Below, piece after piece: positions 1 to 64,000 of a stretch of 64,000 bases of DNA (position 1 is the first letter of the stretch; the number at the start of each line of letters is the position of its first letter). Below the pieces are notes generated by a model, which had not been told where the DNA came from, did no database searches, and saw only the letters and a program-made list of their open reading frames with translations. A program made the translations under genes and the position numbers. This stretch comes from a bacterium (GTDB lineage Bacteria > Bacteroidota > Ignavibacteria > Kapaibacteriales > Kapaibacteriaceae), in NCBI GenBank assembly GCA_036834845.1, contig DAITNB010000005.1, positions 37,677 through 101,676 on the forward strand. Reading direction: 5' to 3'.

Positions 1-1
1 T

Positions 2-670
2 CTTCGCACGTCTTTACTTGTCCAAGACAACAACACAACCCTAGTAGTAGACACCTCGTCGGACTTCCGTCAGCAGATGTTGCAACACAAGGTGCTAGAC
101 CTTGATGCTGTGCTCTTTACCCACCACCACTTCGATCACATTGGTGGCTTCGACGATGTGCGTCCGTATAACTTTCGTGCTGCACGCCCCCTACCCATTT
201 ATGCGTTGTCCGAAACAGCGGATGTTTTAAAGTCTACTTATCCGTATGCCTTTGGCTTGATCGAATCAACTGGGGCATCGGTGCCCTCGGTGCAACTGTT
301 CGAGGTAGACACCTCGCCCTTTGTCGTTGGCACCATACATGTAGTTCCCATTCCTATGCTGCATGGTAAATCACTGCGCGTTAACGGTTATCGGTTTGGT
401 TCATTCGCATACTGCACAGATACCAACTACATTTCTCAGGCCTCGCTCGAACTTTTAAACGGGGTTGACACATTGGTGATAGATGGGCTGCGATGGGAAC
501 CCCATCCAACACACTTTACGATATCTCAAGCGTTGGAAGTAATAAAAGTAGTTCGGCCCCGAAGGGCCTATCTTACGCACATAGCGCACCAGATTCTCCA
601 CTCGCGCGACTCCGCATTACTACCTGCCGGCGTGGAGTTTGCTACAGACGGGTTGGTAATAGAACTCTAG
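2..670 (+). CDS. MBL-fold metallo-hydrolase (PhnP/YycJ-like), 5' end outside the window
   Basis: The reading frame is open from base 2. An HHHFDHIGG (HxHxDH) metallo-beta-lactamase motif is present. The ORF track entry 77..670 begins at an internal Met. Confidence 0.8.
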   Translation, partial: LRTSLLVQDNNTTLVVDTSSDFRQQMLQHKVLDLDAVLFTHHHFDHIGGFDDVRPYNFRAARPLPIYALSETADVLKSTYPYAFGLIESTGASVPSVQLFEVDTSPFVVGTIHVVPIPMLHGKSLRVNGYRFGSFAYCTDTNYISQASLELLNGVDTLVIDGLRWEPHPTHFTISQALEVIKVVRPRRAYLTHIAHQILHSRDSALLPAGVEFATDGLVIEL

Positions 671-688
671 CGGGCGCAAGTACATCAC

Positions 689-716
689 AAAAAAAAAGCC
701 CCGCCTAACGGGCGGG
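689..716 (-). terminator. Rho-independent terminator candidate: A9 on the plus strand, then a GC hairpin CCCGCC-TAACG-GGCGGG
   Basis: On the minus strand this reads as a GC stem-loop followed by T9. It lies downstream of scpB (stop at 945) and also just after the MBL gene stop at 670. Confidence 0.55.
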
Positions 717-872
717 ACCTTCGTCTACACGTAGGGGAGGGGTATTCCTACGCGGCACGTTGTTTTGAAGGCATTGAATGTAGATCAAGCGTGGGGTTTG
801 GGGTCGAGAGTGCCAAGCGCGTTCTTCTTGGAAAGATGATCGTACTGCCTTCAAAGCGTTGTACGAACATAA

Positions 873-900
873 GGAAACTATTTTGACTAAAATAGTTTCC
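873..900. repeat. Perfect 12-bp inverted repeat GGAAACTATTTT-GACT-AAAATAGTTTCC
   Basis: I read the palindrome directly in the sequence. It sits 45 bp downstream of the scpB stop. It has no flanking T-tract, so it may be a protein-binding site or an RNA hairpin. Confidence 0.6.
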
Positions 901-944
901 GTCGTTAAACACACTGTTTCCAGTTGACTCTAAGCACCTTAAAT

Positions 945-1889
945 CTATGCAGATACAGAGTTATCCACATCGCCCTCCCACGTACCTGGTTCAGGGTCGT
1001 CTACCAAACCGTGCTCCGCCTCATTTTCCATGGAATGGTGCCAATAAGCGCCCGACGTGGCTTCGGATGCCTCGGGGGCACCCTCTTCCGCTGGCGATTG
1101 TTCATCGAGAAGCAATGCAAGTTGCTTGCGGAGCGTTCGATGATCTGTTCGAACCGATATGCTCTCGTCCATATCGATCATGGTTGTTGTAGTCTTGATA
1201 AGATCATCAATCTCCCGCAGCTTCGGTAAGTCCGAGAGCGAGTTGAGTCCGAATATTCGAAGGAACTCTTCCGTTGTGCCGTACAATAGCGGCTTACCGA
1301 TGGTCTCGGACCTACCAACAATGGCGGCCAGTTGCTTCTCCACTAGAGAGTTTACCACTTCCCCACTGTTAACGCCACGTATCGCGTCGATTTCTGCCTT
1401 GGTTATTGGCTGACGGTATGCAATGATGGCAATGGTTTCTAACGCTGCTTGGGTAAGTCTGCGACGATTCTTCGCCTTTAATAAACGCTGCACCAAGTAC
1501 CCTTGTTGGGGGGTAGTGGCAAACTGGAAGCCCCCTGCAATCTTCACAATGCGATACGGACGAGCGCTGCGTTGCAGGTCTTCGTTGATTTCTTCCACCA
1601 GTTCGTCGAAGTATCCATTGGGTACATCAAAACTTGGAGCAATTTTTTCCACTGTTGGCTCTTGCTCGGCGGAACCATCAAGCGGTAGTTGTTGCTGTCC
1701 GGGCACTTGCTGCGACGGATCTTCGAGCACAAGCAAACGGTGCAACATTCTTGTGGTAAGGGGCTCTTCACTCGCAAAGATCAGAGCTTCGAGTGCGGCC
1801 AGTTGTTCTGCACGCTCAAGTGTAAAGAAGTACGGTAACTCGCGCGAGGCAACGTCCCGTTGAAGTTGTTCGTGTTCCAATTCCGTCAT
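945..1889 (-). CDS. scpB: Segregation and condensation protein B (ScpB) with a long acidic, P/Q-rich C-terminal tail
   Basis: An LEALIFAS motif near the N-terminus is the ScpB winged-helix signature. The gene overlaps scpA by 4 nt. Confidence 0.85.
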   Translation of the reverse strand: MTELEHEQLQRDVASRELPYFFTLERAEQLAALEALIFASEEPLTTRMLHRLLVLEDPSQQVPGQQQLPLDGSAEQEPTVEKIAPSFDVPNGYFDELVEEINEDLQRSARPYRIVKIAGGFQFATTPQQGYLVQRLLKAKNRRRLTQAALETIAIIAYRQPITKAEIDAIRGVNSGEVVNSLVEKQLAAIVGRSETIGKPLLYGTTEEFLRIFGLNSLSDLPKLREIDDLIKTTTTMIDMDESISVRTDHRTLRKQLALLLDEQSPAEEGAPEASEATSGAYWHHSMENEAEHGLVDDPEPGTWEGDVDNSVSA

Positions 1890-2638
1890 GTGGTCTCTTC
1901 CGAGAGGTTCGCGTGTTCGTGAGCGTTGGCAACTACTATGTCGTCGAACTTATCGTCCTGCTGAATAATGATGCGGTGAATTTTCGCCAGTTCTAATAGC
2001 GCTAAGAAGGTTACTACAATGTGCATTCTTGTTAGACCACCAATGAGTTCGAAGAAACGCACAGATGGTTTCGACGCGAGAAGACTCATGATCTCCGTTG
2101 ACTTTTCTTCTACGGTAATTGGGAATCGTGTTACGACGTGTGGATCGGCTTTGTCTGGTGCTTTCTCAACGGCTCGTTTAAGTGCTTTGAGGAGATCGAA
2201 GAGTGTTGCGTTTCGATACTCGCCGGTGTTTGTGGCATGGATTTCTTCTGCTTCGAAAACAGAGCGATACATCACATATCTCTGATTTTCGGCCGAAAGC
2301 GAAAGTGTATCCGTTGCTTCGCGATACCGTTTATACTCTAGCAAACGCCGAACAAGCTCGGCGCGAGGATCGTCATCGTCTACCTCTCCGGGCTCTAGGC
2401 CTTGCTTCTCTTCGCGGGGCAGCAACATCTGAGCTTTTATCTGCACAAGCATCGAAGCCATTACAAGAAACTCCCCGGCCAACTCTAGGTCCAAAAGCTC
2501 CAGCACTTTTACGTACTCTAGAAACTCCTGCGTGATAGACGCTATGGGAATATCGTAGATGTCATATTCGTCGCGTTTTATGAAGAACAGCAACAGGTCC
2601 AACGGACCCTCAAAATTGTCGAGCCGAATGTTATACAT
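1886..2638 (-). CDS. scpA: Segregation and condensation protein A (ScpA)
   Basis: The N-terminus FEGPLDLLLFFIKRDEYDIYDIPIASIT matches the ScpA family signature. Confidence 0.9.
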   Translation of the reverse strand: MYNIRLDNFEGPLDLLLFFIKRDEYDIYDIPIASITQEFLEYVKVLELLDLELAGEFLVMASMLVQIKAQMLLPREEKQGLEPGEVDDDDPRAELVRRLLEYKRYREATDTLSLSAENQRYVMYRSVFEAEEIHATNTGEYRNATLFDLLKALKRAVEKAPDKADPHVVTRFPITVEEKSTEIMSLLASKPSVRFFELIGGLTRMHIVVTFLALLELAKIHRIIIQQDDKFDDIVVANAHEHANLSEETT

Positions 2639-3818
2639 GGGAACTGTCCACGTTTACCAGATCTACTAGATGTTTCGCACCCACGTACACGCGAGGCACC
2701 CGTTGGGAAATCCCCGTTGTGATGTCGTATGGAATTGTATCAGCCCATTCTGCCAATGTTACCGCTGTGATGGACGTTGCGTTCAGGCCTTTTTCACTAC
2801 TTCCAATCAGTATCACTTTGTCTCCCAGAGAAACCGGAGCATCACCCACATCAACCATAATCTCGTCCATACACACGGTGCCCACAACAGGATAGAGCGT
2901 TTCGCCAACTATGCACCACGCCTTCCCTGTTAACCTGCGTTGATACCCGTCTCCATAACCTATAGGAATGGTAGCGATTGTTGTATCCGATTCGGCCACG
3001 AACCTTCGACCGTAACTCACGCTCTCGCCGGCCCGGATGCGGCGCATAGAAACAATGCGCGAGGTAACGGACATCGCCGGACGCAATGCCGCGTTGTCTG
3101 CAGGATGGGCAGAGTACCCGTAGAGTGAGAGTCCGGGACGAATCATTGTAAAGTGTGTTTGTGCCGATCTCCAGATGGCACCGGTGTTTGCTGCATGTAT
3201 GTTGGCAAAGGTAATTCCCAAGGAGGAACATTCTTCAACTACATGGGCAAAGGTGGATAACTGGTGCTCGAGAAACGTACTCTGCGGGTCATCCGAGGTA
3301 GCAAAATGGGTGCAAATGCCATCGAGGTACAAACCGGGAAGTTTTCGGATTACCTCTGCGGATCCGGGCACCTGCAGCGGCGAAAAACCCTCTCGGTGCA
3401 TTCCGGTGTCTACATAGATGTGCACACCTATCTGGCGCTGGGAGGCAACCGCGGCGTGAGAAAGCCAACGAGCATGTTCCAAATCGCACACTACTGCGGT
3501 TACCCCTAGCTCGATTGCCAAACCGGCCTCCTCGGGCTCTATAGGGGTTAACACCGTAATGGGAATTGAGATTCCATGCGAACGAAGAAGCGCGGCTTCG
3601 TCTACAAAGGCAACTCCCAGCATATCTACACCTAAATGCTGCAATACACGTGCTATGGGCACCATTCCGTGTCCGTAGGCATTGGCTTTCACCATGGCCA
3701 ACACCGCCGCCGCTGGGGCTTGCAACCGAATCTGTGCAAGGTTTGCGGCGAGGGCGTCGAGATCTATCGTTGCAACGGTAGAACGCGTCACGCGGAGGTC
3801 CCTTCGGCGTCCATCCAT
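2631..3818 (-). CDS. alr: Alanine racemase
   Basis: A VKANAYGHG PLP-lysine motif is present. The length (395 aa) fits alanine racemase. Confidence 0.9.
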   Translation of the reverse strand: MDGRRRDLRVTRSTVATIDLDALAANLAQIRLQAPAAAVLAMVKANAYGHGMVPIARVLQHLGVDMLGVAFVDEAALLRSHGISIPITVLTPIEPEEAGLAIELGVTAVVCDLEHARWLSHAAVASQRQIGVHIYVDTGMHREGFSPLQVPGSAEVIRKLPGLYLDGICTHFATSDDPQSTFLEHQLSTFAHVVEECSSLGITFANIHAANTGAIWRSAQTHFTMIRPGLSLYGYSAHPADNAALRPAMSVTSRIVSMRRIRAGESVSYGRRFVAESDTTIATIPIGYGDGYQRRLTGKAWCIVGETLYPVVGTVCMDEIMVDVGDAPVSLGDKVILIGSSEKGLNATSITAVTLAEWADTIPYDITTGISQRVPRVYVGAKHLVDLVNVDSSHV

Positions 3819-4819
3819 TCGAACGAGCGCCGTATTTCTTCGGTGCCTAATCCAGCGCCGAGAGCGCAGATGAGCTTTACTCGGGCTTTCTGACCATTAA
3901 GGTAGTCTGCAAACACTACACCAGCCGCATGAAGCTGCTTACCTGCCCCCTCATAGGCATACACATGCTCGATACGACCAACCGGACACCGGGAAACAAG
4001 TACCACAGGCAATCCGCTGGCTACAGCGCCTTGCAGCGCATAAAACACCTCGGGAGTTACGTTACCTACACCAAAGGCCTCAATTACCAGTCCGGCCGCA
4101 CCCTTTTCGCGGCAAGCATCGATAAGTTCGGCACCCATTCCGGCGTACGATTTTACAAGCGGCACAAAGACAGGAAGTTCCGATACGGCAAATGTCTCTC
4201 TGTGTAAGGGGGCTCTGTGGTACATCAGAACTCCATTGGTGATTCTTCCCAATGGACCGAAATCGAAGCTCGTAAACGTAGAGAGATCTTGGGTGTCTGT
4301 TTTCGACGCCTCGGAGGCAGCCGTTATCGAGCCACCTAAACACACAAGAACGCCAAGGTTGCGAGATAACGGACTGGATGCAACGCTAATGGCATCTCGC
4401 ACATTTCGGGGTCCGTCCCAATCGGGTTCGCTGCTGTTACGCATAGCGCCAATCACTACGATTGGTTTGGGTGTATCAACCGTGCAATCAAGGAAATAGG
4501 CTGTTTCTTCCAAAGTGTCCGTGCCGTGGGTTATCACCACACCATCTACGGTGGGGTTCGAAGTGTACGAACGAACAATGTTGGACAGATCAAGCATCCT
4601 TGCCGGACTCATATGTGGTCCGGGGAACGTTCCATATTCGTGCACCGTGATGTTTGCAGATTCCCGCACGCCAGGGATTCTTGCAAGAATCTCGCCGCCA
4701 GACATGCTAGGAACCACACCGCCCCATTCGCGGTCGAGCGTGGAAGCAATGGTACCGCCGGTAAAGATGATTACTACGTGCGGTTTATTTGGGTGGGTGT
4801 TGGTAGAATTCGTTGTCAT
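3788..4819 (-). CDS. ansA: L-asparaginase (type I/II family)
   Basis: The motif VVIIFTGGTIAS (TGGTIA) is present. The ORF track gives 452 aa, but the first ~109 aa have no asparaginase-like sequence. I place the start at the internal Met MTTNSTN at 4819. The alternative start at 4882 would overlap the divergent gene. Confidence 0.75.
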   Translation of the reverse strand: MTTNSTNTHPNKPHVVIIFTGGTIASTLDREWGGVVPSMSGGEILARIPGVRESANITVHEYGTFPGPHMSPARMLDLSNIVRSYTSNPTVDGVVITHGTDTLEETAYFLDCTVDTPKPIVVIGAMRNSSEPDWDGPRNVRDAISVASSPLSRNLGVLVCLGGSITAASEASKTDTQDLSTFTSFDFGPLGRITNGVLMYHRAPLHRETFAVSELPVFVPLVKSYAGMGAELIDACREKGAAGLVIEAFGVGNVTPEVFYALQGAVASGLPVVLVSRCPVGRIEHVYAYEGAGKQLHAAGVVFADYLNGQKARVKLICALGAGLGTEEIRRSFEWMDAEGTSA

Positions 4820-4861
4820 GAACCCGCGAAGATAGAGACCGCGTTCGTAGTTTTGTGATTC

Positions 4862-6007
4862 ATGATCGTTGCTAACCCACATATTCGCACCCTCGCAACT
4901 TACACGCCGGGTGCTTCCCCCGAGCAAATCAAGGCACAGTTCGGGTTGGAATCTGTTGAGAAACTGGCTTCGAATGAAAATCCGCGTGGTGCCTCGCCCC
5001 TTGCCATGGCCGCCGCCCAAGACGCTCTTACGCACGCGCACATTTACGGCGATGGTGGCGCACTTCTCCAGAGCGTTATTGCAAATCATCATGGTGTAGA
5101 ACCTACCTGCGTTAGTGTGCACAATGGCAGCGATGCCATTATTCACCAGATCATGCGGACCTTTCTGTTGCCGGGAGAAACGGCGCTGAGTTCGGAAGGC
5201 ACATTTGTAAGCTTTGGTCTGGCTGTTGCCGCTGCAGACAGAGCTTCGAAGCGTGTGCCGATGGCCCCACGATATCGGTATGATGTGCAGGCATTAGTAG
5301 ATGCTGTAGACTCGAGTACGAAGATCATCTACATTGCAAATCCGAACAACCCCACCGGAACCTATGTAAACGCCGATGAGCTGTCGTGGCTTGTAGAAGA
5401 GGTTCCGTCTTCGGTTCTCGTTGTGGTAGACGAGGCGTATTGCGAATACGCACACCATTTGGTGGGCGCAGACTATCCGAATGTTCAGGCGATGGAGAGA
5501 GAGAACGTTGTTCAATTGCGCACGTTCTCGAAGGCCTATGGTCTGGCAGCGCTGCGCATTGGCTACGCTCTTGGCCATCCAAACACCATTTCGTGGCTGC
5601 AACGAACAAAGCTTCCGTTCGATCCTAATGCCATTGGCTGTGCTGCCGCCATAGCCGCTCTTGCGGATAGCGAGTTTGTTCGGCAAACGGTATTGCTGAA
5701 CGAAAGTGGGCTTTCCGCCCTACATGCAGCACTAGATACCCAGGGACTTCTCCGGTCAGAGAGTGTGGCCAACTTTGTTATGGCAGACCTTGGTACTGCA
5801 GAACGTGCAAGTGCCATGCACCGCGCACTTCTTTTCGACGGCTTTATTACACGTCCACTCACCGGTTTTGGACTGCCTACCTGCCTTCGCATTACAACCG
5901 GATTACCCGAACAAAATGTTCGCGTTGCAACCGCGCTTGCCACTCATGCCAAGGTGATCCTTGATTCGGAAGCAACAGCGTTACCATCGCTAATTGGAGT
6001 ACAATGA
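4862..6007 (+). CDS. hisC: Histidinol-phosphate/aromatic aminotransferase family (HisC family). It is probably a tyrosine aminotransferase, given its coupling to HPPD.
   Basis: The class-II aminotransferase signature LASNENP is present. The gene overlaps hppD by 4 nt. Confidence 0.75.
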   Translation: MIVANPHIRTLATYTPGASPEQIKAQFGLESVEKLASNENPRGASPLAMAAAQDALTHAHIYGDGGALLQSVIANHHGVEPTCVSVHNGSDAIIHQIMRTFLLPGETALSSEGTFVSFGLAVAAADRASKRVPMAPRYRYDVQALVDAVDSSTKIIYIANPNNPTGTYVNADELSWLVEEVPSSVLVVVDEAYCEYAHHLVGADYPNVQAMERENVVQLRTFSKAYGLAALRIGYALGHPNTISWLQRTKLPFDPNAIGCAAAIAALADSEFVRQTVLLNESGLSALHAALDTQGLLRSESVANFVMADLGTAERASAMHRALLFDGFITRPLTGFGLPTCLRITTGLPEQNVRVATALATHAKVILDSEATALPSLIGVQ

Positions 6008-7137
6008 TGAGCACCACAACCGCAGAAGCTCCCACGCAAAATGTAACCGAGGACTTTCTTCCGTTGAACGGAACAGACTACCTCGAGATTTACTGTGGCA
6101 ATGCCAAACAATCGTCGTATTTCTATCGCACGGCATTTGGATTTTCACTTGTTGCCTATGCCGGACCCGAAACAGGCGTGCGCGATCGCGCATCGTATGT
6201 GCTGCAGCAAGGCAAAATTCGCTTGATCCTTACAAGCCCCATGCACCCCGGCGGCGAGATAACAGAGCACATTGCCAAACACGGCGATGGTGTTAAAGTT
6301 CTTGCTCTTTGGGTAGACGATGCGCGTGCCTCGTGGGAAGCAACCACGCAGCGCGGAGCTGTTAGTGTGCAAGAGCCCACTGTGCTTACAGATGAGTTTG
6401 GCGAGGTAGTGGTGGCGTCGATCAAAACCTATGGCGACACCGTTCACACCTTTGTAGAGCGGAAGAACTATACCGGTGCGTTTATGCCGGGATATAAGGC
6501 CATCGACGACGGATACCATACAGACCCCGTAGGCTTGCTCTATGTAGACCACTGCGTAGGCAATGTAGAGCTAGGACACATGAATGAGTGGGTAAAGTTC
6601 TACGAAGACGTTATGGGGTTCAAGTTGCTTATAACATTCGACGATAGCGACATTTCCACCGAATACTCTGCGCTAATGTCGAAGGTTGTATCCAATGGAA
6701 CCGGTTACGTGAAGTTCCCCATTAACGAACCCGCTGCCGGCAAGCGTAAGAGTCAAATCGAAGAGTACATCGAGTTCTATCATGGTGCCGGCGTTCAGCA
6801 CATAGCCGTTGCTACCAATGACATTATCCATACCGTTGGCGAGCTTCGCCGGCGTGGTGTACAATTTCTCTACGTTCCGGAAACGTACTACGAGGATGTT
6901 CTAGACCGTGTAGGGCATATTGATGAAGACATCAACGAGCTGCGCAAGCTGAACATTCTTATCGACAGAGACGACGAAGGATATCTTCTTCAGATCTTTA
7001 CCAAGCCCGTAGAAGATCGTCCAACACTCTTCTTCGAAATCATTCAGCGCAGAGGTGCACGCAGCTTTGGCAAGGGTAATTTTAAAGCCCTTTTCGAGTC
7101 CATCGAGCGTGAGCAAGCTCTTCGAGGAAATCTGTAG
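6004..7137 (+). CDS. hppD: 4-hydroxyphenylpyruvate dioxygenase
   Basis: N-terminal YLEIYCGNAKQSSYFY and C-terminal FFEIIQRRGARSFGKGNFKALFESIE are typical of HPPD. Confidence 0.9.
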   Translation: MMSTTTAEAPTQNVTEDFLPLNGTDYLEIYCGNAKQSSYFYRTAFGFSLVAYAGPETGVRDRASYVLQQGKIRLILTSPMHPGGEITEHIAKHGDGVKVLALWVDDARASWEATTQRGAVSVQEPTVLTDEFGEVVVASIKTYGDTVHTFVERKNYTGAFMPGYKAIDDGYHTDPVGLLYVDHCVGNVELGHMNEWVKFYEDVMGFKLLITFDDSDISTEYSALMSKVVSNGTGYVKFPINEPAAGKRKSQIEEYIEFYHGAGVQHIAVATNDIIHTVGELRRRGVQFLYVPETYYEDVLDRVGHIDEDINELRKLNILIDRDDEGYLLQIFTKPVEDRPTLFFEIIQRRGARSFGKGNFKALFESIEREQALRGNL

Positions 7138-7152
7138 AAATAACGAGCGAAT

Positions 7153-8631
7153 TTGTTTCACCTTTCAAGCCTCCCTATGGCTTCCAAAAAATTGCCGAGT
7201 AAAGCGCCAACGGCGCTGTTTCATGGGAACAACCCATTTCTCGATTCGGTGAATGCCTATTTCGATAAGGCCGCTGCCGTAATGGATCATTCGCAGGGTC
7301 TACTCGATCAAATCAGAGTATGCAACTCTGTGTACTACATGCAGTTTCCTGTGCGCATAAAAGGCGGCATACAGGTTATTCAGGCATGGCGAGCAGAGCA
7401 CAGCCATCACAAGCTCCCAACGAAGGGAGGAATTCGGTATGCACTGACTGTAGATCAAGAAGAAGTGCAAGCACTTGCTGCACTGATGACCTACAAGTGT
7501 GCAGTTGTAGACGTACCGTTTGGCGGTGGCAAGGGTGGTATTCGCATCAACCCTAGAGATTACTCTGTTGAAGAGCTGGAACGTATTACCCGTAGGTACA
7601 CCGTTGAGCTCATCAAGAAGAACTTCATCGGTCCGTCCGTAGACGTTCCGGCACCGGACTATGGCACAGGCCCACGCGAGATGGCGTGGATTGCCGATAC
7701 GTACCAGGCCTTTATGAAGGATGAGATTAACGCCCTTGGTTGCGTTACCGGCAAGCCGGTGGGTCAGGGCGGTGTTCGCGGTCGCACGGCTGCAACGGGC
7801 AGAGGATTGTTCTTTGCCGTTCGCGAAGCGGTGAACGATCCGAAGCTTATGAAGAAGCTGAAGCTCACAACCGGTCTGGCCGGCAAAAAGGTTATCGTGC
7901 AGGGCTTTGGCAACGTGGGATATCACGCCGCCAAGTTCCTTGCCGAAGGCGGTGCCACGGTTGTTGGTATCATCGAATGGGATGGTGCGGTAGTTAATCC
8001 TAAGGGTATCGATGTTGAAGCACTCAACACACATCGTGCGAAGAAGGGTACAATAACAGGCTTTGCCGGCGGCAAAACGGTGAAGGACGGCAACAGTGTT
8101 CTCGAACACGAGTGCGACATCCTGGTACCTGCTGCTCTGGAATCGCAAATTCACAAGGGCAATGCGGCCAAGATCAAGGCCAAGATTATTGCCGAGGGAG
8201 CCAACGGTCCAATCACATCCGAAGCAGAGCCAATTCTGTTGCGCAAAGGCATTCTTGTAATGCCAGACATGTATGTGAATGCAGGGGGCGTTGTTGTTTC
8301 GTACTTCGAGTGGCTAAAGAACATCTCCCACGTTCGTTTTGGGAGAATGGACAAACGATTCGAAGAAGGTTCGAACACCCGCCTCGTAGAAGCTGTTGAG
8401 CGTCTTACCGGCAAGTCGCTTACCGTTAGCGAACGCAACATGATTGCACGCGGTGCAGACGAAGAAGACCTTGTAAACTCGGGCTTGGAAGACACCATGA
8501 TCTCTGCATATCACACAATCATGGATGTGTACTTCAACAATCCAAAGGTAAAAGACATGCGCACTGCGGCCTTCGTAACAGCAATCGACAAGATTGCTCA
8601 GTCGTATCTTTCCTTGGGAATCTTCCCATAA
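7153..8631 (+). CDS. Glutamate dehydrogenase (Glu/Leu/Phe/Val dehydrogenase family)
   Basis: The catalytic-lysine region FGGGKGGIRINP is present, with the NAD(P) Rossmann motif GFGNVG. The start may instead be the Met at 7177. Confidence 0.9.
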   Translation: MFHLSSLPMASKKLPSKAPTALFHGNNPFLDSVNAYFDKAAAVMDHSQGLLDQIRVCNSVYYMQFPVRIKGGIQVIQAWRAEHSHHKLPTKGGIRYALTVDQEEVQALAALMTYKCAVVDVPFGGGKGGIRINPRDYSVEELERITRRYTVELIKKNFIGPSVDVPAPDYGTGPREMAWIADTYQAFMKDEINALGCVTGKPVGQGGVRGRTAATGRGLFFAVREAVNDPKLMKKLKLTTGLAGKKVIVQGFGNVGYHAAKFLAEGGATVVGIIEWDGAVVNPKGIDVEALNTHRAKKGTITGFAGGKTVKDGNSVLEHECDILVPAALESQIHKGNAAKIKAKIIAEGANGPITSEAEPILLRKGILVMPDMYVNAGGVVVSYFEWLKNISHVRFGRMDKRFEEGSNTRLVEAVERLTGKSLTVSERNMIARGADEEDLVNSGLEDTMISAYHTIMDVYFNNPKVKDMRTAAFVTAIDKIAQSYLSLGIFP

Positions 8632-8664
8632 AGCCAACTGCGTTCGTAGTGGTTTCGATGATAA

Positions 8665-8715
8665 AACAAATGGCGAGTTGCGTAAGAGCAACTCGCCATT
8701 TTCGTTTTTCGTTTC
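8665..8715 (+). terminator. Bidirectional rho-independent terminator between convergent genes
   Basis: The hairpin is AAATGGCGAGTTGC-GTAAGA-GCAACTCGCCATTT, followed by TCGTTTTTCGTTT and preceded by AAAACAAA. Confidence 0.7.
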
Positions 8716-8725
8716 CAGGTTGTGT

Positions 8726-11170
8726 TTACCGCACAAGCACCTTCTCTACTGCGCGTGTTCCACCACTCTCTACTACAACCACGTAGAGTCCGGCAGGGAC
8801 AAGTGTTCCCTGCATACTCTGCCTGTTCCAGAGTACTTCATTGGTACCCTTAAGAAGGGCAACCGTTTCGCCGGTGATCGTTACAATCCGTACGGTGAAC
8901 ACACCAGGGGTTGCACACAGAATCCGCAACTCGTCTACCATAGGATTCGGCACAACTCGTACTACACTGCTGCTGGTTGTTACCTCTTCGTCTACACTCG
9001 CCACCACCTCGCCCCTTGTAAGCACGAATGACGCATCTCCGGCATCGGTTTCGATCACGGCAACGGCATTCTCGGAAGTCTCCGTGAGTGTCTCGAAACA
9101 TACATCAATGGTTCCCTGCGCGGTAACATCGAGGGGAAGAGTAAGGTTGGAAACGTTCCTCCATGCAGACGCACCGGTGCCAGTGAGCCGTATTCTGCGG
9201 ACCGTTGTTGCTGCACATGGGAGCGGAATAGAGGTATTACATCTGCGATCTGCCGTTACACCTGCAGCAAACACTACGGTGTCTTTAACAAACTGCAGCC
9301 CCGTTTGAGACTGTCCAGTAATCTTGAAAATTCGTACGCCACTTTGCGCGAAGAAGCTTACAGAAGCGTTGAACGAGCCGGCCACCTTGGGCGTAACCAC
9401 AAAGCGCACGTTCCGCCGCTCGTTGGGTGCCAGTAGTAACGGAGCAACGATGTCGAGCACACTCACTATTGAGGGGGGCTGCGCACTGATGGATGTTATC
9501 GTAACGGGAGAACCACCTTCATTAATAAGCAGACCCACAATGGTGGTGTCGAGCACGCCGCAAGAGGCAAGAGAAGACACGATCAGTTCTTCGGAGGTAA
9601 GCTCTAGCTGACCCGGTCCGTCACTCGATGTTACCGTTACGATTACAGACTGCGTAGACACCGAGTCGCAAATATTTCCAAACCTACACGCATACGTTCC
9701 GGAGTCTGCGCGAGTCACCCGATTAATGCGAAATGTTCTCTGGTTTGCACCAGGTATGGCAACACCATTCTTTAACCATTGGAACGCAAGTTCTTCGCCC
9801 TTTGCTTCGAACGTGAGAACAAGTGTGTCGCCAGTTTTCAAACTCTTCCCAACGGGCTGTGTACGAATAGCCGGTGGTTCTACAACCGACAGTCTCGCTG
9901 CGTTAGTGGTTACCTCCGGAGCACACGATCCTCTGATGAAACAAGAGTAGTCGGCTTCTTCGAACTGCGTAACCTTGGTTAGCGTTAGCGACTTGCCCTG
10001 CTCTCCGGCAATGGGTTCGCCATTTCGTAGCCATACAAAAACAAGGTCGTTCCCCGTGGCGTCCACGGTGAAGGTAACATTTGCCCCCTCGCAAACAGAG
10101 CGGGTTAGAGGTTGCACGGTAATTACCGGCTTGCGTCCAATTGTTACTGTTGCCGCCTGAGATGTGCTGCTGCCACCGCATCCAAAAATCACGCAGTCAT
10201 AAACGCCGGCCTGCGCTTCGGTTGCTTGATTTATGGTTAGAATAGGGTTTGTTCCTCCGGGGATGTCCGTTCCGTTCTGTCGCCAACGATATTGTAACCC
10301 CGTGCCATTCGCACTTACCTGCAACTCCAGGGGTTTGCCTTCGCAGACCAACTTCGATGAAGGCTGAAGTGTTATCGTGGGCGACCCTACTACCGCAATT
10401 GGACCCATTCGTGCAATCTCGATTCCCGACGCAGGGTCAACCATTCGAACTGTGTAGTCGCCGGGTTCTTGCGCAGCCGGTATGGTATACGTTAGGGTTT
10501 CGTTGGCTGCCGTTACGGTGTTTCCAATTACATCGGTATTCGTAAATCCGTTGCGCGACCATTCGATTCGTACCGTGCCGAGGCCAGTTTGAGCCCAGGT
10601 AAAGGTGATAGCGTTACCTCTGCAGATGCTGGTACCGGGTGCCGGAGCGGTGAAGTTTGCGCCGGATACCGTGATGTTAATGTTACCTGTAACGTTCCAA
10701 TCGTCCGCATCTGTTTCTGCCCCGTCATTGTTCACGGCGTTGCCTGCCCCATTAAACGAATAGATCCCATGTGCAGCCGGAGCCGTCCACTGGTAGTCAA
10801 ATCGCGCCGCATTTCCCGCCATTGCCTTCTTACCATTGTGGGTAAGCTCATTATTGAGTATTTGTTGTCCAGCACCAGCGATAAATGTCCCGGCAGGCGC
10901 TGCATTCTGGCGCATACTCAGGTTAAATCCGGCGTATTGATTGTTCACGTTGCCGTGAGTAACCACAAACGTGTATGCGGCAGTTTGGCCGGCGCGCACC
11001 GTGCGTGGACCCTCGAGAACAACGCCCGCCGCCGCGGACTGTCCGCCATGACAATTGCCGCAACCAACAACGGACACTCCAGACATCCCTCCATTATGGG
11101 CATAACTCGTTGTGTGGGACAACACCGTGCAGATGGCTATTGTGATAACCGGCAAAAGCTTCGTTTTCAT
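8726..11170 (-). CDS. Large secreted cell-surface protein. It has a signal peptide, an N-terminal CGNCH (CXXCH) motif, at least three Ig I-set-like repeats and a C-terminal T9SS (Por) sorting domain.
   Basis: The signal peptide is MKTKLLPVITIAICTVL. The CXXCH motif sits in VVGCGNCHGG. Repeats of the type WxxNGxxI...LxIxxxxxxDxGxYxC occur three times. The C-terminus is VVPNPMVDELRIL...GLYVVVVESGG. Confidence 0.8.
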   Translation of the reverse strand: MKTKLLPVITIAICTVLSHTTSYAHNGGMSGVSVVGCGNCHGGQSAAAGVVLEGPRTVRAGQTAAYTFVVTHGNVNNQYAGFNLSMRQNAAPAGTFIAGAGQQILNNELTHNGKKAMAGNAARFDYQWTAPAAHGIYSFNGAGNAVNNDGAETDADDWNVTGNINITVSGANFTAPAPGTSICRGNAITFTWAQTGLGTVRIEWSRNGFTNTDVIGNTVTAANETLTYTIPAAQEPGDYTVRMVDPASGIEIARMGPIAVVGSPTITLQPSSKLVCEGKPLELQVSANGTGLQYRWRQNGTDIPGGTNPILTINQATEAQAGVYDCVIFGCGGSSTSQAATVTIGRKPVITVQPLTRSVCEGANVTFTVDATGNDLVFVWLRNGEPIAGEQGKSLTLTKVTQFEEADYSCFIRGSCAPEVTTNAARLSVVEPPAIRTQPVGKSLKTGDTLVLTFEAKGEELAFQWLKNGVAIPGANQRTFRINRVTRADSGTYACRFGNICDSVSTQSVIVTVTSSDGPGQLELTSEELIVSSLASCGVLDTTIVGLLINEGGSPVTITSISAQPPSIVSVLDIVAPLLLAPNERRNVRFVVTPKVAGSFNASVSFFAQSGVRIFKITGQSQTGLQFVKDTVVFAAGVTADRRCNTSIPLPCAATTVRRIRLTGTGASAWRNVSNLTLPLDVTAQGTIDVCFETLTETSENAVAVIETDAGDASFVLTRGEVVASVDEEVTTSSSVVRVVPNPMVDELRILCATPGVFTVRIVTITGETVALLKGTNEVLWNRQSMQGTLVPAGLYVVVVESGGTRAVEKVLVR

Positions 11171-11194
11171 CGTTGGGACTCCAAGTGTAGAGGG

Positions 11195-11231
11195 CCAAAA
11201 TACAAAGGGTCGGCGGTGTTCCGCCGACCCT
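11195..11231 (-). terminator. Rho-independent terminator downstream of the YceI gene
   Basis: The hairpin is AGGGTCGGCGG-TGTT-CCGCCGACCCT. On the minus strand it is followed by the T-rich TTTGTATTTT. Confidence 0.6.
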
Positions 11232-11254
11232 TCTTTATGTCTTTGTGATTCCGT

Positions 11255-11902
11255 TTACGAATTCGCAAACAGCTTGGCATTTACAGCAATTGTTTCACCT
11301 ACACTCTTGCCAACTACACCGGCCTTACCCGTTACCTTGTGGTCTGCCAGAGCCACTGTAAACGAGGTTTCTACCATGATAAGTGTGCCCGAGGCGCGCT
11401 TCTTTGTTTCGGCGGATTCTGGGATAACCGTAATGGAAACCGGTGCGGTGGCTGACTTGGTTACTCCATGGCAGGTAAAGGTTCCCACTGCCGTTGCTGT
11501 AACTACAGACTTTCCGTCCTTCGTTGTAACCTTTACGTCCTTCAGACTCGACACCGCAAATGAAATGGTTGGGAATTGCTCTGCATCAAGCCACATCGGA
11601 CTATACATGTGCTCGTCTCGCTTGGAGTTCGCAGTGGTCATTGTGCTTACGCGTACCTCAATTACGCCCGTTGTTACTTCAATCTTCGACGCATCGAAGG
11701 TGAAAGAACCTGAAACTCCATCAGCGGTACCTTCGATCTTCTCCGCAGGGGCATCCGAGACAAACACCACGGAGTTCTTGCCAACGGCGTTATTGAGCGT
11801 GTATTTCTTACTTCCGGAAGCAACACCCGGCAAGTTGGCGGCAGTGGATGCCGTTGCTGCTACAAGGGCAATAACGGCGAGGGTTGTGGTGAATATGCGC
11901 AT
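11255..11902 (-). CDS. YceI-family periplasmic (polyisoprenoid-binding) protein
   Basis: It has a signal peptide and YceI-like spacing of G/T/V-rich beta strands. The length is 215 aa. Confidence 0.65.
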   Translation of the reverse strand: MRIFTTTLAVIALVAATASTAANLPGVASGSKKYTLNNAVGKNSVVFVSDAPAEKIEGTADGVSGSFTFDASKIEVTTGVIEVRVSTMTTANSKRDEHMYSPMWLDAEQFPTISFAVSSLKDVKVTTKDGKSVVTATAVGTFTCHGVTKSATAPVSITVIPESAETKKRASGTLIMVETSFTVALADHKVTGKAGVVGKSVGETIAVNAKLFANS

Positions 11903-11932
11903 GGAAAGATTCCCTTTGGGGTGAATGTGTGT

Positions 11933-13063
11933 TTACACACGCAATTTACGCATAACGTCCGAAAGTATTGTAACAGCCGATCGGATCTCCTCCAGCGTGT
12001 TCTGCCGAGACACAGAAATCCGTACTGCCGCCTTTGCCTCAGCAGCCGGTCTGCCCATGGCTAAAAGCACGTGGGAGGGCTGCAAACTGCCCGAAACACA
12101 GGCCGATCCGTTCGAAACCGCCACGCCCATCATATCCATCCGCTGAAGTATTGCTTCTCCATCTAGCTGTTCCGCATCCGTAAAGGACACATTGAGAATG
12201 TTTGGCAAACGCTCCTCATCCGGTGTGTTTACGTGAACACCCGGAATCTCCGCCACAATAATCTCGCGTGCCACGTTCACCAGTTCCTGCATGTGGCTAC
12301 GGTTACGTTCTTGCTCTTCAATAGCCAGGCGCACGGCCTCGGCAAATCCAACGATAAGCGCTACGGGCTCTGTACCAGCCCTACGGTTGCGCTCCTGCCC
12401 GCCCCCTACCTGGTGCGCCTTAAAGTCTATGCCCTTGCGAATGAAAAGCGCACCCACCCCCTTGGGTCCGTGAATCTTGTGGGCAGACATCGTTAGGAAG
12501 TCTACCCCGAGTTCGGAAACGTTCACCGGAATCTTCCCAAATGATTGCACGGCATCGGTGTGGAGGTAGATATTTGGACAGGTGGTACGAATCTGGGAAA
12601 GGGGCTGAATAACACCAGTTTCGTTGTTGGCGTGCATTACCGAAATCAGAGTTGCCGGTGTGTTATAGGCCGCAAGATCTTCGGGCCTTACGCGACCCTG
12701 GGCGTTAACAGGCGCTACATGAACATTGGCACCGATGCTATGCAGATACTCCGCAGGCGCAAGCACCGCATGGTGTTCTGTTGCAGACACCACAAGGGTG
12801 TTGGCAAGGTGCGACTCTCCGAGGCAACTCCGTAGAACAGCGTTATTGGACTCCGTGCCACCACTCGTAAAGGTAATTTCTGCCGGATGGGCGTGGATAG
12901 ACTCGGCAACCACCTTGCGGGCGTGCTCGATGGCAACACGGGCAGAACGTCCCAGCTCGTAGATACTTGATGCGTTCCCATACCCATCCTGCAGCCATGG
13001 TAGCATGGCCTGGAGTACCCGTGGGTCGAGCGGCGTTGTTGCCGAGTTATCGAGGTATATCAC
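11933..13063 (-). CDS. Cysteine desulfurase (NifS/IscS class V aminotransferase)
   Basis: The N-terminus is MIYLDNSATTPLDPRVL. The PLP Lys region LTMSAHKIHGPKGVGAL and the active-site Cys loop SNGSAC are both present. Confidence 0.9.
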   Translation of the reverse strand: MIYLDNSATTPLDPRVLQAMLPWLQDGYGNASSIYELGRSARVAIEHARKVVAESIHAHPAEITFTSGGTESNNAVLRSCLGESHLANTLVVSATEHHAVLAPAEYLHSIGANVHVAPVNAQGRVRPEDLAAYNTPATLISVMHANNETGVIQPLSQIRTTCPNIYLHTDAVQSFGKIPVNVSELGVDFLTMSAHKIHGPKGVGALFIRKGIDFKAHQVGGGQERNRRAGTEPVALIVGFAEAVRLAIEEQERNRSHMQELVNVAREIIVAEIPGVHVNTPDEERLPNILNVSFTDAEQLDGEAILQRMDMMGVAVSNGSACVSGSLQPSHVLLAMGRPAAEAKAAVRISVSRQNTLEEIRSAVTILSDVMRKLRV

Positions 13064-13359
13064 GACAAACGTCCATACCCCTTATAGAGGTCGAATTTTG
13101 CGCTATAGAGAACGATGTTCATGTTGGAATCGCGCAGCGTTCCACCCGACGGCGAGTAATAAAACTCTGCAAGTGTTTCTGTGGGCTCGCGAGCAATGAG
13201 GCCCACATCGTCCACATAGAACCGTAATATCCGGTAGCCAAGGTGTTCGGTGGCCTGCTGTGCCTGGAGTAACAGATTGTCGGGCGTGAATAGATAGAGA
13301 TCGGACATCCTGTCGAGACGTATGTGGAGTGAATATCGCGTTCGGTTTTGGGGTGCCAC
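13060..13359 (-). CDS. Hypothetical small protein (99 aa) overlapping the cysteine desulfurase start by about 4 nt
   Basis: It is an ORF with start/stop overlap to nifS. I found no recognisable motif. An internal Met (MSDLYLF) gives an alternative start. Confidence 0.4.
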   Translation of the reverse strand: MAPQNRTRYSLHIRLDRMSDLYLFTPDNLLLQAQQATEHLGYRILRFYVDDVGLIAREPTETLAEFYYSPSGGTLRDSNMNIVLYSAKFDLYKGYGRLS

Positions 13360-13457
13360 GAATTTAGGAAGTATTTTTGCAGGCTTTGGCTATAGCTGTG
13401 TAGCACCAAATACGGTGGCAACACGTCAAAGCCGCATTCCTCACGTTCAGTACTCCC

Positions 13458-16400
13458 ATGCTCAAGTTCCTACAATCGATTCTCGGCGGCTCGAAGCACG
13501 ACAAAGATGTAAAGGCACTCCGCCCGATTGTTGACCAGATCAACGCCATTTACGAAACATACTCTTCGTTGTCCGACGAGCAGTTGCGCGGCAAAACCGA
13601 TGAGTTTCGCGAGCGCATCGCAGAATCGGTGGCCTCCCTCGTGGAAGAGGCCACTGCAATTCGCGAACGGCTGCGAACAGACCTTACCATTGAACATGCA
13701 GAGCGTTCAGATCTCTACGCGCGCATTTCTGCGAACGAACGCGAGCAGTTCGAAACCGTTCAAGCTGCGCTCGACGAAATTCTGCCCGAGGCCTTTGCTG
13801 CGGTTAAAGAAACCTGTAGGCGTCTTGTAGGCCACACCTACATGGTGGTTGGAAACGAAGTAACGTGGGACATGGTGCCGTATGATGTTCAGTTGATAGG
13901 GGGCATTGTATTGCACCAAGGGAAAATTGCGGAAATGGGTACTGGTGAAGGTAAAACACTTGTGTCTACTCTTCCGATGTACCTTAATGCACTTGCCGGA
14001 CGTGGCGTTCATCTAGTAACTGTAAACGATTACCTGGCCCGCCGGGACCGCGAGTGGATGCGTCCGATCTTCGACCGCCTGGGAATCGTAACCGGGTGTA
14101 TCCAGTCCGAGATGCGTCCAGAGCAACGTCTCGAACAGTATGCTGCAGACATCACGTGGGGAACAAATAACGAATTCGGTTTCGACTACTTGCGAGACAA
14201 CATGGTGAACGATGCATCAGACATGGTGCAGCGCGGACATTGGTTTGCCATCGTGGACGAAGTAGACTCTGTGTTGATCGACGAAGCCAGAACGCCCCTT
14301 ATCATATCGGGTCCGGTTACCGCCGGCTCTACCGAGCAGGCATTTGTAGAGATGAAGCCCCGCGTACAACGTTTGGTAGACGCGCAAGCGCGTTTGGTGA
14401 ACGGATTGGTTGCCGAGGCCGAACGCCTGTTAGGCAGCACTGCAAAGGAAGATCGCGAGAAGGCCGGCATGGCCTTATTGCGCTCCAACAGAGGTATGCC
14501 AAAGCAGAGCAAGTTGATGAAGCTTCTGCAAGACCCAGACAATCTTAAACTCATGCGCGACACCGAGCTGGACTACCTTAAAGAGCAAGGCCAGCGCATG
14601 CAGATCATCGATCAGGAGTTGTTCTTTACTGTTGACGAGAAGAACCATCAGATTGATCTAAGCGATAAAGGCAGAGAACTGCTCTCTACGGCTCAGGAAG
14701 ACGTAGAGATGTTTGTGATACCCGATATCGCAACACAAATGAGTGCGCTCGAAGGAGACGCATCTATTGGCGCGGATGAAAAAACACTGCGTCGAGACGA
14801 ACTCATGCGCGTGTTCTCCGATCGGTCGGACAGAATTCACATTGTAAACCAACTTCTCCGCGCCTATGCATTGTATGTGCGAGATGACGAGTACGTGGTT
14901 CAAGATGGCAAAATCAAAATCGTAGACGAGTTTACCGGCCGTATCCTCGAAGGTAGGCGGTATTCGGACGGACTCCACCAAGCAATTGAGGCTAAAGAAG
15001 GCGTGTTTGTGCAAGAAGACACACAAACATTCGCAACCGTAACGCTTCAGAACTACTTCCGCCTGTATCACAAACTTGCCGGCATGACCGGTACCGCCGA
15101 AACAGAAGCCGCCGAATTCTGGCAGATCTATAAGCTGGATGTAGTTGCTATCCCTACAAACCGTCCGGTACAACGCAAAGACCTCGACGATTTTATCTAC
15201 CGCACGAAACGCGAAAAGTACAACGCCGTTGTAGAGGCAGTTCAGGCAGAACTTGCAAAGGGGCGAGCAGTACTCGTTGGTACTACTAGCGTTGAAGTAT
15301 CCGAGCTCTTAAGTAAGATGCTTAAGCGGGCCGGAGTAAACCACAACGTACTTAACGCCAAGCAGCACCAACGCGAAGCCGAGATTGTTGCAAACGCCGG
15401 CAAACGTGGCGCGGTAATGATTGCCACAAACATGGCCGGACGGGGTACAGACATTAAACTTGATGCCGACGTAAAAGCTGCCGGCGGCCTTGCCATTATT
15501 GGTACCGAACGCCACGAGGCACGCCGCATCGATCGTCAGTTGCGCGGTAGGGCAGGACGCCAGGGCGACCCCGGTTCGTCGCAGTTCTTCATTTCGCTGG
15601 AAGACGACCTTATGCGGTTGTTCGGCGGAGAGCGTATTGCCGCGGTGATGCAGAGACTCAAAGTGCCAGATGGCGAACCAATTCAGAGTCCGCTTGTAAC
15701 ACGCTCAGTCGAAAACGCACAGAAGAAGGTAGAGTCGAATAACTTTGGTGTTCGCAAGCGCCTGCTCGAATACGACAATGTAATGAATCAGCAGCGCGAA
15801 GTGATCTACGACCGTCGGCGCCACGCACTTATGGGCGAACGATTGCGCAGCGAGATACTCGAGTACGTACGCGAACTGGCAGAGGTTTGGTACGACGAGT
15901 ACCGAGAGCTGGGCACCGCAGAAGACTTTGCTAACGAAGTGCGAGTGTCTATGCTCTGCGACCCTCGCATTACAGACAACGAATTCACAAGCCTACGGAA
16001 AGAAGAAATCGTTCAACGCGTGGTGGATGCTGCCGAAGAGTATTACGACCGCAAGGAATCAATGCTAGGCCACGAGTTCATGTCTGCATTGGAGCGCATC
16101 GCGGCTCTTCGATCCATCGACGATGAATGGCGCGAACATCTCCGTAGTATGGACGACCTAAAGGAAGGTATCTACCTACGGGCGTACGGTCAGAAAGACC
16201 CCATTCTGGAGTACAAACAAGAAGCGTACAAGGTGTTTCTCGAACTCATCACGCAGATTAACAAGGCAACCGTTTCGTTTGCATTCAAGTACTTCCCGCA
16301 GGCTGCCGCCGAGCAGCGTCCCGCAGCTCCGGTACTAAAGCCAACCGTAACTCCTACGCGCCATCTGCAGTTCTCACACCCTAGCGCTACGTCTGCCCCC

Positions 16401-16565
16401 TTAGGTGCCGATCCAAACGCGCAAGCGAGCCATCACTCGGCAAATGCCAACACGGTTCGAAACACCGGCAAAGAAGTTGGTCGCAACGAGTTATGTCCGT
16501 GTGGATCTGGCAAGAAGTTCAAGGCCTGCCATGGCTTGAACGGCGACACCACCTACTCAGGATAA
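13458..16565 (+). CDS. secA: Preprotein translocase ATPase SecA
   Basis: The N-terminus is MLKFLQSILGGSKHDKDVKALRPIVDQIN. DEAD-like motors are present. The C-terminal zinc finger is CPCGSGKKFKACHG. Confidence 0.97.
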   Translation: MLKFLQSILGGSKHDKDVKALRPIVDQINAIYETYSSLSDEQLRGKTDEFRERIAESVASLVEEATAIRERLRTDLTIEHAERSDLYARISANEREQFETVQAALDEILPEAFAAVKETCRRLVGHTYMVVGNEVTWDMVPYDVQLIGGIVLHQGKIAEMGTGEGKTLVSTLPMYLNALAGRGVHLVTVNDYLARRDREWMRPIFDRLGIVTGCIQSEMRPEQRLEQYAADITWGTNNEFGFDYLRDNMVNDASDMVQRGHWFAIVDEVDSVLIDEARTPLIISGPVTAGSTEQAFVEMKPRVQRLVDAQARLVNGLVAEAERLLGSTAKEDREKAGMALLRSNRGMPKQSKLMKLLQDPDNLKLMRDTELDYLKEQGQRMQIIDQELFFTVDEKNHQIDLSDKGRELLSTAQEDVEMFVIPDIATQMSALEGDASIGADEKTLRRDELMRVFSDRSDRIHIVNQLLRAYALYVRDDEYVVQDGKIKIVDEFTGRILEGRRYSDGLHQAIEAKEGVFVQEDTQTFATVTLQNYFRLYHKLAGMTGTAETEAAEFWQIYKLDVVAIPTNRPVQRKDLDDFIYRTKREKYNAVVEAVQAELAKGRAVLVGTTSVEVSELLSKMLKRAGVNHNVLNAKQHQREAEIVANAGKRGAVMIATNMAGRGTDIKLDADVKAAGGLAIIGTERHEARRIDRQLRGRAGRQGDPGSSQFFISLEDDLMRLFGGERIAAVMQRLKVPDGEPIQSPLVTRSVENAQKKVESNNFGVRKRLLEYDNVMNQQREVIYDRRRHALMGERLRSEILEYVRELAEVWYDEYRELGTAEDFANEVRVSMLCDPRITDNEFTSLRKEEIVQRVVDAAEEYYDRKESMLGHEFMSALERIAALRSIDDEWREHLRSMDDLKEGIYLRAYGQKDPILEYKQEAYKVFLELITQINKATVSFAFKYFPQAAAEQRPAAPVLKPTVTPTRHLQFSHPSATSAPLGADPNAQASHHSANANTVRNTGKEVGRNELCPCGSGKKFKACHGLNGDTTYSG

Positions 16566-17720
16566 TCATTCTACACGTGCTCCATCCTCCAGCGACTCTG
16601 GAGGGTGGAGTATCACTGTTTCGCCGCGCCGGAGTCCGGCCGTAATGGATGTTTGCAGTGCCGACCGCGGTCCGAGAGTTACATCACGGCGTTGCGCTTT
16701 TCCATCGTCTACAACGAACGTGTACCATGCATCACCATTGCGCACCAATGCACTAAGTGGCACTGTAACTGCCTCGGCATTTTCCCACAACACAATTGAT
16801 GCGTCTACCTTATATGCATCTCCGAGCAATGCCGATGGTGTTTCCACCATTGCAATCACATCTACTCTCTTTTCTTCTACACCCAGAGAGCTAACCTTCG
16901 TGCGCGCAGCGGGTTCAATGCGTCGAACAGTAGCGCGCAACGTATCTTCGCCGCCCCACTGAGTTACAAGCACTACGTGTCCAACTCGCACACGCACAGC
17001 GTCTGTGCTTAACACATCTATCACAAGCTCTTGCACGGCGGGATCACCTACTTCGAGAAGAGGAGTTCCAGCGGGAAGTGTGCGCTCATTTTCCTCGAAT
17101 CGGCGCAGTACAACGCCTCCTACAGGCGAATAAATCTCTATGCGCTGACCCGGTTGCGCCGCAAGTGAGGCACGTGCCGCCTTAGCTTCGAAGTCCGCGA
17201 TGGAGATTCGCGACAATAACGCTTCCCTCTCTCTCTGAAGTTGAACCATGGCGTCGCGAGCATTCTCTGCCTGTTCCTTTGGTACTGCACCATTTGTTAA
17301 CAAACGTTGCATCCGTTCGTTGCGTCGAATACTCTGTTCCAACTGCGGCTCTATTGCCGATAACCGCTGGCGTGCCTCTGTTACCACAATGGTAGCGGCT
17401 TCCGACCGTGCATTTGCCTCGGCACGCTGACGTGCGTCCATGGGAGGGGGCAGGTACCATGCCACAACCTGACCCACCTGAACAGTGTCTCCGGGTTCGA
17501 GGGCTATTCGTTGAACCAATCCGGTACTGGGCATGGAGATCGTGGTGCGGTTTGCATACCGAACACGTGCCTCGGCATCTATGGATTGCCGAAGCATTCC
17601 GATTGACACCACGGAAGTCTCTACGCGGATGGGCTTGGGCAAGAGACTAATGATGATGAAGCCCACTACCACTACTGCGGTAATGATCCATCCGAGATGT
17701 TTGGGTTTCCGAATTCGCAT
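16566..17720 (-). CDS. HlyD-family periplasmic adaptor (membrane fusion protein) of the tripartite ABC exporter
   Basis: It has one N-terminal transmembrane segment, then coiled-coil and beta-barrel segments. It lies 2 nt downstream of the FtsX permease. Confidence 0.8.
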
Positions 17721-17722
17721 AG

Positions 17723-20086
17723 TTATTCGCGTGTTTTTAGCACGGCAATGAGATCGAGAGTGTTTAGTCTGCGGCGAATAAAGAGTCCACTAACAATTGC
17801 CACGATAACAATTATCAGTGTGCCGGTTCCAAGGTTCTTCGAAGAAATGAGGAAGGGAAATCGGAATAGGTCTGTTGCCAAAGCATCAGGCAGCGTAGAT
17901 GCTAGAGCCGTGCCTAGGAGCATGCCTAATGGCAGTGCCACAAGAGTGAGAATGCCTTGCTCCCCAAAGAGCACCACAGCAATCTCGGTTTTCGTAAAGC
18001 CGAGTACGCGTAAACTCGCGAGTTCGTTACCACGTTCAGAAAGTGCGATACGTGCGGAATTGTACACAACACCGAAGGCAATAATGGCTGCAAAGGCCAC
18101 TAAATATGCCGATGACACATCCATGTTTTCTTTGTAGTTCTCGTCGAAGCTCTTCATTGCAACAGAGCGCAACATCACTCCCGCAATTGCTGGCGTGTTC
18201 TTAACGGCGGCATAGAACTTGTCTAACTCTTTGGCATCAACACGCAAGTAGGCACCACTTACGCTACCCTGCTCGCGAAGGAAGGTATTTAGCGATGATG
18301 ACAGCATGTATACCTGCACACCCATCATCTCATCTACCAGCGCAGAAACGAGCATGCTCGCTTCTCTTCTGTCGCCCTCGAGCAGAGTTACCTGAACAGT
18401 ATCACCTATTCTGGCGCCCATATTTCTGGCGAGGAAGGAAGACATAGTAAGCCCGGTGTCCGCAACTGTTACGGGAATGCCGTCCATAGTTACCAAACGG
18501 TGCATGCGTGCCTCCGGTGTAACACCAACGATGGCTGTACGCTTTACATGGCTTCCATACCGAATGTCCGCTGGAGTTGCGCGAAACGCCTCTACGGTTA
18601 CTACACCCGGCAGGGAGTATAAATCGTACACTGCCTGCGGCGATCGCGGCATCACGAAGGTTATCATCGCATCTTCTCGAGATGCCCTGTTAAACTGAAC
18701 GTCAATTATAGTGTCGAACATTTCGAACATGTATCTGCCTACCACTAACACCGTCATTGCCAATGCAATGGAAAACACGCCAACAGTAGCCCGTATCGGT
18801 CTGCGCATGATATTTCGCAATATCATGCGCATCACAGGATCGAGGTTTCGAAGAAAGGCCAAACGTTCTAACACTCCGGCTTTGTATCGTGCTGGCGCTT
18901 CTGGACGCATTGCGTCGGCAGGAGGTAGTCGTAGCGCTGTGCGGACGGCTCCTAGCGCTCCTAATGTTGCAGCAATCATACTAATTGCGATAGCACCAAG
19001 AATCACACCCTCGGGCATGTCGAATCGCAGAACCGGAAAACGATAGAACCGCGTGTAGAGCGTAACCAGCCAGTCGCCAATAACATATCCGCCAGCTAAC
19101 CCAACAACAGTACCGCCCGCTACCGATACTATACCGAAGCCCACGTAATGAATGGCAATCTGCGTGTTAGAGTACCCGAACGCCTTGAGAATAGCAATGT
19201 ACATGCGTTGCGTACCAACTAATCGCAGCAGAGCAATGTTGAGAAGAAAAATAGCTACACCGAGAAATATCGTGGGAACGATCACTGCCTGTGCCTGAAG
19301 CTGCGCAATTTCGTCGCTAAGAAACCGGTGTGATATCTGGTCTTCTCGTCCAATGGCGCCGGTAGATCCATACGGTTTAAGTATTACATCGATCGCCTCG
19401 ATTACGCTGCGTTCGTTAGCGCCATACTCTAACCGAATTGATGCACTATTGAATGCCCCCTTCATATCGTAGGCAGCAGAGAGCGCCTCTCGACCCATCC
19501 ACATAATCCCGTATCTCTTATTGTCTATCATAAAGGTTCCGGGCCGCACCTCGAGAACATGCTCTGGAGAGAGGGCTGTTGCAACAACTGTTAACCATCG
19601 CTTTCTACCATTTATGATTGCCGCAAATCTGTCGCCCTCGGTAAACCCGTTGGCGTCTGCAAAGGCGGTAGATACCATCACTTCGTTATCGGAGCCCGGA
19701 CGTATCCAACGGCCGCTTCGAATATGCAGCTTATTGAGAAGGGGCTGCCCATTCTCTGGAACACTCACGATAACCCCGCTTGCGGGGTCCGACAGTCCGG
19801 GCACATCCAGCATCACCTCTGTTACCACCCGTGTCTCAACACCAGCTACTCCTCCCACCGATGCCAGGCGCATCTGTATACTTTCTGGAACGCGGCGTGC
19901 ATTTACAAACACATCTGCGAACTGCGACGCTTCGTAATACGCCTGCTGGGTTAACACCAACGATGCGTGCACACTGCGAAACGCCACAAAATTGGCAACA
20001 CCTGCTCCTACCACTAACACTATCGCGAGTATCTGACCACGGAGGTGGCGGATTTCTCGAAACAGCTTCTTTGTTAGGGCCTGCAT
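17723..20086 (-). CDS. ABC exporter permease with duplicated FtsX domains (YbbP/MacB-like, ~787 aa)
   Basis: There are two FtsX-like 4-TM modules separated by large periplasmic domains. I place the start at Met29 (20086), which leaves 4 nt to the ATPase stop. Confidence 0.85.
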
Positions 20087-20090
20087 ACGT

Positions 20091-20873
20091 CTACCACGAC
20101 AATTCGGATGGACGTTTCTTGCGGGAAGGGCTCGATACCTCCACAATCTCGCCACTGCGCATTCGAACAACTCTATCGGCCATATCTGCTATACCGGCGT
20201 TGTGCGTGATAAGCGCTACAGTGGTGTTGAGTTCGCGATGAATCTTCTCAATTACGTCTAACACCAAGATGCCCGTGGAAAAGTCTAATGCGCCTGTTGG
20301 TTCGTCGCACAACAACACGTCTGGACGTTTTGCAATGGCACGTGCTATCGCTACACGTTGTTGTTCGCCCCCTGACATTTGAGACGGGAAATGGTTCATT
20401 CGCTCGCCAAGACCCACCAAGTCGAGAGCGTCTTCTGCCTTCATCGGACTGTCTGCGATGTCTGTAACGAGGCGCACGTTTTCTAGCGCCGTTAGACTCG
20501 GAATGATATTATAGAACTGGAATACAAAGCCAACTGAATGACGGCGATACGCGGTTAGTTGCGCGTCCGTGGCGTTTGTGAGGTCTGTGTTGCGAAACCG
20601 CACGTGGCCACTCGAGGGAACGTCTAGCCCACCAAGAATATTCAGCAGAGTGGATTTTCCGCTACCGGAAGCGCCAAGGATTACAAGCAGTTCGCCACTT
20701 TCAATGGTGAGGGATACGTTTCGCAATGCCTGTACCGTTACCTCGCCCATCACGTACGTTTTTGTGATGCTGGATACTGCAAATATTGGGTTACTATGAT
20801 GCGCCGTGCTCTCCACAGGGGCGCAATGTACGCACGTACTTCGAGTGGGTTGCCATTCGGCACCTACATGCAC
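20091..20873 (-). CDS. ABC transporter ATP-binding protein (MacB/LolD-like)
   Basis: The Walker A is GASGSGKST. The signature is [15 protein letters not shown]. The Walker B is [11 protein letters not shown]. The ORF-track start is a GTG, and an internal GTG at 20816 is an alternative. Confidence 0.9.
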
Positions 20874-21646
20874 TCGCGAATGGAAACATTGCCGTTGTGC
20901 TCTATCGTAATGTACTGCGATGGCTTATCGGTCCAACAGCCCGAGTTCAGGTAGCGAACATCATCCACCATGATGTCTATTGATCTGTGTGTGTGGCCGC
21001 AGAACACCACCTGCGCATTGTGCTTGCGCTTGCCATGCAGTGCGGCGTCGTGCCCTACCTTGTCGCTTAACCGTAACCACTTTTTGCTGGTTCGCTTAAC
21101 CCAGCGAGATGCACGATGTTTTGGATCGACTTTCTGAATAACAAGATACATCCAGGATGCAACGGCTGTTATAAGTGCGTGTTCGGTTATCCACTTATCA
21201 AACTGATGCCCGTGAATGGCAAGGTGGGTAACACCTGCATGCTCCCACACATACTCTTCGTGCACTGGTACCCCTAGCAGGTGTGTGAGTATCTCGGACA
21301 CTCCCCCATCGTGGTTTCCTACCACCCAAACTACATCGATGTTCTTTTTGGGATTGGACGTTTTGCGAATGAACGACAAAAACTTCCAGTCATCGCGCGT
21401 GAGTCTCTTAAAGTTGAGATCGTCAAACACGTCCCCGTTCAGTATGAGACGCTTGAACGTTAACATACGGAGGAGTTCTACAAGACGCTTCGAACGCGAA
21501 ACATCAGAGCCCAAATGAATGTCCGACACGATTACCGTGTCGAGGTCCACAGTATGTTCCACGTGGACGGGCTGAAGCTCTTCCTCTCGAAAGCTGTGTT
21601 CGCTATCTATCTGGTCGGGATCTGAAGGGTCGGAATGCATAGGCAT
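20864..21646 (-). CDS. Calcineurin-like metallophosphoesterase, LpxH (UDP-2,3-diacylglucosamine hydrolase)-like
   Basis: It has DIHLG...GDVFDD...GNHD...GHTH metallophosphatase motifs. I place the start at Met29 (21646) to avoid a 128-nt overlap with the upstream gene. Confidence 0.7.
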
Positions 21647-22385
21647 GCTGAGCGAAGTAGTTCTTAGGAAACGCGTCTCCAATTCCATACGCCGTGGGTT
21701 TAGCTCCTTCTGGAAGGTGAGCCGTTCCAAAGATCCAATCCCACACCGCTAACTTCGTGGAAAAGTTGCGATTATGCGCTTCGTCATCAGTTGCATGGTG
21801 CCACCGGTGCATTTCCGGACCATTAATCACTCGCTGAAGCGCTCCGCTACGCACATCAATGTTTGAGTGAATGTACATGCCCCACACCGCATCAATACAA
21901 CCCTTGATAACCGCTACTTCTGGCGATGCGAAGAGAACGATAGGCAGAAACTCTACCGTTTGATTAATGAGAATTTCCAGCGAATGAGACCTGCTTCCAC
22001 TAAGCCAGTCCACATCGGCCGTGGAATGATGCGCCTCGTGTATCCGCCAGAGTATTGCGGACCTGTGCTGAAGTCGGTGAAACCAGTAGATGTAGAAGTC
22101 GTGCAGCACAAGGAAACCCACCACCTGCACCCAGAGTGGCAACGCCCGTATTGTTTCCACGCGAGAAATGGCTGTGGAGGAATCTATCCAGCCCAAAGCG
22201 CCAAAAATCACCAACCCCAAGACATAACTTTGCACCAATGTGTACCAGAAGAAATCATTGAAGAATCCTGGTCGGAACACTCGTTGCCCCTTCGTATACG
22301 GGAACACTCTTTCCAGCGCAATCAAAACAATTGCGCTTAGCATGGTGATGGCCAGAGTGGTATATGCCAAATGGTCCGATTGCAT
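21603..22385 (-). CDS. Fatty acid hydroxylase superfamily (sterol desaturase family) di-iron membrane enzyme
   Basis: Three histidine boxes are present: HDFYIYWFHRLQH, HEAHH and HRWHH. It has hydrophobic TM segments. Confidence 0.8.
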   Translation of the reverse strand: MQSDHLAYTTLAITMLSAIVLIALERVFPYTKGQRVFRPGFFNDFFWYTLVQSYVLGLVIFGALGWIDSSTAISRVETIRALPLWVQVVGFLVLHDFYIYWFHRLQHRSAILWRIHEAHHSTADVDWLSGSRSHSLEILINQTVEFLPIVLFASPEVAVIKGCIDAVWGMYIHSNIDVRSGALQRVINGPEMHRWHHATDDEAHNRNFSTKLAVWDWIFGTAHLPEGAKPTAYGIGDAFPKNYFAQHAYAFRPFRSRPDR

Positions 22386-23281
22386 CAGGCAGGAACTTCC
22401 AATGATTGGACGCGACGCAGCTTCTCGCGGGCACCCAGCTCACTTTCGTATACACGCTTTACACCATCACCGAGCGCGAGTTCGATATCACGTATGTCTC
22501 GAACGAGTCTTTCTAAACCGCCTAGTTCAACGCTTGCGGCTTGATCCGTTCCCCACATTGCTCGGTCGAGTGTGATATGCCGCTCTATAAACGCAGCACC
22601 CAATGCCACTGCTGCATACGTTGTGGCTAACCCTACTTCATGTCCGGAATAACCAATTGGGATTGCCGGATAAAGTTCACGGAGTGTTTCTATCATGCGC
22701 AGATTTAACTCCGAGGCCGGACATGGATAGCTGGATGTGCTATGAGCCACCAGCAACTCGTTCTCGTTTAGTTGGCTAATTGCCATTGTGATTTCTTCCA
22801 TCGTAGACATGCCGGTGGAGATCATAAGGGGCTTGCCTGTTTTCTGCATAGATCTCAGTAGCTCGACATCGGTAAGCGACGCCGACGCTGCTTTGTAAAA
22901 GGGTACGTTAAAGTGGTCTTCCATAAATGCCACTGCCTCTGCATCCCAGCAGGACACGGTCCAATCAATACCGAGTTCCTTGCAATAGGTGTCTATCTCC
23001 CGGTACTGCTCGGCCGTAAACTCAACCTTGTGTCGATAGTCGATATACGTCATCCTACCCCAAGGTGTATCGCGCTCCTTCATCCACTGGTCTTTAGGGA
23101 CACAAAGCTCTGGTGTGCGCTTTTGAAACTTTACACAATCCGCGCCGGCAGCGGCTGCCCCCTGAATCATCTTCTTGGCTACGTCTGCAGAGCCGTTGTG
23201 GTTGATGCCGATTTCGGAAATGATGTACACAGAACTACCGCCACCAATAGTGCGCGTTCCGATGTTGCGTGTTGCGGTCAT
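22385..23281 (-). CDS. NeuB-family (N-acylneuraminate / ulosonic acid) PEP-condensing synthase, TIM-barrel part only
   Basis: YIISEIGINHNGS, KFQK and GYSGHE fit the NeuB/PseI/SpsE TIM-barrel domain. At 298 aa it is too short for the C-terminal SAF domain. Confidence 0.8.
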   Translation of the reverse strand: MTATRNIGTRTIGGGSSVYIISEIGINHNGSADVAKKMIQGAAAAGADCVKFQKRTPELCVPKDQWMKERDTPWGRMTYIDYRHKVEFTAEQYREIDTYCKELGIDWTVSCWDAEAVAFMEDHFNVPFYKAASASLTDVELLRSMQKTGKPLMISTGMSTMEEITMAISQLNENELLVAHSTSSYPCPASELNLRMIETLRELYPAIPIGYSGHEVGLATTYAAVALGAAFIERHITLDRAMWGTDQAASVELGGLERLVRDIRDIELALGDGVKRVYESELGAREKLRRVQSLEVPA

Positions 23282-23335
23282 ACCTTCACCTTTGGGAATT
23301 GTGTAAGACGTAGTTGCTAATGTGAGAGAGGGGGC

Positions 23336-24142
23336 TTACCAGGTAGTAAAGCCACCGTCGACAATGAGGTTTGCGCCGGTCATGTAGGCCGATGCGTCGG
23401 ATGCTAGAAACACCACTGCACCGGCAAAGTCTGTCCTGCTTGCCATACGCTGCAGTGGGGTTCGTTTCGAATAGGCATCCACGAAATGGTTGTCTTGCGA
23501 GTTTTCAACGCCGCCGGGCGACAAGCAATTGGCTCGTACCCCCCTGCTACCCCAATACGTGGCGATGTATCGCGTAAGCTGCACTACGGCACCCTTACTT
23601 GTTGGGTACGCAGCGCTTTTGATAAACACCTGATCTCCGTCCGGCGTTTTGTAGAGGGATTGATCCGGAGCAACAACTCCGTATGTAGAAGCGATGTTGA
23701 TGATTGAACCACGACCACTCCTTGCCATTACGCTGCCAAGTGTTCTGCTCATGAGGAAGATGCCCGTGACGTTTACATCCAGCACCTTGCGGAAGAGCGC
23801 CGTTGGATAGGTTTCGAGTCCGATCGGAGAAGTTGTAAGGGCGTTCTCCACCGCATCGTTCAGTGCGGCGTTGTTTACCAGTACGTCTACCCGACCATGC
23901 TCTTCGATGATCCTGTCTCGCAGTTCGCCAACGCTGTCTTCGTCCGTAACATCTAATGCCACGCCAACATGGCCTACCCCAAGCCCTACGGCAACGTGTT
24001 CTGCTGCCTTCGCGGACAGGTCGCACGCATAAACAATAGCCCCTGCTTGGGCCAAGGCATTACAGTGTTCGCGTCCCAACAATCCTGCGGCGCCGGTTAC
24101 CACGGCAACGCGTCCATCGAGTCTGAATCTCTCTCCGCTCAT
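23336..24142 (-). CDS. Short-chain dehydrogenase/reductase (SDR)
   Basis: The Rossmann motif VTGAAGLLG is present. An NNAA motif and a YxxxK region are present. Confidence 0.85.
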   Translation of the reverse strand: MSGERFRLDGRVAVVTGAAGLLGREHCNALAQAGAIVYACDLSAKAAEHVAVGLGVGHVGVALDVTDEDSVGELRDRIIEEHGRVDVLVNNAALNDAVENALTTSPIGLETYPTALFRKVLDVNVTGIFLMSRTLGSVMARSGRGSIINIASTYGVVAPDQSLYKTPDGDQVFIKSAAYPTSKGAVVQLTRYIATYWGSRGVRANCLSPGGVENSQDNHFVDAYSKRTPLQRMASRTDFAGAVVFLASDASAYMTGANLIVDGGFTTW

Positions 24143-25470
24143 CGTAGTTCCGTAGATAGACGTGGCTTGGTGTTAAAGTTTCCTGTTTTGCGGAACACCG
24201 GCTCCATCGGTGCACCTCGCAGCATATCTGCCACAGTGCGATGTACCACTCCCTGGTGGAGCATGGGAATTACTTCCCTGAATGCATCAAGCGTGAGCGC
24301 CAGGTCTTCTACTGTGTGGGCGTAGGACAGCGTTTGGAAGCCACCCCAGAGGATGCCAAACCGCAGAAATTCCTGCTGAACCAGAGACTTTGCCATGAGT
24401 GGGTCTACAGCTCGTTCATCGAACTTGAGCATGGTGCGTGCACCCAGTCCGCGCACGCTGATGTAGTCTGCTGCCTCGTGTGCAATAATCTCTTCGATCC
24501 CGCTCCGCAATAGGTTGCCTGCTTCTTCTACTCTGAGCGGTACGTCGTGTTCGCGCAGGAATGTTACGGTTGCCTTTGCAGCAGCCAGTGAGAGGGCTTC
24601 GCCGCCAAAGGTTGTGAAAAAGAACACGTCTTTCTCGCAGAGTCGCATAATGTCTGCGCGACCAGTAAGAACAGACAAAGGCATTCCATTCGCTATTGCC
24701 TTCGAGAAACACGCCAGGTCTGCCGCAACACCAAACCGTTCCTGCGCGCCCCCTACTGCCAAACGAAACCCTGTCCACATCTCGTCGAAGATTAACACGA
24801 TACCCCGGGCCGTGCACAATTCACGAACCTCGCGGAGATAATTGTCTTCCGGTTGCTCGAACACCATGGGTTCGAGAATCACCGCAGCGGTGTCTTCGTC
24901 GATGGCACGGTGCAAGCTTTCGATGTTATTGTATTCGAATGTGTAGGTAAGGTCTCGCGTGCTTTGAGGAATGCCCATGTTTCGGTCTGTGGTGCCCACG
25001 AACCAATCGTGCCAGCCATGATAGCCGCAGCAGAGCACGGTAGACTTCCCGGTGTACGCACGCGCCAAACGAATGGCGGCGCTTGTTACATCGCAGCCCG
25101 TCTTTGAATAACGCACCATCTCAGCGTTCGGAATAACGGTGTTGAGAAGCTCGGCAACCTCTACTTCTAGGGGATGCATCAACGAGAACGTGATGCCATC
25201 GCGAAGCTGTTTCTCAATGGCTTTGTCTACAACTTCATGACCGTAACCGAGAAGGAGCGGACCCACAGCCATGGTGTAGTCGAGATACCTATTGCCGTCT
25301 ACATCCCAAATATGAGCCCCCTTTGCACGCTGTGCGTATACAGGAGCAACGCCGCGAACATGTTGTCCGGGACCCTTTGCAAGCGTTTGCGTTTGCGCTG
25401 GAATTCGTAACTCGGCCCGCCGTAGAATGTCCAGCGACGAAACGATTGACGGGTACTGAAGTTCAGGCAT
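24139..25470 (-). CDS. Class-III aminotransferase, glutamate-1-semialdehyde aminomutase-like
   Basis: Alignable GSA-AT-like blocks include GYGHEVVDKA, LCCGYHGWHDW and FDEMWTGFR. I place the start at Met52 (25470), 2 nt after the transketolase-C stop. The ORF track extends to 25623. Confidence 0.8.
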   Translation of the reverse strand: MPELQYPSIVSSLDILRRAELRIPAQTQTLAKGPGQHVRGVAPVYAQRAKGAHIWDVDGNRYLDYTMAVGPLLLGYGHEVVDKAIEKQLRDGITFSLMHPLEVEVAELLNTVIPNAEMVRYSKTGCDVTSAAIRLARAYTGKSTVLCCGYHGWHDWFVGTTDRNMGIPQSTRDLTYTFEYNNIESLHRAIDEDTAAVILEPMVFEQPEDNYLREVRELCTARGIVLIFDEMWTGFRLAVGGAQERFGVAADLACFSKAIANGMPLSVLTGRADIMRLCEKDVFFFTTFGGEALSLAAAKATVTFLREHDVPLRVEEAGNLLRSGIEEIIAHEAADYISVRGLGARTMLKFDERAVDPLMAKSLVQQEFLRFGILWGGFQTLSYAHTVEDLALTLDAFREVIPMLHQGVVHRTVADMLRGAPMEPVFRKTGNFNTKPRLSTELR

Positions 25471-26410
25471 GAACGGCCTCGGCATGATGAAGGGGTAAGG
25501 TCTGAAGTCGGCCCTGGATAGTCTCAGCCACATGGTCTCCACGCAGCTTCTCATTATCCAACACGTCTGCCAGCAACCCTGGAGTGAACCACGTGTTGAG
25601 AGCAATTGGAAGCACATCGGCAACTTCGGCGTGGTTCATCAGTGTCTCGGCCACAATGGTTGCCAACCCGCCAGCTCTGAAATGATCTTCGAGCGTTACA
25701 ACAAGACGCGAATTTCTTGTAGCGCGGAGTATCATGGCTTCGTCTACAGGAGACAACATCCGCATGTTAACTACACACACAGATACTCCCTCGGATGCCA
25801 GAAGCGCAGCGGCATGGACTGCTTGGCGAACCAGTGTTCCGTAGGTAAGAATGGTAACTGTTGCAACCTCGGGGTCGATGTCTGAGACGATCTCTGCAAC
25901 GCCAAGCGCAAATGTGTTGCTGTGACCTACCGCAGATGGCAGGTTTGTATATCGAACGTACGTTGGTTTACCACTGCGCACAATGTGCGGAAGTCCAATT
26001 ATCATATCGTCTTCGTCTGCCGGACAAAACACGTGCACGTTTGGAATGCCTCTCATTATTGCCACGTCTTCTATGGCCTGATGCGTAGGACCATTGGCAT
26101 CACTCAGTACTCCTGGCACCATTCCCACCATTATCACCGGCAAAGATGAAATCCCTACGTCATCGCGAATAAACTCGAAGGCACGTAGCGTAAGGAATGC
26201 GGCAAGCGCATGAGTAAAAACAACCCTGCCCCGCGACGCCAGGCCTGCAGCCACTCCTATCATGGTTTGCTCTGCAATACCTACGTCTACGAATCTGCTT
26301 CCGAGAAGGGGCGGAATGTTGCGCATGTGTCCGCGATTCTCGGCAGTGAGAATAACCACGCGTTTGTCTGTGCGCACAGTTTCGAGGAGAAAACGTTCGT
26401 AAGGTATCAT
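25463..26410 (-). CDS. Transketolase C-terminal section (pyrimidine-binding and C-terminal domains)
   Basis: FVDVGIAEQTMIGVAAGLA and GPTHQAIEDVAIMRGIPN are transketolase pyrimidine-domain motifs. Confidence 0.85.
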   Translation of the reverse strand: MIPYERFLLETVRTDKRVVILTAENRGHMRNIPPLLGSRFVDVGIAEQTMIGVAAGLASRGRVVFTHALAAFLTLRAFEFIRDDVGISSLPVIMVGMVPGVLSDANGPTHQAIEDVAIMRGIPNVHVFCPADEDDMIIGLPHIVRSGKPTYVRYTNLPSAVGHSNTFALGVAEIVSDIDPEVATVTILTYGTLVRQAVHAAALLASEGVSVCVVNMRMLSPVDEAMILRATRNSRLVVTLEDHFRAGGLATIVAETLMNHAEVADVLPIALNTWFTPGLLADVLDNEKLRGDHVAETIQGRLQTLPLHHAEAVHA

Positions 26411-27264
26411 CGAACAATGAGTGTTTCTGAATAAAGTTCAGCATTGCCGTTGCCGTGCAGTTCTTCTATCAACGCCACAACTTCTTCGTTGGTAAAGTTG
26501 CAGAACCAGCGGTCTGCCCTGTCCGTAATACTCGCCACGCCCCTTCCCCGCTGCGTGTCGGCTATAACTACCGTGGGAGCGCCGTTGCACGCCGGCACCG
26601 AACGGAAGGTTTCGTCCATGTCCGAGAAGTTGTGACCGTCGCAACGGAGCACGTTCCATCCAAACGCTTCAAACTTTGTAGAAAGTGGCTCGAGAGGAAT
26701 AAGCTCTTCTGTTCGCATGTTGGCTTGGAACAAGTTGCGGTCTACTATTGCCACAAGGTTGTCTATTCCGTGTGCAGAAGCAACAAGGCATGCTTCCCAG
26801 ATGCTTCCTTCGTTCAACTCGCCGTCTCCCAACACAACAACAACGCGCGCATCGGACCCGGTGATCCTCATGTCGAGGGCCATTCCCATGCCTACGCTGA
26901 GTAAGTGACCCAGTGAACCGGAGTGAAACTCCACACCGGGTATCGCTCTATTGGGGTGCCAGTAGATATGATCGCGTACGGAGAGATGATTCTTCAGTCG
27001 GTCTACTTCGATGTACCCCAGTTCGGCAAGCACACCATAAAGTGCAGGCACGTCATGCCCCTTCGATAACAACAGAACGTCGCGGTCTGCACTGGCAATT
27101 GTCTCCGGCGCAATGCGCAGATACCTTGTGTAGAGGAACACGAGTATATCTGCACACGAAAGAGATGCACCTGCAAAACATCCGCCGTTTGTAGACATTC
27201 GAAGGATGTGTTCCCGCACGCGAAGAGCTATGCGTGGGAGTTCCGAGATGGGAGTTGCTGCCAT
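26407..27264 (-). CDS. Transketolase N-terminal section (TPP-binding)
   Basis: The TPP motif region is GSLGHLLSVGMGMALD...LGDGELNEGSIWEA. Confidence 0.85.
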   Translation of the reverse strand: MAATPISELPRIALRVREHILRMSTNGGCFAGASLSCADILVFLYTRYLRIAPETIASADRDVLLLSKGHDVPALYGVLAELGYIEVDRLKNHLSVRDHIYWHPNRAIPGVEFHSGSLGHLLSVGMGMALDMRITGSDARVVVVLGDGELNEGSIWEACLVASAHGIDNLVAIVDRNLFQANMRTEELIPLEPLSTKFEAFGWNVLRCDGHNFSDMDETFRSVPACNGAPTVVIADTQRGRGVASITDRADRWFCNFTNEEVVALIEELHGNGNAELYSETLIVR

Positions 27265-28082
27265 GCGTCCAGTGGGGATATGTGATCGAACTGTCGGACC
27301 GTTGAGGGATCGATGGTTTTAAGCTCGGGCAAGTGATGCCGGTACCAACTCACTCCGTTCAGGTGGGCGTTAACGGACGCTATCTCCGGATGCTCTGCAA
27401 GTAGAGCTAGTATCTTCTCGGTAGAGAAGTTTTGGTCCTGTGGAAACAGCTGGTCGTACACCGCCTTAGCAAACACATAGTCTTCCGGGTAGTCAATTGT
27501 CCAACGATGCGTAGCGCTTAGGTCCACCCCACCGGGCATCAATACGTTGGCGGTACGCACTGCGGGATTGGCATTCCACATCCAAGGTGTGGTGTGCTCG
27601 CGCTCGAATGGTGCCTCTGCAGCATACCACGCTCGTTCCAGAACGCGCATGCTCATCACCTCCACATCGTTGCCATCCGGCCACGACGGAGGATGAAGGT
27701 TGCTCACAAAATCAACTGCTCCGTCGGCGTCTAGATATGTCGCAATTACGGTATCAATAATCGCCGGGTCGATGAGTGGACAATCCGAGGGCACCTTTAC
27801 CACCACGTCTGCGCCGTAGGCCATAGCAGCGCGGTAGTGACGGTCTAACAAATCGTTTTCGTGTCCACGATAAACGTCCATCTTCATCTGGCTGCACAGC
27901 TCCACGATACCTTCATCGGAGCTGTTTTGGGTTGTGGCTACAACCACGCGGGTAGCTAGAGTACTGCGAGTAACTCTCTCGATGAATCTTCGGAGAAGGG
28001 GCTGTCCGGCAAGCGGGAGCATCACCTTTCGTGGCAGTCGTGTAGATCCAATGCGTGCCTGACATACAATGAGTATTCGCAT
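27228..28082 (-). CDS. Cytidylyltransferase (acylneuraminate cytidylyltransferase / SpsF / KdsB-like)
   Basis: The N-terminus MRILIVCQARIGSTRLPRKVMLPLAGQPLL is the signature of the CMP-sugar synthetase family. The gene overlaps the transketolase-N start by 37 nt. Confidence 0.8.
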   Translation of the reverse strand: MRILIVCQARIGSTRLPRKVMLPLAGQPLLRRFIERVTRSTLATRVVVATTQNSSDEGIVELCSQMKMDVYRGHENDLLDRHYRAAMAYGADVVVKVPSDCPLIDPAIIDTVIATYLDADGAVDFVSNLHPPSWPDGNDVEVMSMRVLERAWYAAEAPFEREHTTPWMWNANPAVRTANVLMPGGVDLSATHRWTIDYPEDYVFAKAVYDQLFPQDQNFSTEKILALLAEHPEIASVNAHLNGVSWYRHHLPELKTIDPSTVRQFDHISPLDAWQQLPSRNSHA

Positions 28083-28086
28083 GTTG

Positions 28087-29109
28087 CTACGATGCCTTCC
28101 GAACTGATGAAGGAGGAACAGAAACTCTTATAGGAGAAGCAAGTGCGCGGAGTACTTCTTCACAAACCTCTGCGATGTTTGCTGCCGAGCGTCCACCATT
28201 TTGAATTGGACATAACTCGCGGAGTGTTTCCATGGGAAAATCGCTGTACACGGTTTTGCCCAGAGCAATACCCACGTAGGCACAGGACGAGTACTTGGTA
28301 ACCAAGGTGTTGCAATGAGCAATCATGGGTTCTATTGGCCTACCATGATACACCAGCGCTTCCGGTGCCCAACGCTGAATCTCTAGAACGGCACGCTCGA
28401 TATTTTCATTTGGATGGAGCTTAAATATCAGTTGTCTATCTGCCGCAATACGTCTAGCTCTCTCGATGGTCCACTTACGGTTTTCCATTTTGAATGTCTC
28501 ACGAGCGTCGCTTGTAGCAACTAACACATAGTTGCGATGTTCGAACGGCGTGCTGTGAAACTCCGCGCAATTGTCGAAGTTCGGAATGCCTGTTACGCTG
28601 ATCTTCTCACGCCGTGCCCCCTTCCTCACAAAGAGGTCGCGATACCCCTCGGATGCCACACACATGCGCACGTATGCATCAGACAAACCGAAGGTAGATG
28701 TTGAAGCAAGGTACCGCGGCAGACCCAGGTACTTAACGAGGTAGTACGCCATGTTTTCGGGGTCGGTCATCCCCTCCTGCACCAACACTACTCTGCCATG
28801 GCGTATGTTTCTGGGTACGATGAGATCGCTGCATGTAACCACCAAGTCGTAGTGGTGCTGCATACCGCGGTAGTCTATATTCTTGTTTTGACTCTCCAGA
28901 TATGCAAGAGCTCGGTTCTGATGTCCAATTCCGGCTACGGTCCACTCGATAAGTCTGCTTCTTTCGAGCACCTCTACCCAGCCGTCCGTATAATGTGGGG
29001 TGAACCAACAATCGTGATGCTCGAGGAAGGCAGCAATCTTCACCATCATGGTGGTTTGGTTCATCGAGCCGCATATAAAGAGTATGCGATTCCGTTGTGC
29101 AGTAGGCAT
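28087..29109 (-). CDS. GT-B-fold protein of unclear function (PseG/MurG-like or capsule-biosynthesis-like). First gene of the string.
   Basis: The N-terminal Rossmann-like ILFICGSMNQTTMM points to a GT-B fold. No catalytic signature is recognisable, so the call rests on context. Confidence 0.35.
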   Translation of the reverse strand: MPTAQRNRILFICGSMNQTTMMVKIAAFLEHHDCWFTPHYTDGWVEVLERSRLIEWTVAGIGHQNRALAYLESQNKNIDYRGMQHHYDLVVTCSDLIVPRNIRHGRVVLVQEGMTDPENMAYYLVKYLGLPRYLASTSTFGLSDAYVRMCVASEGYRDLFVRKGARREKISVTGIPNFDNCAEFHSTPFEHRNYVLVATSDARETFKMENRKWTIERARRIAADRQLIFKLHPNENIERAVLEIQRWAPEALVYHGRPIEPMIAHCNTLVTKYSSCAYVGIALGKTVYSDFPMETLRELCPIQNGGRSAANIAEVCEEVLRALASPIRVSVPPSSVRKAS

Positions 29110-29254
29110 AATGTGCGAATCTCAACACGGCGTATCACGTCTGTATAACGAACGTGTGAAGGAATCGTACGGCGATAACTCTAATACTATCAGCGAACTA
29201 CACGTTTCTCCACAAGAACGTTGACGCACGTAGCCAAGCAACGTAACACTGGCA

Positions 29255-30274
29255 TTATGGACGAAAGGCAGGATTCGTAAGGATAGACGAATCAGTAAGT
29301 GCCTTCATAAAGGCAACGAGCGCGGCCTTCTCTGCGTCCGACAGGCCCAGCTTTTTTACCCGCGGGTCTTTATTCGGGAAGCTTGTGCCACCATCATTAT
29401 AGTGGGTAACAACGTCTTCGAGAGTTCGCATCTTTCCCTTCTCGCTGTCGCCGGTGCTCATGTAGGGTGGCGTAAGCGCTATGTTCCGCAGAGTTGGGGT
29501 CTTGAACTTTCCTTCGTCCATGGGATCTTTCGTTACGTTATATCTGCCGCGATCGAAGTAGTGATGGAAGAGGCCGATGTTATGGTATTGATCGTCTGTA
29601 AAGTCTGGACCGCCGTGACACGACGAGCACATCGTTTTTGCGCTGAAGAAGAGGTCCATTCCCTGTTTTTCCTGTTCGGTAAGAATGGATCGATTGCCCC
29701 TAATGTATCTATCGTATCTGCTGTTCGCGCTCACTAACGTGCGCTCGAACGTAGCAATGGCCTGCATGGTTCGGTGCATGGTAACTGCAGTGTCGCCAAA
29801 GGACTGCACCCAGAGGCCTCGATATTCGTCCGACTGAATCAACTGAGCAACGGCAATAGTATCTGCGTTCATCTCGGCTGAATTCCGAAACGCCGCCATG
29901 GCCTGCTCTTCAAGGGTAGCTGCGCGTCCGTCCCAAAAATGCGCCCTTCGGTACCCGGCATTTACAATCATGGGCGCATTCCGTGTTCCTAACGCCCCGT
30001 TTACTCCGGCACTTACTGTGCGCGGGGCATCAGAGAAAAACACTTCCGGCCTATGGCACGAGGCACAGGCAACAGCACCCGTACTTGATAAGCGCCTATC
30101 ATAGAAGAGCTGCTTGCCGAGTGTTGCTTTTGCCTCGGAGAACGGATTATCCCGTGGCACAGGCATAGCCGGCAGATGAGACGGAACGTTCGGGAAGCGC
30201 TCGGGCAATGGCTCGAGTGGGTCTGCTGCACAGCCCCCTACCAAGAGTGCAACCATTGCCAGACGCCTAATCAC
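29255..30274 (-). CDS. Di-haem cytochrome c peroxidase (CCP/MauG family)
   Basis: It has a signal peptide, two CXXCH motifs (CASCH, CSSCH) and a distal Met/Trp region. The length is 339 aa. Confidence 0.9.
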   Translation of the reverse strand: MIRRLAMVALLVGGCAADPLEPLPERFPNVPSHLPAMPVPRDNPFSEAKATLGKQLFYDRRLSSTGAVACASCHRPEVFFSDAPRTVSAGVNGALGTRNAPMIVNAGYRRAHFWDGRAATLEEQAMAAFRNSAEMNADTIAVAQLIQSDEYRGLWVQSFGDTAVTMHRTMQAIATFERTLVSANSRYDRYIRGNRSILTEQEKQGMDLFFSAKTMCSSCHGGPDFTDDQYHNIGLFHHYFDRGRYNVTKDPMDEGKFKTPTLRNIALTPPYMSTGDSEKGKMRTLEDVVTHYNDGGTSFPNKDPRVKKLGLSDAEKAALVAFMKALTDSSILTNPAFRP

Positions 30275-31149
30275 AGATCGGATAGTCCTTGCAACTTGTC
30301 GAGAAATTCTTGTGCTTCTCTCCCCTTCAATCCGGCGCCTTCCAAAACGGACTGATCCGGAGTTGTGGTGCTGATGATGCCGCGAAGAACGGCAAGCTCT
30401 TTCTTCGAGAATCTCTGCGAATGAAGGATGTAGTCTTCGAATGCTTCAAAGGCAATTGGTACGGCTGCCTTTACCACCGACGCTAAGGCCTCTCCATAGA
30501 CGCGTATCTCGTACTGCGCATGGGGGTCTATCCGAAGCCGCATAAAATGGAAGAGATTGTGCAGATCAATCTTCCAGTACCACTCGGTGTAGTTGGACAC
30601 GGGCAGATTGATGCGGGCAATCTCGCGGGCAAGGTTGGTTCCCAGAAGCTCTTGGTACTCTGCATAGAGTGAACCTTGCGTGGTTTCCATCACGGTGCGC
30701 ATCCGCTCGGCTTCTTCCGGTGAAAAGGTCTCGTCTGATCTTCCTTGCTTGTTTGTGGTGCTCTGCGGACGGATATGTTCTACCGAGGGCACGTAGAACT
30801 CGTCCTTCATCTCCGAGTACCGTCCGGAGTATTCATTCACATTTGCGGTGCGATGCCGAATCCACTGCCGAGCAACGAAGATTGGAAGCTTCACATGGAA
30901 CTTAAACTCAACCATCTCGAAGGGGGTGGTGTGCAGGTGGCGCATGAGATAGCGAATGAGTCCACGGTCCTCATGAACCTTTTTCGTGCCAGACCCATAG
31001 GAAACGCGGGCGGCCTGCACAATTGCAGAGTCGTCTCCCATTACGTCGATTAATCGAACGAATCCCTTGTCGAGACATGGGATCTCTTTGCCAATAAGTT
31101 GCTGAATTTCTGCTGTCATAACGACAAAGATAGAGTCCAGGTTGTACAT
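30271..31149 (-). CDS. thyX: FAD-dependent thymidylate synthase ThyX
   Basis: The ThyX motif RHRTANVNEYSGRYS is present. The gene overlaps the CCP gene by 4 nt. Confidence 0.9.
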   Translation of the reverse strand: MYNLDSIFVVMTAEIQQLIGKEIPCLDKGFVRLIDVMGDDSAIVQAARVSYGSGTKKVHEDRGLIRYLMRHLHTTPFEMVEFKFHVKLPIFVARQWIRHRTANVNEYSGRYSEMKDEFYVPSVEHIRPQSTTNKQGRSDETFSPEEAERMRTVMETTQGSLYAEYQELLGTNLAREIARINLPVSNYTEWYWKIDLHNLFHFMRLRIDPHAQYEIRVYGEALASVVKAAVPIAFEAFEDYILHSQRFSKKELAVLRGIISTTTPDQSVLEGAGLKGREAQEFLDKLQGLSDL

Positions 31150-31189
31150 TCGCTGTAGGTATTCACGTCACTTTTGGGGTCGAGGCAGA

Positions 31190-33463
31190 ATGTTACACAC
31201 TTTTCTCGTTGTTCTGTTTGTGTTTTCGGGCTTAGCGGCAATTGCACAGCCCGCCGCAAAGAAGAGCGAATACGAGCTCATGCGCGATTCTTTGCTCAAT
31301 CTCACCGTTGATGCCAGCTCTCACCGCTTGGTAGAGGGCTTGCTTTTCGAAGATGGGCTTATTTCGATAAGCTTAGACAGCGGCTCTGTAGCGTTTATGG
31401 AGCGGTACGATGGGCGTTTGGTGGCAGCGGTTTTTAGGGGGCGTGGCACAGTGGCATTTACGCCGAATTACGTTACGGAAGTGATAAACCTAAAACGTTT
31501 TACCGGACAGGAACAGCTCTCGGAGGAATTCGACAGAGCTGTATTTGTTTTTACAGACAACCGATTTGCCGAGCTCATTAACGAAACACGCGCGTCGGGA
31601 GCGCCCCCTGCCAATCTTCTGTCCATGAAGAAGGATGTACAGGAGTTGCTTGCCAGAAACGACAACCGCGAGGTAGATGCTCGAGTTGCACGTTGTCTGC
31701 TGAACGGAACTACTGCACCCGGATTCTTTGCACGCACATGGCTGAAGAATGATGTAGAGGTTATAGTTGGTCACGATCCATTTCAATACGAACCGTACAC
31801 ATTGGCAGCTAGGAGAGCAAAAGGGGGCCCTTCCAACCTTACGTTCATTAATCAGTGTCCGGATGTACATGGATGGCCTGAACTTCCCGATAGTGGCGTG
31901 GAGCCCGGAGACCTGGTTTCGGTAAGTCATCACAAGCTTACTTGTGCTATCGACCGATCTTTGGATCTCAGCGCTGAGGATGTGCTAACAATGGAGGTGC
32001 TCGAAGACGGCGTCCGCTGGATAAACCTAAGTTTAACCCCGTATCTTACTGCCACCGCCGCAAACGTAAACGGCGCACCTGCGGTGCTCTTTACAGCGAA
32101 GGATAGTTACTCTGCATGGGTTCAGCTTCCTTCTACGGCAAAGAAGGGCGACCGTCTTTCGGTGGCGATATCCTTCTCTGGGTCTATCATCGACCGCGTT
32201 CAGGACTACACCATTCTACGAACCTCAATCGACTGGCTTCCGGTGTATTCACATTCACAGAAGTCTCTCTACGAAATCACGTTTTCCTACCCTTCGTCCA
32301 TGACCCTACTGTCTCTCGGTAAACAAGACACCTTGTACACGGTAGACAGAACAACAACAAGCCGATGGACTACCAGCATACCAAATACGAACAACTCCTT
32401 CCACATTGGACTATTTAAGAAGAGAGAAATCGATACCGATCCTGAATCGCCTACAGCAACCATGTACTACCGCACAGTAGATCAGGTAGACGCAGTAGCC
32501 ATGGATGTAAAACAGTCTCTCCTCTTTTTTACTCGCCTCTTTGGCAATCTTAGCATTAAGCACCTTAACGCAACTGAACTTCCCGGTACTCACGGCGAGG
32601 CGTTCCCCGGCTTACTCCACCTATCGTCCTACGCTTTCTTTCGTGCCGCCGACGTGTCTACCGACGATTTTTTTGGCGAGCAGTTCACATCCCACGAAGT
32701 AGCCCACCAATGGTGGGGAATTTCTGTCAAACCCCTTACGTATCGAGACCGTTGGCTGAGCGAGGGATTTGCCGAGTACTCCTGTCTCCTCTATTCCCAA
32801 TTGGCTGCCCAAGAGCAAAAGAAGTTTAATAGACTTCTCTTGGATTATCGGGACCAGATTATGAAGTATGGCAAACGCACCATTGGCACCGATCTGGCCC
32901 CGCCCCCTGTGCACCTTGGTCATCGTGTGCGTTCGGGAGCAGGCAGCGCCGGAGACCCGTACAACGCCTTCGTGTATTACAAGGGGGCGTGGGTTCTGCA
33001 CATGCTTCGCAACATGATGATCGATTTAAAGACGATGAACGAAGACGTGTTTATCACCGTGATGAAGGAGTTCTTTACCACATATAATGGCAAACGAGCA
33101 AGCACGGAAGACTTCCGCGCGGTGATTCAGAAAGTAACAGGTTCCGATGTGTCGTGGTTCTTTAATCAGTGGATTTATGGTAACGAACAACCCACCTACC
33201 GTGTGGCATGGAAGAAGGACGAGATTCCTGGCGGACAGTGGCGCGTTACGCTCAGGGTCCGCCAGGAAAACGTCTCAGAAGATTTTCGGATGATTGTTCC
33301 AATTAAAATCGAAGGCAAGGATGGCAGATTCGTTCGGATGCGCCTAAACATAACCGGCAACGAATCTGTTATTGAACTACCCCACGTTGCCTTCGAACCG
33401 AAAGAGGTAACGTTTAATGACCTCAACTCGGTGCTGTGTTTGGTGAAGACGGAGGGCTTCTAA
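31190..33463 (+). CDS. Secreted M1-family zinc metallopeptidase (aminopeptidase N-like)
   Basis: The zinc site is HEVAHQWWG with a downstream Glu (LSEGFAEY). A signal peptide MLHTFLVVLFVFSGLAAIAQ is present. The ORF-track start at 31142 overlaps thyX, so I chose the Met at 31190. Confidence 0.85.
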   Translation: MLHTFLVVLFVFSGLAAIAQPAAKKSEYELMRDSLLNLTVDASSHRLVEGLLFEDGLISISLDSGSVAFMERYDGRLVAAVFRGRGTVAFTPNYVTEVINLKRFTGQEQLSEEFDRAVFVFTDNRFAELINETRASGAPPANLLSMKKDVQELLARNDNREVDARVARCLLNGTTAPGFFARTWLKNDVEVIVGHDPFQYEPYTLAARRAKGGPSNLTFINQCPDVHGWPELPDSGVEPGDLVSVSHHKLTCAIDRSLDLSAEDVLTMEVLEDGVRWINLSLTPYLTATAANVNGAPAVLFTAKDSYSAWVQLPSTAKKGDRLSVAISFSGSIIDRVQDYTILRTSIDWLPVYSHSQKSLYEITFSYPSSMTLLSLGKQDTLYTVDRTTTSRWTTSIPNTNNSFHIGLFKKREIDTDPESPTATMYYRTVDQVDAVAMDVKQSLLFFTRLFGNLSIKHLNATELPGTHGEAFPGLLHLSSYAFFRAADVSTDDFFGEQFTSHEVAHQWWGISVKPLTYRDRWLSEGFAEYSCLLYSQLAAQEQKKFNRLLLDYRDQIMKYGKRTIGTDLAPPPVHLGHRVRSGAGSAGDPYNAFVYYKGAWVLHMLRNMMIDLKTMNEDVFITVMKEFFTTYNGKRASTEDFRAVIQKVTGSDVSWFFNQWIYGNEQPTYRVAWKKDEIPGGQWRVTLRVRQENVSEDFRMIVPIKIEGKDGRFVRMRLNITGNESVIELPHVAFEPKEVTFNDLNSVLCLVKTEGF

Positions 33464-34134
33464 CCCTTGCTTGGGAGGAATGGTATAAGACTGTTTGCAA
33501 AGTGACGCACGTTTCGGGTTTGCATCCAAATCTTGCCGGGGCCGGTAAACATGCATACCAACCCTTCTCCGCTGGCGAATGAACTGAAGAGTCCTCGCGA
33601 GGCCGTCTTAATGGAATACTGCACACCATCTGTCATTGCCACAATGTGCCCCGTATCTACTACGTACGGTTCACCCGGGCCCAGCTCCTTGGTGTAGATG
33701 GCACCAAACCCGGTAAGAAACAGCGGACCCGATCCCGACAACACGGAGAGGAACAAGTCCGACCCCGCCACGAGTGCCTTCAATGAACCTCGGGAGGAGA
33801 CAGTGATGTCCGGGTCGCCGGCCAAGTAAGCGCCGCCGTATGCAAGGATTGTTTCGTTCCGTAGGTCTAGCCGAATAATGTCTCCGGGTACGGACGGAGC
33901 CAAATAGAGCTCGCCTCTGCCATGCACGGCCGTATATATGGATGCGAAGATAGACTCGCCCCCTACCGCCGCCTTAATTGTCCCTAACAATCCCTTCCCC
34001 GCCGATGTTGATTGCAGCTCGATAGATGGCGTCATAGACAGCATTGCCCCCGGCTCTGCTCGAAAACGCTCGCCCTGCTCCATCTCCACCTTGAGCGAGG
34101 CATACACAGGTGCATGTTCAATGGTAAAGTTCAT
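33460..34134 (-). CDS. TIGR00266/AIM24-family protein (DUF124)
   Basis: The size and the Gly-rich beta-strand pattern (GESIFASIY...LAYGGAYLAGD) match this family. Confidence 0.7.
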   Translation of the reverse strand: MNFTIEHAPVYASLKVEMEQGERFRAEPGAMLSMTPSIELQSTSAGKGLLGTIKAAVGGESIFASIYTAVHGRGELYLAPSVPGDIIRLDLRNETILAYGGAYLAGDPDITVSSRGSLKALVAGSDLFLSVLSGSGPLFLTGFGAIYTKELGPGEPYVVDTGHIVAMTDGVQYSIKTASRGLFSSFASGEGLVCMFTGPGKIWMQTRNVRHFANSLIPFLPSKG

Positions 34135-34679
34135 TTGTTTGCTCCGTTGTAAATAATGCCGCCAGATTGTTTGTACATCTCAAGCAACGCAACACCCTCG
34201 GTTCGCAGCACATCTCTGTGAACAGCAATGTTGCGGGAGTGGTAGTGTTCGATCCAACCCTGTGGTTTGTTACCTTCATCAAAACCCAGGGCTCGCACAT
34301 CCTGGTCGCGCACGGACGTTACCACTCGATGTATGCCGGCCCACGGTATTGCTCCCATGCACATGGCACAGGGTTCTGCAGTAATGACTATGGTAATGTG
34401 ACCCATTGAGCCGAGCGACCATGTTTGCAGATTCTCCGAGGCATTAATAATCGCTACGATCTCTGCGTGAAGCACGGCACAGTTTTTCGAAGTAACAAGG
34501 TTAACGCCTGTGCCAACAACTCCGCCGTGTGCGTTGAGTACCACAGCGGCAAATGGTCCGCCGGTCTTCATACGTACATTCATCGCTGCTAACTCTATGG
34601 CATATCGCATCACCGCTTCGTCCGAGGTATGCGTTGGCAGAGGCACTTCCGATATCCAATCAGGCAGCGTGATGTTCAT
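34131..34679 (-). CDS. CMP/dCMP-type zinc deaminase (guanine/cytidine deaminase-like)
   Basis: HAEIVAI and PCAMCMGAI zinc-binding motifs are present. Confidence 0.85.
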   Translation of the reverse strand: MNITLPDWISEVPLPTHTSDEAVMRYAIELAAMNVRMKTGGPFAAVVLNAHGGVVGTGVNLVTSKNCAVLHAEIVAIINASENLQTWSLGSMGHITIVITAEPCAMCMGAIPWAGIHRVVTSVRDQDVRALGFDEGNKPQGWIEHYHSRNIAVHRDVLRTEGVALLEMYKQSGGIIYNGANK

Positions 34680-35131
34680 CGCACACGCACACCGGTTGCT
34701 TCGAGGTTTAACTCTTGCTGATCTCCTTTAATCCGCTCGATGTCTTTCTTCGATTTCCCGGCGTCTTCGGCATAGTGGCGCGCGTCTGCCTCGGTTATGA
34801 TACTTTCTTCCAACACACCTTCAACTGCCACATGATATCCAGCCAAGTCCTTCGGCATAAAAAAACCGTAGTCCTTAAAGGTTACGCGTACTTTAACATC
34901 GGCATCGGTGAGAATCATCCAGCAGCCCTTCTTCTTACATACCTCCTTAACCGTAGCAGAAACGGCAATTGGCACGTTAAACATGCGCTGAGCAACGGCC
35001 CGTTTAAGAGGCAGCACCGTTTTCGCTTTTACGCCTGCGCCGTATTCCCTGCCTTTGGCAGCAGGTGCAGGTGGCTCGTTTACAAAGGCCGCGCACAAAA
35101 GAAGTACGGCAATCGCAAATCCAACCTTCAT
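34676..35131 (-). CDS. DUF4920-like secreted protein
   Basis: The signal peptide is [23 protein letters not shown] motif is present. I took the start at the internal Met to avoid overlap with the divergent dtd gene. Confidence 0.6.
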
Positions 35132-35198
35132 GAGCTTTTCTCCCTGTGTGCATGATTTCCGTCCCGAACATACATATTCGCAAGAAAACGAAACACCA

Positions 35199-35654
35199 AT
35201 GCGCATTGTCCTTCAGCGAGTATCCTCGGCCCATGTTACCGTAAACCACAAAACGGTAGGGTCTATTCAACGTGGTCTTGTTGCCCTTGTTGGTATTACG
35301 CAAACAGACCAAGATGCGGACGCCCTTTGGATGGCAGAGAAAATTCTCGCACTCCGAATCTTCCCGGACGATGATGGCAAGATGAACCGCGCGCTCACCG
35401 ATGTGGGAGGTGGCATTCTGATTATATCGCAGTTTACTCTCTACGGAGATGCGCAAAAAGGCAACAGGCCATCCTTTATTCAGGCGGCGTCTCCCGAAAT
35501 GGCGTTACCGTTCTTCGAACGGTTCGTGGAGATTGTTAGGGGGCAGGCACAAAAAGCAAACGTGCCTGTTGCGGTTGCAACAGGCACGTTTGGAGCAATG
35601 ATGGACGTTCACTTGGTGAATGATGGTCCAGTTACCATCATTCTAGAACGATAG
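35199..35654 (+). CDS. dtd: D-aminoacyl-tRNA deacylase
   Basis: The N-terminus is [21 protein letters not shown] and the Dtd family motif [10 protein letters not shown] are present. The start is an internal Met of the track ORF. Confidence 0.9.
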
Positions 35655-35665
35655 TTTCTTGGTTG

Positions 35666-37414
35666 TTACAGGGTAACAGTGTTTTCGTTTACACCTTCTA
35701 GCGCACGGCAAATCGAGGCCAGAGCTTGGGTTGCAAGCGCTCCATCAATTACGCGGTGATCGTAGGTGATAGACAGGTACACCATGCTGCGCACAACAAT
35801 CACGTCTTCGCCATCGAGTTCACGCACAACCGGACGTTTTTGAATAGCGCCGATGCCTACGATAGCAGTCTGTGGTTGGTTAATCACCGGTGTACCGAAG
35901 AGCGAGCCGAACGAACCCACATTCGTTACCGTAATAGTGCCACCGGCAATATCGTCGGGCATAAGTTTTTTCGAACGCGCACGGGCAGCAAGGTCGTTCA
36001 TCGAACGAGCAATGCCGGTAATGTTCAGGTTCTCGGCATTCTTGATTACCGGAACGATAAGGTTTCCGTCTGGCAGCGCCGTTGCCATTCCCAGATTCAC
36101 ACGTTTGTGCTGGATGATGTTTGTTCCGTCTACGCTAACGTTGATGCGCGGCCATGCCTTAACACCTTCGCACACTGCCCATCCGAAAAATGGGTTATAG
36201 GTAAGCTTGAAACCTTCGCGTTTTTCGAAGGCACCTTTAACCTTCTCGCGAAGCTTAACGATGCCCGTTACGTCTACCTCGGCCACACTGGTAACATGAG
36301 CCGATGTTTGCTTGCTGCGCACCATGTGTTCGGCAATAAGCTGACGCATACGGTCCATAGGAACAATTTCGCTCTCGCCTCCTGTAAGCACAACCGACGG
36401 AGCCGAAACAACGGCTGGTGCAGCCACTGTCTGTACAGGTGCCGGTGCCAACACAGCCGGTGCCGGTGCCGCAGCCGATGTGCCCCTGCGAGAGAGGTAT
36501 GCCATTACATCGTTCTTTGTAACTCTGCCTTCGAGGCCTGTGCCTTGCAGTGCATCAAGCTCTGCAACGCTAATGTTTTCTACTGCAGCAATGCTGCGGA
36601 CAAGGGGCGAGTAGAAACGTCCACCGCTCTGACGTGGAATACTAGACGTGGCAGCATGAGCCACCGATGCCAACGCAGGCGCGGAGTGCCCGTTTGTTGG
36701 TGCGGGTGCGGGTGCCGGTGCCGGTGCAATTGCGGCTGGTGCGGGTGCAGCAGCAGGAGCAGGAGGTGCAACGGCCGGAGCGGCAGCCACAACGGCAGCG
36801 CCACTGGAGAGCCGAGCAATAACCTTTCCTACTTCCACAACGTCGCCCTCGTTTGCCAATACGGCTACAAGTGTGCCGGCGCTAGGCGATGGAACCTCGG
36901 TGTCTACCTTGTCCGTTGAAATCTCAAGAAGAACCTCGTCGCGCTCAACCTTGTCTCCAACGTTCTTTACCCAACGTAGCACCTTTCCTTCTTGGATAGA
37001 TTCTCCCATCTTTGGCATCACAACTTCAATGTCGCCACCGCCGGCTGCGGCAGGTGCGGCAACAGGAGCAGCAACAGGTGCCGGTGCGGCAACAGGAGCA
37101 ACAACAGGTGCCGGAGCAGGTGCTGGTGCCGGAGCTGCAACAGGTGCTGGTGCTGCGGCAGGTGCAGATGCACCCACTTCGCCCCCTAACACGGCAATCA
37201 CCTTGCCTACCTCTACGGTATCGCCTTCGGCAAACATGATCTGCGAGATTACTCCGGCTGCGGGCGACGGAACTTCCGTATCAACCTTATCCGTGGAGAT
37301 CTCGAGGATCACTTCATCGCGTTCTACCTTGTCGCCAACATTTTTAACCCAACGAAGAATTTTTCCTTCTTGGATCGATTCGCCCATCTTGGGCATTACA
37401 ACTTCGATGCTCAT
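35666..37414 (-). CDS. 2-oxo acid dehydrogenase E2 (dihydrolipoamide acyltransferase) with two tandem lipoyl domains
   Basis: Two copies of IEVVMPKMGESIQEGK..TDKVDTEVPSP are separated by Ala-Pro linkers. The catalytic DHRVIDGA lies in the C-terminal domain. Confidence 0.9.
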   Translation of the reverse strand: MSIEVVMPKMGESIQEGKILRWVKNVGDKVERDEVILEISTDKVDTEVPSPAAGVISQIMFAEGDTVEVGKVIAVLGGEVGASAPAAAPAPVAAPAPAPAPAPVVAPVAAPAPVAAPVAAPAAAGGGDIEVVMPKMGESIQEGKVLRWVKNVGDKVERDEVLLEISTDKVDTEVPSPSAGTLVAVLANEGDVVEVGKVIARLSSGAAVVAAAPAVAPPAPAAAPAPAAIAPAPAPAPAPTNGHSAPALASVAHAATSSIPRQSGGRFYSPLVRSIAAVENISVAELDALQGTGLEGRVTKNDVMAYLSRRGTSAAAPAPAVLAPAPVQTVAAPAVVSAPSVVLTGGESEIVPMDRMRQLIAEHMVRSKQTSAHVTSVAEVDVTGIVKLREKVKGAFEKREGFKLTYNPFFGWAVCEGVKAWPRINVSVDGTNIIQHKRVNLGMATALPDGNLIVPVIKNAENLNITGIARSMNDLAARARSKKLMPDDIAGGTITVTNVGSFGSLFGTPVINQPQTAIVGIGAIQKRPVVRELDGEDVIVVRSMVYLSITYDHRVIDGALATQALASICRALEGVNENTVTL

Positions 37415-37495
37415 TGATGTTCCCTACGGAGTTCGTTGCGGTGTAAGAGAAGCGCAAGTTACGAAAAGTGCGTGGTGCAGCCGAAGCCCTGTCTC

Positions 37496-38368
37496 TTACT
37501 TCACAAGCGACTCTATGGCGCACCGAAGCAGAGGATAGGCAAAACGAAACTGCTCGCCGAGAAGTCTGCTTGGTACTACGTTCTGTCCGTGAAGTATCAC
37601 GTCTGCCTTCTTCCCTAAAACAAGGCGAAGGAGTGCTGCCGGCACCGGCGCAATGGCCGGACGGCGGAGTACGTGGGCCATCTCGGAAATAAAGGTGCTC
37701 ATGGGAACACATTCCGGCGCCACAACATTGTAGGGTCCGGCCGCCTGCTGGTTCTCTACTGCCCAGAGGAAGGCATGCACCACATCGTCTCTGTGCACCC
37801 ACGGCATCCACTGACGTCCGTTACCGGGAACGCCCCCTACAAAGAGCTTCATCGGCAAGGCCAGCTTGGGAAAGGCACCCTCATTGGGGTCGAGAACAAC
37901 TCCCACACGAAGCAACGCAACACGCGTGTATTTCCGCGCACGTTCCGCCTCTGCTTCCCACGCCTTTACAACATTCGCTAGGAATGTTTGACCGCTAGGC
38001 ATTGCCTCGGACGATGGCACCATGGTGTTTCCATAATACCCCACCGCAGATGCATTGATAAGGGGCGGGCAGTTCGTAAGCTGCGCTAGCGCTCCTACTA
38101 TGCTCCGTGTTGTTTCTACCCTACTGCGCAGGATCTCGCGTCGCTCGGAGGCAGACCATCGTTTTTTTGCCAAGTTCGAGCCAGCTAGGTTAATGATTGC
38201 CGAAGCACCTTCTGCGGCCTCTGGTAGCGCACTCCACGGGATAACATCGGCGTTCGAGGTGGGTGCCGACCGCGAAACCCGAACCACACGGTATCCCCTG
38301 TTGCTGGCCTCCCGGCTGATGTGTGTGCCAAGAAATCCCGTTCCACCGGCAATGAGAAGTGTTTTCAT
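37496..38368 (-). CDS. TIGR01777 (YfcH) family NAD-dependent epimerase/dehydratase with a DUF1731 C-terminus
   Basis: The N-terminus is MKTLLIAGGTGFLG. The length is 290 aa. Confidence 0.8.
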   Translation of the reverse strand: MKTLLIAGGTGFLGTHISREASNRGYRVVRVSRSAPTSNADVIPWSALPEAAEGASAIINLAGSNLAKKRWSASERREILRSRVETTRSIVGALAQLTNCPPLINASAVGYYGNTMVPSSEAMPSGQTFLANVVKAWEAEAERARKYTRVALLRVGVVLDPNEGAFPKLALPMKLFVGGVPGNGRQWMPWVHRDDVVHAFLWAVENQQAAGPYNVVAPECVPMSTFISEMAHVLRRPAIAPVPAALLRLVLGKKADVILHGQNVVPSRLLGEQFRFAYPLLRCAIESLVK

Positions 38369-38371
38369 AGC

Positions 38372-38413
38372 TCGCTAAAACAAGAAAGCCCGCACGATGG
38401 TTCGCGCGGGCTT
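38372..38413 (-). terminator. Rho-independent terminator downstream of rplI
   Basis: The stem is AAGCCCGC...GCGGGCTT. On the minus strand it is followed by TTCTTGTTTT. Confidence 0.6.
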
Positions 38414-38437
38414 GAAAATTGCTAACAAAGTGTTCGG

Positions 38438-38884
38438 TTATTCTTGACCGATTACCCAAACCTTGAGCGGGGCAATCACGTCTGCAAACAGCTTTACCTT
38501 TACTTCGAAGATGCCCAGCGTTTTAATGGAATCTTCGATGGTGATATTGCGGCGGTCTACGGTAAAGCCACGCAGTTCGAGCTCTTGGGCAATCATTGGC
38601 GCAGTAACAGAACCGAACAACCGACCTTCCTCTCCAACTTGCATTGGAATGGTAATTTGCATGTCTGCCAACTGGGCCGCAACACGCTCGGCTGCCTGGC
38701 GTGCCTTTGCCATCTTGCCTTCGTATTGCTTCTTCTCTGTTTCCAGAGTGCGGATGGCTCCCGCAGTTGCCAAGTAGGCAAGCTGATTTGGGATAAGGAA
38801 ATTGCGTGCATAACCAGCTTTTACCGTAACGATTTCGCCGATTGCACCCAGGTTCTCAACGTCTTGACGAAGTATGATTTTCAT
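38438..38884 (-). CDS. rplI: 50S ribosomal protein L9
   Basis: The N-terminus is MKIILRQDVENLGAIGEIVTVKAGYARNFLIP. Confidence 0.95.
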   Translation of the reverse strand: MKIILRQDVENLGAIGEIVTVKAGYARNFLIPNQLAYLATAGAIRTLETEKKQYEGKMAKARQAAERVAAQLADMQITIPMQVGEEGRLFGSVTAPMIAQELELRGFTVDRRNITIEDSIKTLGIFEVKVKLFADVIAPLKVWVIGQE

Positions 38885-38907
38885 GGTCGTGGTCCGATTT
38901 CAGTGAA

Positions 38908-39294
38908 TTACACGATCTGTCCGGTCTTTGCTGCCTCGGCCATCTGCGCTGCACGCAGTGCTTGCGCTTCGGCACGAACCTTACGGAACTCACGAAGCTT
39001 TGGATCGAGTTGGAGCGACAGATGCCGCATTACACCCTCTTCGAGGAGGTAGAATTTTTCGAGCAATGGAAGTGTTTCAGGGGGCGCTTCAAACGCCATA
39101 TACGTGTAGTACCCGTTGTACTTCTTCTTGATTGGATAGGCCAAGCGGCGCCGACCCATTTTATTCAGCTCGATGATCGTTGCACCGTTTTCTGCGAGAA
39201 ACGCGTTTACGCGTTCTACGATGGCATCAACTTCCGCATCTTCGAGAACGGCGTTAACGATGTAGGTTGATTCGTACAAGCGACGAACACTCAT
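38908..39294 (-). CDS. rpsF: 30S ribosomal protein S6 (with a basic/Ala-rich C-terminal tail)
   Basis: MSVRRLYESTYIV fits the S6 N-terminus. The track ORF begins 29 codons further upstream. The gene lies 24 nt upstream of rplI with no rpsR between them. Confidence 0.85.
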   Translation of the reverse strand: MSVRRLYESTYIVNAVLEDAEVDAIVERVNAFLAENGATIIELNKMGRRRLAYPIKKKYNGYYTYMAFEAPPETLPLLEKFYLLEEGVMRHLSLQLDPKLREFRKVRAEAQALRAAQMAEAAKTGQIV

Positions 39295-39531
39295 GTGGAA
39301 CTCCTGTGGTTGCTTTTCGCAGCCGGTAACGTCCAGATTATCGGCAGGGTTTACGTAAGTCGGATCTGTTTGAGCCGACAAACATAGGGTAAAAACCTCG
39401 AAACACCAAACAGATCAGGATGTTACGATTGGGAATTCGTGTTATCTTCGCAATCCCTCAGCGGAAGTACCGCTTGGGGGACGCGATCACACGTTTGTGA
39501 GCAGTCTTTCCACCGTTCTTAGTTCTACGTC

Positions 39532-41067
39532 ATGTCCGATCAGATCAACGACCCCGGCACACCGGAGCAAGAAGCTCCATCTTCAGAAACACCAGTCTCT
39601 CAGCCCTCAGCAGAGCCCACAGCAGAGGTTGCAGAAGCAGCACCCGCGCAGCCTGTAGCAGAGGCGCCGGAAGAACAACCGGCAGCGGAAGCGGCACCGG
39701 TTGCAGTAGAAGCGGCACCCGTTGTCGCAGAGCAGCCGGAACCGGCGGTGGCAGCAGTTGCGGCCGTACCGGAATTGTCGGAGGCCGAAAAAGAAGCACT
39801 TGCACAAAAGAAGGAAGAAGAGCGCAAGCGTAAGGAAGAAGAAAAACGTCAGCGCGACGAATCGTATGCGGCACTCGAGCAGCTAAAAGCTGCGGGATCG
39901 AGCTTTGAGGTAACTCTCAAGGAGCGCGTTAAGGGTGGTTTGCGCGGCGAGTTTAATGGTCTGCGTGTATTCCTTCCGGCATCGCACTGCGGAATGCGCA
40001 AGAATGTTTCGGAAGACGAGTTGGCCTCGCTGGTAGGTCAAACTGTTACCGTGAAGGTGCACGATCTGCAGTCGGATGATACTGGATATAAGTCTGCCGT
40101 GATCACGCGTAGAGACCTCTTAGCAGACGAGTTCTGGAATGGTCTGAGTGTAGGACAGGTATTCGACGGCGTGGTATCGTCGGTAACCACCTTTGGTGCC
40201 TTTGTTAATGTAGGCGGCGTAGAGGGATTGGTTCACGTATCTCGGCTGTCGAAGGCACGCATCGAAGACCCATCAACAGTTGTGAAGAAAGGCGACAAGC
40301 TGAAGGTAACAGTGGCAGAAATCGACCGCGACAAGAAGAAGCTTTCACTGTCTCACAAAGAGCACGAAGAAGACGCATGGAAGGGTGTGAATGCGAAATT
40401 CCCTGCGGGAACAAGGGTAAAAGGCACAGTGCGCCGCATAACAGAGTTTGGAGCGTACGTGCAGGTAGCACCACGTATCGAAGGTTTGTTGCGCATCAGC
40501 GAACTTAGTTGGACTCGGCGTATCAAGCACCCGTCAGAGATTGTGTCTATCGGACAAGAAGTAGAACTCGAAGTGCTTTCCGCAAACGAAGAAGCACATC
40601 AACTTGCTCTTGGCTACAAACAAACACAAGAGAACCCTTGGCTTACACTGGCAACCACAATGCCAGTTGGTACAGAAGCAACGGGCATCGTACAGGCAGT
40701 TAGCACTCAGGGCTTGCTGGTAAGAATCGGCGAAAACTTCGATGGCTTTATGCCGCGCTCTAAGATGGTAGGGGGCGTGCGTGGTGGCAAAATCACGATT
40801 GAAGTTGGACAGGAAGTTTCCTGTGTTATTGCAGACATGAATCCAGAGTCCTCCTCGCTTATTCTGGCAATGAAGGGTGAAGACGGCACAATAGGCGGAC
40901 AGAACAACGCCGATGGCGGCCAACGCGAGCGTGGCCCACGCAACGATCGTGGAGACAGAGGAGACAGACGTTCGGATGAACGTTCGAACGTGAATATTCC
41001 GTCGGCCCCGGGCGTAACTCTTGGCGACATGCTGAAGGATGCAGACAAGTCTATCCTCCGGCAGTAA
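39532..41067 (+). CDS. S1 RNA-binding domain protein (ribosomal protein S1-like, 4 S1 repeats) with disordered acidic N-terminal and RGD-rich C-terminal ends
   Basis: S1 repeats of the type GxxVxGxVxxxxxFGAFVxV..GLxHVS occur four times. The N-terminal ~120 aa are E/A/P-rich. The C-terminus is RGPRNDRGDRGDRRSDERS. Confidence 0.75.
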   Translation: MSDQINDPGTPEQEAPSSETPVSQPSAEPTAEVAEAAPAQPVAEAPEEQPAAEAAPVAVEAAPVVAEQPEPAVAAVAAVPELSEAEKEALAQKKEEERKRKEEEKRQRDESYAALEQLKAAGSSFEVTLKERVKGGLRGEFNGLRVFLPASHCGMRKNVSEDELASLVGQTVTVKVHDLQSDDTGYKSAVITRRDLLADEFWNGLSVGQVFDGVVSSVTTFGAFVNVGGVEGLVHVSRLSKARIEDPSTVVKKGDKLKVTVAEIDRDKKKLSLSHKEHEEDAWKGVNAKFPAGTRVKGTVRRITEFGAYVQVAPRIEGLLRISELSWTRRIKHPSEIVSIGQEVELEVLSANEEAHQLALGYKQTQENPWLTLATTMPVGTEATGIVQAVSTQGLLVRIGENFDGFMPRSKMVGGVRGGKITIEVGQEVSCVIADMNPESSSLILAMKGEDGTIGGQNNADGGQRERGPRNDRGDRGDRRSDERSNVNIPSAPGVTLGDMLKDADKSILRQ

Positions 41068-41091
41068 CATTCCGCAAAAGACGAAGATCTT

Positions 41092-41134
41092 ACAGAAGCC
41101 GTCGTGATCACTCCCGACGGCTTCTGTATTTTTC
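41092..41134 (+). terminator. Rho-independent terminator after the S1-domain gene
   Basis: The hairpin is ACAGAAGCCGTCG-TGATCACTCC-CGACGGCTTCTGT, followed by ATTTTTCGGGTT. Confidence 0.7.
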
Positions 41135-41142
41135 GGGTTATC

Positions 41143-41889
41143 ATGACACTACGCCACCAGCTTGCCGCTGCATTGTTCCTCGCGGTTTGTGCCTGCCCCC
41201 TATTCGGACAGGCGCTGCAGCCACGTCCACTAAGTCCTGCAGAGTTTATCAGCAGCGCAGGGTCCGATGACGACGGACGCGTGGGTGTGCCCGGCATGAT
41301 CCACGTTAAAACTTCCACAGATCAAGACAGCGCGTACAAGGCGGCAATGGAACTCTCGTTGCCGTCGCACGTGCGTTTTGCCTTGTCGCTCTACGCCACA
41401 TCTGCCGCCATACGATTCCAAACGGCCTTTGCGCGGCGTCCGTCGATTATGGACCAGATAGCGTCCACTATGAATATCCCTAAGGAGATCTTACAGCCCA
41501 CAGCACAAGAGCGCACACAGTACCAGCTTACCATAGCCAATGCCATGTATGTGCCGGGGGTTCTGCTCTGGCCCATGGGCATGAACTCCGGAAACTTCCA
41601 GGTTTCGTTTAGCGACATAGCGCGTGTTTTTGGCATCGGCGAAGACACGGGACCTGAAATTCGGTATCTGGTAGATGAAACAATCGAAGTTGAGATTGTT
41701 ATCTATTCCACCCAGGCACTCATCGTAAGCACACCATTCCGCGGTATTCAAGCACCGGGCGCGTACACCATTACATGGGACGGGAAAGACCAACGCGGCA
41801 AACCGGTTGGCGCGGGCGAGTTTATTGCAGAGGTGCGTCTCGGTTCAGACAGAATCATGCGTAAGCGCATTGCTTGGACGGGTAAATGA
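41143..41889 (+). CDS. Secreted hypothetical protein with a C-terminal FlgD-Ig-like/beta-sandwich segment
   Basis: The signal peptide is MTLRHQLAAALFLAVCACPLFG. The C-terminus is GAYTITWDGKDQRGKPVGAGEFIAEV. I chose the start downstream of the terminator hairpin. The gene overlaps the next gene by 4 nt. Confidence 0.5.
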   Translation: MTLRHQLAAALFLAVCACPLFGQALQPRPLSPAEFISSAGSDDDGRVGVPGMIHVKTSTDQDSAYKAAMELSLPSHVRFALSLYATSAAIRFQTAFARRPSIMDQIASTMNIPKEILQPTAQERTQYQLTIANAMYVPGVLLWPMGMNSGNFQVSFSDIARVFGIGEDTGPEIRYLVDETIEVEIVIYSTQALIVSTPFRGIQAPGAYTITWDGKDQRGKPVGAGEFIAEVRLGSDRIMRKRIAWTGK

Positions 41890-44765
41890 TGTTGCGCAGA
41901 TGCCTTGCTGTCGTTGTAGCCGTTCTTAGTCTTTGCGGCAGTGCACAATCGCAAACACTTTCGCGGTCCGTTATTCTCTTCTTCGATCGAGAGTCTGACA
42001 TTGCCAGCCAATGGTTTTTCAATGGAAGGCAAGGCGCACTCGATGGACTAACGCCATACGTTGGCAGCCATACAACTTCCCCGTACATTTCCGATGCAGT
42101 ACTCGCGAGCGTAGATCAGGCCTACCGCAGGCAATCCTCAACACTACTCCGTAGCAGGCAGACGGATGTGCTGCCCTTGTTTGCAGTTCTGAGATACGAG
42201 GCCGTGATAGCCCCGGCAACCATCGCTGCAAAACTCCGCAGCGTTCCCGGCGTGCGCCATGCAGAGCCCCTTGCTGAATATCGGCTCGTAGAAACACCCA
42301 ACGATCCCGATCTCTCGCGTCAAACACACATAGACGTTATTCGAGCCGTACAGGCATGGGATTTTGTGCCTCAGGGGGCTAGCATAGTTGTGGGTATTGT
42401 AGACACCGGACTCGACACGGCGCACGTAGACCTCAATGAAAATCTCTGGCGTAACCCCGGTGAAACAGGTGTAGATGCATTTGGCGTAGACAAACGATTC
42501 AACAATGTAGACGACGATAACAATGGGTTTGTAGACGATTGGTTTGGCTGGGACTTTGTTGGGGCCGATGGAGAAACACCAGACAACACCCCCCTACCTG
42601 GCAACGCTCACGGCACACATGTTGCGGGCATCGTAGGTGCTGTGATTAACAACGGTGCCGGCGGTGTTGGTGTGGCCAACCGCGTTAAACTCATGCCCGT
42701 AAAAATTGGGAGAGACAACCCCTCGGCCACCACAGTGTCTCGCTCGGCCGAAGCCATTTTGTATGCGGCCGCAAACGGAGCAGCCATCATCAATTGTTCT
42801 TTTGGCAGTCCAAGTCAGTCCTTCGCAGACGAGTCCGTCATCCGCGAGGCAACCGCTCTTGGCGCACTCGTTGTTGGAGCAGCGGGCAACGACAGGCGCA
42901 TTGCACCATTTTATCCGGCTGCGTACGACCAAGCTGTTTCTGTTGGCGCAACTCGCGATGATGACCGGCTTGCGGGCTTTACAAATCTTCACAGCACAAT
43001 TGATGTTTGTGCGCCGGGCGTTGCAGTGTACTCAACGGTGCCCGGAAATGCCTACGACTTTCTCGATGGTACATCTATGGCCTCGCCCGTTGTTGCAGGA
43101 ATTGCCGCAATGGTGCGCCAACGTTTTCCTGCGTATTCCACAGACCAAGTTCGTGCAGCGCTTATGGCCTCGTGCGATGCTATCGACTCGCTCAACGGAA
43201 TCTTTTTCGGTCTCTATGGCAGTGGCAGGGTGAACGCAGAGCGGGCATTGAGTTCCGCTGCGCCAAGATGGGCGTCTATTTTCGATGCGGTAGTTACAGA
43301 CTACGACGAAGACAACGTACTGCGTCCGGGCGACACCGCGTACGTAAGTTTCACGCTGAAGAACGAACTTTCTTCTGCCAACAACATCGTTGTGCGGATA
43401 TCAACGGCGCCTGCCGCGTTTTCGCCTATTATACTCGCAGATTCCGTGGTTGTTGGTGCGATGGGAACAGGTGAAACACGCCGTATCGACAGTCTGATAC
43501 GTGTTGTGCTTCCAACAGAGGTTCCTTACGACGGCGAGCTTAGACTAATGGCCCTGATAATCGCGGATGGTACACAAGCAGGTAGGCAACTGATTACATC
43601 GAACGTAAACCCAACCTTTGTAACAATCAGCGCAAACGACATAACAACAACAGTAAACTCGCGCGGGAACATCGGATTCAATGATTACTCAACGAATCTC
43701 CAGGGCGTGGGCTTACTCTACAAGAATGGATCCAATCTGCTGTTTGAAGGGGGCATCCTGATTGGTACGGGTCCACGCAATCTTCCGAACGCCGTGCGCG
43801 GGGGCACACCTTCGCAGAAGGACACGTCCTTCCACCCGCTGAGTGTTGCCGAACTGCGTACGGACAGCGTACCATCAGGCGCGCGAGTTACTGCCAATTA
43901 TGCAGATATCTACGATGATTTTGGCTTGGGACTTAAAGTTCGCCAAGTAGTGTATGCGTTAACGGCAGACTCGGTAAAGAATGTTGTTTTTCAAGCGCTC
44001 ACAATTCGCAACACGTCTGATAGTACGTTTCGCGACCTCTACGTGAGCGAGTTCTTCGACGTGGATATTGGTCCGGCAGGTGCATACAATGGCTGTGCTT
44101 GGGATCCTTCAAATGGCATCGGTTTGTTCCAGAACACCCGCGTTGCCAACCTTCCGTCGGTGGGCGTGGCTATGATCTCTTCCCTGCCGGTAAACTTCTT
44201 TGCCATAGACAATCCCGGCGATCTCACATCGCCAAACATTTACGACAACTTTCTGCGCGCGGAAAAGTGGTTAGTGATGACCGGTGGCGTGCGCAGAGCA
44301 AACTCCCGCATCACCGATGTTTCTGCCTGTATTGGCGCTGGTCCATTAGCGTTGGCACCCGGTGAGGAGAAACAGATCGTGTTTGCCATCTCTGCAGCCG
44401 AAGATTACAACGGCGTGCGAGATGCCATTAACAGCGCGCGGCGTGTGGGTTCGGAGATGGGGCTCAACACGGGACCCTTTGTGCAAGCACCCACAGAAGA
44501 TGCCATCGTGCACTTCTCCGGTGGTCCACTATGCGTTCCCGGATCACAAACGGTAATCTTCCGTTTGGCAAGCCCATCCTTTGCGCAGTTAGAGCTTACA
44601 GACCTCTTTGGCTCCGTGCTTGCCACGGCCTTTTACAATCCATATATGCCGTCCGGCCAGCACTCCGTTGAAATCACCGTTCCGAATGCGGCTTCAGGAA
44701 CGTACTTCCTCGTGCTACGCACCGTTGGCTCTACCATCTCGCTTCCGTTCGGCATTGCACAGTAA
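41886..44765 (+). CDS. Subtilisin-like S8 serine peptidase with a T9SS C-terminal sorting domain
   Basis: The catalytic triad blocks are VGIVDTGLD, HGTHVAGIV and GTSMASPVVAGIAAM. A signal peptide is present. The C-terminus GTYFLVLRTVGS... is Por-sorting-like. Confidence 0.9.
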   Translation: MMLRRCLAVVVAVLSLCGSAQSQTLSRSVILFFDRESDIASQWFFNGRQGALDGLTPYVGSHTTSPYISDAVLASVDQAYRRQSSTLLRSRQTDVLPLFAVLRYEAVIAPATIAAKLRSVPGVRHAEPLAEYRLVETPNDPDLSRQTHIDVIRAVQAWDFVPQGASIVVGIVDTGLDTAHVDLNENLWRNPGETGVDAFGVDKRFNNVDDDNNGFVDDWFGWDFVGADGETPDNTPLPGNAHGTHVAGIVGAVINNGAGGVGVANRVKLMPVKIGRDNPSATTVSRSAEAILYAAANGAAIINCSFGSPSQSFADESVIREATALGALVVGAAGNDRRIAPFYPAAYDQAVSVGATRDDDRLAGFTNLHSTIDVCAPGVAVYSTVPGNAYDFLDGTSMASPVVAGIAAMVRQRFPAYSTDQVRAALMASCDAIDSLNGIFFGLYGSGRVNAERALSSAAPRWASIFDAVVTDYDEDNVLRPGDTAYVSFTLKNELSSANNIVVRISTAPAAFSPIILADSVVVGAMGTGETRRIDSLIRVVLPTEVPYDGELRLMALIIADGTQAGRQLITSNVNPTFVTISANDITTTVNSRGNIGFNDYSTNLQGVGLLYKNGSNLLFEGGILIGTGPRNLPNAVRGGTPSQKDTSFHPLSVAELRTDSVPSGARVTANYADIYDDFGLGLKVRQVVYALTADSVKNVVFQALTIRNTSDSTFRDLYVSEFFDVDIGPAGAYNGCAWDPSNGIGLFQNTRVANLPSVGVAMISSLPVNFFAIDNPGDLTSPNIYDNFLRAEKWLVMTGGVRRANSRITDVSACIGAGPLALAPGEEKQIVFAISAAEDYNGVRDAINSARRVGSEMGLNTGPFVQAPTEDAIVHFSGGPLCVPGSQTVIFRLASPSFAQLELTDLFGSVLATAFYNPYMPSGQHSVEITVPNAASGTYFLVLRTVGSTISLPFGIAQ

Positions 44766-46178
44766 CTACCGCTTGATGAGCACGCCTACTGCCTCTACAT
44801 GATATGTCTGCGGGAACATATCTACTGGCGTTACTCGGGCCACGTCGTACATCTCTGCTAGTATAGCGCAATCTCTCGCCATCGTTGCCGGATTACAGCT
44901 TACGTACACTACTCGCGGTGGCGCCACTTCCATTATGTGCCGCACAACCTGCTCGTGCATACCACTGCGCGGCGGATCTATCATGATTACGTTGGGTGTT
45001 GCGAAACTCTTCAGCACGGATATGGCCGCTGGTTTATGCAGATCCAGCACGTGCAGTTCTACATTGGTAATTCCGTTCCGCTCGGCGTTCTGCTTTGCGT
45101 CGCTTATAGAACCGGCAGAGAGCTCGGCACCAAGAACATGTTTGGCAGAACGCGCCGCCGGAAGCGTAAGCGTACCCGTGCCACAATACAAATCCCACAC
45201 AACAGAATCTGCGTTTACGGCTGCCCCTTCAATCGCTTCTTCTACGAGGGCGGGCAAATGGTGTGTATTTGTTTGGAAGAACGAAAACGGAGATATCCTG
45301 AACGTTACACCGTTCGACGTCTCGTCGAGATATCCCGGTCCCAGGGTCTGAACAATGTGTCCTACGGCCACAGGAGAATGCGAGTCGTTTACCGCGTGAA
45401 TCATACTCGACCCACGAGGCAAACCCGAAAACGCGCTCAACCATTCATTTACAAAAACGGTCTCCGCCTCCTCGGTTGGCGTTGTGGTGATAAGTATGGC
45501 CATCACAGAGCCCGTTGTAGCAGATGTTCGTAACACAAGATGACGGGCAAATCCGGTGTGTAACCTTTGATGGTAGGCACGCACGCTTGAGTTCTGCGCA
45601 CAGCGATGGGTGTGGGCTAATACTGCATCTGCCGCATCAGCATGGAGCAAACACGATTCGATGTGCCGCACCTTATCAAACCTGCCGGGAACGTGTAGGC
45701 CTAGAGCGAACCGCACATCGAAGTCTTCCCCACTATCAATTTCCGACCTGGTTAGCCACTTGGACGCACCAAAGGAAAACTCCATTTTGTTACGATATCG
45801 GTAGTCGAGCGGCGAGGTAAGTGTATCTCGAATTTCGCCCACCGCTATGCGCGCTATGCGCTCGAATGCATCCACAACATGATTGCGTTTCCACAGTGTT
45901 TGCTGGCTACCGTGGAAGTGTTGCCACTTGCAGCCGCCACACACACCGAAGTGTGGGCAGGGGGCTTGCTGGCGATGTGGCGACGGCTCGAGAATTTCGA
46001 TGGCAGCAGCTTCCACAAAGTTTTTCTTTTTGCGAATCACCCGAGCCCGCACCCGTTCGCCCGGAAGTGCCCCGGAAACAAAGTGCACAAGATCTCCGAT
46101 GCGTCCTACGGACACGCCTTCCAACCCGATAGAATCAACGGTTATCTCGATTTCCTGATACTCTCTTCTCGTTCGCAT
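44766..46178 (-). CDS. rlmD: 23S rRNA (uracil-5)-methyltransferase RlmD/RumA family (TRAM + 4Fe-4S + SAM methyltransferase)
   Basis: It has a TRAM domain. The Cys cluster is CPHFGVCGGCKWQH. The C-terminal MTase has DPPRSG. The start is at the internal Met at 46178, because the upstream 46 codons of the track ORF have no homology. Confidence 0.8.
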   Translation of the reverse strand: MRTRREYQEIEITVDSIGLEGVSVGRIGDLVHFVSGALPGERVRARVIRKKKNFVEAAAIEILEPSPHRQQAPCPHFGVCGGCKWQHFHGSQQTLWKRNHVVDAFERIARIAVGEIRDTLTSPLDYRYRNKMEFSFGASKWLTRSEIDSGEDFDVRFALGLHVPGRFDKVRHIESCLLHADAADAVLAHTHRCAQNSSVRAYHQRLHTGFARHLVLRTSATTGSVMAILITTTPTEEAETVFVNEWLSAFSGLPRGSSMIHAVNDSHSPVAVGHIVQTLGPGYLDETSNGVTFRISPFSFFQTNTHHLPALVEEAIEGAAVNADSVVWDLYCGTGTLTLPAARSAKHVLGAELSAGSISDAKQNAERNGITNVELHVLDLHKPAAISVLKSFATPNVIMIDPPRSGMHEQVVRHIMEVAPPRVVYVSCNPATMARDCAILAEMYDVARVTPVDMFPQTYHVEAVGVLIKR

Positions 46179-46241
46179 CGCCTGCCATTGGTATGTTTGA
46201 TGCTGCAAAGGTAAACCGCAAACCCACCATCGGCACTTTCG

Positions 46242-47267
46242 ATGATCGAGATTCGACTTTACACCAATAACGCAGTTCGCTCTATCACGGCAGAGGAACT
46301 TCTGTCTATAGATCATCAGAGTATGACCTCGGAGCAGATGGTTTGGGTAGATCTCGCCTCTCCTACCGAAGAAGAAGAGCGGTCTATCTTCCGTTCATGG
46401 TTCCCACTGCACGAGCTTGTTCTCGAAGACATGGAACATGCCGTGGCCGACAGCGATGGCGAGATACTTCATCACCCAAAAATCGAAGATTACGGAAGCT
46501 ACCTCTACATCATTTTTCGGTCGATGACTCCACCGGAAGCTATGCCAGACAACGTGCTGTCCTACATATCTATGATGAAGGAAGCCCAGCTTAACGTTAT
46601 CGTCTCCGAACACGTTCTCATAACGCATCACTCGGGCATTGTGCATGCGGCACCTAATACTCGGTTGGCTTGCGACAGAAACCCCCTTATCATGAAACGT
46701 GGTCCCGATTACTTACTTCATCTTCTCATGGATGACCTTGTAGACGACTACATGCCGCTTGTGCAGATGATAGACGACAAGATCGCCGATCTGGAGCGCT
46801 CAGTTTTTGCTCGATCCACTAATCTTACGTTAATGAGACTTCTCTCCGTAAAGCGCGAGCTCCAGCGAATCCGTCGAGTACTATCCTATCAGCGGGAGAT
46901 CGCCAACCGTCTATCACGCGGTGAGTTTGCGCTCGTTTCTCACGAAGAGTCGTTCTATTACCGCAATGTTTACGACCACTTAGTGCGGCTTACCGACCAA
47001 ATTGACGAGGCGCGAGAGTTGGCAACCTCCATTATGGAAGCATATTTCTCCGTAAGCTCGGTGCGCCTGAACGAAGTGATGAAGGTACTCACCGTAATCA
47101 GCACCACATTCTTGCCTATCACTTTTATTACCAGTCTCTACGGAATGAACTTCGAGTTTATGCCAGAACTCCACCAGCCATGGGGATATCCTGCTGTGCT
47201 CGGGTTGATAGTTGTGGTAGCCGTAACCATGGTATTCATCTTCCGCAAACGGGGTTGGCTTGGCTAA
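46242..47267 (+). CDS. corA: Magnesium/cobalt transporter CorA
   Basis: The YGMNF (GMN) motif is followed by two C-terminal TM helices. Confidence 0.9.
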   Translation: MIEIRLYTNNAVRSITAEELLSIDHQSMTSEQMVWVDLASPTEEEERSIFRSWFPLHELVLEDMEHAVADSDGEILHHPKIEDYGSYLYIIFRSMTPPEAMPDNVLSYISMMKEAQLNVIVSEHVLITHHSGIVHAAPNTRLACDRNPLIMKRGPDYLLHLLMDDLVDDYMPLVQMIDDKIADLERSVFARSTNLTLMRLLSVKRELQRIRRVLSYQREIANRLSRGEFALVSHEESFYYRNVYDHLVRLTDQIDEARELATSIMEAYFSVSSVRLNEVMKVLTVISTTFLPITFITSLYGMNFEFMPELHQPWGYPAVLGLIVVVAVTMVFIFRKRGWLG

Positions 47268-48399
47268 GCGCGTGTTAGCCGTTCTCTGCCTCGTGGCACT
47301 TGCATATGCCGAAGTGGCAACGCAAGGCAGTGCGGTGGCAAACTCCGTAACCGCCCTAACCATGCAAAGTCAGGCAGATGGCAGCGTGTTGCTTCGGGTT
47401 TCCGCAGCGGAAGGTATTCGGAGTTTTCAGCGGCCAGAGAGAACAAAGGACGGTTTCGTTCTTCGCATTCCCGATTGTGCAATCTCGGCAAGCGCCGTAG
47501 ATAGTGTACCCGGCACCAACAACGTTTCTCTTCGCGCAGAACAGGTTCGCACAACAGCCCTTGTGCGCGTGCGCGCGAAGAGCTTTGATAGTGCCGATGT
47601 GCGACGCGAGGGTTTGCGCACATTGGTGTACACGTTTCGATCAAAGGCCGATCCGGATACCGCTACCAAGAAACCAACGGATCATGGTCGGTGGTCGTTA
47701 GACGTTGTGGTGATTGATGCAGGTCATGGCGGGCAAGACGCCGGCGCCGAGGGTATAAACGGCGTTTACGAGAAAGACGTTACACTTTCTATTGCAAAAA
47801 AACTCCGCGATCGGATTGCCGAAATGCTTCCAAAGACGAAGGTGGTGATGACCCGAGACACCGACGTTTTTGTTGAACTCTACCGTCGCACGCAAATAGC
47901 CAACGAAGCCGGTGGCAAGCTGTTTATTAGTATCCACTGCAATAGTATGCCCACAAAGCCCCATCCCGCGCACGGATGCGAGACGTACATCCTGCGTCCC
48001 GGACGCAATGATGATGCTGCGCGAGTGGCTGCCCGAGAGAACTCTTCTGTCCGTTTCGAACAATCTTCGTCTCGATATGCTGGGATGACAGAAGAGCAGA
48101 TAATAATTGCAACAATGGCTCAGCGTAGCTTTGTGCGTCTTAGTGAACAGTTCGCTTCCACAATTCAACGAGAAGTACACGCGGATACGCCTCTCCATGA
48201 TAGAGGTGTAAACCAGGCGGGATTCTTCGTACTTGTGGGTGCCTCCATGCCGAATGTTCTCGTTGAGACCGGCTTTTTGTCGAACACTACAGATGCCGCC
48301 TATCTTGCCTCGAAGTCTGGTCAGGAGTCTATTGCCAACGCGTTAGCCACCGCAATACGTCAATATTCATCCACGTACGAACGCTCACTTCGTCACTAA
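47260..48399 (+). CDS. N-acetylmuramoyl-L-alanine amidase (Amidase_3, AmiC-like) with an N-terminal AMIN-like domain
   Basis: It has a signal peptide. The Amidase_3 zinc-site motif is VVIDAGHGGQDAGAEG. The gene overlaps corA by 8 nt. Confidence 0.85.
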   Translation: MAKRVLAVLCLVALAYAEVATQGSAVANSVTALTMQSQADGSVLLRVSAAEGIRSFQRPERTKDGFVLRIPDCAISASAVDSVPGTNNVSLRAEQVRTTALVRVRAKSFDSADVRREGLRTLVYTFRSKADPDTATKKPTDHGRWSLDVVVIDAGHGGQDAGAEGINGVYEKDVTLSIAKKLRDRIAEMLPKTKVVMTRDTDVFVELYRRTQIANEAGGKLFISIHCNSMPTKPHPAHGCETYILRPGRNDDAARVAARENSSVRFEQSSSRYAGMTEEQIIIATMAQRSFVRLSEQFASTIQREVHADTPLHDRGVNQAGFFVLVGASMPNVLVETGFLSNTTDAAYLASKSGQESIANALATAIRQYSSTYERSLRH

Positions 48400-48453
48400 T
48401 TCGTCTGCCGTTTCCACTTTTGCAACCACAGTTACACAGAAAGCAGTCTTAGG

Positions 48454-50295
48454 GTGCCTACACCAACGGAATATCGAGTTCGAGACCTCATCACGAGAAT
48501 GGTGCCGTTTGTTCGGCCATTCTGGAAGTTGGTGTTGTTTTCTACGCTGGCCAATCTGCTCTTCTCCGTTTCGAATGCAATGGTGTTGGCCATAGTAGAA
48601 CCGGTGTTCCGCACGCTATTCGGCGGCGATGCAGCTGGCGCAGCCACGCGCACCGTTCCAGCTGCTGCCTCTGGACTGAAAGCGCAGTTCGACGCCTTTT
48701 TGTCTTCCTTCATCGAGATGGCAACCTATGGCGAGAGCATCCGCAACATTAGCATCATCATCTTTGTGTTGTTCTTGGTTAGGGGGCTTACCAAGTATCT
48801 GGGTAACATCATCTCTACTCGTCTCGAAGAAGGGATAATGAAGAGTATTCGAGATGCCCTTTTTGGTCATATCACCCAGCAATCGCTAGACTTCTTCTCG
48901 AAGCGAAAGGCGGGAGACATCATATCACTCCTTACAAATGATGTAGGTGTGCTGAATCATGCAACGGTGAACTCCGTTACCACATTGTGGCGCGAAGCAA
49001 CCACACTTATCATCTACATTGTGCTGCTAACCATCATCAGCGCAAAACTGCTCGCAATATCGCTCGGTGTAGCTCTTTGTGGACTTCTGCTCATACGCAT
49101 GTTCACCAAGTTGCTGCGCACCTATGGCGCCCGCCTGCAGGCAGCACAGGCAGAATACACGTCCACGCTACAAGAGTCCATCCTTGGTATACGCGTTATC
49201 AAGGGGATGAGTGTAGAGCCACACTTTGTATCGCGCTTTATGTCGCAAACCGGACAATACGTTCGCCGCGCCCTAAAGAACACTCGCGTTATGGGTCTTA
49301 TCCCGGTTGTTAACGACACCTTTGGCATCCTGGCTCTGGTAACTGTGTTCTACGTTGGCGGCATGGAGCGCGAGGCGGGCAACATTACACCGTCGAACCT
49401 GGTAACTTTTCTCTTTCTTCTCTTTGGCTTGATGCAGCCAATTAGTGTGCTCGTGAACACCATTGCAGGCATGCAACGCGGCATAGCTGCGGGGGCAAAC
49501 GTTGCATCTGCACTGGACGAAGCACCAACTATTGCATCCGGATCGCATTCTGCTGCGAGTTTGCAACCCAAGATCGACGTACACAACGTGACATTCGCCT
49601 ACTCGGATGCGCCGGTCCTTCGCGACATTTCGTTTCAGGTTCAGGAGGGTGAAACCGTTGCGCTTGTGGGATCGTCTGGCAGCGGTAAGTCCACCATGCT
49701 GGACCTATTCCTTAGGTTCTACGACCCACAGGAGGGCTCGATTACCGTAGACGGCAAAGACATTCGAAGCCTCGATCTTGCGAGTTACAGAACACTGTTT
49801 GGTGTGGTATCTCAGGAGACCATCCTGTTTAACGACACCATAAGCAACAACATAAGTCTTGGCGTGGAAGGCGCAGATCAGTCTGCCATCGAAGCTGCGG
49901 CGCGTGTTGCACATGCCTATGGTTTCATCACTGAAATGCCCAACGGGTTTCAGACCAAGATTGGCGACAGGGGCCTAAGACTCTCCGGCGGACAACGTCA
50001 GCGCATTGCCATTGCGCGCGCGTTATTCCGCAATCCTCGCATCTTATTGTTCGACGAAGCAACGTCTGCTCTAGACACAGAAAGCGAACGCCTTGTTCAA
50101 GATGCTATAGACAGCGTTCTGGCGCGGCGAACCGCCATCGTTGTTGCCCATCGACTTTCGACAATTATGAAAGCCCACCGCATTCTCGTGTTCGACCAAG
50201 GAAGAATAGTGGAGCAAGGCACCCACAGCCAGCTTCTAGAGCAGAATGGCACGTATGCCAGATTGCATGCACTGCAGTTTGCCAACCCGTCCTAA
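48454..50295 (+). CDS. ABC transporter permease/ATPase fusion, MsbA-like lipid exporter
   Basis: It has a 6-TM N-domain. The Walker A is GSSGSGKST. The signature is LSGGQRQRIAIARAL. The Walker B is LLFDEATSALD. Confidence 0.9.
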   Translation: MPTPTEYRVRDLITRMVPFVRPFWKLVLFSTLANLLFSVSNAMVLAIVEPVFRTLFGGDAAGAATRTVPAAASGLKAQFDAFLSSFIEMATYGESIRNISIIIFVLFLVRGLTKYLGNIISTRLEEGIMKSIRDALFGHITQQSLDFFSKRKAGDIISLLTNDVGVLNHATVNSVTTLWREATTLIIYIVLLTIISAKLLAISLGVALCGLLLIRMFTKLLRTYGARLQAAQAEYTSTLQESILGIRVIKGMSVEPHFVSRFMSQTGQYVRRALKNTRVMGLIPVVNDTFGILALVTVFYVGGMEREAGNITPSNLVTFLFLLFGLMQPISVLVNTIAGMQRGIAAGANVASALDEAPTIASGSHSAASLQPKIDVHNVTFAYSDAPVLRDISFQVQEGETVALVGSSGSGKSTMLDLFLRFYDPQEGSITVDGKDIRSLDLASYRTLFGVVSQETILFNDTISNNISLGVEGADQSAIEAAARVAHAYGFITEMPNGFQTKIGDRGLRLSGGQRQRIAIARALFRNPRILLFDEATSALDTESERLVQDAIDSVLARRTAIVVAHRLSTIMKAHRILVFDQGRIVEQGTHSQLLEQNGTYARLHALQFANPS

Positions 50296-51926
50296 CGATT
50301 GCGGAACACCGTGTAGTCGCGCGTGGCAACCTCCACGTCGTATTCATCTCTCATGCTGGCATTCGCCGCAACACCCATCTTCCGATTGTGCGGGTGGTAA
50401 TACACTACCCAAGAGGCGCCACGAGCAAACTCCATTACTGATGGGTCATAGACGTTGGACGGCATAGCCAACGACGAGTAACGAAAGCCCGTTCTCCATG
50501 AATACACCCATCCATTGGTATACCATCCTAGCTGCGTATTGGTAGGAAGCTGGCTTTCGGACTGATGGTACACATACACAAACGTTCGAACAGCCGCCGT
50601 ATCAGCAGCAAGCGCTGCTGCGGTGGCTCTGCCTCCCTCGATGCGCTGTGGCCATCCAGTAACAATAATCAGCAACGATGCCGCCGACGCAACGGCAACA
50701 CTGCCATATACAAAGCGAGAATATCCGCGGGAGGCCGCCGTCTTTGCGAAACGCGCCGAAGCACGTGCGCGCAGCGCAACAGCAGCGGCTACGAAGATGG
50801 CAATGAGCAAGGCAATCCAGCGAATACCTGCATCAACCGTAACGAATGTAGCTAATACGGTAACAGCGTACCACGCGCCCCCTACTATCAGGCAAGCATA
50901 AAGTGATACAAGAACACTTGGCCGTGGCAATGCACGCACTGAGCGCAGCACGTCTATTGCTAGCAGTGCTACGGCCGGAACAAGCACCACTGCATTCGAG
51001 ATTGTTCGATCAGTGAACAGGGAATGTGCAATGGTTATGCTTACAAACCACAGTGCAACAACAACAACAAGTGGCTGCGACTCCCGAAGACGTTTTCCAT
51101 GGGGAGTAACGGCAATGGAACACCACACAATGGCAAGTATGGCAAGAGGCGACGATTCCAGCACACGCCCAATCATGTCTAACGGACCAAACGATCCCTC
51201 CGCCCCATGTCCAACAGAATAGGCCAGCAGGAATTGCTCACCGTATGCATGCAGCATGCTCCCATACCAAAAAGCGGCTACAGACACACTTGCAACGCAC
51301 ATCACGGCAACATGCACCCGCAACAGACCAGCCGGAGTAATTGTGCAGAGAAGTATCACAAGAACAACTGCATGAAAGGGCATGAGCAAGGTGCAGGCGG
51401 TGCATACCACTCCAAGTAACACGAGAACAGCAATGCGCAGTAATCGAGATGGTGCCGCAAAGACTCCAACACACCAAAGAGCCGTCATCATACCCGCCGT
51501 AAACGGCATAGCATCGTTACCAAGGCGCGAATACAACACAATAGGCAAGGACGCACCAGTGATTACTGTTGCAAGTAATGCATCTTCGAATGGAAACAGT
51601 TTACGAGCAACGAGATACGTTCCAACAAGCGCTACTGCCGCACTCAGAAGCGAGAACCAGCGTACAGCAATGGGACTCTTCCCCATTACTCGTAGTCCCA
51701 GGGCGGCCATCCACACAGAGAGAGGTGGTTTGGCCGCTACCGAAAGTCCATCTGGAGCGTGACCCGACTGGTCGGTCCATTCTCCGTGTTCCGCAACCGC
51801 TTCCGCTCGTGCGGCGATAGCTCCTTCCTGAGTTGGCTGAATTTCTGTAGCGCCAATGCGCACCATGTATGCGCCAACAATGGCTAACAGTACCGCCACA
51901 ACAGTATGCTGCCTGCTCGTCATCAT
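50292..51926 (-). CDS. Polytopic membrane glycosyltransferase, GT39/GT83 (ArnT/PMT-like)
   Basis: It has many TM helices. The N-terminal loop resembles ArnT/PMT. I place the start at Met61 (51926), which overlaps the upstream stop as ATGA. The ORF track extends to 52106. Confidence 0.65.
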   Translation of the reverse strand: MMTSRQHTVVAVLLAIVGAYMVRIGATEIQPTQEGAIAARAEAVAEHGEWTDQSGHAPDGLSVAAKPPLSVWMAALGLRVMGKSPIAVRWFSLLSAAVALVGTYLVARKLFPFEDALLATVITGASLPIVLYSRLGNDAMPFTAGMMTALWCVGVFAAPSRLLRIAVLVLLGVVCTACTLLMPFHAVVLVILLCTITPAGLLRVHVAVMCVASVSVAAFWYGSMLHAYGEQFLLAYSVGHGAEGSFGPLDMIGRVLESSPLAILAIVWCSIAVTPHGKRLRESQPLVVVVALWFVSITIAHSLFTDRTISNAVVLVPAVALLAIDVLRSVRALPRPSVLVSLYACLIVGGAWYAVTVLATFVTVDAGIRWIALLIAIFVAAAVALRARASARFAKTAASRGYSRFVYGSVAVASAASLLIIVTGWPQRIEGGRATAAALAADTAAVRTFVYVYHQSESQLPTNTQLGWYTNGWVYSWRTGFRYSSLAMPSNVYDPSVMEFARGASWVVYYHPHNRKMGVAANASMRDEYDVEVATRDYTVFRNR

Positions 51927-52972
51927 CCAATGTAGATTGCCTGCGGGGCAAACGAAAATATCAAGATGGCAATGGCAACCCAACCCACAATTTTTCTCGT
52001 TGGGGAAAGGGGCTCTTCCAGCGCCACCGGTGGATGATCGATACGGATGAAGAAACGGATGAGAATCATCCAGAATGCCCACAGTCCACCAATCTGAAAC
52101 AGCCACGGCGCTGCAGATATTGCCTGTGTAAGCGATGGCTCTACGTTACGCTGAAGCCACACTATCCACGCGTCCTCGAAATATTCTGTTGAAAGCAGTT
52201 CGTGTATCCATCCAATCATGGACAGGATTACAAGCAAGAACATCACCCACCAAAGGGCCCTGCCCACGGTGTGTTGCTTGCGTCCAACAAGTGCATATAG
52301 AACATGACCGCCGTCGAGCTGACCAAATGGCAACATGTTTAAGGCCGTAACGAACAACCCAAACCAACCAACACAGAAGAATGGATAATGATAGATCTCC
52401 GTCATGGGTGGCCAATACACAGTAGAACCGGTTGCGCTGCGGAGCAGCCAGAAAAACAACGAGTCGCCAAACGTTAAAACAGCGCCCGGCTCTGCTCCCG
52501 CACCATTTGGATGCAGTGTCGCAATCAGTTCCGGACCCGGATTAACAACCATTCCAATAGCTAAGATTACCAGACACACTACAAACCCAGCAAGCGGACC
52601 CGATACTCCGATGTCGAAAAGAACCGTTCGAGAGGCAATCGGAGTGCGCGTTCGAATAACGGCACCAAAGGTGCCAAACGGCATCAATGCCGGTGGAATC
52701 GGTATAAAGAATGGCAACGTTGCGTCAACACCATGAATGCGGGCAGCAATGTAATGTCCGAACTCATGGGCTGCGAGAAACGAAAGAATGAGAGCCGCAT
52801 ACGTTAGGCCGTAGGTCCAGTTCTCTATAGCATACGGGTCTTGCATCATCCACTGGGTGCCGGCCATTGTGCACGTAACGAAGCTTGCCACGAAAAGGAG
52901 AATGTGGCGGAGTGGACCTCGCTGTGGTTTCGTTTCTGTAGCCGCCGTACCGTCAAGGCGCGTGTAGCCCAT
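51923..52972 (-). CDS. Site-2 protease family (M50) membrane metalloprotease
   Basis: An HEFGHY zinc motif in a TM helix is present, with a downstream LDGG. Confidence 0.8.
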   Translation of the reverse strand: MGYTRLDGTAATETKPQRGPLRHILLFVASFVTCTMAGTQWMMQDPYAIENWTYGLTYAALILSFLAAHEFGHYIAARIHGVDATLPFFIPIPPALMPFGTFGAVIRTRTPIASRTVLFDIGVSGPLAGFVVCLVILAIGMVVNPGPELIATLHPNGAGAEPGAVLTFGDSLFFWLLRSATGSTVYWPPMTEIYHYPFFCVGWFGLFVTALNMLPFGQLDGGHVLYALVGRKQHTVGRALWWVMFLLVILSMIGWIHELLSTEYFEDAWIVWLQRNVEPSLTQAISAAPWLFQIGGLWAFWMILIRFFIRIDHPPVALEEPLSPTRKIVGWVAIAILIFSFAPQAIYIG

Positions 52973-54510
52973 TACGCATTATCCGCATTGGTAATGGTTC
53001 CGGCACTTCTTTCGGGTTTCATTTGCGGGAAGAACAACACATCTCTAATCGAGTCGTTCCCGGTTAACAGCATTACCAAGCGGTCTATTCCAATGCCGAG
53101 TCCGGCCGTTGGTGGCAACCCAACCTCTATAGCGTGGAGGAAGTCTTCGTCTACCACCATTGCCTCGTCATCTCCGGCAGCGCGAATCAGTGCTTGTTCT
53201 TCCAATCGAGCGCGCTGATCCACCGGGTCATTAAGCTCCGAGAATGCATTGGCCAACTCTTTACCAAGAACAAACAGTTCGAATCGCTCCACAAGCCCCT
53301 TCTCTGTTGGATGGGCTTTGGCTAGTGGCGACATTTCCACGGGGTAGTCTATCACGAACGTTGGCTGCACCAGATGCGGCTGAACACATTCAGAGAAAAT
53401 CTCATCGAGGATCTTCATTGCACTTGCTGTAGACTCAACGTTCACGTTAAGCGCGCGCGCTGCGGCAAGCAACTCTTCTCGCGAAGCACCTCGCAGGTCC
53501 TTACCGGTGTGTTGCAGAAAGAGATCGTACATCTTGGCACGCCGAAACGGAAGCGCCATAGAAATGTCTGTGCCATGGAAGTTTACCGTTTCGGAGCCAC
53601 ATGTTTCCTTGGTAATCGTGTTAAGCAACGTTTCGGTCATCTCCATCATCCACACGTAGTCCTTGTACGCAACGTAGATCTCCATGGAGGTAAACTCGGG
53701 GTTGTGAGTTTTATCCATGCCCTCGTTGCGGAAGTTCTTCGAGATCTCGTACACACCTTCAAAGCCCCCTACAATGAGGCGCTTTAGATACAACTCGTCT
53801 GCGATGCGGAGGTAGAGGTCTACATCGAGTGCATTGTGGTGGGTGATAAAGGGGCGAGCAGTGGCGCCACCATAGAGTGGCTGCAAAATTGGCGTTTCTA
53901 CTTCCAGCCATCCACGTTCATCAAAAAACTTGCGCATGGTGGTGATAACCTTGGAGCGCTTGATAAAGGTTTCCTTGATATCGGGGTTGGCGATAAGATC
54001 GAGATAGCGCTTGCGATACCGCTGCTCTTTGTCGGTGATTGCATCGTAACGTTTTACGGTGCCATCTTCTGCTACCTCCTCCTTGCCTACGGGGATTGGA
54101 GTGATGCTTTTTGTGAGGAGTGTTACCGTGCGAGCGTGAACACTAATCTCGCCCATACGTGTCCGGAACACGAAGCCCTCAACGCCAATAAAATCTCCGA
54201 TGTCGTAGAGACGCAGAAGATCGTATGCATTGCCGAGATCGTCTTTTTTGAGGTATATCTGAATTCTTCCGGAGGCGTCTTGGATGTGAAAGAAAGACGC
54301 CTTGCCCATTTTCCTCATGGCCATAATTCGTCCAGCCACATGTACGGAGGCGAAGGATTCCGGGTGCTCATCCGAAAACGTCTCAAGAATGTGTCTTGCA
54401 CTGTGGCTTTTGTTGAACGACACCGGGTAAGGATTTATTCCAAGCCCTCGCAGCTCTGTAAGCTTTTCGAGGCGCTGAAGTTCCTGATCGTTGCGGTGAA
54501 CTGAAGACAT
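52972..54510 (-). CDS. lysS: Lysine--tRNA ligase (class II)
   Basis: It has an OB-fold anticodon-binding N-domain and class II motifs 1-3. The start is at the internal Met ([17 protein letters not shown]) at 54510. The track ORF adds 102 non-homologous codons. Confidence 0.9.
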
Positions 54511-54596
54511 AAATCGGGGGTCCAGGTAATTCAATGTAGACAAAGAAGTGGCAAAGATAGCCCTCGTTCTGGCATGTTTACGATATTCGCAACAAC

Positions 54597-55835
54597 ATGA
54601 ATACCCTACCGAAGCCCGAAACAGCCACGCCAGAGCATCGCGCATGGCAATCGGTGCTTGATGCCGCCACAAGGGCGTTTTCCACGGGTGGGTATACAAA
54701 GACGTCTGCCGATGCTCTCGCACGCTCTGCCGGCGTGTCCAAGAAGACGCTTTACCGGCTGTTTCGGTCGAAGGAAAACCTAATGATGTTCGTTGCCGAG
54801 AGAGTGATGAGAGCAATCGACCAAGACACTCTTCATCTCTTTGAGGATCATTCCCGATCGGCGGCAGAGCGCATTTCGGCTCTTGTTACTGCCTTAGCAC
54901 CTCACTATGCTGCGATTCGCTCTCCGTTGATGGTGCAAGACATGCTCAGCAATGCACCCAAAGTTTGGTCGGAACTTGAGCGGTGGCGTCGTGGACGATA
55001 CGAGCGGTTTCGAAACATTCTCGACGATGGTGTTCGATCCGGCGAGTTCCGCGCGGACATCCCGGCGGCGCAAATGCATGCTTTCTATACAGCTATGGTA
55101 GAGAAGGTATTAGACCCACATACACTGCGGCGTGCAGATCAAGGTGCCGATGCCGTGTACACTGCATTTATGAATTTGTTCCTTCGTGGAATACTTACAT
55201 CAAACAGCCACGAGATATGCCCTCCGTTGTCACTTCTCTATTTCCACGACACCGATCCTTCCATCCAAACCACAGAGCAGCTACTGCGTGATAATGGGTA
55301 TCAACGAACCACGGTAGATAGTATAGCTCGGTTGGCCGGCGTCTCGAAGAAGACGTTGTACGAACACTTCGAATCCAAAGAGAACATTGTTGCCCAGGTG
55401 TTTCGCGTTGCCGCGCAACAGGCAGAAAGTTCTGTGCCACACGGCATGTTCGAACACAGAGACGCCTTTGTGAGCAACATCCACCAGATTGTGTCTATAT
55501 ACGCCTCTACGCTAGGACGTTTTGGCAAGGGGCTTCGAGACGAGATTGCAGAAAAGCTACCTAAGGTGCACCAGCATTTCGAAGAGGGGCGCACATCATT
55601 TCTGAACACGTGGATTACCCGCTCAATCGAACGTGGAAAGGACTTTGGCATAGTTCGATTTGATACTGACGTTCATCTCACGTCGTCGGCAATTCAGGTG
55701 GTTATCGACCACGTATTCGAGCAGGATGCGCCTAACGAGCAAACAACGAAGTTGCTACCCGAACTGGCCTGTTCAATTATTTTCTACGGGATCGAGCAGC
55801 GTACAACACCACACCTGCCGCAACCGACGCATTAA
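54597..55835 (+). CDS. Fused tandem TetR/AcrR-family transcriptional regulator (two complete TetR modules in one 412-aa chain)
   Basis: Two HTH segments are present: [27 protein letters not shown] and [26 protein letters not shown]. Each is followed by a ligand-domain-length segment. Confidence 0.8.
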
Positions 55836-56547
55836 GCGAAGCCACCTTGCCCATCATGGGAATCTCTACAAGCACTGTGCAACATGCACGAACACTTGGA
55901 TGAAGACCTTCACCCTCGCTTCCAAACACAATGATGGTGGGTCCGGCGTATGATTCTTCGTCGTACCGCAGATCTCCCGGATGCGCGGTGCCTACAATTC
56001 TCCATCCGCGAGAAGCGCAGTGTTTAAGCGTTTCGGATACGCGAGCAACCTTGGCAATGGGAAGGTGCTCCAAGGCACCGGCAGATGCCTTAACGGCAAC
56101 TGGTGTAATAGGCGCACTGTATTTCTCCGGAAGAATCATACCGTAAACGCCGGCGCCCTCTGCGCTGCGGGCAATTGCGCCAAGATTATGCGGGTCTGTT
56201 ATACCATCGAGCACAACAACAAGTGGATCTTTCGCGGAACCTAAAGCCCCCTCCAACAATGCATCGAGTGTAATTGATGGGGCTGCCGGACGTATAGCGA
56301 TAACGCCCTGCGCATCGTTCACGGCCAACCCTAACTGACGTTCGAGGAGTGTGAATTTCCGACGATCCATAACACTTACGCGAATGCCTTGCGAGGTTGC
56401 AATCGAGCGTATACGTGCAATTGGCGGAGCATCTTCGGAGCCGTAGGCGATGTGAATTTTCTCGAGGGGCACGGCGGCTTCGAGCGCTTCGGAAACCGCG
56501 CGTCTGCCGGCAACGTACCGCGAAGAGTCCGGCGCTGTATCAGTCAT
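55777..56547 (-). CDS. rlmB: SpoU-family 23S rRNA (guanosine-2'-O)-methyltransferase RlmB-like
   Basis: The SpoU motifs are VVLDGITDPHNLGAIARSAEGAGV, IVFGSEGEGL and [13 protein letters not shown]-like. I place the start at Met28. Confidence 0.8.
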   Translation of the reverse strand: MTDTAPDSSRYVAGRRAVSEALEAAVPLEKIHIAYGSEDAPPIARIRSIATSQGIRVSVMDRRKFTLLERQLGLAVNDAQGVIAIRPAAPSITLDALLEGALGSAKDPLVVVLDGITDPHNLGAIARSAEGAGVYGMILPEKYSAPITPVAVKASAGALEHLPIAKVARVSETLKHCASRGWRIVGTAHPGDLRYDEESYAGPTIIVFGSEGEGLHPSVRACCTVLVEIPMMGKVASLNASVAAGVVLYAARSRRK

Positions 56548-57835
56548 GAATGGATGCAAGGATGTTGTGAAGGTGTGTTCCAAACATTGCAACATCTGCA
56601 AAGCTGGTATATAAGGGGGCTGGTGCAACCCGCATCACGTTTGGCTGACGCCAGTCTACAACCACTCCGCGCGCCAGGAGTGCCTCGAAAATTTCTCGAC
56701 CGTTTTTGTCGAATTGTATGCTCAGCTGTGCACCGCGCTCGTTTGGCTGGGTTGGAGTAATGATGCTAATCCAGGCTGAACCGGATGTTACGTCGGCTAT
56801 TACGCGCTCGAGAAATGCCGTAAGCGCGTTGCGTTTGCGGCACACTGCTTCGAAACCGGCGGCCTGAAAACACTCCAGCGAGGCTCTGAGTGATGCCATT
56901 TGCAGCACCTGGGCGTTCGAAAGCTGCCATCCATCGGCGCCATGTGTAGGAACAAACCGGTGTTCCATGGCAAAGCGGGTAGATTCTTCGTTTCCCCACC
57001 ATCCGGCAAGCCGAGGCAGATCAGCCGAGTTGGCGTGTCTGTCATGAACAAACAGTCCGCCAACAGCCCCTGGGCCGGCATTGAGATACTTGTAGGAACA
57101 CCAAACAGCAAAGTCCGCGCCCCACGAATGGAGCTGCAGCTCTACGTTGCCAATAGCGTGTGCCAAATCAAAACCCACAAGAGCGCCGGCGGCATGCGCG
57201 GATGCGGCAATCTTCTCCATGTCGAACCGCTGTCCGGTGTAGAAGTGCACGCCGCTAAAGAGAACGAGTGCGAGCGAGTTCGCATGTTCTGCAATTGCTC
57301 GCTGAATTTGTTCCGTGGTTAGGGTATGGGATCCGGGTTCGGGGTGTATTTCTACAATGGCCTCTTCCGGTTCAAAGCCATGGAGACGCACCTGACTCTC
57401 TACAGCGTACCTATCCGACGGGAATTCGTGCCCGGCCATAAGAATGCGGTACCGCTGCTCTGCTGGACGATAAAACGAGGTCATCATGAGATGGAGATTC
57501 ACGGTGAGTGTGTTCATTGCCACCACCTCGTGGGGCAGTGCCCCTACGAGCGATGCAAGGGGCTCGGCAAACCACCGGTGGTACGAAAACCACGGTCGTC
57601 TGGATTTGAAATGGCCGTCTACCCCCAACGTGCGCCAGTCCTCGAGTTCTTCCTCCACATATCTGCTCGCGTTTACATGCTGCAGCCCCAGAGAGTTACC
57701 TGTGAAATACAGGCAAGGGGCATTATCGTGCTGCGGAAAGTGAAACTGCGCGCGAAATGGGGCTATTTCGTCTGCAGCATCCCGAGCTGCGGCCTCTCGT
57801 GCAAATGTTTCCAGAGTTGATTCGGTAACGTTCAT
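56540..57835 (-). CDS. kynU: Kynureninase
   Basis: The N-terminal FHFPQHDNAPCLYFTGNSLGLQ and the PLP-lysine region match the KynU family. The length is 431 aa. Confidence 0.9.
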   Translation of the reverse strand: MNVTESTLETFAREAAARDAADEIAPFRAQFHFPQHDNAPCLYFTGNSLGLQHVNASRYVEEELEDWRTLGVDGHFKSRRPWFSYHRWFAEPLASLVGALPHEVVAMNTLTVNLHLMMTSFYRPAEQRYRILMAGHEFPSDRYAVESQVRLHGFEPEEAIVEIHPEPGSHTLTTEQIQRAIAEHANSLALVLFSGVHFYTGQRFDMEKIAASAHAAGALVGFDLAHAIGNVELQLHSWGADFAVWCSYKYLNAGPGAVGGLFVHDRHANSADLPRLAGWWGNEESTRFAMEHRFVPTHGADGWQLSNAQVLQMASLRASLECFQAAGFEAVCRKRNALTAFLERVIADVTSGSAWISIITPTQPNERGAQLSIQFDKNGREIFEALLARGVVVDWRQPNVMRVAPAPLYTSFADVAMFGTHLHNILASIHD

Positions 57836-57905
57836 TGCGGTTCTGAGTCTGTCTGTGTCCGTGAAGAGTGCTAATTTGCAGTTTATTCAAACAATGGAGG
57901 TATCA

Positions 57906-58370
57906 ATGCGCCGATTACACGTCTGGTTCATCGCCTGGGTGGCAATGTGCTCTCTCGTGTTGTCTGGCTGCAATGCCTTCAACTACTTGGATCGCAAGCG
58001 CACCATGAGTATGCCGTGTGGTGGCAGCCGCGACTCCTGGATGCGCAACACAGAGTCGATTTTCGACCAAAACGGCTACACCATTGTAGAGCGTGATACA
58101 GCTGAAGGGGTTCTTGTGGCGCAAGACTCCATCAATCAGGTGGAGTATCGGTACACAATGCTTGTACGCACATGGCGCGTGCAGCATTCCGGCGATTCCG
58201 TGTTTGTAGACGTGTATTCCGTGTCCACCCGCCTCGATGGCAGCGATGTAACGCAAACGTGGGACAAACGCTGGTCTGGCGAACAGGTCAAGGCGTGGAT
58301 GAGACCCATCCTAACGTCTATTGAAACCACGTGCGGTATGGGAAGCCCCCTTACACCCGGCGCCCGCTAA
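57906..58370 (+). CDS. Hypothetical lipoprotein
   Basis: The signal peptide is MRRLHVWFIAWVAMCSLVLSGC, with lipobox LSGC. I recognise no homology. Confidence 0.45.
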   Translation: MRRLHVWFIAWVAMCSLVLSGCNAFNYLDRKRTMSMPCGGSRDSWMRNTESIFDQNGYTIVERDTAEGVLVAQDSINQVEYRYTMLVRTWRVQHSGDSVFVDVYSVSTRLDGSDVTQTWDKRWSGEQVKAWMRPILTSIETTCGMGSPLTPGAR

Positions 58371-58811
58371 TCAGCGGTTTGTGCTAAAATTTTCCGGAAC
58401 GTCTATCTCCATCATGAGCATGGCAGACGCAACCGTTTTACCCTGAGCATCGAGCTTGAGGGAAACCGTTCCGCCCCCTCCCAAGGTGTTGTTGAGCACA
58501 AAATTAACGGCCCAAAGGTTCGGCAGCTCGTAGCGCTCTACCGGACCAAGACAAACGCCCGCGAAATACTCCGCAACGCGTTCTGTGGTAAGAGCATCCC
58601 TGATGATAGGATACCACTCCTCTTTAAAGGCAATGACGCCACAATTGGCGGCGTCGCCTTTGTCGCCACTACGGGCATGGGCAATTTGCGAGAGACGAAT
58701 TTTCATAGAGGCGAAGATACGAAGCCGCGCTTTGGTTCGTCTGAACCCCCGAAAAGCGGTAACTTTGTTCATCCAAATCGCCATAGGCCCTGCGAACCGC
58801 AGAAGGAGCAA
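58371..58811 (-). CDS. DUF4387-like (AtuA C-terminal domain-like) stand-alone protein
   Basis: The HARSGDKGDAANCGVIA segment resembles the DUF4387 signature. A likely start is the internal Met at 58706. Confidence 0.45.
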   Translation of the reverse strand: MLLLRFAGPMAIWMNKVTAFRGFRRTKARLRIFASMKIRLSQIAHARSGDKGDAANCGVIAFKEEWYPIIRDALTTERVAEYFAGVCLGPVERYELPNLWAVNFVLNNTLGGGGTVSLKLDAQGKTVASAMLMMEIDVPENFSTNR

Positions 58812-58813
58812 CC

Positions 58814-59209
58814 ATGAATCGTGTAATGTTTAAATCGAAGATCCACCGCGCCCGGATTACGCAGGCCGACCTTTACTACGAGGGTTCGCTAACAATAGAC
58901 ACCGAGTTGATGGAAGCCGCAGACCTTGTGGCCTACGAAAAAGTGTCGGTAGTGAACATCAACAACGGCGAACGCTTCGAAACCTACGTTATCCCAGGTG
59001 CGTCCGGTAGCCGCGATATCTGCCTAAATGGCGCCGCTGCTCGTAAGGGTCATGTAGACGACGAGATTATCATCATCAGCTACACCACTGTTCCAGACGA
59101 TGAATCCCGCACGTGGCAGCCCACGGTAGTGCTTGTAGACAAAGACAACAACCCCGTAGAGGTTTCCCAGAGCGTAGAGGCCTACACTCAGGTACATCGC
59201 TCGAACTAG
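58814..59209 (+). CDS. panD: Aspartate 1-decarboxylase
   Basis: The N-terminus is MNRVMFKSKIHRARITQADLYYEGSLTID. A GS processing site is present. The length is 131 aa. Confidence 0.95.
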   Translation: MNRVMFKSKIHRARITQADLYYEGSLTIDTELMEAADLVAYEKVSVVNINNGERFETYVIPGASGSRDICLNGAAARKGHVDDEIIIISYTTVPDDESRTWQPTVVLVDKDNNPVEVSQSVEAYTQVHRSN

Positions 59210-59212
59210 CCC

Positions 59213-59974
59213 ATGGAAAATACTCGGCCACTTGCGGTAGTAATTCTTGCTGCCGGACAGGGCAAGCGTATGGGTAACCCAGCGCAAGCCAAGGTTTTAG
59301 CAGATCTCAATGGCAAGCCCCTTCTGGGCTACGTTTTAGAACAATCCTCCCGGCTGCTTGCCACTACCACGGTTGTGATAGTTGGCCATCAGCGCGAAGC
59401 CGTTGCCGGCTTTGTGGCGCAAGCATACCCACAAGCAGTGTGTGTAGTGCAAGACAAACAGCTTGGAACCGGGCATGCCGTGATGCAAACCGCCCCCTTC
59501 CTTGCACACACCGATACAGATGTACTTATCCTGAGCGGAGATGTGCCCCTTTTAAAACACACATCCTTGGAGGGATTATTGTCCCACCATCGGTCTACCC
59601 GTGCGGTGGCCACTGTTGTAACAGCCAACGTTCCCAACCCCTTTGGGTATGGACGCATCCTAAAGGACGCACAGGGCAAACTGGTAGCCATTGTAGAGCA
59701 TAAGGACGCTACTGAAGAACAACGCGAAATCTCGGAGATTAACTCCGGGATTTATCTGGTTCGGAGCGAGGCGCTCTATCCGGCATTAGAGCGTGTGGGC
59801 AACACCAACGCACAGGGAGAATTCTACCTAACAGACATTGTAGGAATACTCCAAAAGGATAACAACCACATAGAGTCTTGGTGCGTGCCCCATTGGGAAG
59901 AGGTTCACGGCATTAATACCGTGGACGACCTACAACGTGCCTGGGAGATATTGGAACAACGGAGCGCAACATGA
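59213..59974 (+). CDS. Sugar-phosphate nucleotidyltransferase, GlmU N-terminal-domain-like (no acetyltransferase LbH domain)
   Basis: The N-terminus is AVVILAAGQGKRM with KVL...GKP. The length is 253 aa. Confidence 0.75.
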   Translation: MENTRPLAVVILAAGQGKRMGNPAQAKVLADLNGKPLLGYVLEQSSRLLATTTVVIVGHQREAVAGFVAQAYPQAVCVVQDKQLGTGHAVMQTAPFLAHTDTDVLILSGDVPLLKHTSLEGLLSHHRSTRAVATVVTANVPNPFGYGRILKDAQGKLVAIVEHKDATEEQREISEINSGIYLVRSEALYPALERVGNTNAQGEFYLTDIVGILQKDNNHIESWCVPHWEEVHGINTVDDLQRAWEILEQRSAT

Positions 59975-60372
59975 TAGAAGCAGTAGACCACATTGGCATT
60001 GCCGTAGCGAACCTCGACGCAAGCATGGATCTCTACAGAAAGATCTTTGGCGTTGCTGCATTTCATCGCGAAACTGTTGCGGATCAGGGAGTAGAGATTG
60101 CCTCTTTTCAGCTTCAAGGTGTGCGTATAGAGCTTACTGCGCCCCTATCGGAAACATCTCCCATCGCTGGTTTTCTTGCCAAGCGAGGCGAAGGGATTCA
60201 CCACGTTGCGTTTCGCACAAACACAATAACCGAAGATCTTGCTCGCGTGGGGGATGCTGGGATACAGCTCATCAACTCTACGCCGCAGCCCGGCGCTCAC
60301 AACATGCTCATTGCATTTCTTCATCCAAAATCAACGGGCGGCGTTCTCATGGAACTCTGTGCCGAACAATAA
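59971..60372 (+). CDS. Methylmalonyl-CoA epimerase (VOC/glyoxalase family)
   Basis: The N-terminus is MIEAVDHIGIAVANLDASMDLY. A HHVAF motif is present. The length is 133 aa. Confidence 0.8.
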   Translation: MIEAVDHIGIAVANLDASMDLYRKIFGVAAFHRETVADQGVEIASFQLQGVRIELTAPLSETSPIAGFLAKRGEGIHHVAFRTNTITEDLARVGDAGIQLINSTPQPGAHNMLIAFLHPKSTGGVLMELCAEQ

Positions 60373-60374
60373 CG

Positions 60375-60995
60375 ATGGCTCAACTCACATTACTCCGACA
60401 TGGTCAGTCGCAATGGAATCTCGAAAACCGTTTCACTGGTTGGGTAGATGTAGATCTTACGCCCAAGGGTGAAGATGAGGCGGTGGCTGCCGGACGCGTT
60501 TTGCAGAATGTGCCGGTAGACGTGCTGTTTACATCCGTGTTAACGCGAGCAATACGCACCGCCGCGTTAGCATGCCAGGCAGCCGGCATAACCGATGTTC
60601 CGGTGGAGCGCAGCGAAGCTCTTAATGAACGCCATTACGGCGATCTTCAAGGTTTGAACAAAACAGAAACCGCAGAACGGTACGGCGCAGAGCAGGTGCA
60701 TCAGTGGCGCAGGTCGTACGATGTACCGCCGCCAAACGGCGAATCACTTGCCGACACGCAGGCACGGGTAGCCCCCTACTACGATTCTGTGATTGCACCA
60801 ATGCTGCGTGAGGGCAAAAATGTTCTGGTGGTTGCCCACGGCAACTCCCTTCGCGCCCTCGTAATGTTTGTTGAACATCTCACGCCAGAACAGATACTTG
60901 CAACCGAGATTGCCACCGGCGTACCAATAACGTATGAACTTGATAAGGACCTACACGTTGTTTCAAAGACCATTCTTAACCCGAGCAATGCGTAA
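60375..60995 (+). CDS. gpmA: 2,3-bisphosphoglycerate-dependent phosphoglycerate mutase
   Basis: The N-terminus LTLLRHGQSQWNLENRFTGWVDVDL contains the catalytic RHG. It is in frame within track ORF 59937..60995, whose upstream part has no homology and overlaps two real genes. Confidence 0.9.
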   Translation: MAQLTLLRHGQSQWNLENRFTGWVDVDLTPKGEDEAVAAGRVLQNVPVDVLFTSVLTRAIRTAALACQAAGITDVPVERSEALNERHYGDLQGLNKTETAERYGAEQVHQWRRSYDVPPPNGESLADTQARVAPYYDSVIAPMLREGKNVLVVAHGNSLRALVMFVEHLTPEQILATEIATGVPITYELDKDLHVVSKTILNPSNA

Positions 60996-62673
60996 TACCA
61001 TCGCAGCGTTTTTCATAGCTCTTGCCATACCGGCAATGTCTCAACAAACAACACCGGTGTTAAGAGCAATGAAAACCGAGCTCGACCGAACAATGAGCAG
61101 CTTGTCTGCAAAAACACCGGCACCCTACTTCCTTTCCTACTCCGTTACCGAAGTATCGTCTACCGTAATTGCGGCCACCATGGGTGCACTGGATGCAGAC
61201 GCAACGTCTATGCGACGAATACTCGATGTAGACCTGCGAGTGGGCTCGTATGACCTAGACAATACGCGGAGTATCCGTGGTGTAGCATTTGAGATGGGGC
61301 GAGGCACTCGTGGTGTTGAAATGCCTCTGGGTAACGACGAGCGCGCACTGCGGAGCGTAATCTGGAATGCAACAGATAAGGCGTATCGTAGCGCAGCAGA
61401 GCGTTATGGAAAGGTGCTCACGAACCGTCAGGTAAAGGTGCGAGAAGAAGACACCTCTGCCGATCTCTCCCGCGAGCGTGCGTGGGTATCGATATCCGAG
61501 CCGCAGCCATTCGAATTCGACACAGCGATGATGAGAGATCGCGTACGTTCTCTTAGCGCAATGTGCGCCGGCATCGAGAATATCCTAACGGGCCGAGTAA
61601 CGTTTCAAGCCGATAGGTTGGTAAAGTATGTTGTGAACAGCGAAGGCACCATGATACAGCAGTCGGAGCCCATCGTAAAGATGTTCATCATCATTAAGTC
61701 GAAGGCCGATGATGGCATGAGTCTTCCGCTCTACGAAAGCTATTCGGCCTACAACGTTAGTAGTCTGCCCTCGAAGAAGTCTATGGAAGAAGACGTGCGC
61801 AGACTGTTGGCTCTCTGCCGCGACCTGCGAAATGCGCCATTGTTAGAAACGTATACCGGACCCGCCATTCTCTCCGGCCGAAGTGCAGGGGTGTTTTTCC
61901 ACGAGATTTTTGGTCACCGCGTAGAAGGTCATCGCCAAAAGGACGTAAACTCCTCACAAACGTTTAAGCCATTCCTCGGCAAACGTATTCTACCGCCGTT
62001 CATCAGTGTTGTGTTCGATCCTACAAAACGTTCTATACAGGGAACAGACATCGTAGGTGCCTATTCTTTTGATGATGAAGGAATGCCCGGACGGCGCGTT
62101 GTTGCGGTAGACAGTGGCGTGTTCCGCAGCTTCTTGATGTCGCGATCGCCCATCGAGAATTTTTCTACGTCCAATGGTCACGGACGCAGACAGGCCGGCT
62201 TTAAAACGGTGTCGCGCCAGTCGAACCTTATTGTTGAAGCGTCTACCACTGTATCGTACGACACTCTGCGAGCCATGCTGCGCCGCGAGTGCAAGAAACA
62301 AGACAAAGAGTTTGGTCTTCTCTTCGAAGATATTCAAGGGGGCTTTACGTTTACTGGCAGAACAGTTCCTAACGCGTTCAATGTTCAGCCACTTGTTGTG
62401 TACAAGGTGTTTGCTGATGGAAGACCCGATGAGCTGATACGTGGCGTTGACCTTATAGGCACTCCACTTACCACATTTAACAACATTATTGCCGCAGCAA
62501 ACGACCTAGGAATCTTCAACGGAGTGTGCGGCGCAGAGTCGGGCGGAGTTCCCGTTAGTGCATGCTCTCCCAGCTTGTTAGTATCAACGATCGAGGTACA
62601 GAAAAAGCAGAAGTCTCAGGCCAAGCCACCATTGCTGCCCGACCCCACCGCACCAAAGAAGGGAGCACAGTAA
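60988..62673 (+). CDS. Secreted TldD/PmbA-family metallopeptidase-like protein
   Basis: The signal peptide is MRNTIAAFFIALAIPAMSQQ. TldD/PmbA-like blocks are present. I place the start at the internal Met, which overlaps the gpmA stop by 8 nt. Confidence 0.65.
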   Translation: MRNTIAAFFIALAIPAMSQQTTPVLRAMKTELDRTMSSLSAKTPAPYFLSYSVTEVSSTVIAATMGALDADATSMRRILDVDLRVGSYDLDNTRSIRGVAFEMGRGTRGVEMPLGNDERALRSVIWNATDKAYRSAAERYGKVLTNRQVKVREEDTSADLSRERAWVSISEPQPFEFDTAMMRDRVRSLSAMCAGIENILTGRVTFQADRLVKYVVNSEGTMIQQSEPIVKMFIIIKSKADDGMSLPLYESYSAYNVSSLPSKKSMEEDVRRLLALCRDLRNAPLLETYTGPAILSGRSAGVFFHEIFGHRVEGHRQKDVNSSQTFKPFLGKRILPPFISVVFDPTKRSIQGTDIVGAYSFDDEGMPGRRVVAVDSGVFRSFLMSRSPIENFSTSNGHGRRQAGFKTVSRQSNLIVEASTTVSYDTLRAMLRRECKKQDKEFGLLFEDIQGGFTFTGRTVPNAFNVQPLVVYKVFADGRPDELIRGVDLIGTPLTTFNNIIAAANDLGIFNGVCGAESGGVPVSACSPSLLVSTIEVQKKQKSQAKPPLLPDPTAPKKGAQ

Positions 62674-64000
62674 TGAAGAATCTCAACCTTGTTCTCTGCG
62701 CTTTTTTGGTGGGCTGCATAACATCTGTTGCGCAGACCTTTAAAACAGACATGGTGTTCGATGCAATGGATGCCGAGATACAGCGATCCATGCGCGAACT
62801 AACGATTGGGGATCTTGCAAGACCCTATCACATTGAGGCGCTACTAAAGGTGCGGCGCGCGGCAACGGCTCATGCTGTGTTAGGTATCGTGGAAGATCGC
62901 GACAGCGGACTCTACCTTTCGCTAAGCGTGCGCGTGCGTGTGGGGACGCCGAAGTTCGACAACACAAATTTCTTTGATGTAAGCTTGGGCTTCTTTGGTT
63001 CTGCTGATGACGAAGAGTCGTACAAGAACCGTCGCATACCATTCGAACTCGATGAAACCACGCTTCGCAGAGAATTGTGGTTGGCACTCGATGCCGCATA
63101 CAAACAGTCTGTTGAAGCGTATGCAAAGAAAGAATCGGCCCTGAAGAACCGAACACGCACAGACACTACGTGGGACTTTGCGTTTCTCCCCGGAAACACC
63201 GTTACTGCCGCTCGCGAGTTACCCCGGCCCAATCAGAAGGCAATAGTAGAGACGGTTGAAAAACTCAGTGCCATCTTCCGGTCGTATCCAACAATCCAAA
63301 CCTCGCGTGTTGGAATGGAAGTTGTTCCGGAAGAGCAGTATTACGTGAACTCCGAAGGACGCCGATTCTACAAAACCGAGTCGTTCACAGGCATAGAGGT
63401 GATAGCTACTACACAAGCAGCCGACGGAATGCCCCTTGCCCAAACGTACGCCGCCTATGCACCTACGCCGCAACAACTGCCAAACATCGACTCGTTGCAG
63501 AGAGCAGTAACCGGTGTAGCAACCCGCTTGGCCGCCATGGTAGATGCGCCACTGATAGAGCCCTACTCCGGTCCGGTGTTGTTTGTAGGAAGCGCTGCCG
63601 CCGGCGTGGTTGGTCAGTTCTTTGCGCCAAACCTTGTTGCGCAGCGTCAGCCCCTTAGCGAAGGAGGATTTAGCACAGGTGATCGCAACAGAGCGTTTCA
63701 GAACAAGATTGGCGCTCGGGTGCTACCGGAGTGGCTAAGTGTTGCAGATGTGCCCTCGAGGGCCAGGGACAATGGCAGACCTGTTGCCGGACATTATGTT
63801 CTCGATGAAGAAGGGCTGCAAGCCGAAGACATTACATTGGTAGACAAAGGGTACCTCAAGACTCTTCTGTCATCCCGTGTGCCTACAAAACGCATTGCCG
63901 CCAGCAACGGTCACCTGCGTGGAGGTGGCGCAATGTTCTCGGTTATCGATGTTACGTGCTCCGATCCCAAGAGAGCTCTTTCTGCAGCCGACCTGAAGAA
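62673..64000 (+). CDS. Second secreted TldD/PmbA-family protein, 3' end outside the window (not in the ORF track because no stop is reached)
   Basis: I translated it by hand and found no stop from 62673 to the window end. The signal peptide is MKNLNLVLCAFLVGCITSVAQ. The ATG overlaps the upstream TAA by 1 nt. Confidence 0.7.
   Translation, partial: MKNLNLVLCAFLVGCITSVAQTFKTDMVFDAMDAEIQRSMRELTIGDLARPYHIEALLKVRRAATAHAVLGIVEDRDSGLYLSLSVRVRVGTPKFDNTNFFDVSLGFFGSADDEESYKNRRIPFELDETTLRRELWLALDAAYKQSVEAYAKKESALKNRTRTDTTWDFAFLPGNTVTAARELPRPNQKAIVETVEKLSAIFRSYPTIQTSRVGMEVVPEEQYYVNSEGRRFYKTESFTGIEVIATTQAADGMPLAQTYAAYAPTPQQLPNIDSLQRAVTGVATRLAAMVDAPLIEPYSGPVLFVGSAAAGVVGQFFAPNLVAQRQPLSEGGFSTGDRNRAFQNKIGARVLPEWLSVADVPSRARDNGRPVAGHYVLDEEGLQAEDITLVDKGYLKTLLSSRVPTKRIAASNGHLRGGGAMFSVIDVTCSDPKRALSAADLK

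Follow-up and report, generated by a model that had tools for sequence, protein, structure and literature searches.

Several described systems resemble parts of the operon analysed here. The KDN route of Bacteroides thetaiotaomicron comprises a KDN-9-P synthase, a KDN-9-P phosphatase and a CMP-KDN synthetase, while Kdo8N formation in Shewanella involves an oxidase, KdnB, and an aminotransferase, KdnA, which act on Kdo. Tannerella forsythia has soluble TagB-like GT-B transferases (Tanf_01245/TFUB4_00887/BFO_1060) that use CMP-NulO donors and have a protein-linked glycan as acceptor, and members of the BFO_1060 family are CMP-Pse/Leg-derivative transferases, supported by knock-outs, with HP and D/E-D/E-G motifs (PMC5420450). 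The NulO cluster of Leptospira contains an extra trio—a CMP-NulO synthetase, an aminotransferase and a NulO synthase—to which no function has been assigned and for which no lipid link is reported (PMC3438082), unlike the operon in this study, which includes lipid-linked genes. On the lipid side, MprF/HpnL-type systems combine a PF03706 transmembrane domain with a cytoplasmic lipid-modifying enzyme, as a fusion or an adjacent gene, and the OlsF/OlsE ornithine-lipid system (PMC12971839) includes OlsE, which the hydroxylase found here resembles. Finally, type VII exporters such as MacAB, DevBCA and YbbAP combine, as the operon does, a permease containing FtsX domains with a periplasmic adaptor and a separate ATPase of MacB type. 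In line with the initial annotation, no characterised O-antigen or NulO locus corresponds to the gene set, all NCBIfam equivalog scores are below cutoff, and we found no description of such a pathway in the literature searched.

A conserved operon in Kapabacteria and Ignavibacteria

The first finding of this study is that the gene run, located in the window (the whole 64,000-nucleotide stretch of DNA that was analysed), is a genuine and tightly packed operon. It consists of 12 consecutive minus-strand genes from 29109 down to 16566, according to the ORF listing and start-codon analysis, rather than the 13 initially counted (the title of that annotation also gives 12), and the domain calls of its proteins were all confirmed by Pfam. 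The junctions are, as originally described, overlaps (1-38 nt) or gaps of 2-4 nt, with a single gap of 54 nt. From the first gene, a GT-B transferase, a 4-nt gap leads to the cytidylyltransferase, followed by overlaps of 37 nt with the N-terminal transketolase subunit, 4 nt (ATGA) between the two transketolase subunits, 8 nt (start at 25470) or 23 nt with the aminotransferase and 4 nt with the short-chain dehydrogenase (SDR). The 54-nt gap precedes the NeuB-type gene, which overlaps the hydroxylase gene by 1 nt (TGATG); the hydroxylase overlaps the metallophosphoesterase by about 38 nt, which in turn overlaps the ABC ATPase by 10 nt (or is separated from it by 47 nt if the latter starts at the GTG at 20816), with gaps of 4 nt and 2 nt before the permease and the adaptor. 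Upstream, also on the minus strand, are genes for ThyX (30271-31149) and a CCP_MauG peroxidase (29255-30274), separated from the first gene by 145 nt. This region (29110..29254, minus strand), the only long non-coding gap on that strand, has no Rfam match and is probably the promoter region and the 5' limit of the operon; two other loci (L001/L002) have a similar gap of about 90 nt. At the other end, the stop of the last gene (16566) abuts that of a convergent secA (16565). In a scan for terminators and for promoters other than those of Bacteroidota type, the number of sites did not exceed that in shuffled sequence, and no site fell into the short spaces between genes.

Comparison across genomes showed that eight of these genes—encoding the TagB-like GT-B, CTP_transf_3, the two transketolase subunits, the aminotransferase, the SDR, the NeuB-type protein and FA_hydroxylase—form a core whose order is kept in 60+ species-level genomes (63 loci tallied) of Kapabacteria and Ignavibacteria, which are Chlorobi-lineage Bacteroidota, with amino-acid identities of 45-80%. 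Finding this order again in 60+ loci of different species, whose flanks are unrelated, shows that the gene run is more than chance, and the genes are a conserved unit, as first proposed, rather than scattered. The CMP-activating enzyme and the transferase are present in every locus compared, and their genes adjoin even in loci without the rest of the operon. The split transketolase is found in 50 of the 63 loci and absent from 13, one locus (L053) having a fused 652-aa gene in its place.

Predicted sugar-acid enzymes

The NeuB-family PEP-condensing synthase (22385..23281, minus strand; PF03102, 254 bits) scores below the NeuB and PseI equivalog cutoffs. It retains the metal-binding histidines together with E23, E233, K51 and Q53, but, unlike the synthase of the KDN/Neu5Ac-9-phosphate route, has no SAF domain and differs at the position of E134 of Neisseria meningitidis, which is S, C, A or T in 60/60 orthologues, a clade-specific change in the active site. 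It matches a 290-aa SAF-less protein in the PDB (6ncs, E 4e-30). The KDN/Neu5Ac-9-phosphate route has in common with the operon family a synthase of the NeuB family whose substrate is a sugar phosphate, a CTP_transf_3 enzyme and a KdsC/YrbI-family HAD phosphatase. In Ignavibacteria, an extra HAD phosphatase of KdsC/KDN-9-P type is encoded between the SDR and NeuB genes (40 loci), which scores above the KdsC/YrbI subfamily cutoff and reaches 157 bits against the KDN-9-P phosphatase model (cutoff 180), suggesting a phosphorylated ulosonate intermediate. The operon in the window has no HAD phosphatase. Its SDR, class-III aminotransferase, split transketolase, TagB-like transferase and membrane hydroxylase are additional to the KDN route.

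The SpsF/KdsB-like cytidylyltransferase (27228..28082, minus strand; PF02348, 90.9 bits), for which KdsB and PseF equivalog scores are below cutoff, is proposed to be a CMP-ulosonate synthetase. Its best PDB match is 6oew ('Cytidylyltransferase', E 1.8e-35), which, like 6ncs, may belong to the Leptospira trio. Transketolase is split into an N-terminal, ThDP-binding subunit (26407..27264, minus strand; PF00456, 97.7 bits) and a subunit with the pyrimidine-binding and C-terminal domains (25463..26410, minus strand; PF02779, PF02780). The class-III, GSA-like aminotransferase (24139..25470, minus strand; PF00202, 170 bits) likely starts at the ATG at 25470, giving 443 aa, a choice guided by orthologue length. 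It is below cutoff for NF004856 (363, cutoff 486), and in the PDB it is related to GSA aminomutases, among others, and to the C-6' aminotransferases of aminoglycosides (E 1e-43 for the latter). The SDR (23336..24142, minus strand; adh_short_C2, 164 bits) has gluconate 5-dehydrogenase, PRK09186 and KduD as best NCBIfam matches, each below cutoff, which places it nearest to sugar-acid dehydrogenases. Kdo8N formation and aminoglycoside C-6' amination (GenB-type, PDB 7lld) follow the order proposed here, in which a sugar or sugar acid is oxidised and then transaminated ahead of activation, but the oxidoreductase of the operon is an SDR and neither an iron alcohol dehydrogenase nor a flavoenzyme. 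Together, these enzymes are consistent with a ulosonic acid that is CMP-activated and probably aminated, in line with the original proposal.

Lipid-linked genes and lineage-specific additions

The protein encoded by the first gene (28087..29109, minus strand), a soluble 340-aa transferase, has a GT-B fold in its AF2 model (pLDDT 84) and invariant motifs QEGMTDP (111-117), KLHPNE (230-235, the 'HP' motif) and LVTKYSS. A Pfam search returned nothing above cutoff, and the sole significant sequence match of the family profile in the PDB is the TagF-like polymerase Cps3D, over LITxYSS, which is a donor-binding motif. Among 17 family members, 16 match NCBIfam TIGR04396 and 14 match the BFO_1060 NulO-transferase family, for which the window protein itself scores 15.8 bits (cutoff 200). 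PseG is matched by 1/17 and NeuC by none, so that the protein is TagB/TagF-like rather than PseG-like as first annotated. By sequence it is thus closest to TagF/TagB-like enzymes and to the nonulosonic-acid transferases of Tannerella, and we propose that it may be a CMP-ulosonic acid:lipid transferase. Elsewhere, GT-B is fused within the same operon to an LPG_synthase_TM domain (at least 9 protein clusters) or directly preceded by a separate LPG_synthase_TM gene (9 loci), and this MprF-type flippase domain suggests that the acceptor is a membrane lipid, in contrast to Tannerella. The catalytic partner in this family is a GT-B transferase and not an aminoacyl-PG synthase as in MprF, and no PF03706, OlsF, Spt or flippase-domain gene is found within the window. 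In Chloroherpetonaceae, all that remains beside the GT-B gene is a flippase-like gene.

The second link to lipids is the OlsE-like membrane di-iron hydroxylase (21603..22385, minus strand; PF04116, 103 bits) with histidine boxes HRLQH, HEAHH and HRWHH, whose gene follows NeuB in 55/63 loci. Its sole NCBIfam match, aligned over the full length, is OlsE, but a score of 119 bits against a cutoff of 475 indicates that it is not an OlsE equivalog. A bona fide OlsF (708 bits, cutoff 620) is encoded right after the orthologous hydroxylase in 9 loci, and in 4 an SMR protein lies between hydroxylase and OlsF. No sugar-modified ornithine lipid was found in the literature. In Melioribacter, a GH97 gene is inserted between the NeuB and hydroxylase genes. 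The presence of the hydroxylase in the conserved core and the flippase fusions or adjacencies of the first gene bear out the lipid part of the initial annotation.

The remaining four genes are another matter. The metallophosphoesterase (20864..21640, minus strand), a lineage-specific addition with a generic Metallophos domain only, matched no LpxH model and nothing of any kind in the PDB, and the LpxH-like label finds no support. It is found in 14 loci and the HAD phosphatase in 40, never together, with 10 loci carrying neither; this mutually exclusive distribution, which is confounded by phylogeny, makes it a candidate replacement for the KdsC-type phosphatase. The ABC ATPase of MacB/LolD/DevA/YbbA type (20091..20873, minus strand; PF00005), likewise lineage-specific, is below cutoff for LolD, DevA, YbbA and MacB models. 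Its homologues lie 3' of the operon only in Kapabacteria loci. The one other ABC match, in a locus (L079) where it is 29% identical, is on the opposite strand about 4 kb downstream. The 787-aa permease (17723..20086, minus strand) has two FtsX domains (PF02687, two stretches), as in type VII ABC systems, and no NCBIfam family, and the HlyD/RND-type periplasmic adaptor, or MFP (16566..17720, minus strand; HlyD_3, HlyD_D23), scores above cutoff for TIGR01730 RND_mfp (105.5, cutoff 94.9) and below it for DevB (36.8, cutoff 129). The exporter is thus a MacB-type ABC system with an MFP, and its scores for the DevA and DevB subfamilies are below cutoff. It differs from described exporters by its double-FtsX permease, its ATPase-permease-adaptor gene order and its restriction to part of Kapabacteria. 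Furthermore, three close relatives that share the secA flank (L005, L007 and L008) lack it, so its coupling to the operon may be accidental. Exporter and phosphoesterase alike are confined to the Kapabacteria subgroup and do not belong to the conserved system. Overall, the first interpretation is partly supported: a conserved unit, an enzyme set fitting a sugar acid and a connection to lipids are borne out; the gene count is corrected, and PseG, LpxH and the membership of exporter and phosphoesterase find no support.

A proposed pathway and its alternatives

Taken together, these findings suggest, with a probability that we put at roughly 0.55, that the operon makes a CMP-activated, probably amino-substituted 3-deoxy-2-ulosonic acid and transfers it to an acceptor that is a membrane lipid or is lipid-linked. 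In the scheme we propose, in which family assignments are as found while substrates and step order are inferred, an aldose phosphate would be supplied or tailored by the split transketolase and condensed with PEP by the SAF-less NeuB-type synthase to give an ulosonate phosphate. The terminal phosphate would then be removed, in Ignavibacteria by the KdsC/KDN-9-P-type HAD phosphatase; because the window has no HAD, the metallophosphoesterase is proposed as a stand-in. The SDR would oxidise a hydroxyl, the aminotransferase would convert the carbonyl to an amine and the SpsF/KdsB-like enzyme would form the CMP-sugar, which the TagB-like enzyme with its HP motif may transfer on the inner side of the membrane. 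The lipid partner would be modified by the OlsE-like hydroxylase, possibly creating the acceptor hydroxyl. Counting against this scheme are the 13 loci that do without the transketolase, the lack of OlsF, Spt and flippase-domain genes in the window, the 10 loci with neither phosphatase candidate and the exporter's absence from three close relatives.

Four alternatives were weighed. First, in a soluble-glycan pathway, the CMP-ulosonic acid, Kdo- or NulO-like, might be used in the LPS core, in a capsule or in the O-glycosylation of proteins, with GT-B either a glycan transferase or an upstream NDP-sugar hydrolase/epimerase of NeuC/PseG type, and hydroxylase, phosphoesterase and exporter mere neighbours. 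We consider this unlikely, although it survives best: the scarcity of NeuC and PseG matches and the KdsC-type phosphatase, which implies a phosphorylated route rather than one through an NDP-sugar hydrolase, argue against it, and it can hardly account for the MprF-type flippase fusions and adjacencies, the strictly conserved FA_hydroxylase, or the Chloroherpetonaceae in which GT-B is kept with a flippase-like gene alone. Second, the locus might be a composite of independent modules, linked by synteny but with no shared product—a sugar acid, an ornithine-lipid hydroxylase (OlsE-like/OlsF) and an unrelated efflux pump—as the adjoining OlsF genes, the variable presence of exporter and phosphoesterase in one subgroup, the 54-nt gap ahead of NeuB and the Melioribacter GH97 gene would suggest. 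This is improbable in view of the hydroxylase following NeuB so regularly despite non-conserved flanks, its 1-nt overlap with the NeuB stop in the window, and the flippase fusions that place lipid-linked features also at the other end of the operon. Third, and a little less probable still, the TagB/TagF-like enzyme might move a phospho-head group from a CDP-linked phospho-sugar or polyol made by the cytidylyltransferase, yielding, instead of a glycoside, a lipid head group attached through a phosphodiester or a chain resembling teichoic acid. However, the characteristic products of PF02348 enzymes are CMP-ulosonates and not CDP-alcohols, most lineages carry the KdsC-type phosphatase, and the Tannerella transferases show that TagB-like proteins are able to use CMP-NulO donors. 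Finally, a secondary-metabolite route of amino-DAHP/AHBA type, in which an amino-aldose phosphate made as by Rif15A/B would undergo NeuB-like condensation in place of amino-DAHP synthase, is very improbable despite the parallel in enzyme classes (oxidoreductase, aminotransferase, split transketolase) and the dedicated transketolase in most loci, since there is no kinase, AHBA synthase, or downstream PKS or NRPS, 13 loci do without the transketolase, CMP-activating enzyme and transferase are always present, and the locus is not a sporadic biosynthetic cluster but core-genome in hundreds of species.

We thus favour transfer of an activated ulosonic acid to a lipid, with a translocator attached to the core that would differ by lineage: an MprF/HpnL-type flippase domain, an SMR protein or, in the window, a MacB-type ABC with its MFP. 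The locus belongs to the core genome and is not an O-antigen island, the latter being disfavoured by its housekeeping neighbours and flat GC.

Operon layout and the conserved unit

We read this operon, with a probability of about 0.55, as a lipid-head-group pathway for a CMP-activated (amino)ulosonic acid, which retains the core idea of the initial annotation and abandons its "PseG-like" and "LpxH-like" assignments, together with the phosphoesterase and exporter as conserved parts. From 29109 down to 16566, the ORF listing of the window has an unbroken run of 12 ORFs on the minus strand, not thirteen as originally counted under a title that itself named twelve. The first encodes the 340-aa GT-B protein (28087-29109), in which no Pfam family scores above cutoff. 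Pfam identifies the others, in order, as a CTP_transf_3 cytidylyltransferase (27228-28082), a Transketolase_N subunit (26407-27264), a Transket_pyr plus Transketolase_C subunit (25463-26410), an Aminotran_3 aminotransferase (24139-25470), an SDR (23336-24142), NeuB (22385-23281), FA_hydroxylase (21603-22385), Metallophos (20864-21640), an ABC ATPase (20091-20873), a double-FtsX permease (17723-20086) and a HlyD-type adaptor or MFP (16566-17720). Start-codon analysis gives overlaps of 37, 4, 8, 4, 1, ~38 and 10 nt, gaps of 4, 4 and 2 nt and a single 54-nt gap 5' of NeuB, matching the junctions first described.

Upstream of the operon, a 145-nt gap precedes genes for a CCP_MauG peroxidase and ThyX, also on the minus strand. 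ThyX (30271-31149, minus) overlaps the di-haem cytochrome c peroxidase gene (29255-30274, minus) by 4 nt, and all close relatives have this odd conserved pair directly 5' of the operon. At the other end, the stop of the convergent plus-strand secA ends at 16565 and that of the minus-strand adaptor gene at 16566, with zero intergenic bases and hence no room for a terminator between them. A scan for promoter and terminator consensus sites, which leaves out promoters of Bacteroidota type, found no more of them than in shuffled sequence and none in the short intergenic spaces, and is thus uninformative in either direction. Rfam gave zero matches across the entire window. Elsewhere in the window, an 814-aa protein (8726-11170, minus) has several Ig-type domains (Ig_3, I-set, Ig_2) and is unusually eukaryote-like for a bacterial protein.

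Close homologues of the first protein number in the thousands, nearly all in Kapabacteria, Ignavibacteria or "Bacteroidota" MAGs. A scan at one genome per species yielded at least 588 loci, the best 80 of which were taken for gene-order analysis using a tblastn matrix and ORF clustering; the counts for the transketolase pair and for the position of FA_hydroxylase refer to the 63 loci with GT-B, SDR and NeuB genes. Identity to the window proteins is 45-80% across loci. Both transketolase subunits occur in 50 of the 63 and are both absent from 13, of Ignavibacterium and Melioribacter types, and FA_hydroxylase directly follows NeuB in 55/63. This order is kept across loci, while only the closest (Kapabacteria) loci have flanks in common, so the conserved unit comprises GT-B, cytidylyltransferase, the transketolase pair where present, aminotransferase, SDR, NeuB and FA_hydroxylase. 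Homologues of these genes are not scattered in related genomes, so the original view of them as one unit stands.

The same comparison places the 3' part of the operon outside this unit. Only part of the Kapabacteria group has ABC/FtsX homologues 3' of the operon; in two other loci secA comes after the phosphoesterase (L007, and L005, where a single short unassigned ORF intervenes), and in a third (L008) the hydroxylase is followed directly by secA. The exporter is thus a lineage-specific addition, and so is the phosphoesterase, although both had been taken for parts of the system. By family, the ABC ATPase (PF00005), two PF02687 stretches and HlyD_3 make up a MacB-superfamily (type VII) exporter with an MFP, and the adaptor exceeds the generic RND-type TIGR01730 cutoff (105.5 against 94.9). 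The DevBCA half of the earlier MacAB/DevBCA-type label, which refers to a heterocyst-glycolipid exporter, is not supported, with DevA at 204.2 (cutoff 295.8) and DevB at 36.8 (cutoff 129).

Individual loci depart from the common arrangement in several ways. Melioribacter locus L030 has a complete co-directional GH97 gene (15396-17339) between the NeuB-like and FA_hydroxylase genes, as have L048 and L058. In a Thermochlorobacteriaceae MAG (L024), an N6/N4 DNA methylase gene of opposite orientation (11272-11952, minus) splits GT-B from the cytidylyltransferase, and the other operon genes are absent within 10 kb of these two. Many Ignavibacteria loci (L018, L026, L028, L032 and others) carry one or two GT9 heptosyltransferase genes ~4-6 kb upstream of GT-B, with GHMP kinase, homocysteine S-methyltransferase and LD-carboxypeptidase genes in between.

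Enzymes for a probable activated sugar acid

No biosynthetic enzyme of the operon reaches an NCBIfam equivalog cutoff, and our literature search did not find this gene set described. The NeuB-type protein clearly belongs to PF03102 (254 bits against a cutoff of 22.1). Compared with N. meningitidis NeuB, it has retained the histidines that bind metal as well as the Glu, Lys and Gln residues (H214, H235, E23, E233, K51 and Q53 recur in 58-60 of 60 orthologues), but with 298 aa it is devoid of the SAF domain, and the position of E134 is S, C, A or T in 60/60 orthologues. With these differences, and with scores of 242.7 for TIGR03569 (cutoff 399.65) and 192.2 for TIGR03586 (cutoff 340.25), we rejected a NeuB or PseI equivalog. 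SAF-less "environmental" NeuB homologues are a recognised group without an assigned product (PMC8208679). The cytidylyltransferase likewise belongs to its family (PF02348, 90.9 bits against 22.6) and falls below the equivalog cutoffs of KdsB (best score 63.9, cutoff 193) and PseF (24.8, cutoff 205.7).

The aminotransferase is class III by Pfam and GSA-like, with structural relatives in the PDB that include aminoglycoside C-6' aminotransferases; identity with HemL, the glutamate-1-semialdehyde aminomutase, was rejected (TIGR00713, 236 against 527; NF004856, 363 against 486). The SDR is closest in NCBIfam to gluconate-5- and KDG-5-dehydrogenases. Together, these affinities suggest that the two enzymes would oxidise and then transaminate a hydroxyl group carried by the sugar acid or by a precursor, the same logic by which Kdo8N is formed. 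Transketolase domains PF00456, PF02779 and PF02780 are spread over two adjacent ORFs, and the full-length equivalog cutoffs are missed because the protein is split. The transketolase may supply an aldose phosphate; the Rif15-type scheme raised initially may also apply, although the pair is dispensable in 13 loci. In locus L053, a single 652-aa ORF (~11900-13900), 27-33% identical to the two window subunits, takes the place of the pair and looks like a fused transketolase, which points to the activity, not the split, as what is retained.

A 179-aa HAD phosphatase is encoded between SDR and NeuB in 40 loci, all outside the Kapabacteria group. Its score exceeds the cutoff of the KdsC/YrbI subfamily and reaches 157 bits for the KDN-9-phosphate phosphatase equivalog (cutoff 180). 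A phosphatase of this type in the operon implies that the NeuB-type enzyme would make a phosphorylated ulosonate. The window contains no HAD phosphatase. Its type of metallophosphoesterase is found in 14 loci, none of which has the HAD gene, and 10 loci have neither; we propose that it may replace the HAD enzyme, a pattern confounded by phylogeny. Only the generic Metallophos family was found in this protein. At E<=0.01, LpxH is absent from its NCBIfam matches and no PDB chain is matched, which removes the basis for calling it LpxH-like, and its single-sequence AF2 model (pLDDT 38.6) is unusable for fold comparison. A 562-aa Metallophos protein after the hydroxylase in locus L083 (17120-18808) has PPP-phosphatase-like motifs and no BLASTP similarity to the window enzyme, and hence lends no support to a conserved phosphoesterase role. 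A second, unrelated metallophosphoesterase family of ~300 aa adjoins the operon in 14 Ignavibacteria loci by tblastn (L021, L030, L041, L042 and L044 among them), either divergent upstream of GT-B or downstream after OlsF, and is accompanied in some by an inositol-monophosphatase-family gene.

The putative transferase and the proposed link to lipids

The first gene had been described as PseG-like, an assignment that the family comparison does not support. PseG (TIGR03590) is matched by 1/17 family members and NeuC by none, and the PseG, NeuC and Epimerase_2 cutoffs are all missed, so that an NDP-sugar hydrolase or 2-epimerase was rejected. The AF2 model has a GT-B fold (pLDDT 84), and the only PDB entry that the family profile matches significantly is Cps3D, a TagF-like capsule polymerase, with the alignment covering "LITxYSS". 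Glyphos_transf is matched by 13/17 members (best 3e-7), MGDG_synth by 10/17, TIGR04396 by 16/17 (best 9e-12) and the BFO_1060 glycosyltransferase family by 14/17 (best 2.5e-10), with the Glyphos_transf, BFO_1060 and TIGR04396 matches all under curated cutoffs. BFO_1060 is one of the Tannerella forsythia transferases for Pse/Leg derivatives, knock-outs of which lose the terminal nonulosonic acid; these are TagB-like GT-B enzymes with D/E-D/E-G and HP motifs and CMP-NulO donors (PMC5420450). In the window family, a GT-B fold, an HP motif and an LITxYSS-type donor-binding motif are present, and the motifs QEG and KLHPNE are invariant. On this sequence evidence, the first gene is read as a putative cytidine-nucleotide-dependent transferase, which fits the presence of the cytidylyltransferase beside it even where the remainder of the operon is elsewhere.

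This family is compact, with 171 representatives at E<=1e-30 in a search of 1.84 billion, and several members of ~700 aa carry an N-terminal LPG_synthase_TM half (an MprF flippase or HpnL-type domain). The fusion is common to at least 9 clusters (51-100% identity) and in L083 is followed by cytidylyltransferase, TK-N, TK-C, aminotransferase, SDR, HAD, NeuB, a small ACT-like gene (15941-16336) and FA_hydroxylase. In 9 other loci, including Chloroherpetonaceae, LPG_synthase_TM is encoded by a gene of its own directly 5' of GT-B. In Chloroherpetonaceae this pair can occur alone, and only the flippase-like gene, GT-B and sometimes the cytidylyltransferase are clustered. Two unusual homologues were also seen: P0133 (L088, 944-2599), a 551-aa high-GC protein with a GT-B domain followed by the first two desaturase histidine boxes (HRYFSH, HRRHHRH), may be a decayed fusion to a membrane acyl-lipid desaturase of which the desaturase part is incomplete, and the long "fusion" P0148 looks like a frameshifted high-GC artefact and was disregarded.

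The hydroxylase belongs to PF04116 (103 bits), with histidine boxes visible in its sequence. Its sole NCBIfam match is OlsE (NF052566), full-length and, at 118.8 bits against a cutoff of 475, not an equivalog. Downstream of it, 9 loci encode a protein scoring above the OlsF equivalog cutoff (708 bits, cutoff 620), and in 4 of them an SMR protein intervenes. OlsE adds its hydroxyl group at C4 of the ornithine head group, and a review of these lipids reports no functional evidence for OlsF homologues in Ignavibacteriales and contains nothing on ornithine lipids modified with sugars (PMC12971839).

The same core is therefore joined, depending on lineage, by three translocation modules: the MprF-type domain, the SMR protein and the MacB-type ABC transporter with its MFP. 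This is the best argument available that the product may be a lipid, and that the window exporter may be functionally related to it. The main rival, in which the donor enzymes would serve a glycan-directed ulosonic acid pathway, we consider unlikely. Among the annotated genes of the window there are no Wzx- or Wzy-type families. A variable O-antigen or capsule island is argued against by the same eight genes in 60+ species, by GC flat at 0.51-0.54 across the window and by housekeeping surroundings (secA, thyX, ribosomal protein S1, 2-oxoacid dehydrogenase E2, alr, scpAB).

Candidate products and significance

In the way it works, the lipid-head-group pathway would resemble a CMP-ulosonate pathway of KDN/Kdo type coupled to a TagB-like transferase. 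The differences lie in the active site of the synthase, in the amination module, in the transketolase and in the lipid-directed architecture. The nearest published parallel that we found is a trio without assigned function in the Leptospira NulO cluster, consisting of a CMP-NulO synthetase, an aminotransferase and a NulO synthase (PMC3438082). A more specific and quite improbable reading is that the product is an undescribed class of membrane lipid with an amino-ulosonic, sialic-acid-like head group, a conserved envelope component of Ignavibacteria and Kapabacteria that any of several interchangeable modules would flip or export, namely the MprF-like domain, the SMR protein or the MacB-type ABC transporter. 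One candidate, with an OlsE-like hydroxylase and OlsF as its partner, is an ulosonic-acid glycoside of a C4-hydroxylated ornithine lipid. Another, a low-probability lead, is a neuraminic-acid-type lipid related to the "aminoglycosphingolipid" of Chlorobium limicola. According to a citation in PMC11762602, that lipid was reported once, by Jensen et al. in 1991. No Spt-like gene was recognised in the window, and named Chlorobiaceae proteins were absent from the top 120 of an orthologue search seeded from Chloroherpetonaceae.

Carriers of the operon are in culture (Melioribacter, Ignavibacterium), which puts a direct test of the hypothesis within reach. Were the sugar to go to a glycan instead, this would still be a new, widely conserved pathway of nonulosonic or octulosonic type. 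If the lipid-head-group reading is true, the large "SAF-less NeuB" clade would gain a function, and TagB-like enzymes would act as CMP-ulosonate:lipid transferases coupled to MprF-type flippase domains. A deep lineage—Ignavibacteria, Kapabacteria and some Chlorobiales, with hundreds of species-level genomes—would then have a conserved uncharacterised pathway that equips a membrane lipid with an amino sugar acid resembling sialic acid, adding an extra lipid class to bacterial envelopes.
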